The notes under the pieces: generated by a model
Databases searched by the model: none
Told to the model about the DNA's origin: nothing
Seen by the model: only the letters and a program-made list of their open reading frames with translations
From: Azolla caroliniana
Lineage: Eukaryota > Plantae > Polypodiophyta
Reading direction: 5' to 3'
Length of the DNA stretch: 64,000 nucleotides
Assembly (NCBI GenBank): GCA_043228905.1
Contig: JBHGNT010000006.1
Span: 18,662,001 to 18,726,000, forward strand
Shown here: one piece after another, positions 1 through 64,000 of the stretch
How the letters are laid out: each line of letters starts with the position of its first letter
How positions within the stretch are numbered: the stretch's first letter is position 1
Made by a program: the position numbers and the translations under genes

Positions 1-7
1 AAAAGAA

Positions 8-1177
8 ATGAAGCTTAGAAGGGAGACAAAACCGAGGCGAATGGTGATCGAGGGAGAAAAAGTGTTTGAGTCTGAAGAGATTGAGGAGGTAGCCATGACA
101 AACAACATCGAGTCGGAGGTGGCTATGGACGAGTCGACAACGGATAGCCATGTCAAGACTTTCTCCACGATTGTTCCAGAGACTTCGGCGGTTGCACCCA
201 TGTGCCAACGTGAGACCGGAGAGACGGAAGGTGGTGACGGGAAGACAAAGGCCCAACACAAAGAGGAAGAAGATCGAGGAAGAAAGGATATCCCCACACC
301 TATTCTAGAGACTTCGGCGGTTGTGCACGTGCGCCAACGTGAGACCGAAGAGACAGAATGTGTGGACAAAAAAGAGGACGACCGGAAGGGCGATGAAGAA
401 GACAAGGTAAATGTAAATGAACGAAGGGATTCCTTCACACTGGTTCCGGAGACTTCGGCAGTCGAGACCGTGTGTCGACATAAGACCGAAGATAAAGGAG
501 GTGGCGAAGAGGAGACAATATGGCTCGAGGCGAGCATACACGGAGGGAAGGATATGGCCGACGTGGAGGCCAAGGATGAAGCTGCGGTTGAGTTCGATGG
601 AGATGTTGCATGCGGGAAGGAAGGAAGAGTCGAGAACCGGTTGAACCGGAAGACGATCCGGCCGGGATTCCGACCCGAACGAAGGAAGATCCACATGGGA
701 GCCGATCGACCGGGGCCGACCCGGCCGAAACCTGATTCGGCGAAAATCGATCGAACGATTCCGATCCAAAAGGGGGCCGACCCAGCCAGAATCAATCGAT
801 CGAGCCCGACTCGGGGAAATGTGAATGCAGACGAAGGCCAACCAAGCCAAGAAGCGATCGGTGGAGACCAATCCGGACAAGGGCAAACCCGGCCTAATCG
901 GAGATCGACACGAACGATCTACAATACCCAGTTGAAGACGGTGAGCGTGAGGAGTGGCCAGGAGTCCAATCGAAGGACACGCGCGGTGGACGAAGGAAGA
1001 GCGGTCGTATCGACGACATCGTTCGGTAGATCTACTACAACCGATCGGGGAAGAAGGTGTGAGCGCCGGATATGGTGGATCGGGTGGCTACGGTGGTTCG
1101 GTTGGAAAGATTGTGCATACTCGAAGTGGAAGACAAAGTCAGACGAGGTCGACGAGCGTGCAGAGGAACTCGGTTGA
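8..1177 (+). CDS. 3' part of the repeat-rich ORF of non-autonomous gypsy-related element A (PETSAV repeats, Trp/Arg-rich tail)
   Basis: 389-aa ORF with four (P/L)ETSAV repeats and RRIWWIGWLRWFGW..YSKWK, homologous to ORFs at 28666-30130 and 42153-46361; lies directly upstream of a PPT and LTR; element continues beyond the window start. Confidence 0.7.
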   Translation: MKLRRETKPRRMVIEGEKVFESEEIEEVAMTNNIESEVAMDESTTDSHVKTFSTIVPETSAVAPMCQRETGETEGGDGKTKAQHKEEEDRGRKDIPTPILETSAVVHVRQRETEETECVDKKEDDRKGDEEDKVNVNERRDSFTLVPETSAVETVCRHKTEDKGGGEEETIWLEASIHGGKDMADVEAKDEAAVEFDGDVACGKEGRVENRLNRKTIRPGFRPERRKIHMGADRPGPTRPKPDSAKIDRTIPIQKGADPARINRSSPTRGNVNADEGQPSQEAIGGDQSGQGQTRPNRRSTRTIYNTQLKTVSVRSGQESNRRTRAVDEGRAVVSTTSFGRSTTTDRGRRCERRIWWIGWLRWFGWKDCAYSKWKTKSDEVDERAEELG

Positions 1178-1253
1178 TCACCGTTGCCAAAGATCTCACC
1201 TCTTCACCTTTCTCGGCACATACCGGAGGATGTGCGGGTTTGGTGGGGGTGGA

Positions 1254-1746
1254 TGTCGTGACGATTTTCGGCTACGGTGTGAAACCGAGTGAGACGAATA
1301 AACCAATGATGTGCAACATTGCACATACACTTAGCAAATAAGCCTCCTAAGGCTTAGTGGCACTTGAGTTCATACAGAGGGGTGCAAGCAAGGATTGAAC
1401 CTTGCACCTCTAAGATACAAGATAATTGCCTTACCACTAGGACAACTATCATATAGTGTAGATTTTATGTATTTCCTTTTCATATACAAATTATAGACGA
1501 AACAACCATAGAAAACCATGTGCACAAAACCATGGTTTTAAACCCATGGTTTGTGCATGACATAAGCAAAACCGTGTGCACAAAACCATGGTGTTAGCCC
1601 ATGGTTATGTGCATGTCACGAGCATGGAAAGACCTATAAAAGCCTCTAGTTGGGCTTGTGTAAGGGGGGCTCAATATGTGATATCACCAACACCATTACC
1701 CCGGTGGTCGCTCGAGTAGCACACGCACGCGCGAATCTTCGCGACA
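1254..1746 (+). mobile_element. 3' LTR of element A (493 bp)
   Basis: Starts TGTCGTGACGATT, ends AATCTTCGCGACA (inverted termini); preceded by G-rich PPT GGTGGGGGTGGA; TATA-like CCTATAAAAG at ~1633. Confidence 0.85.
1381..1448 (-). ncRNA. tRNA-like Pol III A/B-box module within LTR A
   Basis: Minus strand reads TCCTAGTGGTAAGG...GAGGTGCAAGGTTCAATCCTTGC: A box/D-arm plus T-arm GCAAGG-TTCAAT-CCTTGC; acceptor and anticodon stems do not pair. Confidence 0.65.
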
Positions 1747-1920
1747 CCGTTGATTGTACTAGTCCTCCCGATCATCGTCATACCGATCGTACTCATCGTT
1801 TGCTCTATATTGGTCGTCGTGGTACTGGTCACGATCGTCTGATCTTTTGCGATTGTCGTGGCGGTACCGGTCATCGTGGCGACGGTAGTCGTCGTCGCGG
1901 CGCTGGCGACAAGTTAAAGA
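1747..1920 (-). pseudogene. Arg/Asp-rich retroelement fragment (host of element A insertion)
   Basis: Translates as RRDDDYRRHDDRYRHD..., similar to the RD-rich gag tail at 62199-62618. Confidence 0.4.
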
Positions 1921-1923
1921 AGT

Positions 1924-2382
1924 TGTCACATACACACTAACCATGGACTACGACAGAGCCTGGATGATGGGGCTAAGAGTGTGGAACTTAAGAAGTTGGG
2001 AATGACACAAGAGCATGAAGATAGAGATGAAAGAGACAAGATGGAATGCAACAAGAATACTAGATTGATGTGTCAATGACTAGCATTGATTCCCTTGAAA
2101 GGGACCAAGGAGGTTACAAGTATTTATACAAGTTCCGAGATTCAATATCTCTAGGATATACTCGAGAAATATCTCTAGAATATACCATACAATATTTCTA
2201 GAATATATTAATGACTAGAATATTCTAATTCTGAAATGTACTATACGATAGACTATAGAATACTAAACTACTATATACAAATGCATGCTCATATCAAAAT
2301 GGTTGAGCATGACATCTTGTTGATGTGCAATTGTAGGTTCAATACTCACCAAGTATGTATTTCATGTCACTATGTTGTGACA
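1924..2382 (-). mobile_element. Probable solo LTR (459 bp)
   Basis: TGTCACA...TGTGACA termini; flanks GAAGT/GAAGG (4/5 match TSD); TATAAATA on minus strand at ~2121; degenerate tRNA-like A/B boxes at ~2290-2354 on plus strand. Confidence 0.6.
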
Positions 2383-2397
2383 GAAGGTCCATATTAG

Positions 2398-2823
2398 TAA
2401 CAGTCAACAATTTGGTTTGATTTGAACCGAACCATGAAACCACAGTTTAACGGTTTAAACAATTCGGTTTCAACAGTTAGAAACTAAGGTTTAATGGGGT
2501 TTTTTTGTTTTGTTTTTTTATTTTTATTTTTAATTTAAAATTTCTAAAAATTATTTTTTAACTATCTTTTCATTTTCAAGCCTTATTCTCACATTTTAGG
2601 AAAATCTTTAAATTTTTAAATTTTTAAATTTTAAATTTTGAACTTTGACCTAAGAAACCAAACCGTGAAACCACGGTTTTAACGATTTGAAATTTTTTTA
2701 ACGATTCGGTTTAACTATTTCATGATTCAAATCGGTGCGATTCAAGTTTCAAAAATTTTAAACAGTTCAATTTCAAACCGGTTCGGTTTTGACACTCTCA
2801 AACCGAACCATTGTCGATTGTTA
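2398..2823. mobile_element. hAT-like MITE
   Basis: Imperfect TIRs TAACAGTCAACAAT / ATTGTCGATTGTTA; many subterminal AACCG/CGGTT motifs; flanks CATATTAG/AATATCAG (6/8) fit a decayed 8-bp TSD. Confidence 0.6.
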
Positions 2824-5343
2824 AATATCAGCCCATACTTCATGCAATAAAGTGAGATCATAAAATATGTGTGTTTCTTGGACACACGAATCCTTATATA
2901 TGGAATGTCTATGATATTAAAATATTCATGTTTACCTTTTTTATTGTTTGAACTAAGGAGATTACAAAAAATTCACCATCAAGCTTTCCAACAATCTTGC
3001 TAACACATTAGACCAACCTAAAATAACCTATAGCAAGATCGAAGGGAGCCTTTGCGTGTTGCAACACATCGGTCGCTTGACCTAAGCTATACAATAATTA
3101 AATGTTCATTGTTCCAATGTTGTTTGTATGATCGAATGACCAACTCTTTCTAAAGTTTTGAACTACGGCCACCTTCTCAAAGAGTGGACGTAAACATTTG
3201 AAGTCTATAACTTCAATTGGGCAAGGCAATAATATTATTTTCACCCCTTGGCTGTGGAAAGTAAATTTGTGTAGACATTTTTTCCAAGTTAATTGCTAGT
3301 GCGTGTGATCTCAACCTATTAGTGTATGTCATGACCTCAAAGCATACGCTTTAACTCAAAACCATCATTTAAGCATATACACTTTAGTTTTAGATAATTT
3401 AGTAAGGTAAAACCTTGTGATGGCATAATAACCTCAACGCATAAGCTTTACCTACGTACCATCATTTTAGCTAATATATTTATGCTTTAGAGAAACCCAA
3501 TAATTAGGTAATAATTTCTGGTATAGTCTTTTATAAAGGCAATGCTTTCACATGTGCACTTTAGCACTTGATGTCTTATCTACTTAAATCCTGAAGAGTA
3601 CTTGAAGAGTACGCCTCCAACCAAAAGACTTCCAAATTGATGTCTCCTTGACACCCTTAGCCACTTTATTTGAACTTGCATATTTATCTAGCCAAAAAGA
3701 GTCTAAATCCATAGGTCCAAAAATCATGCATGATCATACTTGTTAATGTGAGAAAATAAAAACGGCATTGAATTGTCAACACACAATTTCATTGGTCATG
3801 TGATATCACAAAAAAGAATGAGTTGCACAAATATCACAAAACTACATTAATAGATATAGCAATCAACAAAATAAAGTAGTGTGATGTGTCCTAGCCACTC
3901 CATTTGGTCCCATTCCCTAATCCATTAGCAACCCCACCCACGCAAGCTGCATCACTTTATAACAACATATGTCTTTGTCAAGAAAAAAGATTGGTTCTTT
4001 AGAAGTCTCTAGAACATCCCTATCATTATTCAACTTTTACTCATTGAGTAAATGATCCTAACTCTATAGTGGGACCAAGGTGGTAGTTTTGCATGAGATC
4101 AACCTCAAATTACGATGAGTTTTTATAATTGAACAAATTTTCAAACTCATTGTTAGAATTTGAAACTTGCAACTTCAATTGCAAAGCACAAAAATTGTAT
4201 CGCAACAACATCATGGTTCAATATGTGTTTGTTTTTCTTTATCATATTTGTAAGTGAGTGGAGTCCATCATGGAAATTAATAATGGCGCAATAGGAAGAG
4301 CATCAAATTTACATTGTTCTCGAGTGAGTGGAGTGCTTTCTTTTTTTATCAATTTTTCCTCAAAAATAATAGAAGGCAAGGACTATGTGATATTGAAGAG
4401 TTGCAAGGCTCTTCAATTCAAACACGTTAGAAACTGCGAGACTTTCCTTTCGAAAATCATGGTCGGGTTCGCCCTTGGTTGACTATGTAAACGGCGTGCC
4501 GAAGTGGTGCTACACCACGCTTGAATTGCTATATTCGTCCTGGTAGCCCAACCAAGGAGGTACATGGTATTTTTCTGAAATTTTGTAGGTGACAAGATGA
4601 TCAACACAAATGAAGATTACAATATCTTTTTGTTGTTCGTGATCAGTATCGTTTTTAGAGGAGTTCAATGATAAATAGGGAGGAGTGTACCAGATAGGGT
4701 AATGTGGTAGATAGAACTATTGAGTGTCTATGATTACATTACTGGTGTGCATGTCAGATTGTAAAAACATTTTACCTAACTAATGGGAATCACCCTTTGG
4801 AAAAAAAAATTACCTTGTTCTTCGGTGAGTGGGCTGCTTTCTTTTTTATCAATTTTCCTCAAAAATAATAAAAGGGATGGAGCATGTGGTACTTATTTGT
4901 GCGTTCTTACGCAACGATTTGCTTGTAGTTTAGAAACTTCTACCTTTTGAAGAGGATCAACTCAACTCTCTCTACCGCTCGTCACTATTCGACCTCAGGT
5001 TCATAAATGTGAAGAGAGAGTGAATCTAGGGCTTGGACGACCCTGAACTGTTCTTGGGAATCTCGGATGATCAGGGCCGTCCAAGCACAGAAAAAAAGAT
5101 AAAGCAAAAAAAAAGAGAAAGACCTCGAAGAAAGTAAAAAAAGTAGAAAAATAGAAAAAGAAGAAGAAGAGAGAGAAAACTTTTTGGGGGAAATTCAAAA
5201 TTGTGTGTGAAAATCCCCTCTCTCTCTATGGTTTTCTATTTTTATTTCTCTATTTCCCTTGCATTTCTCTGCATTTTCTTTTCTCTATTTTTATTTTTCT
5301 CTTTCCCTTCCCTTTCTTTGCGTTTTCTTTCTCTGAGTTGAAA

Positions 5344-5593
5344 CTCTTTCTCATGTTCAAATCCCTTTCTCTCTTTCCCTCCCCCAAATCAGAGTTGAAA
5401 CAAGCAAAAGAATGCAGCTCTTTCTATATGCATATAGGGCACTTGAAATCTCTTTCTCATGTTCAAATCCCTTTCTCTCTTTCCCTCCCCCAAATCAGAG
5501 TTGAAACAAGCAAAAGAATGCTGCTCTTTCTATATGCATATAGGGCACTTGAAATCTCTTTCTCATGTTCAAATCCCTTTCTCTCTTTCCCTC
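5344..5593 (+). repeat. 106-bp tandem repeat (~2.3 copies) in MULE subterminal region
   Basis: CTCTTTCTCATGTTCAAATCCC recurs at 5344, 5450 and 5556. Confidence 0.85.
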
Positions 5594-6520
5594 ACTTAAC
5601 CGCCCATCTTCATGATGCTTCCCATCCTCATCGATACCCCCTAAATAACCTTGGAATAGAGACCACTCTACCCATGAGCTCCCTTAGCTCATTGAGGAAA
5701 CGAAGATGCATCGACACATCCTTGTTTTAATGAGGAAGCCGTGACTGACTGTTCTGAGTTGATGAGCTATTTTGGTTGTATTGTTGTTCAACAACATCTC
5801 GTATGTCTCTTGCGTTCTAACAAGAACAGGGCTAACCTCTGTTAGTCTTTGTATTTTATTAACTTAGCGCAGTTAATCAAAGCTCTGTTTGAAGACGACA
5901 CAAGAGAAAACATGGTTCTCTCCTGACTCCAGTTCCCAACTATATGATTGGCAGATCTGTTCTATAGAGGTGTTCTGTAGACCTGCATATCTGGCTAAAT
6001 CTATTTCTATTGGATGTGAAGAGGTTTTGAGCTGCCATGTGATACATCATTGAAAACATTCTTGCATGAGTATACCAATAATGAGTACCTACATACCTAG
6101 CATTTTGTTTTGATTATGTAAGCGCCCATCTTGAGTACCCTTGCATAAAGATCTCCCAAATACATTGGACACCAATCACCATGGTCACAATAGGGTCTGC
6201 TTTCATATATGCTCAAATAATATCATGGGGCATTGATGTATCGCTCCTTATCATGAAGGCAACCATTCCCCTATATTGTCTAGTTATGTATCCTATGAAG
6301 GCTCGGTCCCCAAATTTCTATTCAATAGAAAGAGTCGGTGTTACAATTGTAAGCAAACAAACATAATTCAGTTCATGGTTCTTGGAATGGGAGATGTGCT
6401 CAGTTGTCATCTAAGGACACCAAAAGCAGCATACCATGAGAATGTCAAGCATAGGCAGCTTCCATGCTCTCATATATTTTTTCAAAGAACAAGCATACCT
6501 CTGCTTTAAATTTAGCCAAC

Positions 6521-6557
<37 letters not shown>

Positions 6558-7587
6558 GGAACCCAGGTTGACATCATTAGCACTTCCTAAAGCAACATGG
6601 ATGCAAAAGGAATTTGTTTTGCTTTGCCACAATTACAATAATGAGCTCTCACAAATTTCCTTCCTATGCAAGAGTCCTATGCAAGAGTTATAATGCAATC
6701 AAAATTCAAACTGTGTTAGGGTGCTGCAAATTTGTTGATTGTTTCAAGGCCCTTCACCTGTTGATAAAGGTTCACCCTTACAACACTATAATTTCTGAAG
6801 GTTGAACAATAGAAAGAGTCCTTTATCATCCCTTTGTGTCTTAACATCATTACCATACATTTCATACAGATGATTGGTTGCTTCAAATGGATCTCCAAAG
6901 AACAACCTCAAACAAGAGTTCAAACATTAAATAATCACTATCAAAAAAGCATCCTTCCGAGCTTCACATATATAACATAGACATTAATAAGACTTAATGA
7001 TGCATATTACGTAGCTCTCCAATGAATCGATGCATGAAATTTAAAACTTTAACAAATTGTGTGCCTACCAAAGAGATCATTTCAGGAATTAGACAAGACC
7101 ATACTACATATATCTCACGCAATGCATCATTGCATAAAACCATACATGACCACACAACATAAATATATTCAAAAGTGAAGATACAAAGTGAAGAAAGTTT
7201 ACGCAAATATGTCATTAACGCATGAAACCATTACATAACACTCAATACACAATATTCGAGTTTGAGTATTTACAAAAATTGTAATTGAAGATACAATATG
7301 GCAGATTGTGTATTTATTGAAGTTGAGACTGAAGATACACTATTCAGAGTTTGTGTATTTACAATATAATCCAAAATTTAAATTGTCGATAAATATCCGA
7401 GTTGGAAAAAGGCATCCAAATTTTCTCATGCCCATGAACCTACAAAAGGCACCAAACAAGGTTACCAGTCAACAATGTACAAATACGAAAGCTGCAAATG
7501 AGAAACAATATAGATTTAGGAATGAGAATCAAACCTGGCAAAACTGAATCACACCATAGTCTGAACAGATCTGTTTAAACAATAAAG

Positions 7588-8259
7588 CTATGTAGCAAGA
7601 ATTCTAACTTTAGAAGCATAAATATTAGTGGTAGATACTCCATTGCTATTTGTTATTGTGAACCATCGTTCTCCCCCATTATCTGGGTAATGAACATCAA
7701 CAATCATAGCACTTGTTATGCACTCTGCCCCATCATCAATCAATATACATTTTCCCTTCAAAGCTTTCATAGCGATCGAAATGTCACCATGATTATGATT
7801 TAACGGCAACATGCTATCACAATGATTGCAATGTGATGTTTGATTTTTATCTAATATTAGGACCAAAGAATTACAATGCATACATCGAACCTTCATACGT
7901 CTCGGTAGACGAACTCGCTTTCGACATCCTTGTATGCCCCATCCATGCCTTCTTGTACCTTTATCCTTATTGTTAGGAGCTACCCCGATATCTTCGAAAG
8001 CTACTACATTGCTAACAATGGGCCTTTTGTTGCCATAGGGGTTTTCAATAACATTTTGTTGCAAACCTCTAATACTCTCATTTTGAGGCAGATCTTTCAT
8101 CAAAGGAGAAATATCAGACCTCATTTGCTGACAAAATGCAAGCATTCTTTCATTCCAAACATTAACATCCTCTTTAGACATAGAATGTAGACACTCTTCA
8201 AAATTCCTTATTGCATAAGAGGTAGAACAATGTGATGGACTTCTATTTAAGTCGAACAT
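7588..8259 (-). CDS. MULE-borne 223-aa protein of unknown function (EAR-like DLNxxP, basic patch, C2-C2 zinc ribbon)
   Basis: Uninterrupted ORF in AT-rich DNA; MFDLNRSP start; RKRVRLPRR; CMHC-x13-CNHC; plausible 5'UTR intron 8797-8271 (CAG|GTATGT ... TTTAG|G). Confidence 0.55.
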   Translation of the reverse strand: MFDLNRSPSHCSTSYAIRNFEECLHSMSKEDVNVWNERMLAFCQQMRSDISPLMKDLPQNESIRGLQQNVIENPYGNKRPIVSNVVAFEDIGVAPNNKDKGTRRHGWGIQGCRKRVRLPRRMKVRCMHCNSLVLILDKNQTSHCNHCDSMLPLNHNHGDISIAMKALKGKCILIDDGAECITSAMIVDVHYPDNGGERWFTITNSNGVSTTNIYASKVRILAT

Positions 8260-8522
8260 CGTTCATGCCCCTAAACACACATAATATTCAAGTTTGACAT
8301 TAAAGATTGAAACCACGAAAATAAAAGCAAGAGTAAGTATGCAAACAAAATTTGGTAAAAGGGAATATAAGTGCATGTTTTACTCAATATCTTTCTAGTA
8401 TGTGCTCATAGTGCTCATTTCTCCTATCTCTCTTTACCAATTTTCTGTTTCCCTCTTTATGTCTCAATATCATGTTTCATATATCACTTCTCCTATCTCA
8501 CTTTACCAAATTACTATTTCCC

Positions 8523-8703
8523 TTTTTATGTCTCAATATCATGAGATAATAATGAAAACATATAATGTTTGGTGACATAATAATGAAAATAGAGAAAAAA
8601 ATAGAAATCATTGTTCTATGATTTCTATTTTTTTCTCTGTTTTCATTATTATGTCACCAAACATTATATGTTTTCATTATCTCATGATATTGAGACATAA
8701 AAA
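8523..8703. repeat. Near-perfect inverted repeat (~86-bp stem, 6-nt loop)
   Basis: 8523-8611 is the reverse complement of 8618-8703 apart from a 3-nt indel and one mismatch. Confidence 0.9.
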
Positions 8704-10344
8704 TGTTCAAATGAAAAAACAGAAAAAACATAAATATGTATGAGGTAAAACAAAAGAAAATCATAGAAATAAAAAGAGAAAAGTTTCATTTACATACCTG
8801 TGATTCTTGCTTGCAAGTTGCGATAGAGAAGTGGTCGACGAGGAAAGAGAGAAGAAGACACAGAATATGTCGATTTTGAACCCTAAATGAAAAAACAGAA
8901 AAAAGCATAAATATGTATGGGGTAAAATAGAAATCCATCATGTTCATAAGTGGAGAAAAGTTTATTTGCACACCTGTGATTCTTGCTTGTGATAAAGAGA
9001 AGAAGACACAGAAATTAGGTTATTCTTGCGTATGATAAAGAAATCAGGGTGCTCGACGAGGAAACAGAGAAGAAGACACAAAAATTCACGATTTTGAATT
9101 TCCCCCAAATAGACCCCAAAATAGTTTTCTCTCTCTTACTTTTCATTTTTGTTTTTTAATGTTTTTTTGCTTTTTATTTTTTCTTATTTGTTTTTATTTG
9201 TTTTTATTTTTATTTGTGCTTGGACGGCCTTGATCATCCGAGATTCCCGAGATGAGTTCAAGGCCGTCCAAGCCCTAGATTCACTCCCTCTTCACATTTA
9301 TGAACCTGAGGTCGAATAGAAACGAGGCTCTCTACCCCTCCAGCATTATTCTATCCTTTGCTATAAATGCTTGAGTTTTTTGTTCGGTACTCTTCCATCA
9401 ATAGAACTACCCCGGTCCCCTGTTGTAACATTAATTCATGCACACCATTACAAATCTAGCTTTTCAATTTTACAATCAAAGTATCAAAGTCGATATTAAG
9501 CTTTTGGAACAGAACCAATGTGGTAATATTAAAACTAAATATCATTCAATCATGTGAGTTGAAGAATAATCTAATAATTTGATTCTTAATCAATATTTTG
9601 ATTGACTATGCATATCATTCACGTGAAGGGTGTACCATAAATGAGTTGAATATTTGTACATGAGTAACTATGTTATTCTAAAACATAATTGAAGGCACTA
9701 ATGTATACTTTGTTTGCACATCATAACTACATATAGTTGTTTATTAGGGAAAGATCTTGTAATTTTCTATTGGAAGGTGATTGGGATAACTAAACAAGTC
9801 CCTATGACAAAGAGTGAAATGCCTAGATTTTTCATTTGTTAATTTCTAAATCAAAGTCAAATTAAATCTTGAAAATGGACAGAGAACCCTTGACACGAGA
9901 GACTTGCTTGCTTGACTAATGATGCAAATTGAAGGAATGATTTGACATATATACTTTACAAAGCACATACATATTGTGCAACAAAATGCAAAAATGGTTA
10001 GTTCATGGATCAAGTAGACACATGCATAGTGGAGGCAAGTGGGTGGCAATGAGACAAAAACTTCTCTTATAAATAAATATAAATATGCAATCGTTTACAA
10101 AGTATGAATCATAACAAATGCATGTTTCTAAGGGAGTTCCACCAAACTTAACATATGTTCATAGTAACAAATATTTGTCCCCAAGTAGTTCACCAAACAA
10201 TACATGTTTCTTGATAATAGTCTTTCAAACTTTAGGCATTCTTCATAAATAATTTGCCAAACCTCCAAATGTCTCAAGGTTTGTAGATTGAACCATTCGA
10301 CAAATCCCACTTGCATGCACTAATTAATGTCTGACAAACATGAT

Positions 10345-12670
10345 TCATGGAAAATAAATGTATAATTGATAATGTTTTGACCTTTTGGGAGGCAATTGCC
10401 TTGGAAAAGAAAACCAATCAACATATTGCATGTCTCATGCTTGACTTCGAGAAGGCATATGATAGAGTACAATGGCCTTTTTTAGACAAAGTCATGGAGA
10501 GGTTGGGACTACCCTCAAAATGGAAATCCGTTGTGTTGGCCCTTTACAAAGGAAGCATGAGTAGGGTGTTGGTGTTAGGGCATCCGGGCCCACCAATTCC
10601 ATTATGCAGGTCTGTCAAGCAGGGGTGCTCGTTGCCCCCCTACCTTTATTTATTTATTTCAAAGGCATTCTCTTTCTTTTTAAACGGATCGGATGTAGGA
10701 ATAAGGGTATTAGTTGTCCCACATGTGTGCAAGGATTTGTTGGACTCAACATATGCAGATGACACTATGCTCTATTTGCAAGGGAATGATGCTAATTTGC
10801 AGCAGGCTGAAAGACGGATTGAGCTGTTTTGTAAAGCATCAAGAGGGAAAATTAATTGGAACAAAAGTAGAGGGTTCTAGGTAAGTCAAACCCATGGCCG
10901 CTTTGGTGCCCTAATGTTGCAATTCAATGGGTCCCCAATGGAATGGCTATTAAATATTTGGGCTTTTTGGTGGGAGTTGAGATTCAGAAAAATCAGCAGC
11001 TTGAGCAAGTGAAAGACAAAATTAGAAAAAAGCTTCGGTTATGGGCATCAGTATTTCCCTTGCAGGTAGAGTGGTTGTGGTAAACCACATTTTGTTGGCC
11101 ACCATGTGGCACTCATTGGCATGTTGGATGTGAGACGAATCTTGCATCAAAAACATTAAGGCAATGGTGAGAGGGTTCCTTTGGTCGGGTAGAGACCATG
11201 AGACAGTGTCAACTAAAGTGGCGCGGAGCTGTTTCAGATGTTAGGGTACAATGTTAGTTCAGTAAGAGACTGGGAGGTTTTCAACATGAAGAGGAAGGGA
11301 GGGTCAGGCTAGTAGTACTTTGTTTACTAGCAGGTTGGAAAAGGTGACTTAGTTGATAGATAAGGTCGTTGATGGTCTAGCTAGGTTGAATGACAAAGAG
11401 GGGGTCTGGTTTGGGTGGTTTGTAGGTGAGGGTGATGCACAAATTATTCGTGGCAGGTGCCCATATAATGAGTATCGTTTATGGGGAAACCTAAGTGCTT
11501 TGACAGACAATTGCCAGTGGTTGGCAATGCAGGTGGCAGTGTTGGAAGGTAAGAAGTGACAAGTAAACCTGGACCTCGGGAAGTTGGAAATTGATTGTAA
11601 ACTTTGGATATTTGACAACAAGCCCTTATGTGATTTGGAGTGGGATCCACTAGAGGTATGGTGGCAGAAACCAAGAACGAACAAACGAGAAGGGTTTTTC
11701 GAGTATAGTACTAAGCTAGGAAGGCAAATCATTGGCTCCAAATCAATGGGCGTTGCTCAAACTTGCAATAGATGGAGGGATAAGGGCATATCTAATGAAT
11801 TGTTGAAGTCATTTTGGAGGAGGCTATGGGTGTTCGATATGCCAGAAAAAATAAAGCTTTGGTTGTGGATTCTTAGCCATAAGGCGGTACCTGTGGGGGA
11901 GTGACTGAGGTGTCGTGGTGGGGAGGTTGGTTGCAAGATATGCGGACACTCTTTGGAATTGATTCCTCACTGTTATTGGAATTGCATAGAGGCAATTAAC
12001 ATTTGGGGTAGAAGTCTTAGGATCATGGCAACATGCGGTGTGAATGGGAGAGTTGTATGGGGGTCCTTCCGATGGTCATGGATTTACAGTGCATGGTGGC
12101 AATGTGTTTCAATGAGTTGGAGCTCGACCTAGCACAAACTCTGAATATTTTGAGGAGATATGGATGATGGTGGCTTGCTTAATAGTCTGGCACATTTGGA
12201 CCAAGCATTGTAAGTTTGTTTTTCAACAGCACAAGCTCCCAAGCAATGAGGTGTTGTTAAACATCTTGTTCAACCTGGTATCTTAGATCCGGGGATAACA
12301 CGATTCGATTCAAGGGGAATCCGATGAAGCAAAAAGAGATAGGTCAAAGTTTCTACTTAAACGGGGCAGTTCTCCTATGGTGGTCAGATCATCATCAGGG
12401 CCTAAATGGAACTACCAAGCACCTAGATGGTTGTTTCCGCCAATGGCTTCCATTAGTGACCAAGAGTTGTAAATATGTATAGTTGTGTTACAAGGTAGTT
12501 ACCATGTTAAAAGAGTTGATGGGATACTTTTGTTGTAAATGAGGGGGTGGGGACTATGATCACTTTGGTGAGAAGAACAGAGTGAGTTTTGCTGAAATTT
12601 GTTTGCCTTTGATGTACTTTGTTTGCTAACTAATGCAAAGTAGTGTGTTTTTTGGAATGGAAAAAAAAAC
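10345..12670 (+). mobile_element. 5'-truncated, degenerate L1-clade LINE (ORF2 RT and C-terminal zinc finger)
   Basis: LDFEKAYDRVQW, SVKQGCSL, YADD, INWNKS motifs; later FWRRLW..PEKIKLWLW and CKIC..H; stops and frameshifts; A-tail at ~12661. Confidence 0.85.
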
Positions 12671-12703
12671 TTTAGAAAGATTATCATCCGTGATAGAAAC
12701 AAC

Positions 12704-15222
12704 ATGGCTCTATGCTGGAAATTTCTAGAAAGTGTGATGGGGAAACTCGGCTTTCACGAATCATGGATCAAAGGCATTGCCAAACTTTATAGGAATGCCA
12801 CCAGCTGTGTTCCACTAGCAGGTGAAAGGGGCCCTTTCTTTCGAATATCGCGGTTTGTACGACAGGGCTGCCCATTGGCACCATCCTTATTTCTATTATA
12901 CCTCGAAGCACTCTCTAGCTTTCTCAACTCGTGACATCTAAGCCTACGTGGTCTTCGTGTGCCGCATTCTCACCAAAGCCTCCTAGATATAGAATTTGCA
13001 GATGACACCGCGGTCTACTTGCAAGGCGACTTGGAAAATTTATAAAAGCTAGAAAGTGGTCTAGATGTATTTTGCAAGCGATCCAATGCCATGATCAATT
13101 TGCACAAATCCTGTGCAATATGGCTCTCTCATGATGCACATCCTGCGTGGCACCCAGATCCCGCTTTCAAGTGGATCAATCAAGGTGAGAGCACCAAATA
13201 TTTGGGTTTCCAAATTGGTTTCAACATACCTCCGGAGACTATGATTAAACCAGTTATTCACTCCATACGACAAAAGTTAATGCATTGGAGTTCGAAAAAA
13301 CTCTCGCTAGCTGGGCGCATCATAGTGGCAAACCAGGTATTACTCGCGACAACATGGTACAGCCTGGTACAGGCTATCATGTTGGACAATCTCCAAGGAA
13401 AGTATACACCAAATTCAACGATTGGTACACAACTACATTTGGTCTAGTAAGGAAGATTATGCAACTCAGGCCAAGGTGGCATGGCCTATACTCACATCAC
13501 CTAAGTCGAGAGGAGGATTGGGTCTTATTGATCCCCTCTCACAATCAAAAGCCCTACTCTTCAAATTTGTGGTGCGAGGACTCCAACCAGGGAATGACTG
13601 TTGGAAAATGTTATTGCAGTTACGCTTCACTTACTTTAGGCCACGAAAAGGGACCAATTGGGCCCCCCAAACTGGATGGATTCTAAACATGGATCTCAAA
13701 CCTAGTTTCTCCCGCCAACTGGAGGATAGATTTAGTGCATCCATGGGGAAGGCGTGGTGTGACATTAGACAAGGACTCAAGTGCAATCAACCCAATTCCA
13801 AACCTACCTGGCTTAGTCAACGTATCCTTTGGAACCCATGTATTAGGGATGAATCTAATCAACTAATTGGATCAAGTAAGGGGCTGTCATGGGGATACAT
13901 GTCGGAAGGTCTAGGAAAAAGTATAGAATGTTGGAGACAATTTATGTCATTGCCAATACAAGACTAGGCAAACATCCTCCATGGAATCAGGGGTGGATGG
14001 TCTATGAGATCTGAAATCATTAACGCTCTACTAATTAGGGAAGCTGCTCATCAAAGGACGACAACGGAGAAATGGATAGGCTACAAGGAGGAGGGCTCTT
14101 TGCTCCCAAGAGGTAGGGACACACCGGACAGGATCGAAGGCTCTGAACTGTAGGACAATGAGGCATCAACACAACGTAAGGCAATTCGAGTACTAGCATA
14201 TAATGGGCATAAATGGATTGTAGATCCTGATCCAATCAAAGTACAACCAGATTGGCACATATGTACTCATGAAAACACATGGCTACGTAAGGTCAGTTGG
14301 GACCCTTTGCAATGGACATGGTGTGATCCTTATGCGGGGCAAGGAAGCAAACCTATCCCTTTCTTTCAATTCACAACTAGATTGGGTCGCCATATTATAG
14401 CCGCTCAATCTGCCCGAGATCCGGCTGCTACAAAGGTCTGGAAAACATATCATGTTCCTAACACAATTATCACCAAGTATTGGCAGAAACTCTGGAAACA
14501 ACAACACACGAGGCGAATCACCACTTTCCAATGGTAGTTAATACATAAGTCACTACCGGTTGGTGCATGGCAGCGTGGGAACCTCAACTCTCCTAATTGT
14601 GTAGCGTGTCCAACTGTAGTAGAATCAATACGACACACTCTATGGGACTGCCCAGAGTCCCATCGAATATGGCGGGGGGTTGACCGCTTATTGTAATTAT
14701 GTCAGGTGCAAGGCTCAATCAAGTGGCAGAATGTATGTTAGCTATCATGGCAGGCCCTAGTTGACAGATATGAGAATCAGGAAGAGGGGATGACTTCGGT
14801 TATAAAAGCACAAGCGGTTTTTTTCTCCACCATCGACAATGTCCACTCAACTCCTATCAATGCCAAATCTCAAGTTGTGTTGGAATTGGTCAGCCCAATA
14901 ACTCTTTGGATTCTATGGAAACAACGGTGTAGACGGGTCTTCTCCAACCAAACCGTGCAACCAATAGTGTTAATGCAAGAGATATGGAGTGAAGCGGTAG
15001 CCACTCTAAAGAGCCAATATGATGGCCTCAAGGGTGACTTTGATGGAGTTGAAAGACAACGACTAGCCTTCATCCAACAATGGTCGTCCTCCCCCTTTAT
15101 TGAGTCGGTGGGCATCCACATAAGATGGACCTATCGTGTCCCTACAAGGATTTGTATATACTAATCTCATCTGTAAAATTTTATAAGTAATGGAAAGAGT
15201 TTTATTTGGAAAAAAAGAAAAG
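12704..15222 (+). mobile_element. Second 5'-truncated, degenerate L1-clade LINE
   Basis: VRQGCPLAPSLF, FADD, KYLG, LSLAGRIIVANQVL, GGLGL, CVAC..ESIRHTLWDC, LWILWKQRC motifs; A-rich tail at ~15210. Confidence 0.85.
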
Positions 15223-18200
15223 TTCTTGGACTTCGCCATTTATCAACTTAACTTTCTCAAACTTTGAGAGCAATGTCATTTTATTAGGACTAGATAAGTT
15301 CTAACTACATTTATACTCTTCAAAATTAGATGAAAGTTTGCATTTGTATGCACAATTTGTTAGATGCTCCATGTTTGTCATTTATTTTTGTAATATTATG
15401 TTCTATATCATCATTCTCATTATTATTTTACATTTCTATCCCCCATTTGCACTCCTTTAATGTATTCCCCATTTGTTAAGTTTCACAACCAATATCATGG
15501 TTGTAATCTTCTATGGAACGAGACAATGACAAATGGCTCTGTTTCATGTGTACATTGTATTTAATTTAGTGCACACACTTGAACTTCACGAAACATTTAA
15601 CATTTAAAATGTTTGCATTATGTTCATGGTGATAGTGACTAGTATTTTAAAGTAAGGCACGAATAAAAAACACAAGTTCTTGAATATTATCAAAGGTTGT
15701 TATAGAGATATTCACATTTGATTCTAGGACTTGAACTCACAAGTGTGTCAAGCGACATATTAAGAGTCTTGAGCATATGCCCCATTTTAATGAATATGAT
15801 ATGATGGGTAGGTATCAAGGTATATGCGATCCTCATGATGGTTCTTCCAGACTATGTATGGGTGGGCACCGATATGGAATCAACTACTTTATGTACAAAT
15901 CAATGTTGAGTGGACACACTCCAAGAATTAGGGAGTGAATGAGTAGCAATGTTCAAAGGAAATTGTAGGAAGCAATGAACTTTCTTGTCTGAACACAATA
16001 TATTTATTCATTTATATGTGGGAAAAATATTAAAAATACCTCTCATATGGAGACTAATGTTGGACCTCCATATGTGTGGTAACATCGAAATATCATGTCA
16101 TCCGCGGTAAAATGATACTATAAATATTGTAGTTCAGAGATAACCTATCAAATTCTTTCTCTATGTCACCTTCGACTCACATATTTCCTCTCTCACTGGC
16201 TGTATCGGTTGAAGGAGAAATATAGAGAGCTATGATTTTATCTAGAGATGCTTGTGATTAGATGGAGAGAGAGAGAGAGAGAGAGAGAGAATGTGTGTGT
16301 GTTGTATTTAATAAGAGGATTGGATTAATTACAGTGGATTATCATTCATTAATTCGTGCAATGATAATTTGATTTTTCTAATATTCCCATGAGTAGAATC
16401 CATATTGCCAAGAATGTGAGGAGTTTTTTTTATACTTCCTCTATATTCTTCAAGGCCAATGATCATTGGTTGCCTAGAAACGCAAAGTTGGTAACCGATT
16501 GAAAGTATAAAATAGGATTAGGTGTATTTTAATCGTGCTACATATTATTGTTGGGATGCGAAAGTGATGGAAACCACAGTGCTTGTGATGAATAACAGAT
16601 GAATGTGTTATGGTCAAACAATTCGATGGGACTTTTTGGTTTTTCATTAATGTATAAACCTATCATGGAGAATTATTGCAAATGCAAAAAATAGTTTGTG
16701 TATATATTATTGAAAAAATGATCTAGGTGCGCTTTTGACATAATGTCTATGCAATTTTAATGATATAACAAAAGGAAATGTAAAAGGGGGTTGGCCTAGA
16801 GGCTAAGGATTCATGAATGCAAACAACCATATGTTTTCTTATCCAATATGTACCCGTACTCACATGCCTTTGTGTTGAGTTCATCATGCAAATTGGCTTT
16901 ATGAAGGTCAAACAATGCGGTGCATTGTATGGTTGCTTCTATACACATGAAAGTATTAAACATCGACAAATGGACCGGGTTTAAAGTTTTTCCTACACCC
17001 ATACGTTTTTTGTTTACTAGTCACACATTAGGGATATATGAGTAAAGAACGAGACTTTTTCGTATGACAAATTTGAGCAAGTTGCACTAATGTCTACAAT
17101 CGCCAAAGATCAAAAGTGTGGAGATCATATTTGTTATAAGTAAAACATCAACATATTAAGACAAAAATAAGAAGATTATTTAAAACACATGCTTGATAAG
17201 CTATCGTTGATATATTCAACATATCCTAACACATGTAGGAATAACTACATCCAAGGCACCATAATTTTTCCAACATTATTGATCTCTTCCAAGAATGAGA
17301 GCTTCTTGTGCGTCAAACCCAATTTAGGAAAAAATGATGAGGCTAGTTGACAACTTGGAAATCAAACACAACGTTGCGGAATCATGCGAAGGCATATACC
17401 TGTAGCAAGAGAACTCTTGACTCAAAAGGGAATTCTTTCACATAAAAGACGTGTGTTATTGTAATGAGTCGTGACTAGGTCCATAATGAAGTGATCTTTG
17501 ATGGAACCACTTGGGTAGATTCTTCTTGTGCAAAACATGGGCTATACTCGTGTAAAAGCATATGCTTCTAACTTCTTACCTATTTTCACAAGGCGAGGTT
17601 GAAAATCACAAAGCAATGAGCAAGAATTCATCGGGGTTACTAATTCATGTAACACCACCAAGTCCTTACTTATTTCGTATGCCAATAATGTTTGAACCTT
17701 GCTTGGTACATAGTTTCATACACAACACACAACAAAAATGGAAACCGAGAAACTCGTAGGTGTGTTCTTAGTGATGCATGCACGTAGCTAACCCAAAGCA
17801 AAGTATGAACCCAACCTACAAAATATGAAAGTCTACCAAATATATATGTATAGATACATACATGCATGCATGTATGTATGCATGCATACATATTGTATTG
17901 TATTGTATTGTATTGTATGTATGCATGCATAGAAGACAAAATCTTTCTCATTACATAATTCATATGAAGCGGGGGAATGTCAATGTCATGTGAAGAAGAA
18001 ACACATGTGAAGGAAGCTCCAATGAAATGTATTCATCTTTTATTATTATACGAAGTTTAACGCCCAAGAAAACATAAAAAAGAAGAGAGAGAGACAGAGA
18101 GAAAGAGGTCTTACGAAAACGAAAACGAAGAAGAAGAAGAAGGAATACGGAGGAGCATATTCCCAAAGGATTATGTATATTTATTTATTTACTGTTTAGT

Positions 18201-18342
18201 TTAGGTTTATTATTTATATAATTATATAATCAGAAAAATGAAGAAATTTCGAAGGAATCAGGAGTCGTACGTATTTCTTTCCCTTTTATTATTTTTTTCC
18301 TTTTCCTTTTTCTTTATAACCGTCTCACTTTCCCTCCCCCTC

Positions 18343-18373
18343 CCCCTACCCCTACCCCTAACCCTAACCCTAA
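18343..18373 (+). promoter_or_regulatory. CCCTA(A) telo-box-like repeats upstream of the kinase
   Basis: CCCCTACCCCTACCCCTAACCCTAACCCTAA in the pyrimidine-rich leader region. Confidence 0.35.
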
Positions 18374-18680
18374 TTTTCACCATCGCCTGCGCATAACGCT
18401 CTCCCCCCTACCTCCCCTTCTTCTTTGCTCCCTTATCTGCAGCATTTTCTCCTCCAATCCAATTTTAGACCCTAAATCTTTCTTCCCCTACAGCATCTCC
18501 CCCCCCGCTCCTCCTTACCATCGACCTAAAGAATCCTCCGCCCGCAGTCCTCTTCCTTCTTCGTTCTGCAGGTTTCTTGAAATCCATTTTCTTCTCATCG
18601 GAGCTTCCTTCCACAAACTTCCTTCCACATCTTTCTTCAATCTCCCTTTTCTTCATCCTTCCCTTTCCCTGCAAATTTTT

Positions 18681-19553
18681 ATGGAAAATCCTTACACGTT
18701 TGGACGACAAATCGGCGAAGGAGTAGACGGAGTTGTTCGCTTCGTCTTCGATCAGTCCTCAGGACAGAGATTCGCGTGCAAGTCCGTCAAGAAATCCAAC
18801 CCTGATGCTCTCTGCCATGTACGGGTTGAGATCGCCATGCTTGAGAAGCTTAGAGGCCATCCCAACATTCTGTTTCTGCACGATCACTTTGAAGACGAAG
18901 AGTACGTGCATGTCGTCTTGGATCTGTGCGAAGGTGGAGATCTGTGTGAGTTCGTGAGAGGGAAGGGCCGTCTTTCCGAGCTCGAGTCTGCACAGGCTAT
19001 GGCGACCATACTCAGGGCTGTTTTGTTCTGCCACGAGAGAGGTGTTTTCCACAGGGACCTCAAACCAGAGAATATACTCCTGCCTCGGAGAAACAGTGGT
19101 TATGGAGAGCTCAAGCTTGCAGATTTTGGTGCTTCTGCAGACTTGTCGAAGAGGAGATCTTTCACTGAGATGGAAGGGACCGCATGGTACCTTGCTCCCG
19201 AGGTTCTTGCAGGTAGCTATGACGAGAAAGCAGACATATGGAGCTTAGGAGTGATCCTTTACGCAATGCTGTGTGGATTCCTTCCTTTCGATGGAGATGG
19301 AACAGTAGAAATCTTCCAAGCCATTAAGAGAGGGAAGCTGGATCTGAAGTCGGAGCCATGGCCATCCATTTCTGAGGAAGCCAAGGATCTCCTCAAAGGC
19401 ATGCTTCAGAAAAATCCTTACAGGAGGATGAGGCTCAGAGATGTTTTGTTACATCCTTGGTTTAAGCACGTCTCGTCTGCAGAAGGTAGCGAGGGACCAT
19501 GGGGCAGCTTGAAGAAGCACGGAGCCTCGGAATCTGTTTCTGTAGGTGGATGA
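18681..19553 (+). CDS. Ser/Thr protein kinase of the CDPK/SnRK superfamily, kinase domain only (PPCK/PEPRK-like)
   Basis: Intact single-exon 290-aa ORF: GEGVDG, FACKS, HPNI, LCEGGDL, HRDLKPENIL, DFG, YLAPE, DIWSLGVILY, PWPSISEEAKDLL, HPW; no junction or EF-hand domain. Confidence 0.9.
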   Translation: MENPYTFGRQIGEGVDGVVRFVFDQSSGQRFACKSVKKSNPDALCHVRVEIAMLEKLRGHPNILFLHDHFEDEEYVHVVLDLCEGGDLCEFVRGKGRLSELESAQAMATILRAVLFCHERGVFHRDLKPENILLPRRNSGYGELKLADFGASADLSKRRSFTEMEGTAWYLAPEVLAGSYDEKADIWSLGVILYAMLCGFLPFDGDGTVEIFQAIKRGKLDLKSEPWPSISEEAKDLLKGMLQKNPYRRMRLRDVLLHPWFKHVSSAEGSEGPWGSLKKHGASESVSVGG

Positions 19554-22500
19554 TGGAAGGAGGAAATGTTATGTAAACATTCATCCTTCTACATTAGTTC
19601 TTCCACAGAGATATCTGCTATTAGATCTCAGTCTTGATGTCTGTGATTCTAATTGTCGAAACCATTTACTCTGATTATGTCCCTAAAGAGGTTGTTGCTC
19701 TTGTGTTTTCCTTCTTCTCAGAGGATAATCTATTCCTGCACATGGTATGGATTTTTCATACTTCTTTTTTGACTTGCGGGAGTGGAAATATACAGTAATT
19801 TTGTGAGGATATAGGAACTATAGTACTTATGAAGTAGAAGTAATAGCTCATACTTACTTTATGACTTACTTAGGTTTAGTATTTCTTCTTCGTCGTCATC
19901 ATCATCTTCTTCATCCGTCTTTTGTTAACATGGGGGACATGGAGAATTTCCCTACGTTGTAAATTTTCTCTCTATATGTATGTGTATATGTATATATTCT
20001 ATTGAAATATAGAGTTGTGCTGGTATATGCTGGCCAAATTTTTGTAACACAAAATCTTGTTTCTTTGATCGATGTTTGCTGGAGCAATGATCCAGTCTAT
20101 AATTTTCCGTTCCTTTCTCGTCCTTCATTACAATGTGTTTGTTGATGAAAGACAATCTATGATCTCCGTCTTATTGGTGCAGGATTTATGGATGCTAAGA
20201 AAACTCTGATAGTTCAATGTGAACACTAATTGACTGTTCTTGATCATGGTTTGTTTCTATCTTCACTCCACAAAATCAGTGCAAACAAAAGGTTCTGGTT
20301 CTGTGAAATGCGTGATTACAGACAAGACAAATCAAAATCTGCTACTAACGTTAGCTCTTTTACAACACACACTTGGCACATGCATATACGCAATCCTGCT
20401 GTCTGTTGGCATAGGTTTGCTCACAGTTGTTCCTGCTTAGGCTTAATCTTATTCAGATCGGACTGCTGATTGCTGATCTTGTAATATTAACTGATAGTGA
20501 TCGTTTCGTTTTAGGACCGAGTGAAATGAGTTGGGTGGGAGTGACTGTAAACTCATCATCAAACAGAAATTTCATAAACACTTCAATAAGCAATAGAAGT
20601 TGTGTAACATATTTTCCTGCTTAGAATACTTGCTTCTTAAAACCATCAAGAATTGTGTAACTGCAAATGATATGAAACTTTCACGTGATCCTGCATTGTC
20701 TCTTACTGCATTTTGTAAAGGACTCTCAGGACTGCGGAATGCAGGCAATAGCAATGGCGTTATTTGATTGTCATCCAGTACAGGTACATATAATAGAAAG
20801 CCATTCTGACCCCAGCAAAATCTCTCTGATACAAATGTTATGCATCAAATAATCCCACTCTGGGGCCATCTTCATCAGACTAACAACGCTTGAATATGAA
20901 TTATCTCAAAAAAGCTCCGATTCTATCCACTCTAGTTTCTTAGAGAATTAAAAAGATGGAGAGTGGGGGGGAACATGGCTAAATCAATTGGGGGTCACAT
21001 GTAGAATGTGAATGGGTTACTCATCATTCAAGAGCATTGGTGTGCATGTTTTGTTGTATCTACTATCAACAACCAATCGAGAGGCACAATGTTAAAGAGT
21101 TGTGGTGTGTGTGTTGAGCTTGGTCACAAAGCTTTTGTTTTTATTGCTCTTTGTTTGGGACAATGAAAAGACTTATCATCGAGGATGACGAACCAACAAT
21201 TGGGAGAGCTGCGTGTTGAGCTCATTTGGAAAGAAACATGGCCACAAAGCCTAATATTGCATGTTGTTGGGAAATGCATTTGATATGCTTCACCCACTTA
21301 AAATGTGGAGGGACAAGAATGATGATGAAGAATTTACTCTCTTTTTTTATGGTCTTTCAATTGCCAAGTGCTCTTTCCTACCAATAAATACAATGTGAAA
21401 CAACCACGTTGCCATGTTGTTGAATTTGTGTACCACAATGGGGCTATTTGGACAATGCCAAGAGGCAACATGGTTTACCATTTTGTAACTTTGATGAAGA
21501 CGAGCCATGTTTTGGCAACCCTTTGAGATTCGATGAAGCATCGCTTGGCCCTTCGTTGCACTGAATAAATTGTCTCTATTTTCCTTTTTGTGAAAGTGCC
21601 ATTACGTGTTGTTTGACCCTTAGTGACACCTTCCAAGAGGTTTGTTTCACTCTTTTGTTTTTTGTGTTCTATATGATTGACGATATGCTAGTAGCCACTC
21701 CACTCTTCCGACACTTCAAAAGTCAATTGGGGAGAGGTGGATTGGCAAGAAGAGTTATCTATGGTTAGGTTTTCTCCAAAGAAACTTGATCAACGTAAAG
21801 TCATTGTAGAAGGGTTTGGATTGTATCTTGCTTTCTTTTCAAGAAAGGTCACAATTTCAATCACCTTTGATGTGAGGGGGAGAGGATCGATCCTTCAGTT
21901 CAATGATCCTCACCATAAAAAACTAGCACGCCTCACAAGTCGTGCTCTTTCGTTTTCTGGTGAGTTCTCAAAAGGGAACAATTGCATTAACACAAACCAT
22001 AATGCAAGAGTGGTATGTTCTTGAAAGGAGGGTTTGCGATGCCCTAGGCCATACAACAAATAGCTTTAAATTTTTTCCTTCTGGTAGGTCTATTATAGTT
22101 CAGAAACTAGAGCATTATCATAAAAGAGCTTGTGAGAATGTTATGTAACAAAAAAACGCTCAACGGACCAAGCTCACTAGGCAAACTATATCCTCTGCAC
22201 TTTACGTGGTCCACCACACTTCCTTAACCATAAAACCTAAAGTTGTTAAACATTTTTATAGCATAACGCAAAATAATCATTATCATAAAGAAACAAATAG
22301 TGTAATATTCAATCATTATTTTCTAAAGGATATTCCAAGGTGTAAAGAGCTCAACTTCTCAGACTAAAAAATAATTGGTAATTTGGCTTTGATTGTGCTA
22401 CTATTTTTCAATTGCGCCCTCAATCTCAATCTCAATCTCAATCTCTATAACCTCAAGCTCAAGCTCATTCCCAATCACAACTGCAAATTGGGAGACCCAC

Positions 22501-25500
22501 AAGCCATGAGTCTCAATCGACAATGGTTGTCCAAGATCTCCCTCTCAATATTGTTCAATCCACACTGAGAGGGACAAAATTGATCTTCCCATCTTTCAAA
22601 GATCCCAAGGTAAACCCAAACAAGGATAGAGAGTTCACAAATGTTTGGGAAGTCATGTGTATTCCAAATTGACAGCATATGAACAATAGAAAGAAATATC
22701 CTTTAGAGCTTTTGATGATGGCATTGATAAAACCAATTTCGAGCCAAAGTTTCTAAACCATGTCATTTTTCTAGGATAAGCATGAAGCATAACTTTGGAT
22801 GTTTCATACAACAATTTAAAAAGTTTCTACGCTATGACTATTGAACATTGGTATTAGTCCACAATACCTAGATATTAATAATGTAGTCTTGAGATAGTGG
22901 GGTCCTTCAAGGATGTGATAGAGAAGAAGGATACATTAGCATGAAACAAGTGCATCATATTTTGAAGTAATTCTTTCTTAACTAATTGGAAATCTTCCTA
23001 TGAGGTAGTTTTTTCAGCTTAACAATAGAAAATGTTCCTTTTTTAAAATAAGTTTCCTTGGGAATGGGAAAACTTTGGAAAAAACATGTTTTCGTATTGC
23101 AATTACATAATTTGACAATTTGCAATGTAGGGATAGATCTTAGTTAAACATATAACTAGATTGGTGTAGATGAAGGTCTCGAAGATCGCTCAACTGCATC
23201 AGCTATCTACTTCAAAGTACTTGTACTAGAAGGCGAAGCATCCAATTGTTCATGCCATCCGTTAAGTAATGCAATCATTGCTTGAGATTTGTCAAACAAA
23301 TGCAGTCATGTAAAAAACTAACTCTTAAAACATGCTATTCTTCATAACATTTCATATTTGTTTTCCAAATTTCCTGATTTAAATCTCCTACCAAAAAACT
23401 TGCATTTTTAATGAAGATCTATTTTTGGAGAAATAAAAATACTAATACAAGATATCAAGAATTCTAATATTAAGATGTTCATGAACATGGAACATTGTCA
23501 TGAATTAGTAGTTTTCTTTTTTTACATATCACAAGATTTGTGTGATATATTCTAATGAACCTAAATCCTTTTTTACATGCTTCTATTATCTATAATAAAG
23601 TATTGATATCACAATATTTGTGTCATTTATTTGTTCATCCACCATTAATAAGACAAGAAAAATGAACCTTCCCTCAAGCCTCTCAACCAAGCTTGTGTGT
23701 GTGGGTTTGTACATAATGCAAATTTCAATCAATCAGTATGTTTAGAGTGAAGCTCCCTTGTGGAGCCCGTTCATCTCAATATTGTCTCTCATTTAGCCCA
23801 TCTTATAAGTGGATAGGTCTCTTTATTAGCATCCTTGGAAGACAATGATATGGTATCCAACCTTGGTGGGGGTGGGTGGGGGGGTGTGGCCTCATTGTCA
23901 CAATGTTGAATACAAGCCTTCAATTGTTGAAAGTGATATTTGTAAACCCATGTTATTTGAGCCTAGTTATGTGTGTGCATTATGTTACACTAAAAATGCA
24001 AAGAATCGTTATTGTTAATTGCGTTGCTTGACATAGGATATTGGTTTCTATCGTTCAGGTCAAAAAGTGATGTTAACATCCATATTTTAAGGAGCAAATT
24101 ATTCATGTGCAATACATCTAAAACTAAAAAGTATTGACAATAATTGATGTTCTTGAATACAACATTAAACCATTGAACACTAGAATCTATGACCTTAAGG
24201 CTATAAGGCACGATAACTTTACCATTTCACTATCATTTTTGCCGCTAAAAACTCTGGTAAGGCAATCTTGTGAATCTACACACAACAATTTCTTTGTTAG
24301 CATTCCTTGATGGAGAAAGACGATAAGTTGTCAAATTTTTAGGTGCTAGAAGTAGATTTTTAAAGGCTGGTTTTTTTTGGTTGGAGCAAGAAATTCATGT
24401 CCATTATCTCCAACTAAAAACAAGAGGATCAAATATAATGAACGTAAGTGTCAAACTCTGTTGTCCAAGATTTGTGACTAGCAATCTTAAAGGCTACAAC
24501 AATAAAAAGCACATAAGCCGCTTCTACGAGGAATGAGAGAACACTGGTGTGTACAAACAAGGAGGATGTTGTCACACCATGTAGATTGTAGGGTGTCCAA
24601 CTCCTATATTGGTTTTCATCTTTTGAGTAATCCTACTATATATGTACTTCCAAATTGTTGTTAGGACATATGTTTTTCTACCATCGCTTCATATTAACCC
24701 ATGCTATTCAACCCTTAAATTAAAGGGCCATTTTGTTTACCCTTGAAAACCTACAATTAGCAAATGCAATACCCTTTCCAAACAATACCTCCCACTTCCC
24801 AAGTAGTATGTTTGATCAAATCTTGAACCTAAGAGTGGTCGTAGAACAAATTCAACTGAGAATTATATGACTATGGCTGAAGTTGATGGTCGTTGATTGT
24901 TGTTATTTTGTTGACAACAACATTAAGGTCTCAAACATAAATCTTGATTAAATTGATAAATATCATTTGGAAGACATCTAATCCATGCCTTTGTGCACCA
25001 AACTATACTAACCTTACATATGATGACGTTACTCTTTATTTTCGTAAATTTGTTACACAATCACATACCATGAACCTAAGTTGTTATATTTGGTATGATC
25101 CCCTAGAAATACAATTGTTGTAATTAGCATAAAGGTGCATTTTACACAATTTTTCGTGTCTTTTCTTTATGGAATAACATATGAGAACTTTGCTACCATG
25201 CTTATGAAAGGACACGGCTTTAAGACAAACAAAACAAAGAAACAGGCATGTATTGATGTGAAAGAGTAATGAAGCCACATGCGTATAATACTATCATCAT
25301 ACACACATGTTTGTCATACAAATGCCCTCTAATGTACACTTAAGAACGTATATTCTCTTTTGAGATTTGATTTTTGCACATGTTAACCATGAAGTCACCT
25401 AACATGATGAAAAGTTCGGTCGAGGAACTTAATTTCATTGTTTGTGAAAAGAGATGGACATTTATATATTAGAGGCCCATTACATATTGTTGCTCAATTT

Positions 25501-26532
25501 GAGAATCTAAGCCCATACAAGATGTAGTTTGATTTGACATTGAAATGATAAATTACAATGAATCAATCAATAAATAGTAGAGTTTCTTGATTTGAAAAGA
25601 TAATTGCTAGAATATGTTTTCCCACAAGTCCACACATCCTTATCTTCCAAGTATCAATATAAATTTCTTATTATTATGTTCATTAGAGAGGGTTGTTTTT
25701 TGTAACTTCATAGGAATGATTGAATAGGACATACAAAGACATAGAGAAGCAAGAGAGATTCCACATGGACCAAGGGAGGAGAGTAGATCATATGATCACT
25801 AGAGGCCAAAGAAAGAAAACCATGGGCAACACATTAAGTCGTCATTAGAGACATAATCATAGAATAAAAGCACTAACACAATAAATAAAATAAAGAAATA
25901 GTGGAATTACAACTTAATATTTAGGTCCATAGACAATTAATTGTATGACATTGACATTAATTTAAAAGCATTAAGAGTATATAATTTAGTTACATTGGCG
26001 GTCAGACATTAAACAAGATATTTCAAAAAAATCTGAGTAGGGTGACAATTACTTATTTAAGGAGACAATAATCAACAACTTTTAAGATCTGAACAAAAGA
26101 CATCATTGATCTTTGGGAGACTCAAAAATCTAATGCATTTAGTCTCACTTGAACTCATTAAAAAGTCATGGTGCCAATTTGTCTTCATTTGAAAGTTATT
26201 ATTTAAACTTGAGTAATAACTGGTTAAGGTTGAATAGCTTCTTGTTAAGTTTCTTTGTTTCTTCACACATTTGTTTTTTAAAACTTGCAATAGGTAAAGT
26301 AACGAAGTCAATCACCTTACATTTATTTCCTTGATATGAAACATTAGGTATGATTCATCATATAAGTTGGGCTCAATGGTTATGTGTTGATATTTAGTCG
26401 GACTTGTAATTTTGGTCAACCCATGGTTTTCTTGTTAATAAACACATGAATACATTGGCAACTTAACATAGAATACCGAAAGCTAGGATAAGAAAGGGCC
26501 CCATTTAGGATGCCCAAAAATGAAGTAGTTGG

Positions 26533-27505
26533 TGTTAGAGCTAGATCTTATTGTGAGCATATGATAAGGATAATATAGATAGATGGAAAAGAAAGGAAAT
26601 AAAGAAAGAAGGGTGCCGATCCACCCGACCACCCCCAAGCAAAGGGATCGAGACAGACTTGAGCCTCGATCCGCGTCCCATACCACCGCTGTGGCGTCGA
26701 GTCGTACCTGGTATTGGCACACTCGCTTCAAGAGTTGATCACCACGAGGACAAAGTCTCGACATAGTCGATAATGTGTCAAATGGGGGTAGCTAGGCCTC
26801 ATATTTATAGCCCGACCTAAGGCCCCCATGCAAGTTCATAGTTGACCTTAATGGGTTATAATCCCAAGTATTAAAAGTAATCCTTCCCTTCTTTACACTC
26901 TCATTTAACCCTCACACTTTATCCACGTGTATAGAATACTACGGTACAATCTTACTATGAGATATTATATGGTCATGCCCGTAACATACTCCCCCTCTTT
27001 AAAACATTGCACTCTTGTAATGAAAAGTTAGGGAAGTTAGTTCTAAGAGTATTTTCTCATTCCCATGTGGCATCTCTTATAGATTTATCCATCCATTTAA
27101 TTTTAAATTCTCAGATTATTTTGGAACACAATTTTTTTGTTTAATATTGAGAATTCTCTCTGGTACATGTGGTTTAGAAGATAATTCTTCAGAAGTAACT
27201 AGAGTTTCATTTGTGACTATATTGTCGCTAGACCCAAGAAGTTCTTTTAGACGACTTACATGGAAGACTGGATGGATTTCAACACCATCAGGAAGAGCGA
27301 GACGATAGGCTGATAAACCAATGCATTTGAGGACTGTAAAAGGTCCACAAAACCGTGGGGCTAACTTAGTGCACTTACCTATAGACAACGTCTTAGAATT
27401 GTGAGGTACACATAAAAATACTTTTTGTCTAGGGTTGAATACACGAGGTTGCCTATCATGATCGGCATAAAAACGTGCTCTATCTTGAGTTGTTTTTATA
27501 TTATT
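26533..27505 (-). mobile_element. 3' end of a chromovirus-type Ty3/gypsy element (integrase GPF/Y region, chromodomain, PPT, 3' LTR)
   Basis: KLAPRFCGPF..AYRLALP..IHPVFHVSRLK..PERIL, then frameshifted FKIKW..DATWE; PPT AAAGAGGGGGAG; LTR begins TGTTAC at 26986; LTR end at 26533 is tentative. Confidence 0.75.
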
Positions 27506-28261
27506 CATCTTGTGTTGATAAAATTTCGGATCCAACCCTTTCATGTTGAAAAGAATAGCGTGCGGAAGCAAATAGAAAACCAAACACAGAAACACAGGTT
27601 TAATGGAGAGCTTGAATATATACAGTACGCAGGAGAGACAGAGAGAGAATGCACACAGAACTCTATTAAAAATAATACTCAATCTGCACATAGGATGTGC
27701 TTAGTGAGCACTTTTATACAAGCCCTGACTTTCGGGCCGACACAAGTATTTACAGTACTTGAATGCTCATAAATGAGCCTACTACACTAACTCCCAAAAT
27801 TATTCCTTACGAGGAATACCATACTAATGGCCTTCTGGTTTATGCACCGATACAACCACATTATGCGTACTATTTTACACACCCAGTCTACGCACTGGGT
27901 TACGCACCGTATTACGCACTCAATGTTGAGCTTGTCACTCAACACTCCCCCTCAAGCTCAACTTGAGGTTCCATCTGCTCTTTCGGATCTACGCTCCAGT
28001 TCCTTCCGGCTTCACGCCTTGCCTGTGCTCCTCGGCCCGTTCGATTCCGCATGCCTCGACCCTTTCGATCGGCTTGTCTGCTCACACGGCCCTTCTCAGC
28101 TTCCTTGTTGTTGCGGTGTTGGCGCCTCTTTTGTTGCTTTCTCTTCCGCTTGGCCCTTGGTTGATTCTGCGTATCCGAATCAAACATCTGAACCGACTCG
28201 GCTTCCTCCGATCGGTTTTCGTTTTCATTCGAGTTGGTTGTCTCAAACTCGTCTTCTGTAT

Positions 28262-30764
28262 TCTCGCCCTTGATGGAGGCGGGTGGTAAGGAGATGGAGA
28301 ATCAACAAGAAGCGATGAATATGATGATGATGATGATTAAGCGGATGCAAGAAGAGCAGCACACAATGTCAGAGATGAAATCGGCAGTAGTGCGGCTTGT
28401 GCAAAGAAACGGGGAATTCGACGGAAAGGATGTGTCACGCTATCTACATGACTACAAGACGGAGATGATGCGATGTGGGATACCGGAAGGATTGCAAGTG
28501 ATATCCTTCAGTCGGGTAGCCACGGATGAGTTACAAGAAAGAATCTTCAAGATACGGCAACAAAATCCAACATGGGAGTCCTTTGAAGAAGCTATACGAG
28601 ACGCATACGACTATCTAAGACCGAAGTAGACGAGGACATGGTCCACGAACGGCGGTCAACAGTGGGTGAAAAGCGGCCACCGACTTCCACTGAAGGAGAG
28701 CTTGATGCGGAAGGGTTCGGAGATGCATGAAAAGTCGCAAGTCGACATTGAAGGGGAGCTTAAAACCGAACCAAAGTCGAGGCCAACAAAAGACGAGGAG
28801 GAGGAAGATCGAGGACGAAAGGGTATCCCCACACTAGTTCCAGAAACTTTGGCGGTTGTGCCCGTGCACCAACCTGAGACCGGAGAGACGGAATGTGTCG
28901 GCGGAAAGGTGGAGGACCGGAAGGGCGACAAGGAAGACAAAGTAAATGAGCACGAACGAAGGGATTCCTTCACCATTGTTTCGGAGACTTCGGTAGTCGA
29001 GCCCGTGTGTCGACATAACACCGAAGATAAGGAAAGTGGCGGCAACGAAACGAAGGTCGAAGCCGATGCATACGAAGGAGAGATAGCCAAGGAGGTGGCT
29101 ATGGGTGAAACAACGGAGGACGATAATACCGTGGATTCCTATCCACTAATTCTAGAGACTTCGGCGGTTGTATTCGAGAACCAACGTGAGACCGGAGAGA
29201 CAGGAGGTGGCGGCAAGAAAGGTAAAGTCGGAAGCCGGTTCGGATGGAAGGTGATCCGGACGGGATTCCGATCCGAAAGAAAGCCAAACCGGGTGAAAGA
29301 GGATTCGACCGAAAGACGACCCGAAAGAAAGCCGAACCGGGCGAATGAGGATTCAACCGAAAGTCGACCCAAAAGAAAGCCGAACCGAAAGGAAGAGAAT
29401 TCGGCTGAAAGACGACACAAACGAAAGCCGAACCGGGCGAATGAGGATTCGGCCAAAAGACGACCCAAAAGAAAGCCGACCCGAAAAGGGGTCGACTCGA
29501 TCAAAACCGGTCGACTGAGTCTGACTTGGCCGAACGCGAATATGGATGGAAGCCGACCTAGCCGAAAGCCGATCGGACGAGACCGATCCGGAAAGAAGCT
29601 AATCCGACTCAAACGGAGGTTGGACCGGTTGAGGCTGGTGAAAACGAGGAAAAGAAAGCCAACCCGAAAGCGATAGATCGAAACCGGGCCGGAAGGAGAC
29701 CGACTCAATCAAAACCGAACAACCGATTCCGATTCGGCCGAATACGAATCCGATCGGAAGCCGATCAAACCGAAAGTTGATCGGACAAGAGCGATCCGGA
29801 AAAAAGTCAAGGTTGATGAAGACAAGAAAGAGGCCAGTAAAAGACACTACCACGAATGACAAGGGCCAAGAATATGACGAGAGAGAACAAAGAATATGGT
29901 GGATCGGATGGCGACAATGGTTCGGGTGGATAGAATGGGTCTACTCAAAATGGAGAGACAAAGTTGACATAGCGGGACAAACGGAGGATGAAGGGGAGAC
30001 AACGAGCATCGGCAACTTCGGCACATACCGGAGGATGTGCGGGTTCGGAGGGGGCGAGTGTCGTAGTGTATTCCACACACTACGTGAAAACCATAAAATA
30101 ACATATCCGATTTTAGATACATATAAATAGATAAATAATATATCAAAAGAATTTATCACGTGCATAGGGCAAGATTTGAACCATGCACCTCCACGTAGAT
30201 AAACCCCAACTTTACCATTGTAATAACTTATCTTTAGTGTTATAAATATAGATTTAACACGTATAAGACCTTTATTTACACATACCTTTATTAAAAGATA
30301 AAAATCATGTATTCTTTAGAGTGTGAATATTTTATTTACACGTGACATTAAAAGAGACTCATGCACATCTAGCGTGCACGAGCCCTATATTTAGAAAGTG
30401 ATAAAACATCACATGCACATTTAGTGTGCATGGACACTTTAAGCGAAAAAGCATGAAGCCATGCTTAGCCTCTTCCATCTTTATATAAGGAGGAGAAAAA
30501 TATGTATATGGTTGTTGATTAATATAGAAGAATTGATCAATCTAATATATTCGTGGGATTCACGAATTTTGCCATCTAAATTACTCTTATAATCTAAATA
30601 TTGTTTTAAAATACACTAAACTCGTGGGATTCACGAGATTACTATCTTACTTCTCTTCCTATTATTCATAACTAGCCTTAAGTTGTATTCCTCTTCCTCC
30701 TAGTCCAAAACCTCGGCGGTTCCCACCCGACTCACGCAACGATCCGGAGCCGAAGGGCTCGACA
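28262..30764 (+). mobile_element. Non-autonomous gypsy-related element B (5' LTR lost): gag-N fragment, repeat ORF, 3' LTR 30059-30764
   Basis: VVRLVQRNGEFDGKDVSRYL gag-N (28234-28629); ETSAV-repeat ORF 28666-29676; WWIGWRQWFGW motif; PPT; LTR TGTCGTAG...CTCGACA. Confidence 0.8.
30161..30228 (-). ncRNA. tRNA-like A/B-box module within LTR B
   Basis: Minus strand: TTACAATGGTAAAG...GAGGTGCATGGTTCAAATCTTGCCC, with a TTTT run ~15 nt downstream. Confidence 0.55.
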
Positions 30765-30846
30765 CCGTACCTAGGAGGAGTTCGAAGGTCGAATCCTAGA
30801 AAAATACGGGCTGGACGACGCGCTCCGGCTTTCGAAACGGGACTTC

Positions 30847-32622
30847 ATGGAGTGGGTGGAGTTCCCCGGCAAGGGAAGAAACGCGTCGGCACTCCTCCGG
30901 GAGTTTGAAGAACGCTTTGCGTGCCTTTCGGCGCTTGACCGAACCATTCTGGATACGAGCCGGGTCCTACTGTTCGTCAAGTCGGTGGACGAGCGGGACC
31001 GGGATCAAGTCGGCTCCTTGCTGGAAACCGAAGACGGGCTGACGACCGGTTGGGCTGCGGTTAAGAGAGTTTGTGGCCGTTTCGACAAACGGCGAGAATG
31101 GGCTGACAACGGCGCGGCTGGTGCGGGCTCTATCACAGCAAGGAGGCTTGAACCGGCACCGCAAGGGCAAAGGGAAGAAACCCGGGAATGGCTCGAAACC
31201 GGTCCGGCTTCGACCGGCATGGTCAGTGGCTCGTCCGGAGGAGCAGCGCTGGAGGAGTTGATGCGGGCGATAAAGGATCTCCAGATCGCCCAGACTCGAA
31301 GGGAAGGCGGCGAACCGGCTCGTGACCGACGGCCGATGGCAGGGAACAGGTGCATGTGGTGCGATGAGGTCGGCCACATCCGGAAGGACTGCGGCGATTT
31401 CGCAGAAGTGTTGAGGAACCGGGTGGTGTACCTGTGGGAAGGCCGGGTGCACGCCGGCGACACCAGAAGGGCCCTAAACCAAAACGACAGGCGAGGAGGA
31501 ATGAAGAGACTGATGGAAGAGGCAGCGGCCCGACACGTGGAGGCCATCCACTACTCGGCGTCGGCCGGCATTCGGGTCGGGGGCAGCGAGGCCCGAAAGG
31601 AGGGCAAAGACGGATTCTGGTCGGCAATGCTGGAAGGTCTTGCCGGCGCACGACTAAGGAAAGATGAAATGGACCGCGCTGAGAGACGGGTCCGGGAAAT
31701 AACCGGGTGGAGCGATCCGGTCGAGGAGAAGACGGGCTTCGTAGAAGCCGCTTGCCGGAACTACGAGGCTCTGGTAGAAGACAAACGAGTGGGGAAAACC
31801 GGAGCGGCCGGGCCCCCACAACGGTACGAGACCCGATTAGGGCAACGACGGAACGATGCCGGTGGGTCTAGCTCGCAAGATAACCCCAGGAAGGGCGGAT
31901 ACCGACTGGGGACGGAAATAGAAAGGACTACGGACCTACGAAAGGTCCTAGAGGAACGGATCCTCGACAGCAAGGTGGAGCTGTCATTGCGAGAGGTGCT
32001 AGGGATTGCCAAGAAGGAGTTCCACGACTCCATTGTGGGCCTGGTGAAACGGAAGAGGCTGTCGACGGAGACGGAACCGGAAAGACCGGTGGAGGTGCGG
32101 ACGACGCACATCGACGACATGGCGCTGGAAGGTGAGTGGGCGGAGAGCCACTATTCGAGGCCGCACTAGGCCCGAGCGACCACGGAGACCCCGGTAAAGA
32201 TCAGAGATGTTCAGGAACCAGTGGTGGCATTGGTGGACCACGGTTCGGAAATAAACCTGATGTCCATGGACTTCTATAAGAAGGGAAAGTGGCCGATCAA
32301 CACCAAGCACGGGTGGAAGATACGGGCGGCGACGCGCGCCACTAAGGAACTGCACGGGGCTTGCCCGAACGTGCGAGTCAAGATCGGCAACGTCGAGATT
32401 GACCATCACTTCTTCGTACAGGAGACGTCCTCGCATCCGGTCATATTAGGGGAACCATACATCACGGCGGCGAGAATGGAGACCAAGGTGCTAGACAACG
32501 GTTCGGCCTACGCGAGGGTCAAAAGCCAGGACGGGCGCCATTCGGTCCAATTTCTAACGGTGCGACCGAACCACGAGCGAAACTGCGAATCCCTCGGTGG
32601 CGAGAACCGGGAGGATTTTTAG
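30847..32622 (+). pseudogene. Element F gag-protease
   Basis: ORFs 30847-32169 and 32221-32622 are in the same frame, split by one TAG at a position that is Trp in element D. Confidence 0.85.
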
Positions 32623-32678
32623 AGAGGACTGCCAAGGCGTGGGGCCAAGACAGTCCGGACACTCGGGAAAGACCCCAC
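32613..32678 (+). other. Putative -1 ribosomal frameshift signal (G GAU UUU UAG plus pseudoknot), element F
   Basis: Heptamer GGATTTT, 6-nt spacer, stem GGACTG/CAGTCC, loop GTGGGG complementary to downstream CCCCAC; same architecture at 55098-55160. Confidence 0.75.
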
Positions 32679-35468
32679 GACTGTACGATAGAACCGAAAC
32701 CGAAGGAACCTTGTACGATAGGTAGGAAATTTTGCTTCTCCGACAACGGAGGGTGTATGATAGTCGGCATCGTTGGCCGAGAAAAGACAAGGGCGGAAGT
32801 GCAACTTCGAGCGTGCGGAGTTCTCGGCCCGGACGAGGAAATCAGCGGGGCCGTGGAGGCGGTCTCCTTCGACGACACCTTGGGGATGTTGAGGAAGGTT
32901 GCCGGAGAAGACCTTAACGAAGACCGGACGATACCGGTATGTTCCGAAGAGATGTACGAAGTCATCGCGAACTTCAGCCAGGGGCTCCGGTCGGATCGGA
33001 CGGCCCGAGTAAGCATGAAGTACAAGATTGTGGACCTGAAGGTAAGGCCAGTCGTGGCACCCTTACCGGAGGGCAGCGAGTCCCGAATCAGAGGGGTTGC
33101 GTCGGACCCCAGTTTACGAGATCCGGCCTGCATAGGACACACCTTCACCGACGGGACGCTCCGGGAGCTCAAGATCGGTGGGGGCGGGTTTCTACTGCCG
33201 GCAGAGGAAGACCGGTTTCGGAGAATGCTCGGAAGGCACGGGAAAGCCTTCGCATTCTCGCCGGAAGAGATCGGGTGCGTAGACCCGACAATCGTGGAGC
33301 CGATGGTGATATTCACGGTACCGCATGTGCCGTGGAATCTCAAGCCGATTCCAGTACCAAGAGCTCACATCCCGGAGTTGATGGAGCTACTGAGGCAAAA
33401 AGTCGATATGGGTATTCTCGAACCGTTGAGCGCGCCATACTCGAACCGATGGTTTACCGTACCAAAGAAAAACGGAACATTGCGCTTCATTCAGGACCTG
33501 CAGTCGGTCAACAGAGTGACCATTCGGAACGCAGGAATCAGACCGACCATAGACGAGTTCGCGGAGGCCTTCGCCGGAAGGTCGATTTACTCGGTCGGTG
33601 ATCTATACTCGGGGTACGACCAGTTCCAGCTAGCCGTGGAGAGCAGAGACATTACGACGATGCGAACTCCCCTCGGCCTAGTGCGAATGTGTACCCTGCC
33701 GCAAGGAGGGACCAACTCGGTGGCCCATATGGTGAATGCAATGAATAAGGTACTGAGGGATTGCATCCCGGACATCACCATGCCGTTTCTAGAAGACATC
33801 CCTATCAAAGGGTGCCGGGTGGAAGAGAAGGACGAGACACTCGGGCCGGACGGATGCCGGCGATTCGTGGCAACACACATCGACGACTGCGAGAAGGTGC
33901 TACAAAGGCTAGAGGATGCGAGGCTCACCTTTTCCGGGGAGAAATCGGCCTTTGGGCAATCAGAAATCCTGGTGGTCGGACACCTATGTGGACCATATGG
34001 CCGGAAGCCGTCTCCGGCAAAGGTAGAAGCCATCTCCGCGATGAAGACCGACTGTAGCTCGGTTACGGAAGTTCGGAGGTTCCTGGGGGCATGCGCGTTC
34101 TACCACATATGGATCCCGCATTACGCCCACGTTGCGGAGCCACTATACGGGTTGCTGAAAAAGGGGCGAAAATTCGAGTGGCGAGACGAGCACACGGAGT
34201 CGGTCCGGAAGCTGAAGGAAGCTCTTGTGGCAGCACCAGCGCTCCGGAAGGCTGTCTACGAGAAGGGTACCCCGGTATACATAACGGTGGATATGAGCCC
34301 AACCGGGATAGGATGGGTCGTCAACCAAAAAGACAAGGACGGCATTCGGTTCCCGATCCGATTCGGCGCGAAGGTCCTTAGTGAGCGACAGCGAGGGTAC
34401 GCCCAGGTTAAACGCGAACTCTGGGGTATCGTTTTGGTAGTAAAGGCCGACAAAGACTACCTGATCGGGACAGAAGTGGTTATCGAGACGGATTGCCTGC
34501 CGATTCTCGGCATGGTTTCCGGATGCGCGACACCGGACCTGGCGATGCTCCGGTGGATAGCGTACATCAAGTCCCTGGACCCGGAAATACGGCACATTTC
34601 CGGAAAGGACAACGCCATGGCCGACATGCTTTCGAGGGCGAGGTTTGATGACGAGGGCGGCATGGTTTCGGAGGACGAAGAAGTCGGCGTGGACTTCTTT
34701 GAGGCGGCGTACGTGACGACCGATGGGACGAGCACTCCGACACTTAACGACTTCGACGAGAGCAGGTACGACGGCGAGTGGCTCCAGATTGGTGGATTTT
34801 TGAGGACAATGACGCCGGATGCGTTATGGACGAAGGACGAGGCCAACCGGATCCGGAAGAAAGCTTACCGATTCTTTCTCTGGGACGGATACTTATGGAA
34901 GCACCCGAAGAAGAGGAACGACGTCCCGCTCCGGGTGGTGGCGATGAAGGAAGATCAGGAGGAGCTGCTGATGGCTTACCACCACAGCCCTTGGGCTGGA
35001 CACCGTGGAACGTGGGCCACGTTCGAGAAGATAAAGGGGAAGTACTGGTGGCCGGGACTGTACCGGGTCGTGCATCGGTTCGTGACAACTTGCGAGAGCT
35101 GTCAGATGCACTCCGTAGTCCGACATCGGGACGAGCTTCACCCTACGTACCCTCCGACCATCCACTTCAAATGGATGGTAGACCTGGTGACGATGCCGAT
35201 GGGAGTAGGACAGATGCGGTATCTAGTCCTGGCTCGGGAAGATCTGACGAACCAGGTAGAAGGCCGAGCCCTTCAGAACAAGACGACCGCGGCCGTATGT
35301 CGGTTCCTGATCGAGGACATGATATGCCGGTACGGGTGCGTCGGGAAGATCGTGGCTGATCGCGGGGAGTTGGACGCCGAAGACCCCGAGGAGCTGTTCG
35401 ACCGGCTAGGAGTCAAGCTCTCGCTTACCACTGCGTACAATCCGGAGGCGAATGGGAAGGTGGAGCGC

Positions 35469-38400
35469 TGTCGTGAAGATCCGTCACTACGCGCGGATCG
35501 TGAGGCGGAACCGCCGGGGTTCTGGACCAGAAGGATTTAGAGTCGATACAAGCTTTGGCGAGAAAGTACTTAAGATAGATTGGGAAAGAGAGAAGTTGAG
35601 ATTACACGATCAATTTGATAACGAATTTCTTCCTCTTAATTTTCATAAAAAAAAACCGTGTTTTTTCTCCTCCCCCTTCCCTCTTTTATAGATGCTCTCA
35701 TGCATATGATGCATGTGAGGGTACAAGACATGCATAAATTGCATGTTTGCCATTTGGCGCTTATGTATTACATGTGGTGCATGATAACCATGTCACTCAT
35801 TTTAGTTCTCATGTATGAGAATTTACATGTAAAAGTACAAAAATATAATTTCAATTAAATAGCATGGCTTAATGGTAAGCCATTTGACTCCTAACTTGGA
35901 GGTGCAAGGTTCGAATCCTTACTTGCCCTCCTTGTATATGTAAATATGTATATATATTTATATATTTATTTATCTAGTCGCCGTACGATTCATGTTGGCT
36001 AGTGTGACCTTCTCGAACTTCTTCGCTAGCTCTTCAATGATGTCGTCATCAATCTTCTTTTCTTCCATATTACTTTGTCTCGGCGGCTCAGCTACTTTCG
36101 GCGATCTTGCTTTCTCCGTGGTAGTCGGTCCCGTCAAGTCGGTGTCATCAACCCATTGGCGACGCTTGTCGAGCCTATTGCATGCCCGCTTCACCGCGAT
36201 CTAGTCCGCTACGAGCCCATTTGCTTGGGTATCATCTTCGAGAAGAGTCCCCAACTCCCGTCTATCCTTTATGTCCACGGCCTTCAAGAAGTACAAAGTC
36301 TTGTCCTCTTCAAGCAACACTTGGTCCGTATTGGGGAGACGACTAAACATCTGGTCGAATTCGTCGTACACCCTCGAGACGCTCATCTTCTTATTCTTCT
36401 TCTCTATCCACTTCATCAGGGCATGTCGAGTCATCCTCGTTGAGTCTTCATCCTCGTTGTGCCTCGGACACGTCCCTTTGATTCATCTCCCTCTTATATG
36501 CATCAAGGAACTTCGTAACGTTCCTTCGATCGAATTGGCCCTCGAGCTCTACGACACGATCGACAGCCTTCTCCACGCTCGCGTCGTTGTCCCGAGATCT
36601 CATCATTTGCTGGACGATTAGCATCATCCTTTCGAGCTCTCCTGCTTGGTTGCTTGAGGACGCCATCTCCAAGTATTAATCTCGACTTGATCTTTTCTAC
36701 CGCCTCTTTCACGTCGGGTTCACCACTTGATTATGTCGTGAAGATCCGTCACTACGCGCGGATCGTGAGGCGGAACCGCCGGGGTTCTGGACCAGAAGGA
36801 TTTAGAGTCGATACAAGCTTTGGCGAGAAAGTACTTAAGATAGATTGGGAAAGAGAGAAGTTGAGATTACACGATCAATTTGATAACGAATTTCTTCCTC
36901 TTAATTTTCATAAAAAAAAACCGTGTTTTTTCTCCTCCCCCTTCCCTCTTTTATAGATGCTCTCATGCATATGATGCATGTGAGGGTACAAGACATGCAT
37001 AAATTGCATGTTTGCCATTTGGCGCTTATGTATTACATGTGGTGCATGATAACCATGTCACTCATTTTAGTTCTCATGTATGAGAATTTACATGTAAAAG
37101 TACAAAAATATAATTTCAATTAAATAGCATGGCTTAATGGTAAGCCATTTGACTCCTAACTTGGAGGTGCAAGGTTCGAATCCTTACTTGCCCTCCTTGT
37201 ATATGTAAATATGTATATATATTTATATATTTATTTATCTAGTCGCCGTACGATTCATGTTGGCTAGTGTGACCTTCTCGAACTTCTTCGCTAGCTCTTC
37301 AATGATGTCGTCATCAATCTTCTTTTCTTCCATATTACTTTGTCTCGGCGGCTCAGCTACTTTCGGCGATCTTGCTTTCTCCGTGGTAGTCGGTCCCGTC
37401 AAGTCGGTGTCATCAACCCATTGGCGACGCTTGTCGAGCCTATTGCATGCCCGCTTCACCGCGATCTAGTCCGCTACGAGCCCATTTGCTTGGGTATCAT
37501 CTTCGAGAAGAGTCCCCAACTCCCGTCTATCCTTTATGTCCACGGCCTTCAAGAAGTACAAAGTCTTGTCCTCTTCAAGCAACACTTGGTCCGTATTGGG
37601 GAGACGACTAAACATCTGGTCGAATTCGTCGTACACCCTCGAGACGCTCATCTTCTTATTCTTCTTCTCTATCCACTTCATCAGGGCATGTCGAGTCATC
37701 CTCGTTGAGTCTTCATCCTCGTTGTGCCTCGGACACGTCCCTTTGATTCATCTCCCTCTTATATGCATCAAGGAACTTCGTAACGTTCCTTCGATCGAAT
37801 TGGCCCTCGAGCTCTACGACACGATCGACAGCCTTCTCCACGCTCGCGTCGTTGTCCCGAGATCTCATCATTTGCTGGACGATTAGCATCATCCTTTCGA
37901 GCTCTCCTGCTTGGTTGCTTGAGGACGCCATCTCCAAGTATTAATCTCTACTTGATCTTTTCTACCGCCTCTTTCACGTCGGGTTCACCACTTGATTATG
38001 TCGTGAAGATCCGTCACTACGCGCGGATCGTGAGGCGGAACCGCCGGGGTTCTGGACCAGAAGGATTTAGAGTCGATACAAGCTTTGGCGAGAAAGTACT
38101 TAAGATAGATTGGGAAAGAGAGAAGTTGAGATTACACGATCAATTTGATAACGAATTTCTTCCTCTTAATTTTCATAAAAAAAAACCGTGTTTTTTCTCC
38201 TCCCCCTTCCCTCTTTTATAGATGCTCTCATGCATATGATGCATGTGAGGGTACAAGACATGCATAAATTGCATGTTTGCCATTTGGCGCTTATGTATTA
38301 CATGTGGTGCATGATAACCATGTCACTCATTTTAGTTCTCATGTATGAGAATTTACATGTAAAAGTACAAAAATATAATTTCAATTAAATAGCATGGCTT

Positions 38401-39037
38401 AATGGTAAGCTATTTGACTCCTAACTTGGAGGTGCAAGGTTCGAATCCTTACTTGCCCTCCTTGTATATGTAAATATGTATATATATTTATATATTTATT
38501 TATCTAGTCGCCGGATGCCGGTTCGCCGGATGCCGTCGCCGGATACCAGTGCCACCGCCGGATGTCGTCGGTTACCGGTGCCGGATGCCGTCGGATCACC
38601 GTCGCCGTATTGCCGTCGGATGCCGCCGGATACCGGTGCCGCCGCCGGTCCGGTTTTGGTTGGCCAAAACCCTTTACGAGTAGCTAGGCCACCTCCACTC
38701 TTAGTTCAAGTTACCTTGAACTCTCTATGCTCCACACATAGAGATAAAGATAATATCTTTTGCTCCACCTTATATATGATGAGAGCTGTATTTGTCGTGC
38801 CTATGTGGGATATCTCACAATTTTCTCCTTTCCTTTTACAAACTTTATACCCTCATATCTTGACATTTAGTTGTCCGTTTCTCGTGTAATAAAGTGCATT
38901 CGAAACCTCCATAATTTTGTACTTAGATATTAAATCTATTTAAAATGTTATCTTCACAATTATTGTACTACGTGATTCATACTCGATTTCGTACGTTTTA
39001 TAGGATTTTCACACTATTGCTGAAAATCTTCACGACA
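35469..39037 (-). mobile_element. Element C: deleted, tandemly duplicated derivative of family D with one full and two half LTRs
   Basis: Full LTR 37999-39037; 1265-bp units starting at 35469 and 36734, each half LTR + gag fragment + PBS; 4-bp TSD GCGC/ACGC. Confidence 0.92.
35861..35928 (+). ncRNA. tRNA-like A/B-box module within LTR C (further copies at 37126-37193 and 38391-38458)
   Basis: TGGCTTAATGGTAAGCC (A box, D-stem GGCTT/AAGCC), loop CTCCTAA, AAGG-TTCGAAT-CCTT (consensus B box GGTTCGAATCC). Confidence 0.75.
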
Positions 39038-40395
39038 ACGCGGACACGGACCGATCGTCAAGGCGTTAGTTCGGGCATGCGGGGGGCAAGTCGGGAACTG
39101 GCTGTGGCTGCTGCCTTACGGGTTGTGGGCTGACCGAACTACGCATAGTTCGGTAACCGGATTCATGCCGGCAGAGCTCATGTTTGGGCAGAAGCCGGTC
39201 ATGCCGATGGAACGTACGATCTCCTCGTGGGCAACTGTGGACTGGAGAGACGAGATGAGCCGGGAGGAACTGCTGGCGGCGCGTATACGACAGCTCCAAC
39301 GAAGACCGGAGGACGTGGAGCAGGCTGCGGAAAAGCTTCGGGAAGCAAGGATGAGGAACAAAGCCCGGTTCGACCGAACGCACCAGCTCCGACCGAAGAA
39401 GATTGAGGAAGGCGACTGGGTGCTAGTCTACGACAGCAACCTCGACAACCAGCACCGAGCGACATGGAAGTTCGCAAGAAGGTGGTTCGGGCCTTACGTG
39501 GTACAAAGCGCCAATGACAACGGGACGTACCATCTGGCGGAACTCGACGGCACGAGAGTGGCGATACCGGTAGCTGGGAAGCGGATCAAAGCGTTCAAGA
39601 AGCGTCACGACGACGAGCCGGATCCGGATAACCTGGACCGGGACGACGAACGATCTGAAACCGAGGAAGGACCGACGGGCGGGGAATGAAGGCTGAACCG
39701 GTTTTCTCCGTCCCAACTCAATTTGGCGCATGCCGGTGGATGCGCGGTTAGGTGGGGGCGGATGTCGTGAAGAAAACCGTCCACAAGCGGAATCGGTGCG
39801 CCAGAGCATAGGAACCGGCTCTTCACGCACGTACGCCTTGTGTCGAACATAGGAGAGAATTAGGGACATGGGAGATCCTAGGTAGGTAGATTCGGTAGGT
39901 AGAAAGTTAATAGGAAACGGCTCCCTTCTTGCCTATAAAAGGAGGGAGACGAGGAGGAAGGGATCGCGAAGAGTCAAGGACGAAGTGCTGTCGGGCTGTC
40001 GGTCGAAGGCTTCTCTCTCTTCCATACTCCATAGCTTCTTTCTGTGCAGGTTTCGGGAGGCTCGCGCTGCTCTAAGGAATGCTTGAGTGCTTCCGGCAGC
40101 ACCTCCAACCTACACCTTTCTTTCTGTGCGTTTACGAACAGGCATCGACATCTGTTCGCCGGCCTGTTCGATTGTAACCGACTTCGTGTTCTTGTTGTTG
40201 TTGTCTTTGTTAATACATACATACATTCGTGTCTCTCTGTGTCGCTGTCCCACTCGCGTCTTTGTGTCGAAGGGCCGTGTCCCTGTGAATCCACGCTCGC
40301 ACATAGTGGGTCTCTTCTCCTTTCTCTCTTGCTCTTCGGTACAGGACCCCCGAAGTCCCGCCTCATTCCACGCATCCGCGAGGAATACCTCGACA

Positions 40396-41067
40396 ACGTC
40401 ATTAGCTCCTTCGACATAACTCCAGTAGCCATGCCCGAGCAGGTACTGGTGCATCTTGTAGGACCAAGACGCGTAGTTGGTTTTGTCGAGCTTCTCTGTT
40501 GGAAGCGAGCTCGCCATGCCTCTATCCATCGTTCTTCTTGTTCTTCTTTGTCAAGCTGTGTCGGTTGCAGAGAGGTTCTCAACCCTTGCGCTCTGATACC
40601 ATGTAAAAAGTAACGTGCGGAAGTAAGTGTGAAGACCGAACAGGAGGAAGAAAACTCAGGTTCAATGGAGAGCTTGAGCTTACGCAGTATACGCGGGAGA
40701 GAGAGAGAGAGTGAGAGAGAGAGAGAGAGAAAACACACGAACTATATTCAACAAGAACAATCCAATCTCTATTCACCACACTCTATACATATGTGTGTTC
40801 AATGAACACTTTTATACAAGTCCTAGAAGGACTGACCGAAGTACTGACAGTACTTCAATACTCATTAAGAGCTCCTACACTAACTCCCAAATATATTCCT
40901 CACGGAATATCTTTCCTAACGGCCTCCCGGTTTACGCACCAATCCGGCCCTACCTACACACCGGTCTGCGTATCGGTTTACGCATTCAGCCTAACCAATC
41001 GGTCCCAAACGATCCGGTCCTCGGCTTCTTCAGCCGATCTGGCCGATGTTGAGCTTGTCTCTCAACA
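40396..41067 (-). mobile_element. 5' end of a second Ty1/copia element Y (LTR 40602-41067, PBS, gag start)
   Basis: PBS TGGTATCAGAGC at 40590-40601; MDRGMASSLPTEKLDKTNYASW gag; LTR related to that of copia X. Confidence 0.85.
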
Positions 41068-41438
41068 GGAACTTATCGACTATGCGAGTTGGATGGAACA
41101 ATGCTACGAGTGCCTATAGCCGGGAAACGGGTGAAGATTTTCAAGAAGCGGACTGATGAAGAACCCTATGTGATTCTAGACAAGACCGACCGACCAGAAG
41201 GAGCAATCGGACGAAGATCGCGGTGATGGAGAAAGCGAAGAAAGTGGATTAGAACTCATAGTCGACGTAAGGGGAGAATTGGAGGAAGCTTTGGATGAAG
41301 GTGAATAGCAAGCATCGAGGACTTCGGCACATACCGGAGGATGTGCGGGTTAGGAGGGGGCGAGTGTCGTAGTGTAATTCTCACTCTACGTGAAAAATTA
41401 CATTTTTGGTCTCTCCGGATAGGACATGGAGTACCCGG

Positions 41439-44400
41439 TGTCGTGAAGATTTTCGTCCATAGGCGGAAAACCGAGCGAAGCAAGCAAACCCGCGATGTGC
41501 AACGTTGCACATCACCATGTTGTATTTCTATTTATCGATAGTGATAAGTATGGTGCTAGAAATGCACCTTAGGATTTGTAAAGTGTAGAGGTGATGTGCT
41601 TTTGCGCGCACATCCACGTGAGAGAGAGAGATAGGTACATAGTAGTTCGTGTAGAGGTGGGAGTTAAGACCCATCCTTCCCACCTCCCCTAAAATCAAGG
41701 GAAATATCCCCATTGATTGAAAGGGGATATTTTGTAGCACCCCTTTATGTAACGGTCTTCCCTCCTTGTGCTATAAAGGGAGAGGAAGAGCACCATTGTG
41801 GGGGTTGCCTTATTTTGAGTGTGAGTGAGGTATACCATTTCGTTTTAGGGTTAGGGTTTCTTTTCTTCTTCGTCGGATTAGGGTTTCGGGTTTATCATAG
41901 TCGTTTGGTGCGGCCTACGCGGCCGCCATTTTGTAATCGGTTTCGGTTCTAATATATCTTGTTGAGCATTTGGCCTCCATCTTCCTCTTGTTCATTCTCC
42001 CTCTTCTTGTGCTAAGCTCCATTCCGAAGTCCTATTCCTTCTCCCCTTCTCCTTAGTCCGAGACCCCCGTGGTTCCGCCCTTCTCCACGCACGCGCGTAA
42101 CAACGCGACATCTTTGGTGAACCCGACGTGAAGGGCGGCAAGGGAGAAAGAGATGGAGGAAGGCTTCGACTTCGAGGAGATGATGACAAAGATCTTGACG
42201 GACGCCGGACGGAAGAGGGCGAGGCGAGAGGCGGCTCAACAAGCGGTCGAAAGGGTGGTCCGTCTAGTCGGCCGGTTCGATGGGAAGGAGGTCCCAAAAT
42301 TTTTGAGAGCCTACGATGCGGAAATGACGGGGATGGGCGTGGACGAAGCGACGAGGCTAGAGTTCTTTCGTCGAGCGGCGGCCGCATCAAAGTACGAGGA
42401 GGTCAAGGAGCTCCAAGAAGCTCACGAATCGTGGGAGTCCTTTGAAGGGGCTCTAATGGAGGCATACGGGTGCGCGGAATCGGAGGTAAGAGGTCGGCGA
42501 GAGTTCGATCGGTGGATGGCGTCGGCGAGGCGCCATCGGAGCGCAATAGAGGCATTCCGAGAGTTCGAGCGTCGTTTCTCTCAACTCTCGGAGTGGGAAC
42601 GAAGATCGGTGGGGGCGGACAAAGTCCTCCTATTTTTGGAGACGGTCCATCATGAGGAGAGGATGGACATCACGTTCGAGCTTCAAGACGATTATGGGGC
42701 GCATGGTCTCACCGAGGAGTGGCCCGAAGTGGAATGGGTGTGTCGGCAACATGAGGCGAGGCGGTCGGCCACAACACGGCCCGCGAGCGGGGGAGAAGAG
42801 AGAGCGACGACCAACTACGCCATGCCGCCGGACGAGAGCTCATCGCGAACCGGTTTGGAGGGGCTCGACCTACAAGCGCTAATACGGGAGGCGTGCGGGC
42901 TCGTAATGGCGAAAATCGAAGCCGAAGAATGGCTTATTGCGGGGTCGGGCCCGAGCGGATCGGAGGACGCGGAGGAAGGAGCTTCCTCACACATGGAGGA
43001 CGGGGCCTATGCGGAGGCCGAAAGAGAATGGTACATCGGTACCACGGGAGAGGGTGCGGAGCGAGCCGCCCTCTCGACATGGGGGGAAAGAACGACCGAG
43101 GACGAGGTCGGGGACGGTGAGGCGGCGATCGCCGATTCGAGCGGACATGGCGGATTCGGGACATGGTGGCCCGAATCATCGAGTACGGAGGAGACAAGCG
43201 GCGGTACCGCAACCTTCCACGCACCGGTTCAAGAGACCCCGGCGGCCGGCCCGAGCGCCCGCGTGAGACCGAGGGAAAAGCATGGTGGCGGCGGCAAGGC
43301 GGGCAACCGAGACAACGGTAAGGAGACCGCGGAAGAGGCGGCCGCAAGCATAACCGATGCTTGCATATACGGAGGCGGGGTAGCCACGGACAACGACGTC
43401 CGAGCGGAGGTGGCTACGGACATTACATCGACGAGCGGCGGTCCCGCGACCTTACACGCGTCATTCCGGGAGATCACGGCGGCCGGCCCGAGTGCCCGCG
43501 TAAGACCTATGGTGAAAGGCGGTGGCTGTGGCAAGGCGGGCGACCACGGCGTCGACACGAGAGAAGGTGCGGAGCAAGCGACCGTCTCATCTCGGGGAAA
43601 AAGAACGGCCATGGACGAGGCCGATATCTACGGAGCGATGGACGCCACTTCGAGAGTGGGCGGAAGTTTCGGGACGCGGTTGCCCGAAACGTTCTACGAG
43701 GATTTCGCGAGCATACTCGAGGCTTGCGAAATGGAGGAGGAAGAGGAGACGAGCGTCGGTGTCGCGACCTTCCACACACCGGCCCTAGAGGCTTCGGCGG
43801 TCGGCCCAAGTGCCGGCACGAGACCTGGAGCTACGGACGGTGGCGGCGGCAAGGCGGACAACCGAGATAAGGACGAGACCGGCGAAGAAGAGGCGGCGGC
43901 AAGCATACTCGATGCTTGCGAAACCGAAGACGGGGTAGCCACGGACGACGATGTCCGAATGGAGGTGGCTACGGACGAGAGGAGTGGTGGTGTCGCGACC
44001 TTCCACACACCGGTCCTAGAGACTCCGGCACCCGGCCCGAGAGCCGGCGAGAGGCCTAGAGTGACGGACGGTGGCGGCGGCAAGGCGTGCAACCGAAACG
44101 ACGACGACATGGGAGAGGGTGCGGAGCGAGCAACCCTCTCGTCTTGCGGCGAATGGACGGCCAAGGATGAGGCCGGTGACTACAAAGCGGAGAGCGCCAC
44201 TTCGAAAGTGGGCGGAAGATTCGGGGCACGGCGGCCCAAAACATCGAGCGGAGAGGAGGCGAGCGGTGGTGCCGCGACCTTCCACACACCGGCCCTAGAG
44301 GCTTCGGCGGTCGGCCCGAGTGCCGGCACGAGACCTAGAACGACGGGCGGTGGCGGCGGCAAGGCGGGCAAACAAAATGATGCGGAGAACGGCGAAGAAG

Positions 44401-47044
44401 AGGTGGTGGCAAGCATACTAGAGGCTTACGGAATCGGAGATGGGGGAGCCGCGGACAACGACGTCCGAACGAAAGCGGCTACGGAGACAACAAGCGGCGG
44501 TGCCGGGTCCTTACCCACACCAATCCTAGAGGCTCCAATGGCTGGCCCAAGTGCCGGCATGAGGCTTAGTACGACGGGAGGTGACGGCGGCAAGGCGGGC
44601 AACGGAATCGAGAAGGAAGATTGGAGCGGACGGAGGCAAGACCCCTTGACGTCGGGGCCGGAGACTTCGGCGGTTGTGCTCGAATGCCAACGTGAGACCG
44701 GAGAGATGGGCGGTGACCGTGAGGAGGTGAGGCCCGGAGAGAACGCATACGAAGACGAGTATGCGGGGCCCGGAATGGGCGTATACGGTGGGTCCGACGG
44801 AGAGGACCGGAGCGGAAACGAGGAGAGAGTCGGGAACCGACCCGACCGGAATACGGCACGGAAGAAGAAGAGAGTAAGGGCCGGCGAACCGGGCCCAAAC
44901 CGAAGGAAGCCGGCGAGACCGATTGGCCGGTTACGGTTACGGTTACGATGGGAGCCGGTAAGCGCGAGATGGAGGCTAGCCGGGCACGACGACCATGGTT
45001 CGGGGGAAAAACGGAAACAAACGAGACCCTCCATACCCACTCTAGAGACTACGGCGGTTGCGGATCAACATAAGACCGGAGAAACGGCGGGTGGCGGCGA
45101 GGAGTCGGAGACCGGAGCGTACGAGGTTACCGGAACGGATATCCGGTACGAGATGGTGGACGGGTGGGTCCAAGACGGCGAGCCCGTGTCGGAACGGGCT
45201 ACGGCGACAAAGGAGGAGAAGACCGACACGGAGGTCGGGTCTACGGCGGAAGAGCGAGACGAGATGCATGCAATACGGCCGATGGAGGGCCAAGACACAA
45301 GCATGCCTACGAAGGAGCCACATCGAGCAACCGAAGATGACGGTCGGATCACGCCTTCGAGAGGCGAATACGAGGAGGAAGGCGGCGACGACGAGACCCG
45401 GCACGATGCTAGGGAAGATTGGTGGGAAGAGGTGGCCTACGGAGAGGCTAAGACCGGCGGCCACGAAGATAAGACCCGAGAGGGATCCTCCACACCGGCT
45501 ATAGAGACTCCGGCGATCGGCGCGAGTGCCGACGTGAGACCAAGAGTGGCGGACGGTGGCGGCGAGGGGACGAAGGCCACAACGGATGAAGGCACCGAGA
45601 GAGGCATACGGGAGGTCGCGGTGAACGAAGATGTATGCGCCCAAAGGAACGAACACGACATCACGAAGGATGTGTGCGGTCGAGCGGGCCAAGGGGGCCA
45701 AGAGGGTGTTCCTCCGAGCGAAACGGAGGTCGGGGAAGAAGGGTACCTTTCCGAAAGGGTACGCGAAGAGGAGCGGAATGCGAAACGTGCAATACGGCCG
45801 CATGAGGGCCAAGCAACGAGCACGGGAACGATGGTATGCTCTACGGCGAGAGAGCACGGCAAGCAAGGGGAAGACGAAAAATGCGTGATGGGGTCATCGA
45901 AGGACCGAAGCACGAGCACGCATTCGGAGGACGACACCGACGTACGGGGAAAGCCTACGGAAGGCAAGCGCGGAGCGAGAAGAGTCGGCACGACGAGGTG
46001 CGCGGCACAAAAAAGGCGGATCCGGAGGATATGCGAGGCGGACAAAGGGTCGGCAACGGCGTTCGGGAGGACCGAACGGGGAGGAAAGCGCGGGCATCGG
46101 ATATGGCAGTCCGAGTGTAGTCGGTGGTTCGAGGAAACACGGTGGATGTGGCGGATCGGATGGAGCCGACGGTTCGAGACCATTCGGCGGAGATGGTGGG
46201 CCGGAAGGCGACGGTGGTTCGTGTGGACGGGGTGGACTTGCTCGAAGTGGAAGACGAAGCCGGGCAAGCCCACGAGGTTGTCAAGGGCTCGGTTGGCCGC
46301 CTTGGCCGAAAATCTCGCGTTTTGTTCCCCTTTTGGCACATACCGGTGGATGTGCGGTTAGGTGGGGGCGGATGTCGTGAAGATTTTCGTCCATAGGCGG
46401 AAAACCGAGCGAAGCAAGCAAACCCGCGATGTGCAACGTTGCACATCACCATGTTGTATTTCTATTTATCGATAGTGATAAGTATGGTGCTAGAAATGCA
46501 CCTTAGGATTTGTAAAGTGTAGAGGTGATGTGCTTTTGCGCGCACATCCACGTGAGAGAGAGAGATAGGTACATAGTAGTTCGTGTAGAGGTGGGAGTTA
46601 AGACCCATCCTTCCCACCTCCCCTAAAATCAAGGGAAATATCCCCATTGATTGAAAGGGGATATTTTGTAGCACCCCTTTATGTAACGGTCTTCCCTCCT
46701 TGTGCTATAAAGGGAGAGGAAGAGCACCATTGTGGGGGTTGCCTTATTTTGAGTGTGAGTGAGGTATACCATTTCGTTTTAGGGTTAGGGTTTCTTTTCT
46801 TCTTCGTCGGATTAGGGTTTCGGGTTTATCATAGTCGTTTGGTGCGGCCTACGCGGCCGCCATTTTGTAATCGGTTTCGGTTCTAATATATCTTGTTGAG
46901 CATTTGGCCTCCATCTTCCTCTTGTTCATTCTCCCTCTTCTTGTGCTAAGCTCCATTCCGAAGTCCTATTCCTTCTCCCCTTCTCCTTAGTCCGAGACCC
47001 CCGTGGTTCCGCCATTCTCCACGCACGCGCGTAACAACGCGACA
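41439..47044 (+). mobile_element. Element E: complete, young, pol-less LTR retroelement
   Basis: Near-identical 672-bp LTRs (41439-42110, 46373-47044); perfect 4-bp TSD CCGG; PBS TGGTGAACCCGACGTGAA at 42115-42132; PPT at ~46360-46372. Confidence 0.95.
42153..46361 (+). CDS. 1402-aa Gag-N / acidic repeat / Trp-Arg-tail protein of element E
   Basis: Single intact ORF filling the internal region; first ~200 aa align by eye with D gag (GRFDGKEVPKFLRAYDAEM vs GQLDGRNVTKFLDAYKREM); no zinc knuckle, PR, RT or INT motifs. Confidence 0.85.
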   Translation: MEEGFDFEEMMTKILTDAGRKRARREAAQQAVERVVRLVGRFDGKEVPKFLRAYDAEMTGMGVDEATRLEFFRRAAAASKYEEVKELQEAHESWESFEGALMEAYGCAESEVRGRREFDRWMASARRHRSAIEAFREFERRFSQLSEWERRSVGADKVLLFLETVHHEERMDITFELQDDYGAHGLTEEWPEVEWVCRQHEARRSATTRPASGGEERATTNYAMPPDESSSRTGLEGLDLQALIREACGLVMAKIEAEEWLIAGSGPSGSEDAEEGASSHMEDGAYAEAEREWYIGTTGEGAERAALSTWGERTTEDEVGDGEAAIADSSGHGGFGTWWPESSSTEETSGGTATFHAPVQETPAAGPSARVRPREKHGGGGKAGNRDNGKETAEEAAASITDACIYGGGVATDNDVRAEVATDITSTSGGPATLHASFREITAAGPSARVRPMVKGGGCGKAGDHGVDTREGAEQATVSSRGKRTAMDEADIYGAMDATSRVGGSFGTRLPETFYEDFASILEACEMEEEEETSVGVATFHTPALEASAVGPSAGTRPGATDGGGGKADNRDKDETGEEEAAASILDACETEDGVATDDDVRMEVATDERSGGVATFHTPVLETPAPGPRAGERPRVTDGGGGKACNRNDDDMGEGAERATLSSCGEWTAKDEAGDYKAESATSKVGGRFGARRPKTSSGEEASGGAATFHTPALEASAVGPSAGTRPRTTGGGGGKAGKQNDAENGEEEVVASILEAYGIGDGGAADNDVRTKAATETTSGGAGSLPTPILEAPMAGPSAGMRLSTTGGDGGKAGNGIEKEDWSGRRQDPLTSGPETSAVVLECQRETGEMGGDREEVRPGENAYEDEYAGPGMGVYGGSDGEDRSGNEERVGNRPDRNTARKKKRVRAGEPGPNRRKPARPIGRLRLRLRWEPVSARWRLAGHDDHGSGEKRKQTRPSIPTLETTAVADQHKTGETAGGGEESETGAYEVTGTDIRYEMVDGWVQDGEPVSERATATKEEKTDTEVGSTAEERDEMHAIRPMEGQDTSMPTKEPHRATEDDGRITPSRGEYEEEGGDDETRHDAREDWWEEVAYGEAKTGGHEDKTREGSSTPAIETPAIGASADVRPRVADGGGEGTKATTDEGTERGIREVAVNEDVCAQRNEHDITKDVCGRAGQGGQEGVPPSETEVGEEGYLSERVREEERNAKRAIRPHEGQATSTGTMVCSTAREHGKQGEDEKCVMGSSKDRSTSTHSEDDTDVRGKPTEGKRGARRVGTTRCAAQKRRIRRICEADKGSATAFGRTERGGKRGHRIWQSECSRWFEETRWMWRIGWSRRFETIRRRWWAGRRRWFVWTGWTCSKWKTKPGKPTRLSRARLAALAENLAFCSPFGTYRWMCG

Positions 47045-47313
47045 CCGGCGAGAACCGGAAGAAGGAACCGGTAAGGACCGAAACCGGTAAGGAGACCCGG
47101 CAAGAGCCGGATGAAGAAGGCTGGTGAGAGTCGGTGAGAAACGGACGAAGAGATCGGTAAAAAGGTCCCGGTAAGAACCGAACAAAGAAAACTAGCAAGC
47201 ACCGGATGAATCAGAACCGGAAAGAGTCGGATGAAGAAGGCCGGTGAGAGTCTCTCATCGGATGAAGAGACATATTTGTAAATAGAAGAAAGTATAAAAA
47301 TATACATATTACA

Positions 47314-47380
47314 TGCATAGGGCAAGATTCCAACCTTGCATCTCCATGTTAATAATGTTAAGCCTTATCATTATACTAGC
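47314..47380 (-). ncRNA. Degenerate tRNA-like module within LTR G
   Basis: Minus strand: TAGTATAATGATAAGG...GAGATGCAAGGTTGGAATCTTGCCC followed by TTTTT. Confidence 0.5.
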
Positions 47381-47788
47381 GTATTATGAATTTTAAAGTT
47401 ATACTAAACTTTATCCCATGTAAAATTTCTAGACATGCAAGGTACAAAATGTTATTCATGCATAGACACTCGAGTTAAAAGAAAATATGAGATAGAAAGC
47501 TAATCATGCACACAACTAAAAATAGGAAAAGCACGATGCTTGCATGTGATAAACTTAGACTCTTCCAACACTATATAAGGAAGAGAGAAAGATGTATAGA
47601 GGTTGTTGATTATTTTACAAGGGTTGATTAATATAATATAATCGTGGGATTCACGAGTTTTTCATATCTTTCTTTCTTACAATATATTTCACATTCTTAA
47701 TTGCCTTAGAATTTTCTTTCCTCCTAGTCCAAAACCCCAGTGGTTCCCACCCGACTCACGCAATGATCCGGAGCCGAAAGGCACGACA

Positions 47789-50291
47789 GCGTAACTCTCC
47801 GGATCACGCACTTCCGCTACACGGGTCATGTACAGTTAGTGATGCACCATGTACTCATTGTATCCGAACCGCACAACAGGGTTCTTCTGGCGGGTAGATC
47901 GGCGTAATTGCTCATTAGTCGATGTTGAGGCTTTCTTAGCCGACGCGGACTTCACTCCCGGAGACCCTTCATCACTTCCCTCGGAGTCGGACTCGCGTCG
48001 ATCCCACTCATTCCTATCGGTGCCGTAATCCGACACCTTCTTCTTCCCTTTTTCGTTGCGCGTAAGCCGTCTCCTTGGTTTCCTGCGCGGGGAATGCACG
48101 GCCGAGTCTCCACTACTCGCCGGCTCTTCCTTGGACTGGTCAAACCGACTCAATCGTCCATTCGGTCCACTTAATTGAGTTTTCCTTTTGTCCACGCTGT
48201 TTTGCTTTGATGTATATCTGCAACTGAATTCGTGCCGAATTCCCATCTATTGCAGATACCTGTTGAATTGACCGGAAAAGTACTCTTTTCCACCATCCGA
48301 CCGTAGGCACTTGATCTTTCTTCCTATTTCCCTTTCGATGAAACTCTTGAGGGTTTGGAAACACTCGAATATTTCACTCTTCTTCTCAATGAGGTAGATC
48401 CACGTGTGCCGCGTATAGTCGTCGATGAAGGAGACGAAATATCGACTCCCGCCAAGACTCACGTTTTGTGCCGGCCCCCATACATCGGAATCTATCAAGT
48501 CGAGCATGTTCTGGTTCCAGTTACGCTCGTTTGGGAAAGGAAGTCAGTGTTGCTTGCCTAGTTGGCAGGCTTCACAAATTTGTGCCTTCCGGCCACTAAA
48601 TTTGGGCAATCTGAACACCACATGTTTCGATTACAGGTCCTGAAGCCGTTGATAGTTGACGTGGCCTATCCGCTTATGCCATAAGTCGATATCCTACTCG
48701 ATTTTTTGTCTTTCGCAAACATTGCGGTGCCGCCGTCACTAGAGTCGAGGATAAACATCCTCCCATTTCTACGCCCTTGCGCAATAACTCGGCCTTCTTC
48801 CTCGATGAAGCACCCAAGGTGTGTAAACCGCACCTGCATCCCTTGGTCAACGATCTGACCTACTGACACCAGGTTCTTTGTGATAGTCGGAATGTGTAAC
48901 ACGTTCATGAGTTTCCCTTTCTGCTCAACATGGCTCAAGGGAACCTCACTGACATTCGCGATCGGATGCGGAGTGTTGTCTCATGTTGCAACTACTCCCG
49001 GTTGCATTGTTTTTTCAAGGTACGAGAACCACTCTTTGTGGCACGTCATGTGATTTGACGCGCCGGAGTCGACGTACCACACCTCATCCGACGTTGGGGT
49101 GATCTTCTTCATCGAGTTTTCTTTGTGTCTCCTCACAAAGACTGACCCTTTTCCGAATCCTTCGGCGTAGTGCGATCGCTGCCGATCTCCTTTGTCGATC
49201 TGTCTAGAACCTGATCCGGATCAATGCGCTTTTTCCAACACTCGCTCTCCCTGTAGCCTTTCTTGCCATAGTACCAGCATTCCGCGGCGGATTTCCCTTG
49301 TCGGTTCTCATCGCCGCCTTGACTACCCCTGCTTGTGGAGGGTCCAAAACTGCTGTCAGCATGTTCTCTGTGCCTTCGGTCCTGCTCCTGCCGGCCGCTA
49401 CCATTGCGAGCCAACCCGCCTCATCCACCATGCCCACGGGGCCGATCCACCTTCGTGTATATCATCCGGTTGTCAGTGGGTGCACTTGTTGACACACCGA
49501 CGTGGTTCTCCTCTACAAGGAGAATCGACTGTAACTAGGAAAATGACGGCGTATTCTCCTTTGTACACACAGCAGTTCGGAATGCTCTGAACTTCGACGC
49601 CAGTCCCCCGAGATAGATCTGCACCATCTCGCCTTCCTCGCAATAGAGGCTAAGGAGTCGCACATCTCTTTGATCTTCGAGGTGTAATCAACCACCAACA
49701 AGTCGCGTTGTCATAAGTTGCCCAGCTCTTGTCGGAGTTGAAGCTTCCTGGCTGTGGTGCTTGCGGCAAAAATATTTTTCAAATTTCCCCAAGCATCCTT
49801 CGGCGTTTTCACATCCTGAATATAGCTCAGAAGTTGTTCGCCCACACAAGACGCGAAGCAGTAGAGAGCTCTGCTCGCCGACTATTCCCAAGCTGGGAAG
49901 TCTTTGTGTGTCGAATCGGGTGTTGTGTCGCTTGCTCCATCGACATAGCTCCAATAACCGTGCCCGAGCAGGTACTGGTGCATCTTGTAAGACCAAGATG
50001 TGTAGTTGGTTCTGTCGAGCTTCTCTGTTGGAAGCGAGCTACCCATGCCTCTATCCATTTTGTTTTTCTGGTTCTTTTTGAAGGTTAGGTTTTCTTCTTT
50101 GAGCTAAAGGCGGTTGCAGAGGTTCCTGGGAAGTCTTTGTGTGTCGAATCGGGTGTTGTGTCGCTTGCTCCATCGACATAGCTCCAATAACCGTGCCCGA
50201 GCAGGTACTGGTGCATCTTGTAAGACCAAGATGTGTAGTTGGTTCTGTCGAGCTTCTCTGTTGGAAGCGAGCTACCCATGCCTCTATCCAT
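47789..50291 (-). pseudogene. Copia X gag-protease-integrase remnants
   Basis: EKLDRTNYTSWSYKM (gag), WYVDSGASNH (protease), LIDSDVWGP and IKCLRSDGGKEY (integrase); many stops; 233-bp tandem duplication at ~49894-50359. Confidence 0.85.
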
Positions 50292-52379
50292 TTTGTTTTT
50301 CTGGTTCTTTTTGAAGGTTAGGTTTTCTTCTTTGAGCTAAAGGCGGTTGCAGAGGTTCTCAACCCTCGCGCTCTGATACCATGAAAAGAATAGCGTGCAG
50401 AAGCAAATAGAAAACCAAACACAGAAACACAGGTTTAATGGAGAGCTTGAATATACATGGTATGTGGGAGAGACAGAGAGAGAATGCACACAGAACTCTA
50501 TTCAAAATAATACTCAATCTGCACATAGGATGTCCTCAGTGAGCAGTTTTATACAAGCCCTGACTATCGGGCTCACACAAGTACTGACAGTACTTGAATG
50601 CTCATAAATGAGCCTACTACACTAACTCCCAAAATTATTCCTTATGAGGAATACCATACTAACAGCCTTCCGGTTTACGCACCGATACGGCCACGTTATG
50701 CGTACTATTTTATGCACCCAGTCTACACACTGGGTTACGCACCGTATTACGCAGTCAATGTTGAGCTTGTCACTCAACACATGTGCTCGTGTGACCATGC
50801 GAAAACATCCTTATATTCTCGGAGCAGTTCTGTCATTGACGTCTTCTCACCTAAGGTTAGATCCCTAGCAATTGAGAGTAGTCGTGGCATTGCCATAGTT
50901 CCGATGTTGACTTCTTCTAATGCAGAAGCGGGGACTCGACACGAGATTAGCATTTCTTTTTCGAACGCTTCTCGTGCCCTACTTAACTCCATTATCGACT
51001 CAGGATCACGCTCGTACTACTCTTCTTGAAGTGTACTAGGTGGGGCGTACTCCGCAACGGTATCCATTACATCAATTTCGAATAATGGCACGATCCGTGG
51101 GTTTTCATGGAGGTATGCCTCAAGCTCAGTATCATCCAATCCTTCCAGCATATTAATATATTCGATGTATAATGGTGTTATGCCCTTGGTTGGGGCCACC
51201 GTTTGCCTGCGTAGGTACATGAACTTTGTTGCGGCCTCGTCGGAAGCTGATATAGTTATGTTGCCAATTTTGCTTGATGTTGGCAGAGCGTAACCATGGT
51301 CTGCCCAGCAAAATTGGATACGCTTCAGGAGCGTCTAATGCAAGCACTACCGCAAAGATGTCAAAGTACATGGCCTCCGACGACAATTCCTAATTTCCGA
51401 ATTAACCTGAGGGGCTTGATGGAACGAGTGTCCACCATACGGAGCCAGAAAGGACATGCTTCCCAATTTGTAATGCCCATCGACGATGCATCCTCGAGTA
51501 CACGTACTTGTACTAATGATGTTTACGCCGGACCCCCCATCGACGATGCATCCCAGTATTTCTGGACCCTTCAGTACGAATTTAATGGCCGGATTGTGGT
51601 AATCTACTACTGTTGGGCCGATACTAGACTCCGCGAAATTGGCTGAGACATCTAATCTGGTTGTTCCTCGTATACGAGTCCCGACCACCTGTTGGAATCG
51701 TGGAACCAAGAGGAGTAGCTTATCCGTGGTCAACGTTATTTCACAGTCTGCCAATGCTTGCCATATGGGGTCTGGTGATAATGCGTTATCGCCCGTTTGC
51801 AAGTTTGCGTTGTCGTGAAGATTTTCGGCAATAGTGTGAAAATCCCATAAAACGTACAAAATCGAGTATGAATCACGTAATACAATAATTGTGAAGATAA
51901 CATTTTTAATATCTAAGTACAAAATGATGGAGGTTTCGAATGCACTTTATTAGACGAGAAATAGACAACTAAATGTCAAGATATGAGGGTATAAAGTTTG
52001 TGAAAAGAAAAGAGAAAATTGTGAGATATCCCACATAGGCACGACAAATACGGCTCTCATCATATATAAGGTGGAGCAAAAGATATTATCTTTGTGTCTA
52101 TGTGTGGAGCATAGAGAGTTCAAGGTAACTTGAACTTAGAGTGGAGGTGGCTAGCTACTCAAAAAAGGTTTTGGCCAACCAAAACCGGACCAGCGATGGA
52201 GCCGGTGATCCGACGGCAGCATGCGGCACCGGTATCCGGCGTCGGCGTCGGCATCCGACGACGGCATCGGTATCCGGCACCGGTATTCGGCGACGACATC
52301 CGACGACGGTATCCGGCGAACCGGCGACTAGATAAAATAAATATATAAAAATATATACATATTTACATATACAAGGAGA

Positions 52380-52446
52380 GGGCAAGTATAGATTCGAACC
52401 TTGCACCTCCAAGTTAGGAGTCAAATGGCTTACCATTAAGCCATGG
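52380..52446 (-). ncRNA. tRNA-like A/B-box module within LTR D (second copy at 59266-59332)
   Basis: Minus strand: TGGCTTAATGGTAAGCCATTTGACTCCTAACTTGGAGGTGCAAGGTTCGAATC, then TTTTT ~30 nt downstream. Confidence 0.7.
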
Positions 52447-52852
52447 TATTGAGTTTAATTATATTTCTATCATTGTACTTTTACATGTAAATTCTCATCC
52501 ATGAGAGCTAAAATGAGTGACATGGTTAGCATGCACCACATGTAATACTTAAGCACCAAATGGCAAACATGCAATTTATGCATGTCTTGTACCCTCACAT
52601 GCATCATATGCATGAGAGCATCTATAAAAGAGGGAAGGGGGAGGAGAAAAACACGGTTTTTTTTTTATGAAAATTAAGAAGAAGAAATTCGTTATCAAAT
52701 CAATCGTGTAATCTCAACTTCTCTCTTTCCCAATCTATCTTAAGTACTTTCTCGCCAAAGCTTGTATCGACTCTAAATCCTTCTGGTCCAGAACCCCGAC
52801 GGTTCTGCCTCACGATCCGCGCGTAGTGACGGATCTTCACGACATAATAAAG

Positions 52853-52870
52853 TGGTGAACCCGACGTGAA
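52853..52870 (+). other. Primer binding site complementary to tRNA-Trp 3' end
   Basis: TGGTGAACCCGACGTGAA is the reverse complement of TTCACGTCGGGTTCACCA, the plant cytosolic tRNA-Trp(CCA) 3' end as I recall it; same PBS in C and E. Confidence 0.8.
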
Positions 52871-52905
52871 AGAGGCGGTAGGAAGGATCAAGTCGAGATT
52901 AATAC

Positions 52906-55107
52906 TTGGAGATGCCGTCCTCAAGCAACCAAGCAGGAGAGCTCGAAAGGATGATGCTAATCGTCGAGCAAATGATGAGATCTCGGGACAACGACGCGAG
53001 CGTGGAGAAGGCTGTCGATCGTGTCGTAGAGCTCGAGGGCCAACTCGATGGAAGGAACGTTACGAAGTTCCTTGATGCATATAAGAGGGAGATGAATCAA
53101 AGGGACGTGTCCGAGGCACGTCAAATCGCAAGCTTCAAGAGAGTTGTCGCCAACAACATCCAAAGACGCGTCATCGAGCTTCAAGAAGGAAAGACAACAT
53201 GGTCCGAGTTCGAGAAAACGATACTAGCGGAGTTCGTGACTGAAGACTCAACGAGGATGACTTGACATGCCCTGATGAAGTGGATAGAGAAGAAGAATAA
53301 GAAGATGAGCGTCTCGAGGGTGTATGACGAATTCGACCAGATGTTTAGTCGTCTCCCCAATACGGACCAAGTGTTGCTTGAAGAGGACAAGACTTTCTAC
53401 TTCTTGAAGGCCGTGGACATAAAGGATAGACGGGAGTTGGGGACTCTTCTCGAAGATGATACCCAAGCAAATGGGCTCGTAGCGGACTAGATCGCGGTGA
53501 AGCGGGCATGCAATAGGCTTGACAAGCGTCGCCAATGGGTTGATGACACCGACTTGATGGGACCGACTACCACGGAGAAAGCAAGATCGCCGAAAGTAGC
53601 TGAGCCGCCGAGACAAAGTAACATGGAAGAAAAGAAGATTGATGACGACATCATTGAAGAGCTAGCGAAGAAGTTCGAGAAGGTCACGCTAGCCAACATG
53701 AATCGTCGGGGCCCTAAAGGAAAAGAACCCTTTAGATGCGTGTGGTGCGATAGCATGGACCACATGAGAAGGGATTGTGCGAGCCTTCGAGAGGCGATTC
53801 GACAAAATATCGTATACATAGAGGACAACATGATCTGCTCAAGCGAGACTAGAAGACCCCTACGGGTGAATTTCGGAAGAGGAGGAATGAAGAGATCTAT
53901 GGAGGATGCCGATGCGACTCATGTGGATGCGATGCACTATGCTGCGTCGGCCGGAATAAGAGTCGGGAAAGACAAGACTGAAGCTGCTAGAGCGGGAACA
54001 AAGTTTTGGACTTCCGTTCTCGAATATGAGAAGAAGGGAAAAATCACATCGAACGAGGTAGAGCTTGCGGACCGAAGCGTGCAAAGCATAACCGGGTGGT
54101 CGGATCCGGTGGACGACAACACCATACTTGCAGAGGTGATGTGCGACAACCACGAGGTGTTCGTCGAAGAAAAGAGAAAGAGAATAGAAAAGCAAGGGCC
54201 ATAAAAAAGACATGAAACAAGGAACGTGAAAAAGAAGGACGATGTGGAGACGAGTCGACCTTTACAAACGGAGGAACGAGAATCAAGCCGAAAAGGGGAG
54301 CCGAGCATACGAGTTGAAGAAACGGTTCGGCCCGTGAAGGTTGGTGTCGAAGACCCCGCTCGGAGGACAAGGACCATACCTACCTATAAGCTAAGGTCGG
54401 ACATAGAGTAGACGACGGACGTAAAGAAGATTCTCGAAGAACGAGTTCTTGATAGCCATGTAACTTTGTCCTTGAGGGAATTGCTTGGCATTACGAAGGA
54501 GTTCCATGACACGATCGTGGACCTTGTAAAGAGAAAGAGACAACAATCGGACGAGGAAGAAGAGAAGCCGCAGAAAGAAAAAACGAATGCCATAACGATG
54601 GCAAGAGACGAAATCGATGAAGATATGGTGGACAGCCACTACACTTGACCTCATTGGGCACGAGCGACAACGGAGACGCCGGTGAAGATCGGGGAGAAGA
54701 AAGAGACTGTCGTAGCCTTGATCGACCACGGCTCGGAGATCAACCTCATGTCAACCGACTTCTATAAAAAGGGAAGATGGCCAATTAATACAAACCACGG
54801 ATGGAAGATTCGCGCGGCAACAAAGTCTACGGAGGACTTGTACGGAGCTTGTCCCAATGTCAAAATCACGATCGGGGATGTGGAGATGGATCAACACTTT
54901 TTCGTACAAGAATCGGCATCGCATCCTGTCATCCTAGGGCAACCTTATATCACATCATCTCGGATGGAGACCAAAGTGTTCGATAATGGAGCAGCCTTCG
55001 CACGAATAAAGAGTCTTGACAACCAAAGATCGGTCCAATTCCTAACAGTGCGAGCCCATCATGAAAGGAATAGAGATAGTCTCGGAGGCGAATCCTCGGA
55101 TTTTTAG
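52906..55107 (+). pseudogene. Element D gag-protease
   Basis: In-frame ORF pieces split by stops; CVWCDSMDHMRRDC knuckle; LIDHGSEIN protease. Confidence 0.88.
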
Positions 55108-55160
55108 AGCGGACTATTGAAGCATGGGGCACAAATAGTCCGAGCAATCACAAGACCCCA
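55098..55160 (+). other. Putative -1 ribosomal frameshift signal, element D
   Basis: GGATTTT-TAG, stem GGACTATT/AATAGTCC, loop TGGGG pairs with CCCCA; -1 frame open into pol. Confidence 0.75.
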
Positions 55161-55172
55161 CAAGAAAGAAGA

Positions 55173-58100
55173 GTGCGTGGATTGCAAGGAGAAGCAACAT
55201 GTGTCACACCTAGTGGCGCATGTAAACTAGTACTACCCGACAAGAAGCACAAGAGCCGGATACAAGAATTCGAGAAGATGCTGAAAGAAGAGAACATAAT
55301 AGAAGAAGGGGAGTTCGTGACTCATATTATGGAAGAAGCCTCATTTAACGACACCATCGCCGAAATCGAGGATGTCGTGGACTTGAGCTATCTTCACAAC
55401 CAATGCTTGATTTCGGTTAACTCCGTCAACATGTACGCTATCATCGATGAATACCGTCGTGGCATCTCGATGAAGGAAGCTGACATCAACACGAAATATA
55501 AAACGGTGAATAAGAAGATCAAGCCAGTTGCGGTTCCGCTACCGGAAGATAGCTGGCAAAAGATGAAGGAAGTCGCTAACGATCCAAGCTTAAGAGATCC
55601 GAAGAAGATAGGTCATGACTTCACCAAAGAGACGAAGGGGAAGCTACGAGTTGGAAAGGAGGATTTCCTTCTCCCTGAAGAGGAGCGAATGTTTCGCGAT
55701 ATGCTTGAGAGACATGGGAAGGCTTTCGCATTCTTCCCACGAGAAATCGAATGCGCCGACCCAAAGGTTATAGAGCCAATGGTGATCTTCACGGTGCCTC
55801 ATGTGCCTTGGAATTTGAAACCAATACCGGTTCCGAGAGCACACCTTCCGAAGCTGATCGAGCTCTTAAAGGAGAAGGTGAGTATGGGAATTCTAGAACC
55901 GTCGAATGCTCCTTATTCCAATAGGTGGTTCACGGTGCCGAAGAAGAATGGATCATTGCAATTCATCCAAGATCTTCAACCCGTCAACAAGGTGACAATT
56001 CGAAATGCCGGAATTGGTCCGAGCGTGGACGAATTTGCCGAAGCGTTTGCGGGCCGGTCCATCTACTCCATTGGCGATCTCTACTCCGGATATGACCAAT
56101 TCCAGTTGGCGATCGACAGTCGGGACATTACAACCATGAGGACTCCGATCGGGCTTGTGCGGATGTGTACCTTACCCCAAGGCGCAACGAACTCGGTGGC
56201 TCATATGGTGAATGCCATGAATAAAGTCTTGAAGGATTGCATTCCGGACATCACGATGCCATTCTTGGATGATATTCCGATAAACGGATGTTCGGATGAG
56301 GAGAAAGATGAATCGAAAGATAAGGAAGGTTGTAGAAAGTTCGTTGCGGATCATATGAAAGATTGCGAGAAGGTGCTTCAAAGGCTCGAAGATGCGAATT
56401 TGACATTTTCGGGAGAAAAATCCGCATTCGGGCAACCGGAGATCTTGGTGGTAGGTCACTTGTGTGGAGCATACGGCCGGAAGCCCTCGCCATCCAAAGT
56501 GAACGCAATCCAAGACATGAAAGAAGAATGCGAAAACCAAACGGAGGTTCGAAGGTTCCTTGGAGCGTGCGCGTTTTATCATATATGGATTCCTCACTAC
56601 GCTCATGTCGCCGAACCGTTATATGGACTACTAAAGAAAAGAATAAAGTTCGAATGGCGAGACGAGCACACAGAGGCGATGCGAAGATTAAAGAAACTGC
56701 TTCTTGAAGCTCCGGCACTAAGGAAGGCCGACAATGCCGAAGGGAAACCAATTTACGTGACCGTAGATACGAGCCCAACCGGAATCGGGTGGGTCATCAA
56801 TCAAGAAGGTGAAGATAATGCGCGATATGCCGTCCGGTTCGGAGCAAAGATTCTCACCGAACGGCAACAAAGATATGCCCAAGTCAAGCGGGAACTTTGG
56901 GGTATTGTGTCGGCAGTGAAGACGGACAAAGATTACCTGATCGGGTCAGAAGTGATAATAGAGACAGATTGTCTCCCAATTCTCGGAATGATCTCGGGAT
57001 GTGCGACCCCAGATCTTGCTATGCTAAGGTGGATCGCCTACATCAAGTCTTTAAACCCAGAGATCCGTCACATCGCAGGGAAGAAGAACGCCATGGCTGA
57101 CATGCTATCGAGGGCAAGATTTTCAAATGGAAGTAACATGGTTTTGGAAGATGAAGATGTCGCCCTCAACTTCTTCAAGATGGCTCGATTGTCGGCGGAA
57201 GACCAGGACACGCAAACCCTCCACGCCTTCAACGAGAACGAGTACGAAGGAGAATGGTTACTCATCGGTAGATTCCTAAGAACATTGACAACAGATGCTT
57301 CGTTGACAAAGGAGGAGGCCCTACGAATCCGAAAGAAAGCTTATCGATACTTCTTGAAGGGAGGATTCCTTTGGCGACATCCAAAAAAAAAGGACAGGAA
57401 TACCACGTCGAGTGGTGGTAAAGAAAGAAGAGCAAGAGACGCTGATGACCGAATTCCACGAGAGTGCTTGGGCAGGTCATAGAGGAACATGGGCGACGTT
57501 TGAAAAGTTGAAGGAGAAGTACTGGTGGCCAAGCATGTACAAAGATGTAGTCCATTTCGTGTCCACATGCGAAACTTGCCAAGTATATTCAAATATACGT
57601 CATCGTGATGAGTTAAAGCCGACATACCCACTCACCATACACTTCAAATGGATGGTGGATCTGGTCTCGATGCCAATGGGAGTGGGACAAATGAAGTACT
57701 TAGCACTGGCAAGGGAAGACTTGACAAATCAAGTGGAAGGACGAGCCTTGACAAATAAGACGACTTCAGCCGTTTGCAAATTTCTACTTGAAGATGTTGT
57801 TTGCCGATATGGATGTGTAGGGAAGATAGTGGCCGACCGAGGGGAGTTGGACGTGCACGAAGCGACGGAGCTCTTCGAAAGACTAGGCGTGAAGCTCTCC
57901 CTCACGACTGCCTACAATCCGGAAGCAAATGGGAAGATCGAGCGAGGGCATGGACCTATCGTTAAAGCCATCGTACGGGCATGCAACGGTCGAGTCGGGA
58001 ATTGGCCATGACTATTACCCTATGCCTTGTGGGCCGATAGAACGACACATAGCTCGGTGACAGGGTATATGCCGACGGAGCTTATGTATGGACAAAAGCC

Positions 58101-58593
58101 GATTATGCCCATCGAAAGAACGATCGCCTCATGGGTAGCGATACCGTGGGGGAACGAGATGAGCCGAGAAGAGTTATTAGCGGTGCGGATAAGGCAACTT
58201 GAAAGAAGACTTGAAGATTTAGAAAAAGCGCGAAAGATGATGAAGGCAGCCCGAGTAAAGAACATAGTTCGGTTCGACAACACGCATCGACTTCGTACCA
58301 AGAAGATTGAAGAAGGGGATTGGGTTTTGGTTTACGACAACACCCTTGACAATCAACATAGTACAACAAGGAAGTTCGCAAGAAGATGGTTCGGGCCGTA
58401 TGTGGTGACAAGTGCCAACGATAATGCCACATACCACCTTGCGGAACTAGACGGATCAAGGTTGGCCGTACCCATTGCGGGGAAAAGAGTAAAGCTTTTC
58501 AAGAAAAGACAAGAAAAGGATCCTGACCTCGATTACCTCGACGATGAACATAATAGGCCGGATGAAAATGAAGACATGGAGGAATCTAATTGA
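55173..58593 (+). pseudogene. Element D pol (RT FLDD, RNase H, integrase)
   Basis: ORFs 55173-57482, 57412-58011 and 58027-58593, colinear with element F pol. Confidence 0.9.
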
Positions 58594-61149
58594 TCATCGT
58601 AGCCGAAATCTCACTTCTTCTCTTCTTGGCACGTACCGGAGGACGTGCGGTTTGGTGGTGGTGGATGTCGTGAAGATTTTCGGCAATAGTGTGAAAATCC
58701 CATAAAACGTATAAAATCGAGTATGAATCACGTAGTACAATAATTGTGAAGATAACATTTTAAATAGATTTAATATCTAAGTACAAAATGATGGAGGTTT
58801 CGAATGCACTTTATTACACGAGAAATAGACAACTAAATGTCAAGATATGAGGGTATAAAGTTTGTGAAAAGAAAAGAGAAAATTGTGAGATATACCACAT
58901 AGGCACGACAAATACGGCTCTCATCATATATAAGGTGGAGCAAAAGATATTATCTTTGTGTCTATGTGTGGAGCATAGAGAGTTCAAGGTAACTTGAACT
59001 TAGAGTGGAGGTGGCTAGCTACTCGAAAAGGGTTTTGGCCAACCAAAACCGGACCGGCGATGGAGCCGGTGATCCGACGGCAATCCGGCGGCAGCATGCG
59101 GCACCGGTATCCGGCGTCGGCATCCGGCGACGGCGCCAGTATCCGGCGGCGGCATCCAGCGGCGGCACCGGTATTCGGCGACGGCATCTGACGACGGTAT
59201 CCGGCGAACCGACGACTAGATAAAATAAATATATAAAAATATATACATATTTACATATACAAGGAGGGCAAGTATAGATTCGAACCTTGCACCTCCAAGT
59301 TAGGAGTCAAATGGCTTACCATTAAGCCATGGTATTTAGTTGAAATTATATTTCTATCATTGTACTTTTACATGTAAATTCTCATCCATGAGAGCTAAAA
59401 TGAGTGACATGGTTAGCATGCACCACATGTAATACTTAAGCGCCAAATGGCAAACATGCAATTTATGCATGTCTTGTACCCTCACATGCATCATATGCAT
59501 GAGAGCATCTATAAAAGAGGGAAGGGGGAGGAGAAAAACACGGTTTTTTTTTTTATGAAAATTAAGAAGAAGAAATTCGTTATTAAATCAATCGTGTAAT
59601 CTCAACTTCTCTCTTTCCTAATCTATCTTAAGTACTTTCTCACCAAAGCTTGTATCGACTCTAAATCCTTCTGGTCCAGAACCCCGGCGGTTCCGCCTCA
59701 CGATACGCACGTAGTGACGGATCTTCACGACAACGTTCGTTGATTCTTGTTTCATACGCTCCGCATTCACCCCATTTGCTTTTTCTACCTAGGCTTGGGC
59801 TGCTTTGCATATCTCATCTTGTTCTACCCATTCTGTGTTTTGCGCCTGTTGTCGCATTGTGACCTGTTGGACTTCTGTTGTGATTTTATTTACGGTTGGT
59901 TACTTACCTTTGCGACGCGGACACGGCTTCGCGTAATGATCGGGCTGCTGCACACGAAACAATGTACACTTGACTCACCTCTCTCTACCACTGGTGGTGT
60001 ATTGGTTTCTACCGATACGGCTTGCTCTTCCTGGGTTTGCTGAATTCGCTTGTTATTCGGGGGTTGTTGACGATATTCTTGGCATGACTCTAGGCGTTGT
60101 TCATCTTCTAAACTCTCCTCATAACGGTGTTGGTCCCTAGGCCGACGATTGTTACCATTTGGACGAGGTCCATTGAATGCTCTGCGATTGTTGTAGCAAC
60201 GCCCCCCTCGGTTGTAACAGTTGGTAGTCTAGTACTCTTCTTTTTCCTGCTCTTCTTCGTCAGAATACGAGTTGTTGTTACAGCGGTTACGGTATTGGCG
60301 CTTTGTTCTTTGATTTCGGTCCATATACCGGGGATGCTCCTCTTGCCGGCCTTGGTCATTCCTGCGAAATTGCCGTTGTGGCTCCATACATCGCACTATA
60401 GGTGTTGGCCTGTTCAACATATAGTACTCACATTGATCCATCGTGTGTGCCTGTGAATGGCAAATAGGGCAATGTATTCTCATATTACATTCGATCGCAG
60501 AATGCCCGGAGTTTAAACAGATTGTGCACTAAATGGCCTGGCGGAATCGATGTTCCTCTTCTTGAGGCAACGCCTATCGTAGCAATGCCATGGACAATCC
60601 TTCATCTTCCTCCTCTAACTCGAGTTGTAATGCTCGCTCGATCACCATATCCGACATCTCCCCTCTCACAATGTGCTTGTCTAGTGCTGTCCTGATAGGT
60701 CATTGTAAGGCTGCCAAAAACATTTCCTTGGCCTCTTCGTCTATCGAGGCCCGTGTAAGTCCATCGTAAACTCTGGAAACGCGGACTGAAATCCGATACG
60801 GATTCTATTGGAAGTTGGTTGATGGTATAGAATTGACTGATAATTTCACGCTACAGCACCCTCCGATGAAAAAAATGCAAGAACGCCGATTGCAGTTGGT
60901 CGAAGGTTGTGATTGCTGCCAAATCCATCTAGGAATGCCAACATGCAGCTCGACCATCCAAAGTTAACCCAAATTCGGTGATCTTCGATGCATGGGCTTC
61001 CGCCTCTTGAAACCGCTACGCCATGTGATTAGCATTCTAGACATTGAGGAATGATCGTATGTCGCTCACAACATCAGTTTCTTCGTTGAAGTGGGGGTAT
61101 GAAAAAGCCATTCCGGTCATGATGGTGATGATCAGCAAAGGAAGGTTAT

Positions 61150-64000
61150 TGTAACCACGGTGTGGACTACTGTGGCGTTTGTTCGCACTACTTTGGTCGT
61201 GTGGTGATAAGACTTCGTGATCAAAGCCGCTCTGTTCTGTGAGCATAGAGTCTTACAATACGCTAGCTTTTTATTTTGGTCTTTCGTCCCTTATATACAG
61301 GGCTTCTAATCGGTTACACTCCCTATGTGAACCGTTACCCGTGTTACTTTAATGCGTCTAATATAATACTTTATTTTCCATGTGTTATGTCCGGCGGACA
61401 GCAGTTCGTAATACCTAATTGATCACATGTCGTTTTATTTATGAAATTCACTCCTGACCTACCGTCGATGATAAAATGGGGAATCTCTTAACGTCGGATG
61501 ATTGCCTTTATTAAAGGATTGTGCTCATCCATGATTGTCGAACCCTTAATCGGATTAGTAAAATTAACCGACACCCGGTCTGACTCGTTCTTTGTATTTA
61601 TGTGTGTTATTTTTTCTGTAAATCGGGGTACTAATTTTAGTAATCCCGCTAGTGGCAATGTGATCTAACAATCCACCAACACTCTCCACGTTTCATCTTT
61701 TGATGTTGATTGTTCTAGTACCTCCTTTAACCGAGTTTCCGAATTTACTGGGGTGGCGTTTAGTTTGGCATTTTCTTGTAGCATCCTGTGACATTGTTGT
61801 TGTTTTCTTCATTTGCCCATTGCTTAGCTGCCTTCCACACTACTTCCTATATTTCCCACTCGGACTGTTTGGTTTTGTTCCGAGTCGTTACTTGTTGTAC
61901 TTTTGCGGTTACCATATTTATTGTTGGGGCGTTCCGTTTTTCCTTCATTGGATATTGATTTGCATAGTGCCCATCTTTTCTACAAATATAAAAAATTGGT
62001 TCCGTGGACCCACTGGCTTCTCCATTTTCATATTGCGATCGCCGAACATGCTAGGACTAGGGCTCGTGTCTACCTTTTGAATTATATTGACATTGTCTAG
62101 ATGCCTTCGACCGTCTATTGTCATCCTGTCATTCTTCATTGAATCGACGATTGTTCTGCTGATTGTAATAATTTCTCCATTGATCATAAGATCTCCGGTC
62201 ATTTTGATGTCAGAAACTTTTGTATGGACGCCGTTCCATTTCTATCCTGGCATGGTGAGTAATCACGCTCCCTTTGATAATCATCGTCCTTTCTATAATG
62301 ACAATCCCTTCTGTAATCATCATGGCGGTCATTGTCCCTTCGATAATCATCGTAGTGATCATACCTGCGAGAATCCTCTTGCCGATTTTTCTCTAATCGA
62401 TAACGATTCTGATACCGCAGCCGATCGTCCTCTAGAAACCGGTGTTGTTGTTGATTTCTATCTTCCATGCATTCTTCATGTGGCTGTATTTTTCTTACTG
62501 GAGCTGCAACCTTATTGAGAAGATTATATTTGCATTGGTCGATCGTATGTGCCTTTGAATGGCAAATTGGACAATGCGTGTGTAATGTGCATTCTATCGT
62601 AGAATGCCCCGGATTCAAGCCCGTTGTGCATTGAATTGCTTGGCGGAACCATAACTCTTCCTAAGTTGGTAAGGATTTCTGTAATGACATCATGGACATA
62701 CTATTACTTGTTTGTGTTTTATCTATTATGAGTGCCTTGTCAATCACTTGTTCTCGTGATTGTTCCTTATAATTGAACACAACTAATGTCGTTCGAAGCA
62801 GCTTTTAGAGTGCTGATAAGAAAGTGTTTTTCACATCTTCCTCTAGAAGAGGTTGTGCTATCTTTCTCTGAAGGTTTTGAGGCCGAATAAGAAATTGTGG
62901 AATGGTCTCATGAGCTTCTTGATAAGCCGCATAGAATTGGCTCATGAGTTCTCTTTTTGGAACTTTTCTATGAAATAACGTAATAAATTTACTGGTTAAT
63001 TGTTTAAATGATTCGAACTCACCTTCTTCATGTTGCGAGTACCAATTAGCCGATTTCTTGTCGAGTGACAATCCTAATTCTGCAATCTTGGATTTGTCAA
63101 TATATGTTTCTGATAATCTTTGTGAGACATGGTTAGCTAGTCATGTCATAAGGAAAGCGCACATGTGTGCTTCTGCGTTAGCTTCACCATTGTACTTAGG
63201 ATAGGGATACGACATTGTATCCTCCTCAAAAAATTCTTCCAAATTGGTTAGGTAACAGTGCAGGTCGGACGACTCCTCATCCGAAATACGGTCGACATAT
63301 AACCCAAGAACCTCTCTTAATTCCCCTTCAGATTTTTGTCGAATTTGTTCGAAAGACACCAAATTAGTGGAATTACCTTCCTCTGCACGTCGGCTCTCCG
63401 ATGTCATGCGTGATCTTCTGCGTCCTACATGTTGGTATGTACTAGGTCGACTAGGCGACATCCATTGTCCTTGTTCCCTGTTTGTAACAAATGTAACCGG
63501 GTGTGCCAAATTATTGTGTTGTCTCTATCGACTGACAGAAAGGGTCAAACGTCTTAATCACTAAGGTCTTAATTCAACTAGCCGACCGTCTAATAGTTTT
63601 GGAGGCTTCTTCTCTGGCAAGGCCAAATGTGGTGGATAGTTTTGGAGGCTTCTTTTCTGGCAAGGCCAAATGTGGTGGATAGGTAATGGGCAGGGTATTG
63701 GGCGATGACCGACAACACGTTTTCGCTCCAATCGATAACGATCCTCATACCTCAGCTGATCGTCCTCAAGAAACCGGCGTTGTTGTTGATTTCTATCTTC
63801 CATGCATTCTTCATGTGGCTGTATTTGTCTTATTGGAGCTTCAACCTTATTGAGAACATTATATTCGCACTGATCGATCGTATGTCACTTTGAATGGCAA
63901 ATTGGAAAATGTGTGAGTAATGTGCATTCTACCGTAGAATGGCCCGTATTCAAGGCCGTTGTGCATTGAATTGCTTCGTGGAACCGTAATTCTTCCTAAG
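61150..64000 (-). mobile_element. Degenerate gag-bearing LTR element(s) related to H, with a probable LTR starting at 61670
   Basis: PPT-like GGAGAGTGTTGGTGGAT then TGTTAG at 61670 (minus); gag YPKYNGEANA, ANWYSQH, CPICHSKAHTIDQC; 63690-64000 duplicates ~62390-62665; LTR left boundary uncertain. Confidence 0.6.

Follow-up and report, generated by a model that had tools for sequence, protein, structure and literature searches.

A probable -1 frameshift signal after the protease of Azolla LTR retrotransposons, and a sister family whose pol lies in the +1/-2 frame

How does a retrotransposon make its reverse transcriptase and integrase if they are not encoded in the same frame as Gag and protease? 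The stretch of Azolla caroliniana DNA that we analyzed (the window, 64 kb) raises this question twice. It carries two Ty3/gypsy copies, here called F and D, that have decayed, and in both of them gag-protease ends with G GAT TTT TAG (32613-32622 in F and 55098-55107 in D) and pol is in the -1 frame, just as the first-pass annotation had described. That annotation also proposed that Gag and protease (Gag-PR) are made in bulk and that reverse transcriptase, RNase H, and integrase (RT-RH-INT) are made by -1 frameshifting. Our results support this interpretation, in which the shift itself is a prediction. The features of the two copies are as follows.

F copy:
30775-32622, + strand: gag-protease frame, a DUF4100 region followed by the protease (32170-32619)
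32613-32619, + strand: slippery heptamer G_GAT_TTT, in register with the protease frame
32613-35467, + strand: pol in the -1 frame, with a linker of about 135 codons and then RT, RNase H, and integrase; interrupted at 35467
32620-32622, + strand: TAG that closes Gag-PR and is the first half of the 6-nt spacer (32620-32625)
32626-32631, + strand: 5' arm of predicted pseudoknot stem 1, GGACTG
32638-32644, + strand: 5' arm of predicted stem 2, CGTGGGG, inside the loop
32651-32656, + strand: 3' arm of predicted stem 1, CAGTCC
32673-32679, + strand: 3' arm of predicted stem 2, CCCCACG
39039-39762, + strand: remainder of the integrase and polypurine tract, beyond a nested insertion
D copy:
52853-52870, + strand: primer-binding site, complementary to the 3' end of tRNA-Trp
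53045-55107, + strand: gag-protease region, with the protease at 54649-55104
55098-55104, + strand: slippery heptamer G_GAT_TTT
55098-58512, + strand: pol region, with predicted entry by way of the -1 frame; this copy has a stop at 57480
55105-55107, + strand: TAG that closes Gag-PR
55110-55142, + strand: predicted stem 1, 55110-55118 with 55134-55142 (z -4.63)
55156-55160, + strand: 3' arm of predicted stem 2, CCCCA

The open reading frames of pol are 32403-35540 in F and 55080-57482 in D, both in the -1 frame relative to the protease. According to Pfam, RT and RNase H lie 3' of the junction in both copies, and integrase does so in F; the aspartyl-protease matches that precede the two junctions are weak (E = 0.0045 and 0.0012) and below the curated cut-offs. 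The 3' LTR of F begins at about 39763. Both copies are broken outside of the junction. The 5' part of gag in F is cut off by an inserted family-E LTR, a TGA at 32167 breaks its gag-protease frame, and it also carries insertions in gag and integrase. In D, gag-protease is interrupted by stops at 54202, 54409, and 54646. So the evidence had to be sought in relatives of these copies.

At the junction itself, the stem that was reported 6 nt past the heptamer is there, with its compensatory change (GGACTG/CAGTCC in F and GGACTA/TAGTCC in D), and the D stem can gain one C-G pair, in which case the spacer is 5 nt. The proposed pairing partners, TGGGG in the loop and CCCCA downstream, are also found in both copies; in D, stem 1 is predicted to enclose the TGGGG arm (55125-55129). 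The statement that the surrounding sequence has diverged holds on one side only. Over the 300 nt downstream, F and D are 51.1% identical (shuffled sequences have a mean of 47.3 and a maximum of 51.1), but upstream, the last 300 nt of the protease are 67% identical. From the heptamer to stem 1, the identity is 75%.

The junction and its pseudoknot across families

The pattern of heptamer, TGGGG, and CCCCA has 3,621 matches in the 523-Mb genome, versus 1 match for the reversed control. We surveyed 282 loci whose protease end could be scored, or 239 after de-duplication; using divergent homologues as queries added further families to the set. In Azolla's own genome, the de-duplicated loci of the -1 type belong to family F (97), D (43), E (28), G (12), or others (4), and the -1 frame is open for at least 100 codons from the junction in 150 of these 184 loci, although the loci are the best matches to intact queries and the tallies lean towards intact copies. 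The other loci had no such frame (24), a +1 frame (2), pol in frame (3), or no motif that we could find (5). Among loci from metagenomes, 14 of 21 have pol in the -1 frame; that scan used one protein query and mostly reached D-like elements. Many copies of F-type gag-protease in the genome are a single open frame of about 726 codons.

Intact copies do not carry gag and pol in a single frame. Against the 3,621 out-of-frame matches, there are 36 matches with six Ts, of which, by our reading, 6 are true one-T insertions and the rest are substitutions in the stop codon. In the three insertion copies that we examined, the protease frame does continue into pol with no intervening stop. We also noticed single copies whose slippery run is one T longer or shorter (L236, L237, L241, and L206), due either to slippage by reverse transcriptase or to assembly errors.

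The layout extends beyond this genome. An element on an outside contig, with 59% identity in the protease, has the same heptamer, then TGA, and a -1 pol that is open to the end of the contig; its stem has another sequence (z -5.02) and its second pairing is GGGGA/TCCCC. Contigs from prokaryote genomes gave two matches, of which one was useful. These two (L315 and L316) are a plant-type retroelement on short contigs that are labelled as a cyanobacterial MAG and a Streptomyces assembly, and their filing under prokaryotes is probably contamination. The viral contigs that we searched contained no relative.

Among 120 homologous proteins in the databases, whose named sources include Physcomitrium, Riccia, and Adiantum, 64 end with Asp-Phe and then a stop, 27 end five residues past (D/G)F, 16 run on, and 6 are truncated. 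For L139, which is a DNA example of the five-residue type, we found G GAT TTT, the -1 frame, and a knot of other sequence. Of the more distant representatives, the C terminus could be scored for 34 of 112 (9 DF, 7 PL, and 18 other). The run-on proteins are all gene models, 13 from Physcomitrium and 3 from Riccia, and their joins are unlike one another, which suggests predicted introns. The models that join the protease to pol or to other sequence, at varying points past the junction, include P0001, P0002, P0061, P0070, P0071, P0073, P0075, P0082, P0098, and P0104 from Physcomitrium and P0077, P0089, and P0096 from Riccia. Their joins are likely to be predicted introns that bridge the frameshift. 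Separately, in L260, L261, and L236, an open frame of 325 codons overlaps the RT of family F in another sense frame; this may reflect only codon use that is rich in G+C.

An H-type pseudoknot, with a stem 1 and a stem 2, is predicted in all 15 of the family representatives. We scored pseudoknots by their summed helix stacking energies, excluding loop terms. Compared with 40 shuffles each, 13 representatives beat all of their shuffles and 2 beat 39. When we scanned the rest of the same element, other positions scored equally well at 10 of 932 in F, 2 of 1,075 in D, 0 of 1,125 in the sister family H (described below), and 15 of 693 in L315. Simple nested folding is less uniform: the 66-nt fold is ordinary in F (z -1.48), where the CCCCA arm could instead be taken up by a local hairpin, and the corresponding z is 0.12 for L139, -3.66 for D, and -3.26 for H. 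Rfam has no match within 32500-32800 at E values up to 5.

Comparison of these families indicates that both stems are kept as RNA. In a MAFFT alignment, stem 1 is 90% paired, while structures that are slid along the alignment drop to 18-42%. Six of its nine pairs have two-sided changes, which was matched by 6 of 500 shuffles and by none of the slid controls (at most 1 pair); the distant row L139 provides part of these changes. None of the 500 shuffles reaches the covariation score of stem 1, but kinship alone can beat such shuffles without any structure. The arms of stem 2 also co-vary between families, as TGGGG/CCCCA, TGAGGG/CCCTCA, or GGCGGG/CCCGCC. Furthermore, the distal arm of stem 2 lies in pol codon phase 0 in F and H, phase 1 in D and E, and phase 2 in G, L139, and L134. 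Because it is found in all three phases, its conservation goes beyond a constraint on the protein, so it is conserved as RNA. The frames, the heptamer, the stop, and the pairing of both stems as RNA recur across the families, so the survey that had been suggested as a check on the first two copies came out in their favor.

How pol is reached in the -1 families

We are confident, though short of certain, that the explanation is programmed -1 frameshifting after the protease, at G_GAU_UUU and with the aid of the predicted pseudoknot. The frame of Gag and protease stops directly past the heptamer, and RT, RNase H, and integrase are in the -1 frame. Most ribosomes would terminate there and yield Gag-PR. 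A minority would stall at the H-type pseudoknot 5-6 nt downstream and slip back by one base on the heptamer, so that tRNA-Asp and tRNA-Phe would re-pair one base back and translation would continue to give Gag-PR-RT-RH-INT. The ratio of Gag (with protease) to the enzymes would thereby be set high.

Other explanations need to be weighed. Pol could be expressed by splicing, as in Ogre, and in H the CAG|G could double as an acceptor, or AG|GT as a donor. The H site is indeed a U-rich stretch that ends in CAG|GT, and Physcomitrium gene models exit the gag frame near "DFGE." But the junctions of F and D have no GT. In the -1 families, pol has an open frame that starts at the heptamer and covers a linker of 130 codons, and in H it is open from a point ahead of the stop. 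Also, the knot is strongest in H, where it is retained with compensatory changes, and those H copies in which TAG replaces CAG, which would keep an acceptor while blocking a shift, are old. We consider splicing to be improbable. Conserved RNA structures in retroelements often have roles in packaging, dimerization, or termination-reinitiation, so the structure could be real and pol could be translated from its own AUG. The linker does contain methionines, but their positions are not conserved (the first is at codon 48 of pol in F and codon 60 in D), and the knot follows the conserved, in-register slippery heptamer and the gag stop with a constant spacing of 5-6 nt. It strikes us as even less probable than splicing.

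The remaining alternative is that the out-of-frame layout was a mutation in a founder that was copied in trans, with the motif being conserved for its encoded residues alone (DF, WG, SP, and PH). Both of the copies in the window are dead, and Trp-Gly and Ser-Pro do recur in the pol of F, D, and E. Nevertheless, the layout is common to five families in the genome and to outside contigs, and it is found in copies whose LTR pairs are 99.4-100% identical. The pairing is kept in G, H, and L139 despite the loss of Trp-Gly, and the distal arm occupies all three codon phases across the families. These observations largely refute the founder explanation, and we give it hardly any credence.

How does the proposed signal compare to known ones? 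Its layout resembles that of Rous sarcoma virus, as the alpharetroviral protease is located in gag: in both cases the protease is made with Gag, and RT and integrase would need the shift. The elements studied here are Ty3/gypsy, lack env, and have another heptamer, so the likeness is one of layout, not of descent. The gag-pol shift of Rous sarcoma virus is a -1 shift with a pseudoknot (PMC5009743). The closest match for the site itself is in plant RNA viruses, as had been suggested. G_GAU_UUU closely 5' of a stop is a documented shift site in these viruses, for instance G_GAU_UUU_UGG_UAG in RNA 2 of pea enation mosaic virus, and sites of the G_GA type are also found in umbraviruses and dianthoviruses (PMC5009743). 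The elements have in common with them the heptamer, the nearby 3' stop, a spacer of 5-6 nt (spacers of 5-9 nt are typical of -1 frameshift signals), a 3' structure, and an enzyme ORF in the -1 frame (PMC5009743). They differ in being LTR retrotransposons of a plant nucleus and in having a compact, local H-type knot, where the viruses rely on long-range pairing (PMC5009743).

Among LTR retrotransposons, Ogre and Retand also have two ORFs with the break past the protease (GAG-PROT, then RT-RH-INT), but their ORFs are separated by an intron or a stop in Ogre and by a stop in Retand, while here the frames overlap (PMC6317226). Tcn1 and Selgy have two overlapping ORFs, but GAG overlaps PROT-RT-RH-INT, so the break comes before the protease (PMC6317226). 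The REXdb table lists no lineage with an overlapping-frame break past the protease (PMC6317226, Additional file 5).

In viruses, -1 frameshifting that is driven by a pseudoknot is textbook material, and the mechanism is of a known kind. Its use past the protease in a clade of plant LTR retrotransposons is apparently new, as is the frame switch in H that we describe next: a literature search, mostly of papers that do not require a subscription, turned up no description of either signal. The -1 signal would account for the frameshifted appearance of thousands of copies and for the doubtful introns that gene models have there.

Family H, in which pol lies in the +1/-2 frame

One sister family, H, has a gag-protease that ends with CAG GTT TTT GAC TAG, while its pol occupies the +1/-2 frame. 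This was the frame in 23 of 34 H loci and the -1 frame was seen in none (examples of H loci are L150-L154, L156-L160, and L244-L251). The H junction pattern has 102 matches in the genome, and 31 of 32 scored loci contain AG_GTT_TTT. H is recently active and is not a dead founder: of eight full-length copies, five have uninterrupted frames of 739 and 1,181 codons, and six have LTR pairs that are 99.5-100% identical. On contigs from two other studies (X1 and X3), which are probably DNA, the H junction aligns without gaps at about 95% identity and the slippery site is unchanged; there are four changes in the knot region, and both stems stay paired.

The predicted knot of H has a stem 1 of 10-11 bp and a compensatory change of stem 2 to TGAGGG/CCCTCA. 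The five-U run is 5 nt from the GG core of the stem, as in the -1 families, and the reading of the pol frame is in register with theirs. The U run and the knot have not moved relative to the pol frame, but the gag frame of H reads the U run one base later, as AG_GUU_UUU. Because only the gag frame moved, a -2 slip in H would end where the -1 slip of its sisters ends. The slip site of H is 5 nt from the conserved GG core, versus 6 nt in the -1 families. When the first predicted pair is taken as the end point, H has a spacer of 5 nt and the -1 families have one of 5-6 nt (5 in D and E).

We lean towards the view that the pol of H is reached by -2 frameshifting that is driven by the pseudoknot. 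By the same modest preference, an essential -1 shift that is stimulated by a pseudoknot would have turned into a -2 shift within one clade as the gag frame moved by one base along the U run. There are precedents for both the site and the switch. AG_GUU_UUU is the -2/-1 site for nsp2TF in arteriviruses, where it works without RNA structure and requires proteins; H shares the site but has a predicted pseudoknot and would need the shift to make essential enzymes (PMC7618472). In reporters, -1 frameshifting gives way to -2 when the spacer is shortened by 1-2 nt, as shown for U6A in mammalian systems, which may be compared to the H site being one base nearer to the conserved stem core than in its -1 sisters (PMC3458567). 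If this view is correct, then H is a natural, replicating case of a spacer-dependent -1/-2 switch that has so far been shown in reporters. Few natural -2 frameshifts are known, so H would be the rarer case; others are in phage Mu and Trichomonas vaginalis virus 1 (PMC5009743). As -1 and -2 cassettes that have a knot in common, in elements that moved recently, the two kinds of signal would also allow a test of the mRNA-tension model of shift direction on natural sequences and with plant ribosomes.

The frame alone does not distinguish -2 from +1, so H could instead use +1 frameshifting, at UUU_G or at the stop codon for example, with the knot still acting as the stimulator. A +1 frame is mostly reached by a +1 shift. 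[quoted passage not shown] Also, perfect re-pairing at +1 would be possible on UUU_UAC, which is found in a minority of H copies, and the spacer of H to the first predicted pair equals that of D and E. But most H copies have UUU_GAC, which would re-pair poorly at +1. Furthermore, the first G of stem 1 is also part of the stop codon of H, and stem 1 would therefore be open by the time that this stop is decoded. A slip of -2, on the other hand, would re-pair perfectly in the A site and would preserve the Phe-Leu-x-Arg-Thr register of the -1 families, and it would occur at what is the -2/-1 site of PRRSV (PMC7618472). Overall, we think that +1 frameshifting is unlikely, yet it deserves to be kept in mind.

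Splicing in H seems less likely again. Among the 100 H junction matches listed, TAG replaces CAG in 12. We examined six of these copies (L297-L300, L306, and L307): their identity to young H is no higher than 87-91% over the main matched stretch, they have no intact frames, and several of them lie in local duplications that are 98.5-99.3% identical. We also considered an upstream T_GAT_TTT as the shift site of H and rejected it, as the -1 frame closes after 24 codons and P0031/P0249 lack T_GAT_TTT.

Gln-Val-Phe-x-stop is the ending of P0030, a protein with 94% identity to H, and of P0031/P0249 (72-77%). In a quick tree of the protease, these proteins group with H (SH-aLRT 98), and this group is part of a clade of 29 rows (96) in which the other members terminate at DF or shortly past it. 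H is thus nested among families that are of the -1 type or end in DF, so it is the derived state. If the frame switch of H is real, then it is old, given that Gag-PR proteins with just 72% identity have the Gln-Val-Phe-x-stop end in common. As a separate observation, P0113 from Riccia has a Gag-PR that ends with Arg-Val-Phe-Pro-Asp-Ser-Leu-Leu-stop, and its Val-Phe could mark a second, independent site of the H type.

Identity of the elements and other features of the window

The elements are likely to belong to Phygy, a non-chromovirus lineage, as judged by the following traits. Full-length copies measure 7.2-8.0 kb in those cases in which both LTRs could be resolved, and the LTRs begin with TG and end with CA. 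In 20 elements, all of the flanks that we read are NCGN, and the 4-bp NCGN target duplication is identical at both ends in 10, has one mismatch in 1, and was read at one end only in 9. The primer-binding site, TGGTGAACCCGACGTGA, matches the 3' end of genes that are tRNA-Trp according to ARAGORN at 3 of 3 loci. The full pol of one H copy and one F copy has only RT, RNase H, and integrase domains in Pfam, with no chromodomain and no extra RNase H. Homologues from Physcomitrium have about 61-65% identity in the protease. The 4-bp NCGN duplication, the tRNA-Trp primer site, the absence of extra domains, the Physcomitrium homologues, and a coding region that fills the element are all shared with Phygy as described, but some of our elements are smaller than the 7.7-10 kb reported for Phygy (PMC6317226). 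REXdb gives the ORF organization of Phygy as "ND" (Neumann et al. 2019, PMC6317226, Additional file 5).

The window also contains a young element without pol, at 41439-47044, with 672-bp LTRs that are 99.85% identical and a CCGG target duplication. It has a tRNA-Trp primer site at 42115 and one repetitive ORF of 1,409 codons (42132-46361) with no match in Pfam; remnants of a related ORF are found at 2-1177 and 28630-29676. This element is probably a non-autonomous partner of these families. The insertion into the integrase of F (35463-39041) consists of inverted pieces of a D-family LTR and gag in a tandem unit of 1,265 bp, whose copies are 99.8-99.9% identical, with two reverse primer sites at 36715 and 37980. 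Finally, amid the repeats there is an uninterrupted protein-kinase ORF at 18222-19553 (Pkinase, E = 6e-70), which is either a host gene or a retrocopy.

What the first reader, a model, noticed from the sequence alone, without database searches (positions are those of the whole stretch)
41435..47048. Gypsy group with 4-bp target-site duplications always centred on CG
Seen: the 4 bases flanking every TGTCG...CGACA element read NCGN: A CCGT (1747), B CCGT (30765), C GCGC/ACGC (35465/39038), F ACGT (40396), E CCGG/CCGG (41435/47045), G GCGT (47789), D GCGT/ACGT (51807/59733). That is 7 of 7 independent insertions. Removing C plus 4 bp restores the host frame GKVERGHGP, confirming TSD length. Known: plant LTR elements usually make 5-bp TSDs with weak preference (copia X here: CATGT). 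Inference: the integrase, which has no chromodomain, selects CpG or methyl-CpG sites, steering insertions into CG-rich transposons and explaining the dense nesting.
Basis: partly seen in the sequence, partly recalled or inferred. Interest (0 to 1): 0.8.

Follow-up and report, generated by a model that had tools for sequence, protein, structure and literature searches.

The report
Fern retrotransposons that insert at CG
These jumping genes, likely from a fern, almost always insert at a CG pair and copy four host bases around it, a habit already published for the moss Phygy lineage, to which they likely belong; their integrase likely reads the CG letters directly, and a need for methylation is not shown.

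Summary
All seven flanks read NCGN at the stated coordinates, but only C, D and E are two-sided, and only E is a perfect duplication (CCGG/CCGG). An independent test confirms the rule: of 66 unique LTR-host junctions in metagenome contigs, 52 have a central CG and 12 have TG or CA, against 3.9% background CG. The phenomenon is known. Neumann et al. 2019 list Phygy, a non-chromovirus Ty3/gypsy lineage of Physcomitrium, with 4-bp NCGN duplications in 100% of 186 elements, a tRNA-Trp primer site and 7.7-10 kb length. These elements match those features and have P. patens gag-protease homologues. No tree with Phygy references could be built. The host is likely a fern, and Phygy is already reported in ferns. 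The likely mechanism is direct CG reading by a 4-bp-stagger intasome that kinks the central step. Methyl-CpG reading is untested, and steering into CG-rich transposons is weakly supported at best.

The parts
41439..47044 (+). Element E: complete non-autonomous Phygy-like LTR element (5606 bp), inserted in G's 3' LTR
   Evidence: LTRs 41439-42110 and 46373-47044 differ by 1 substitution in 672; no pol domain
41435..41438 (+). E left target-site copy CCGG
47045..47048 (+). E right target-site copy CCGG
42115..42131 (+). E primer-binding site, 4 nt after the 5' LTR; complementary to a tRNA 3' end (identity as tRNA-Trp recalled)
   Evidence: sequence; its complement is the abundant CCA-ending plant small RNA annotated as miR894
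42132..46361 (+). E ORF, 1409 codons stop to stop: Gag N-terminus (about 200 aa) followed by low-complexity repeats
   Evidence: residues 46-222 match the family's Gag at 35%; no Pfam hit
46336..46372 (+). Conserved 6-bp hairpin and G-rich polypurine tract before E's 3' LTR
51811..59732 (+). Element D: full-length (7922 bp) gag-PR-RT-RH-INT element with broken frames; LTRs 51811-52844 and 58666-59732; flanks GCGT/ACGT
35469..39037 (-). Element C: internally deleted D-family copy with a 1265-bp tandem unit, inserted in F's integrase; flanks GCGC/ACGC
30765..40395 (+). Element F: autonomous-type element missing its 5' end (gag, pol 32403-35468 and 39042-39689, 3' LTR 39763-40395); right flank ACGT lies in copia Z
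28275..30764 (+). Element B: non-autonomous element missing its 5' end (left boundary approximate), 3' LTR 30059-30764; right flank CCGT lies in F's gag
41068..47788 (+). Element G: integrase tail 41068-41364 and 3' LTR (41365-41438 plus 47049-47788, split by E); right flank GCGT lies in copia X
   Evidence: empty sites of the copia family join at 47789
1..1746 (+). Element A: 3' part of a likely non-autonomous element cut by the window edge, 3' LTR 1254-1746; right flank CCGT
27547..50779 (-). Copia-type element X, outermost host of the nest, 5-bp duplication CATGT
   Evidence: LTRs 27547-27944 and 50382-50779, 7% diverged; sequence
40396..41067 (-). Copia-type element Z remnant (5' LTR about 40602-41067 and start of the interior), inserted in G's integrase

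Best explanation
These are Ty3/gypsy LTR retrotransposons, likely of the Phygy lineage and likely in a fern, that leave 4-bp target duplications centred on CG; the choice is likely made by the integrase itself, which would cut with a 4-base stagger, kink the target at the central step and read the CG letters, with methylation likely not required. Shown: the 4-bp length, the near-strict symmetric V-C-G-B site (most often ACGT), gypsy domain order, and no chromodomain or extra RNase H detected. Inferred: the autonomous-type families (D, F, G) supply integrase to the non-autonomous ones (A, B, E, C), so all share one site rule. TG/CA centres and the C and D mismatches are likely later deamination of methylated C. 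The pile-up is likely a local nest (X > G > Z > F > B; C in F; E in G's LTR) whose left halves were removed by one deletion near 28275. A glutamate at the position of PFV Ala188 / HIV Ser119 is a candidate specificity residue (untested).
For: Site rule: of 66 unique 5' junctions, CG 52, CA 7, TG 5, AG 2, TA 0; background CG 3.9%. T at the first position 2 of 66, A at the last 1 of 66, the same symmetric exclusions Serrao 2015 report for all 4-bp retroviral intasomes, which also favour a central pyrimidine-purine step. 3' junctions: 8 of 10 non-PBS rows NCGN. In four public runs, 27-42 contigs per run follow G's LTR end through the next four bases before diverging at random, against 68-90 that diverge at the LTR end itself (85% likeness, so mismatches are tolerated). 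Later decay: solo LTR L022 has ACGG on one side and ATGG on the other; 12 of 64 (19%) TG/CA is close to the 20-22% CpG-to-TpG/CpA difference between related LTR heads. Lineage: Phygy has 4-bp NCGN in 100% of 186 elements, tRNA-Trp primer 81%, 7656-9968 bp, no extra domain. D is 7922 bp. Two P. patens proteins are colinear homologues of gag, protease and the start of pol at 26-55% identity. Glu in 54 of 55 homologues at the aligned position. Host: the best named hits of a window kinase are Adiantum (66%) and Ceratopteris.
Against: No tree with Phygy references could be made (Neumann's additional files 1 and 3 were too large to read), and the two P. patens proteins carry no Phygy label. The test that TG/CA-flanked copies are older gave no difference (7 against 32 copies). 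Two of four two-ended metagenome loci are not clean duplications (L049 ACGT/ACGG; L051 ACGC/CCGT, whose two ends may belong to different elements), and one weak row has CGGT. All 66 junctions come from one series of related assemblies and mainly from the D, E and A families. Nothing here excludes that targets are methylated at insertion. The model is of low confidence around the integrase active site.
Confidence: 0.78

Rival explanations
1. The integrase prefers or needs methylated CpG, which would give a chromodomain-free route into silenced, transposon-rich DNA.
For: No chromodomain. Junction flanks have more CpG (4.0%) than the window's left background (1.7%). At least 13 of 62 flanks match repeats of the window. 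TG/CA, where T carries the same 5-methyl group, are almost the only alternatives (12 of 14). Phygy domains were reported enriched at predicted centromeres of a liverwort.
Against: TG/CA is explained by later decay (L022; rate match). CGCG targeting occurs in the Drosophila ZAM group, where CpG methylation is nearly absent (recalled). Flank CpG o/e is 0.85, not strongly depleted. No methylation data were examined.
Confidence: 0.12
2. Only generic flexibility of a pyrimidine-purine step is selected, as in foamy virus and MLV, with no base-specific CG reading.
For: 64 of 66 centres are pyrimidine-purine steps; 4-bp intasomes favour such steps.
Against: TA is 0 of 66 and CG 52 of 66, although TG and CA are each about 7% of flank dinucleotides and CG 3.9%. 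Retroviral enrichment averages only 63% above the 22% background.
Confidence: 0.04
3. The elements form an unnamed sister lineage of Phygy, or are related to TatI, and share the NCGN habit by descent or convergence.
For: Neumann described Phygy from P. patens only; TatI also has 4-bp duplications and a tRNA-Trp primer; identity to the P. patens proteins is modest.
Against: TatI carries an extra archaeal-type RNase H in 100% of elements, and none is detected here. NCGN is named for Phygy alone. Phygy is reported from ferns and a liverwort.
Confidence: 0.05
4. Artefact: the LTR ends were misplaced and NCG is part of the element.
For: Four of the seven cases are one-sided, and the LTR termini themselves contain CG.
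Against: 5' LTRs end at CGACA followed by the spacer and primer site, and 3' LTRs start at TGTCG after the purine tract. The outer two positions vary freely. Empty-site contigs show that G's GCGT belongs to the copia host.
Confidence: 0.01

Closest known systems
Phygy lineage (non-chromovirus Ty3/gypsy; Neumann et al. 2019, PMC6317226; passages and additional file 5 read)
   Same: 4-bp NCGN duplication; tRNA-type primer site (Trp by recall); 7.9-kb full-length element; no chromodomain, extra RNase H or extra ORF seen; homologous gag and protease in P. patens
   Different: Host is likely a fern. Several short non-autonomous families occur, with Gag plus a long repeat ORF. NCGN was documented for the moss only in what I read.
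Drosophila ZAM-group errantiviruses (CGCG target; Nefedova and Kim 2017, PMC5408687; passages read)
   Same: 4-bp palindromic CG-centred target of a Ty3/gypsy element
   Different: Insect lineage with env (recalled); consensus CGCG rather than VCGB; not tested for relatedness here
Prototype foamy virus and MLV intasomes (Serrao et al. 2015, PMC4422553; abstract and sections 6 and 14 read)
   Same: 4-bp stagger; central pyrimidine-purine step; T disfavoured at the first and A at the last position; homologous integrase core
   Different: The retroviral preference is weak and not CG-specific. The alpha-2 contact residue is small and neutral in retroviruses but Glu here.
TatI and Selgy (Selaginella non-chromoviruses; Neumann 2019 additional file 5)
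   Same: 4-bp duplications; TatI uses tRNA-Trp
   Different: No NCGN preference reported; TatI has an extra RNase H; Selgy uses tRNA-Ala and averages 5 kb

Membership tests
Ty3/gypsy LTR retrotransposon | Domain order gag-PR-RT-RH-INT, TG...CA LTRs, primer site and purine tract | tested here: met
   RT, RH, then integrase in F and D; best PDB sequence hit is Ty3; LTRs, primer site and tract
Phygy | Falls in the Phygy clade in RT/RH/INT trees (the formal definition) | not testable with these tools
   Reference sequences too large to read. Indirect: colinear P. patens homologues A9U4T6 and A9U6H8
Phygy | 4-bp duplication with NCGN | tested here: met
   7 of 7 in the window; 52 of 66, plus 12 TG/CA, in independent junctions
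Phygy | Primer site for tRNA-Trp | tested here: inconclusive
   Same 17-nt site in C, D and E, complementary to a conserved CCA-ending plant small RNA. Assignment to Trp is recalled; two scans for the tRNA gene found nothing
Phygy | Length 7.7-10 kb, coding region filling the interior, no extra ORF | tested here: met
   D is 7922 bp with gag-pol from primer site to tract; E (5.6 kb) and C are non-autonomous derivatives
Phygy | No chromodomain and no extra RNase H | tested here: met
   No Pfam chromodomain or second RNase H at E <= 0.1 in F's and D's integrase tails, P0004 or P0007. Integrases end in an SH3-like domain and mostly a short acidic tail, predicted disordered in P0007
Chromovirus (Tcn1, Galadriel and others) | Chromodomain at the integrase C-terminus | tested here: not met
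TatI | Extra archaeal-type RNase H | tested here: not met
   none detected in P0004, P0007 or the window ORFs
Selgy | About 5 kb, tRNA-Ala primer | tested here: not met
   D is 7.9 kb; primer site recalled as Trp, not Ala
Methyl-CpG-reading integrase (hypothetical) | Preference for 5mCpG over CpG | not testable with these tools
   no methylation data or assay available

The most novel reading that the evidence does not exclude
The Phygy integrase is a methyl-CpG reader, kept from mosses to ferns: it finds silenced DNA through the methyl mark at the insertion site itself, with no chromodomain, and the invariant glutamate at the PFV Ala188 position is part of the reading head.
Probability: 0.12. 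Interest if true: 0.75.

Novelty: new member of a known kind. Interest (0 to 1): 0.27.

Why it matters
The NCGN rule was a one-line remark about a moss lineage. This shows it is near-strict in what is likely a fern, which suggests a site rule kept since the moss-fern split, if the elements are Phygy. It gives a very high-copy plant system with a dinucleotide-specific integrase and a candidate specificity residue, useful for asking how intasomes read target bases and whether methylation matters. It also gives a practical annotation marker (TGTCG...CGACA ends with NCGN). The core phenomenon is published, so interest is modest.

Tried and rejected
No whole genome is held for the window, so no genome-wide logo could be made from the assembly. 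Viral contigs: no relatives of the integrase; 11 pattern hits in large viral contigs were taken as chance and not analysed. The first read-laying gave few junction letters: after 47044, ACG then T in one contig and ATGT in another; after 47788, CAAT in one, which is not NCGN. Rows dropped before the count of 66: of 125 motif hits, 33 failed a downstream-only LTR rule (one of them, L092, is LTR-like and has ACGT), 2 were too short, 20 followed the purine tract and 4 were duplicates. The age test was inconclusive. The protein atlas gave no result. The fold of P0007 and the Foldseek search confirmed RT and a disordered tail but were too uncertain at the integrase active site to place the glutamate. 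Two scans for the primer tRNA gene found nothing. Literature: 'Phygy' or 'NCGN' (only Neumann holds both), 'Phygy' + 'fern' (3 papers), 'Phygy' + 'retrotransposon' (18), fern genomes with LTR terms (listing only, apart from PMC6786969 passages) and methylated-CpG targeting with six terms (0 papers). I saw no report of NCGN in ferns or of a methyl-CpG-reading plant integrase in these searches; subscription journals are not covered. Rejected: 5-bp duplication, LTR-boundary artefact, chromovirus, TatI, Selgy.

Full report
Observation. E (41439-47044; LTRs differ at 1 of 672 positions) has a perfect CCGG/CCGG duplication that does not extend to 5 bp. C (GCGC/ACGC) and D (GCGT/ACGT) each have one mismatch, an A directly after the terminal CGACA. 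This is what deamination of a methylated C in CHG context would give (inference). For C the host frame fixes the original as GCGC: F reads GKVER to 35468 and GHGP from 39042, like D's GKIERGHGP. A, B, F and G are one-sided. The product of local CpG frequencies at the seven sites is 3e-9.

Independent test. Of 125 hits, 90 passed a rule based only on downstream bases. Twenty of these followed the purine tract and 4 were duplicates, leaving 66 junctions. Centres: CG 52, CA 7, TG 5, AG 2, TA 0. Background CG is 3.9% (P = 2e-60). Of the 14 non-CG centres, 12 are TG or CA (P = 7e-9). The site is symmetric: first base A38 C14 G12 T2, last base T39 G17 C9 A1; ACGT is the commonest (17). At 3' ends, 8 of 10 non-PBS rows are NCGN, one is ATGG and one weak overlapping row is CGGT (L098's ACGT is shared with the 5' set). 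Of four two-ended loci, L080 is ACGG/ACGG, L022 is ACGG/ATGG, and L049 and L051 are not clean. All 66 come from one series of related assemblies. For the B/G family, contigs of four public runs (three studies, three coded organisms) break at G's LTR end (68-90 per run) or four bases later (27-42 per run). A further 11-18 per run in a separate group carry the empty copia site joined at 47789, so GCGT is host DNA.

Anatomy. F and D encode RT, RNase H and integrase in gypsy order. C, D and E share a 17-nt primer site 4-9 nt after the 5' LTR. Its complement is a conserved CCA-ending plant small RNA (PMC5846777 and PMC6852985, passages), which I recall as the 3' end of tRNA-Trp. All six forward 3' LTRs follow a conserved hairpin and G-rich tract. 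No chromodomain or second RNase H was found at E <= 0.1. Most of the 55 aligned homologues end in an SH3-like domain and an acidic tail, predicted disordered in P0007. E has only a Gag N-terminus followed by repeats; B is similar, and the part of A in the window resembles them. C is an internally deleted D-family copy with a tandem unit. The cluster reads as a nest: copia X (27547-50779, CATGT) holds G; G's integrase holds copia Z; Z holds F; F's gag holds B; C is in F and E is in G's LTR. All left halves are missing, and X's sequence just left of G's site is absent from the window. One deletion near 28275 would explain this (inference). The host is likely a fern: the best named hits of a window kinase are Adiantum and Ceratopteris. 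Pol relatives include Riccia sorocarpa (63%) and Adiantum nelumboides (55%).

Mechanism. Serrao et al. 2015 (PMC4422553; abstract and sections 6 and 14) show that intasomes with a 4-bp stagger favour a flexible central pyrimidine-purine step, disfavour T at the first and A at the last position, and contact target bases through a small residue in helix alpha-2 (PFV Ala188, HIV Ser119). The site here obeys those exclusions but is far stricter and lacks TA, so base-specific CG reading is likely added. The HMMER alignment puts a glutamate at the Ala188 position, and it is present in 54 of 55 homologues. That it confers the specificity is a hypothesis. TG/CA centres are likely later decay: L022 has CG on one side only, and 19% is close to the 20-22% CpG turnover between related LTR heads. 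Against this, TG/CA-flanked copies were not detectably older (7 against 32 copies). Methylation at the time of insertion could not be tested. The Drosophila ZAM group targets CGCG (PMC5408687, passages) with almost no CpG methylation (recalled), so none is needed in principle. On steering: CpG density is 1.7% in the left background, 4.0% in junction flanks and 6.5-12% in these elements' interiors, so a mild bias is expected. But only 5 of 62 flanks match Phygy-like DNA of the window and 49 match nothing in it (biased towards unique DNA), and copia elements nest in the same place.

What is known. Neumann et al. [quoted passage not shown] They tabulate 186 elements, 4 bp 100% (NCGN), tRNA-Trp 81%, 7656-9968 bp, no extra domain. 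PMC6911290 (passages) confirms 4-bp duplications for Phygy and reports Phygy nested in Tcn1. PMC13477047 (passage) states that ferns contain Phygy and Tcn1; PMC12885004 (passages) finds Phygy domains in a liverwort. Two P. patens proteins are colinear homologues of gag, protease and the start of pol. The formal phylogenetic test was not possible, but no tested feature failed. PMC8282616, PMC13469084, PMC11899658, PMC7466625 and PMC6786969 were read as passages and added nothing on target sites. My searches showed no report of NCGN in ferns or of a methyl-CpG-reading plant integrase.

Verdict. A real and strongly confirmed feature, but a new member of a known kind: Phygy-like elements with the published NCGN duplication. 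Confidence in the best explanation is 0.78. The novel reading, methyl-CpG targeting without a chromodomain, has probability about 0.12. Interest 0.27.

Noticed in passing
window 1217-1236, 30022-30041, 39726-39745, 41328-41347, 46336-46355, 58629-58648 (approximate): A 6-bp hairpin with an 8-nt loop lies just before the purine tract in all six forward 3' LTRs and in most of 20 metagenome copies. It is fully paired in the six window copies, with two compensated pairs (21 of 500 shuffles reach this). Likely a cis signal for reverse transcription or packaging.
   Followed up: partly
window 42132-46361: E's single 1409-codon ORF is a Gag N-terminus plus about 1200 residues of acidic, Gly/Thr-rich repeats, open throughout in a very young element. 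A and B carry related repeats. It resembles TR-GAG-type non-autonomous elements (recalled).
   Followed up: partly
window 35469-39037 (-): C has one full LTR and two partial LTRs with a 1265-bp unit duplicated at 99.9% identity, similar to tandem LTR structures (PMC11899658, passages); an assembly error was not excluded.
   Followed up: partly
window 18684-19553 (+): Intronless CDPK-like kinase gene without EF hands; close named relatives only in ferns.
   Followed up: partly
window 49893-50358: Exact 233-bp tandem duplication inside copia X.
   Followed up: no
L098 about 270-320 on the minus strand; L051 near 1108: Elements abutting each other: in L098 one LTR end and another LTR start share a single ACGT; in L051 two LTR tails face each other three bases apart.
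   Followed up: no
window 4978-9326 and 8523-8703: A 213-bp inverted pair (81%) about 3.9 kb apart and a long palindrome, possibly a DNA transposon.
   Followed up: no
window 10344-10880 (+) and 27116-27700 (-): Remnants of other retroelements: an RT fragment and a Tf2-type SH3 integrase tail.
   Followed up: no
window 1-1253, 28275-47044, 52845-58665: The interiors of these elements are CpG-enriched (o/e 1.14-1.29) while the left background is depleted (0.50), so the elements are rich in their own target dinucleotide.
   Followed up: partly

Follow-up and report, generated by a model that had tools for sequence, protein, structure and literature searches.

The window analysed, a stretch of 64,000 nucleotides of the Azolla caroliniana genome, was found to contain on its forward strand an LTR retrotransposon of 5606 bp (41439-47044). 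Its 5' LTR (41439-42110; 672 bp, TG..CA ends, TATAAA at 41772) and 3' LTR (46373-47044; 672 bp) differ at only one position (42080, C/A), and the element is flanked by a perfect 4-bp target-site duplication (TSD), CCGG, of the NCGN type (41435-41438 and 47045-47048). With the substitution rate of 1.3e-8 used in PMC4350172, which may not be the rate of the host, this one mismatch corresponds to an insertion age of roughly 60,000 years. The primer-binding site (PBS; 42115-42132) is complementary to the 3' end of tRNA-Trp. A single open reading frame (ORF) of 1402 aa (42153-46361) starts 20 nt downstream of the PBS and ends with a stop codon inside the polypurine tract (PPT; 46358-46372), 11 nt ahead of the 3' LTR. 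The PPT is adjoined upstream by a conserved nucleotide motif (46335-46357) that is also present in autonomous elements. Near-identical LTRs, a perfect TSD, an intact PBS and PPT and a stop-free ORF of 4.2 kb between them had been predicted from the sequence, and all of these features were confirmed.

The insertion site lies approximately 65 bp into the 3' LTR of another, older element (41060-41438 and 47045 onward); the integrase end and PPT of this older element were found immediately upstream. An autonomous gag-pol element whose PBS and LTR-end motifs are the same, considered below as a member of the candidate helper family, is located on the forward strand at 51905-59738 (ends approximate); this neighbouring copy carries in-frame stops, in agreement with the earlier remark that adjacent elements contain nonsense codons. 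Two pol-less relatives are present on the same strand: the 3' part of a distant one (L090, family C; 1-1700, right end approximate), whose 620-aa ORF starts left of the window and ends at 1177, and a broken copy from family D (28192-30130) with a capsid remnant, a spacer and a Trp/Arg motif. On the minus strand, at 35469-39041, three identical 1265-bp units, which derive by deletion from the autonomous family, are arranged in a local tandem. Each unit comprises an LTR end, a PBS and a broken gag, and the tandem is nested in another autonomous element; among 40 scored matches, the deletion junction was found at this locus only. The open frame of a protein kinase gene (18222-19553) was the sole host-like gene checked.

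The N-terminus of the encoded protein had been described as resembling a Gag capsid, and this was borne out by structure prediction. A model built from a 27-sequence alignment (pLDDT 81) matched the Arc, dArc, Copia, PEG10 and Ty3 capsids lobe by lobe, with Z of 8.0-8.5 for the C-lobe; the Drt2 CA-CTD was also among the matches (Z 6.6). The predicted N-lobe comprises aa 45-107 (42285-42473; Arc N-lobe Z 8.9, rmsd 1.9, 63-69 residues aligned), and the predicted C-lobe comprises aa 111-207 (42483-42773; Arc C-lobe Z 8.5, PEG10 CTD Z 8.0). Foldseek with this model returned nothing at E<=0.001, although capsids topped the list, and a fold predicted for aa 1-210 from the single sequence was of low quality (pLDDT 59) and gave no match. 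In the ESM Atlas, aa 1-215 were placed near Retrotrans_gag clusters (0.93). A Pfam search with the whole 1402-aa protein gave no match at E<=1, with only sub-threshold matches for the first 200 aa, and none of the Pfam pol domains (PR, RT, RH, IN) was detected in the ORF. The capsid region is 32% identical to the Gag of the candidate helper over 220 aa. Considering the predicted fold together with this identity, the N-terminus is predicted to be a two-lobed Gag capsid.

The capsid is followed by an acidic linker (42774-43187), at the place where the helper Gag carries a zinc knuckle; a search of the protein for CX2CX4HX4C was negative, as expected from the original prediction. An in-frame repeat array (43188-44643) consists of six units of 231-318 nt, the number of which varies between copies by gain and loss. 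Together with one more core at 45491, the repeats span approximately 490 aa. The extension of about 1100 aa therefore does contain repeats, as had been claimed, but they cover less than half of it; the remainder (44644-46082 in the main) is a non-repetitive acidic spacer with basic patches at aa ~900-1000 and ~1200-1400 and a 6-nt microsatellite near 44928. The predicted Trp/Arg-rich tail was located at 46083-46259, and its last 25 aa (46185-46259) form a motif common to all families of such elements. No Pfam match was obtained for this motif. The ESM Atlas gave no usable match for the tail, which indicates neither absence nor novelty. Apart from the motif beside the PPT, no nucleotide homology was found between the spacer or tail and the autonomous elements of the window.

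Copies of the element were searched for in 523 Mb of genome sequence. With the first 690 internal bases as a query, all 40 scored matches showed at least 99% identity, and the copies were dispersed, having distinct TSDs. The exact LTR end followed by the PBS occurred at 136 sites. The first 40 of the 136 listed sites, without copies already examined, were taken as a PBS-picked sample, the majority of which belonged to an older sister family, B, of family A represented by the window element. In total, at least five pol-less families with a common layout were found in the genome: a capsid without a zinc knuckle, an acidic spacer, a basic stretch, the 25-aa Trp/Arg motif and a stop no further than ~100 nt from the 3' LTR. 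At 20 loci of families C and D, the capsid, spacer, basic stretch and Trp/Arg motif were contained in ORFs of 614-741 aa within elements of ~3.3-3.6 kb. The stop position differed between these loci, from ~90 nt ahead of the 3' LTR to 50 nt inside it, and two of seven family D loci were broken. A further type was recognised with the tail of P0018. Outside the Azolla caroliniana genome, homologues were found only in ENA, JGI and MGnify assemblies (5 long and 59 short). The element is thus real and young and belongs to a large pol-less clade. Three loci (L056, L066 and L082) had the same LTR end and PBS with a divergent Gag N-terminus and possibly represent another family.

The TSD was perfect in 32 of the 36 copies with both LTRs, and all 32 were of the NCGN type. 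The PBS sequence is complementary to that at the 3' end of tRNA-Trp(CCA) genes in the genome; this 3' end had 63 matches genome-wide, and the three that were checked, all on C1, were tRNA-Trp genes. Arrays of tRNA-Trp-like 3' ends were observed at G000:C8:17796786-17823371 (period of ~1.2 kb), C16:4989495-5105657 and C5:10105608-10112201. The 4-bp NCGN TSD is described as peculiar to the Phygy clade (100%), in which a tRNA-Trp PBS is found in 81% of elements (Neumann et al. 2019, PMC6317226). By TSD type and PBS, the satellite appears to fit the Phygy (Ty3/gypsy) lineage. However, Phygy as described there is based on autonomous elements of 7.7-10 kb from Physcomitrella patens that lack extra ORFs, whereas the satellites are pol-less.

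The element had been proposed to be a satellite, and its pol-less, non-autonomous character and the presence of an autonomous family that shares its PBS and LTR-end motifs agree with this. This family occurs genome-wide as well as in the window, with open pol frames of up to ~1170 aa. In its members (L140-L149), Gag and PR share a 732-aa ORF that includes a CCHC knuckle, and pol occupies an open frame of its own, with the order RT-RH-IN, which is the gypsy order. From the common PBS and LTR-end motifs, this family is the likely helper. No autonomous element with the satellite's own LTR was found among the 40 best U3 matches, the paired matches being 3.6-5 kb apart.

Of the described non-autonomous elements, the TR-GAGs (Chaparro et al. 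2015, PMC4350172) are similar in having LTRs, a PBS, a PPT, a TSD and a single Gag-only ORF without pol, and in being multicopy, recently amplified and in need of a helper in trans. However, TR-GAGs are defined there as shorter than 4 kb (1-6 kb in the HMM filter) with a TSD of 5 bp, while the window element, at 5606 bp, is over 4 kb and under 6 kb and has a 4-bp TSD. Since its TSD is not of 5 bp and family A exceeds 4 kb, the satellite is better described as TR-GAG-like, derived from a Phygy-type lineage, than as a TR-GAG. The ORF of TR-GAG1 has 433 aa and includes a zinc knuckle but no internal repeats; unlike TR-GAG1, the satellites have no knuckle, a spacer of 400-1200 aa, a terminal Trp/Arg motif and stronger selection on the frame than on the protein. 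The available text of PMC4350172 reports no selection test. In the literature outside subscription papers, no account of such pol-less Phygy derivatives was found, nor one of frame-only selection in LTR elements.

Stop gains were counted in 33 independent close copies and compared with the expectation from a context-aware substitution spectrum. Left out were L011 and L042 (3' LTR out of range), L032 and L045 (truncated), the twins L013 and L027, and the recombinant L046. In codons 1-1150, 2 stop gains were found against 13.4 expected, and in the whole ORF 8 against 19.4, whereas the five control frames had gained 64 against 76.7 expected. The LTR-LTR differences in these 33 copies totalled 25, which implies ~77 post-insertion changes out of 657 variants; most of the variants had therefore passed through transposition. 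With L046 excluded, all 11 discrete non-frameshifting indels before aa 1150 and the 6-nt microsatellite kept the frame, and the three frameshifts in this part were all private. Inherited frameshifts occurred only from aa 1151 on (after ~45600), where another frame stays open to the end. In 29 of 38 family-A copies, a frame ran open to 25 nt or less from the 3' LTR: the Trp frame in 17 copies, a Gly-rich frame in 11 and the third frame in one, which is among the 3/35 copies without the usual stop of that frame. Three of the 11 Gly-frame copies already carry a stop in the abandoned Trp frame.

The window copy was compared with the older family B copy L064, which, like L083, had been picked because it is open. 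In a codon-blind alignment, none of the 767 aligned codons was out of frame at a dS of 0.24, so that the frame persisted through 25% divergence and ~35 gaps; a neutral simulation of this comparison gave 6.4 expected stops per lineage (P(0)=0.001). Variants were also counted in 10 older family B copies, 30 of 40 loci being excluded by identity or coverage filters. The 183 variants found in at least three copies included 131 nonsynonymous and 52 synonymous changes and no stops. Three stops, all CGA>TGA, were each found in two copies, and 11 were private; the pair with two stops in common was no closer than other pairs. In a poorly aligned part of family B, some gaps of apparent frameshift length were common to more than one copy.

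It may be concluded that the open frame is under selection, with stops and inherited frameshifts depleted. An ORF that is open merely owing to youth and a purine- and GC-rich, T-poor sense strand would agree with context-aware dN/dS near 1 over most of its length, with the decay of older individual copies after insertion and with the low T content (12-14% at each codon position). However, since the other five frames of the ORF region hold 17-35 stops each, the openness is not a by-product of composition; moreover, those frames gain stops at nearly the expected rate, and the open frame survives the divergence from L064 and recurs in five families. We therefore regard the neutral explanation, which the original prediction had set against its own proposal, as very improbable: dN/dS near 1 over most of the ORF was indeed found, but the strong depletion of inherited stops and frameshifts is not neutral.

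Constraint on the protein sequence was much weaker than that on the frame. With context-aware counts, dN/dS within family A was 0.8-1.4 for the linker, repeats and mid spacer, 1.0-1.5 between families A and B, and 1.15 between the window copy and L064. Maximum-likelihood codon models without CpG context gave 0.79, 0.66 and 0.72 for the spacers of families A, C and D, some of these values being significantly below 1. Most of the protein is thus barely constrained, the spacer (0.7-1.2) being weakly selected. Across families, dN/dS of the capsid was 0.46 (p 2e-9), and within family D it was 0.38; a likelihood-ratio test for the family-A capsid was invalid because the free model scored lower, and this region is biased, since copies were chosen on it. 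For the 25-aa motif, dN/dS in 11 non-redundant copies, mostly obtained by protein search and hence biased, was 0.35 in its own frame and 1.5 and 1.1 in the others. In three window copies found without protein search, pS of the motif was 0.38-0.67 and pN 0.19-0.28. Both ends of the ORF were at one time under selection as protein, and the capsid and the motif are conserved as protein only across families.

Within families, even these parts could be lost. The C-lobe was gone in 23 of the 40 PBS-picked copies (16 by a deletion of 249 nt, 6 by 222 nt and 1 by ~244 nt); 22 of the 23 losses were in frame, and the 222- and 249-nt deletions may be sequential. In-frame loss of parts of the N-lobe was found in L053, L088, P0004 and P0005. 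At least one capsid lobe was retained in every sampled intact relative. In family B, both the C-lobe and the second half of the motif are missing, yet this was the most frequent type in the PBS sample.

These losses bear on the role suggested originally, namely a capsid fusion that acts in trans to modify or poison helper particles, as a parasite or a dominant-negative restrictor. Ty1 p22 and Drt2 are truncated-capsid factors that act in trans against their parent element, and the satellites resemble them in having a single capsid lobe from a Gag remnant. Restriction of Ty1 by single-lobe capsid proteins (trans-dominant Gag, as cited in PMC4974528) and the Drt2 match of the capsid model are in line with such a role, and a bulky acidic tail could disturb the lattice. 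However, unlike p22 and Drt2, the satellites amplify actively, and so rely on a working helper, and show selection of the cis type; they have retained their LTRs and occur in many copies, unlike fixed host genes. Under action in trans, selection against stops lineage by lineage would not be expected, yet it was observed, and amplified lineages have lost either a capsid lobe or the Trp/Arg tail. The proposed role in trans was therefore not upheld and is considered improbable.

The explanation that we favour, with a probability of about 0.55, is that the element is a pol-less Ty3/gypsy satellite whose frame is likely kept open by translation of its own RNA to the purine tract, while the protein itself is partly dispensable. 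The helper would supply RT, IN, PR and complete Gag. Because stops are purged in each transposing lineage, the effect should fall on the RNA that encodes the frame, so that selection would act in cis, on the RNA of the element itself. The simplest possibility is that translation as far as the purine tract leaves only a short untranslated 3' part and a stable RNA, and the filter would probably be nonsense-mediated decay of RNAs with long 3' UTRs or a related translation-coupled check. The capsid lobe and the Trp/Arg motif may have given an extra advantage in cis, being kept across families and dispensable in some bursts. For coronavirus and potexvirus defective interfering (DI) RNAs, translation is needed and the product is not. 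Poliovirus DI RNAs are similarly helper-dependent, with in-frame capsid deletions and a frame kept open, but they derive from a non-integrated RNA virus and still need non-structural products in cis (PMC8496841). Decay triggered by long 3' UTRs has been described in plants, with mixed transcriptome-wide support (PMC6173133), and the stability of Ty1 RNA may depend on translation rather than on Gag (PMC3945221).

Translation to the end of the RNA is supported by the ORFs of families C and D, which differ in length and stop site yet all end within about 100 nt of the LTR. Counting against it, the Gag-PR ORF of the candidate helper stops ~3.5 kb ahead of its 3' LTR, so that the helper RNA copes with a long downstream stretch; the stops common to two family B copies, the frameshift-length gaps in this family, the choice of L064 and L083 as open copies and the retention of at least one capsid lobe in all sampled intact relatives also weigh against it. 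Moreover, the conservation of the capsid and motif and the maximum-likelihood values for the spacer indicate that translation alone is an insufficient explanation.

The conserved ends are better explained, and the lost tails worse, if the nascent protein acts as a tether in cis: a capsid lobe would co-assemble with helper Gag, the spacer would provide reach, and the basic and Trp/Arg-rich tail would grip RNA, a membrane or the ribosome, so that the element's own RNA is pulled into helper particles and the frame stays open because the chain must be continuous. In agreement with this, both protein ends are conserved across families, sampled intact copies keep a capsid lobe, and the satellite capsid resembles that of the helper. 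The acidic and basic composition was alike in all 18 ORFs compared (D+E 18-20%, K+R 14-20%), and the end of the motif lies 9-47 codons ahead of the stop in families A, C and D. However, the motif is untranslated in 12 of the 29 open family-A copies, mostly via inherited frameshifts, and the abundance of family B without the C-lobe and half of the motif also counts against a tether; as the main cause it is possible but rather unlikely. Translation to the purine tract remains the preferred reading, and a combined scenario is put forward only tentatively: the satellite clade may have replaced pol and the knuckle by a fully translated filler with a Trp/Arg cap, so that its own translation, by RNA protection and a nascent capsid tether, wins it a place in helper particles.

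For non-autonomous LTR elements, RNA signals in cis are generally assumed to be sufficient. Dozens of fresh copies vary naturally in a way that separates the open frame from the protein sequence, with selection on the former, and the role of translation in the fate of LTR genomic RNA becomes testable without engineering. It also follows that a long intact transposon ORF is not proof of a functional protein. To our knowledge, cis-preference has so far been described mainly for non-LTR elements and for defective viral RNAs; if the combined scenario is true, the satellite clade would be an LTR-element case of cis-preference via own translation. The 25-aa Trp/Arg motif, with codon-level conservation in five families, is a candidate for a new peptide that binds RNA, a membrane or the ribosome.

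Some unusual arrangements were observed among the copies. Head-to-tail satellite tandems with one common LTR were present at L012/L013 (G000:C7:1881723-1893714) and L105 (C12:3270000-3279900), and several more tandems, with a spacing of ~2.7-2.9 kb, appeared in the match list of family D. In the family C copy L102 (G000:C13:2214800-2220300), the ORF continues in frame from the start of the 3' LTR into another gypsy element, by which RT/RNase H-like sequence is appended to give a 1005-aa chimera.
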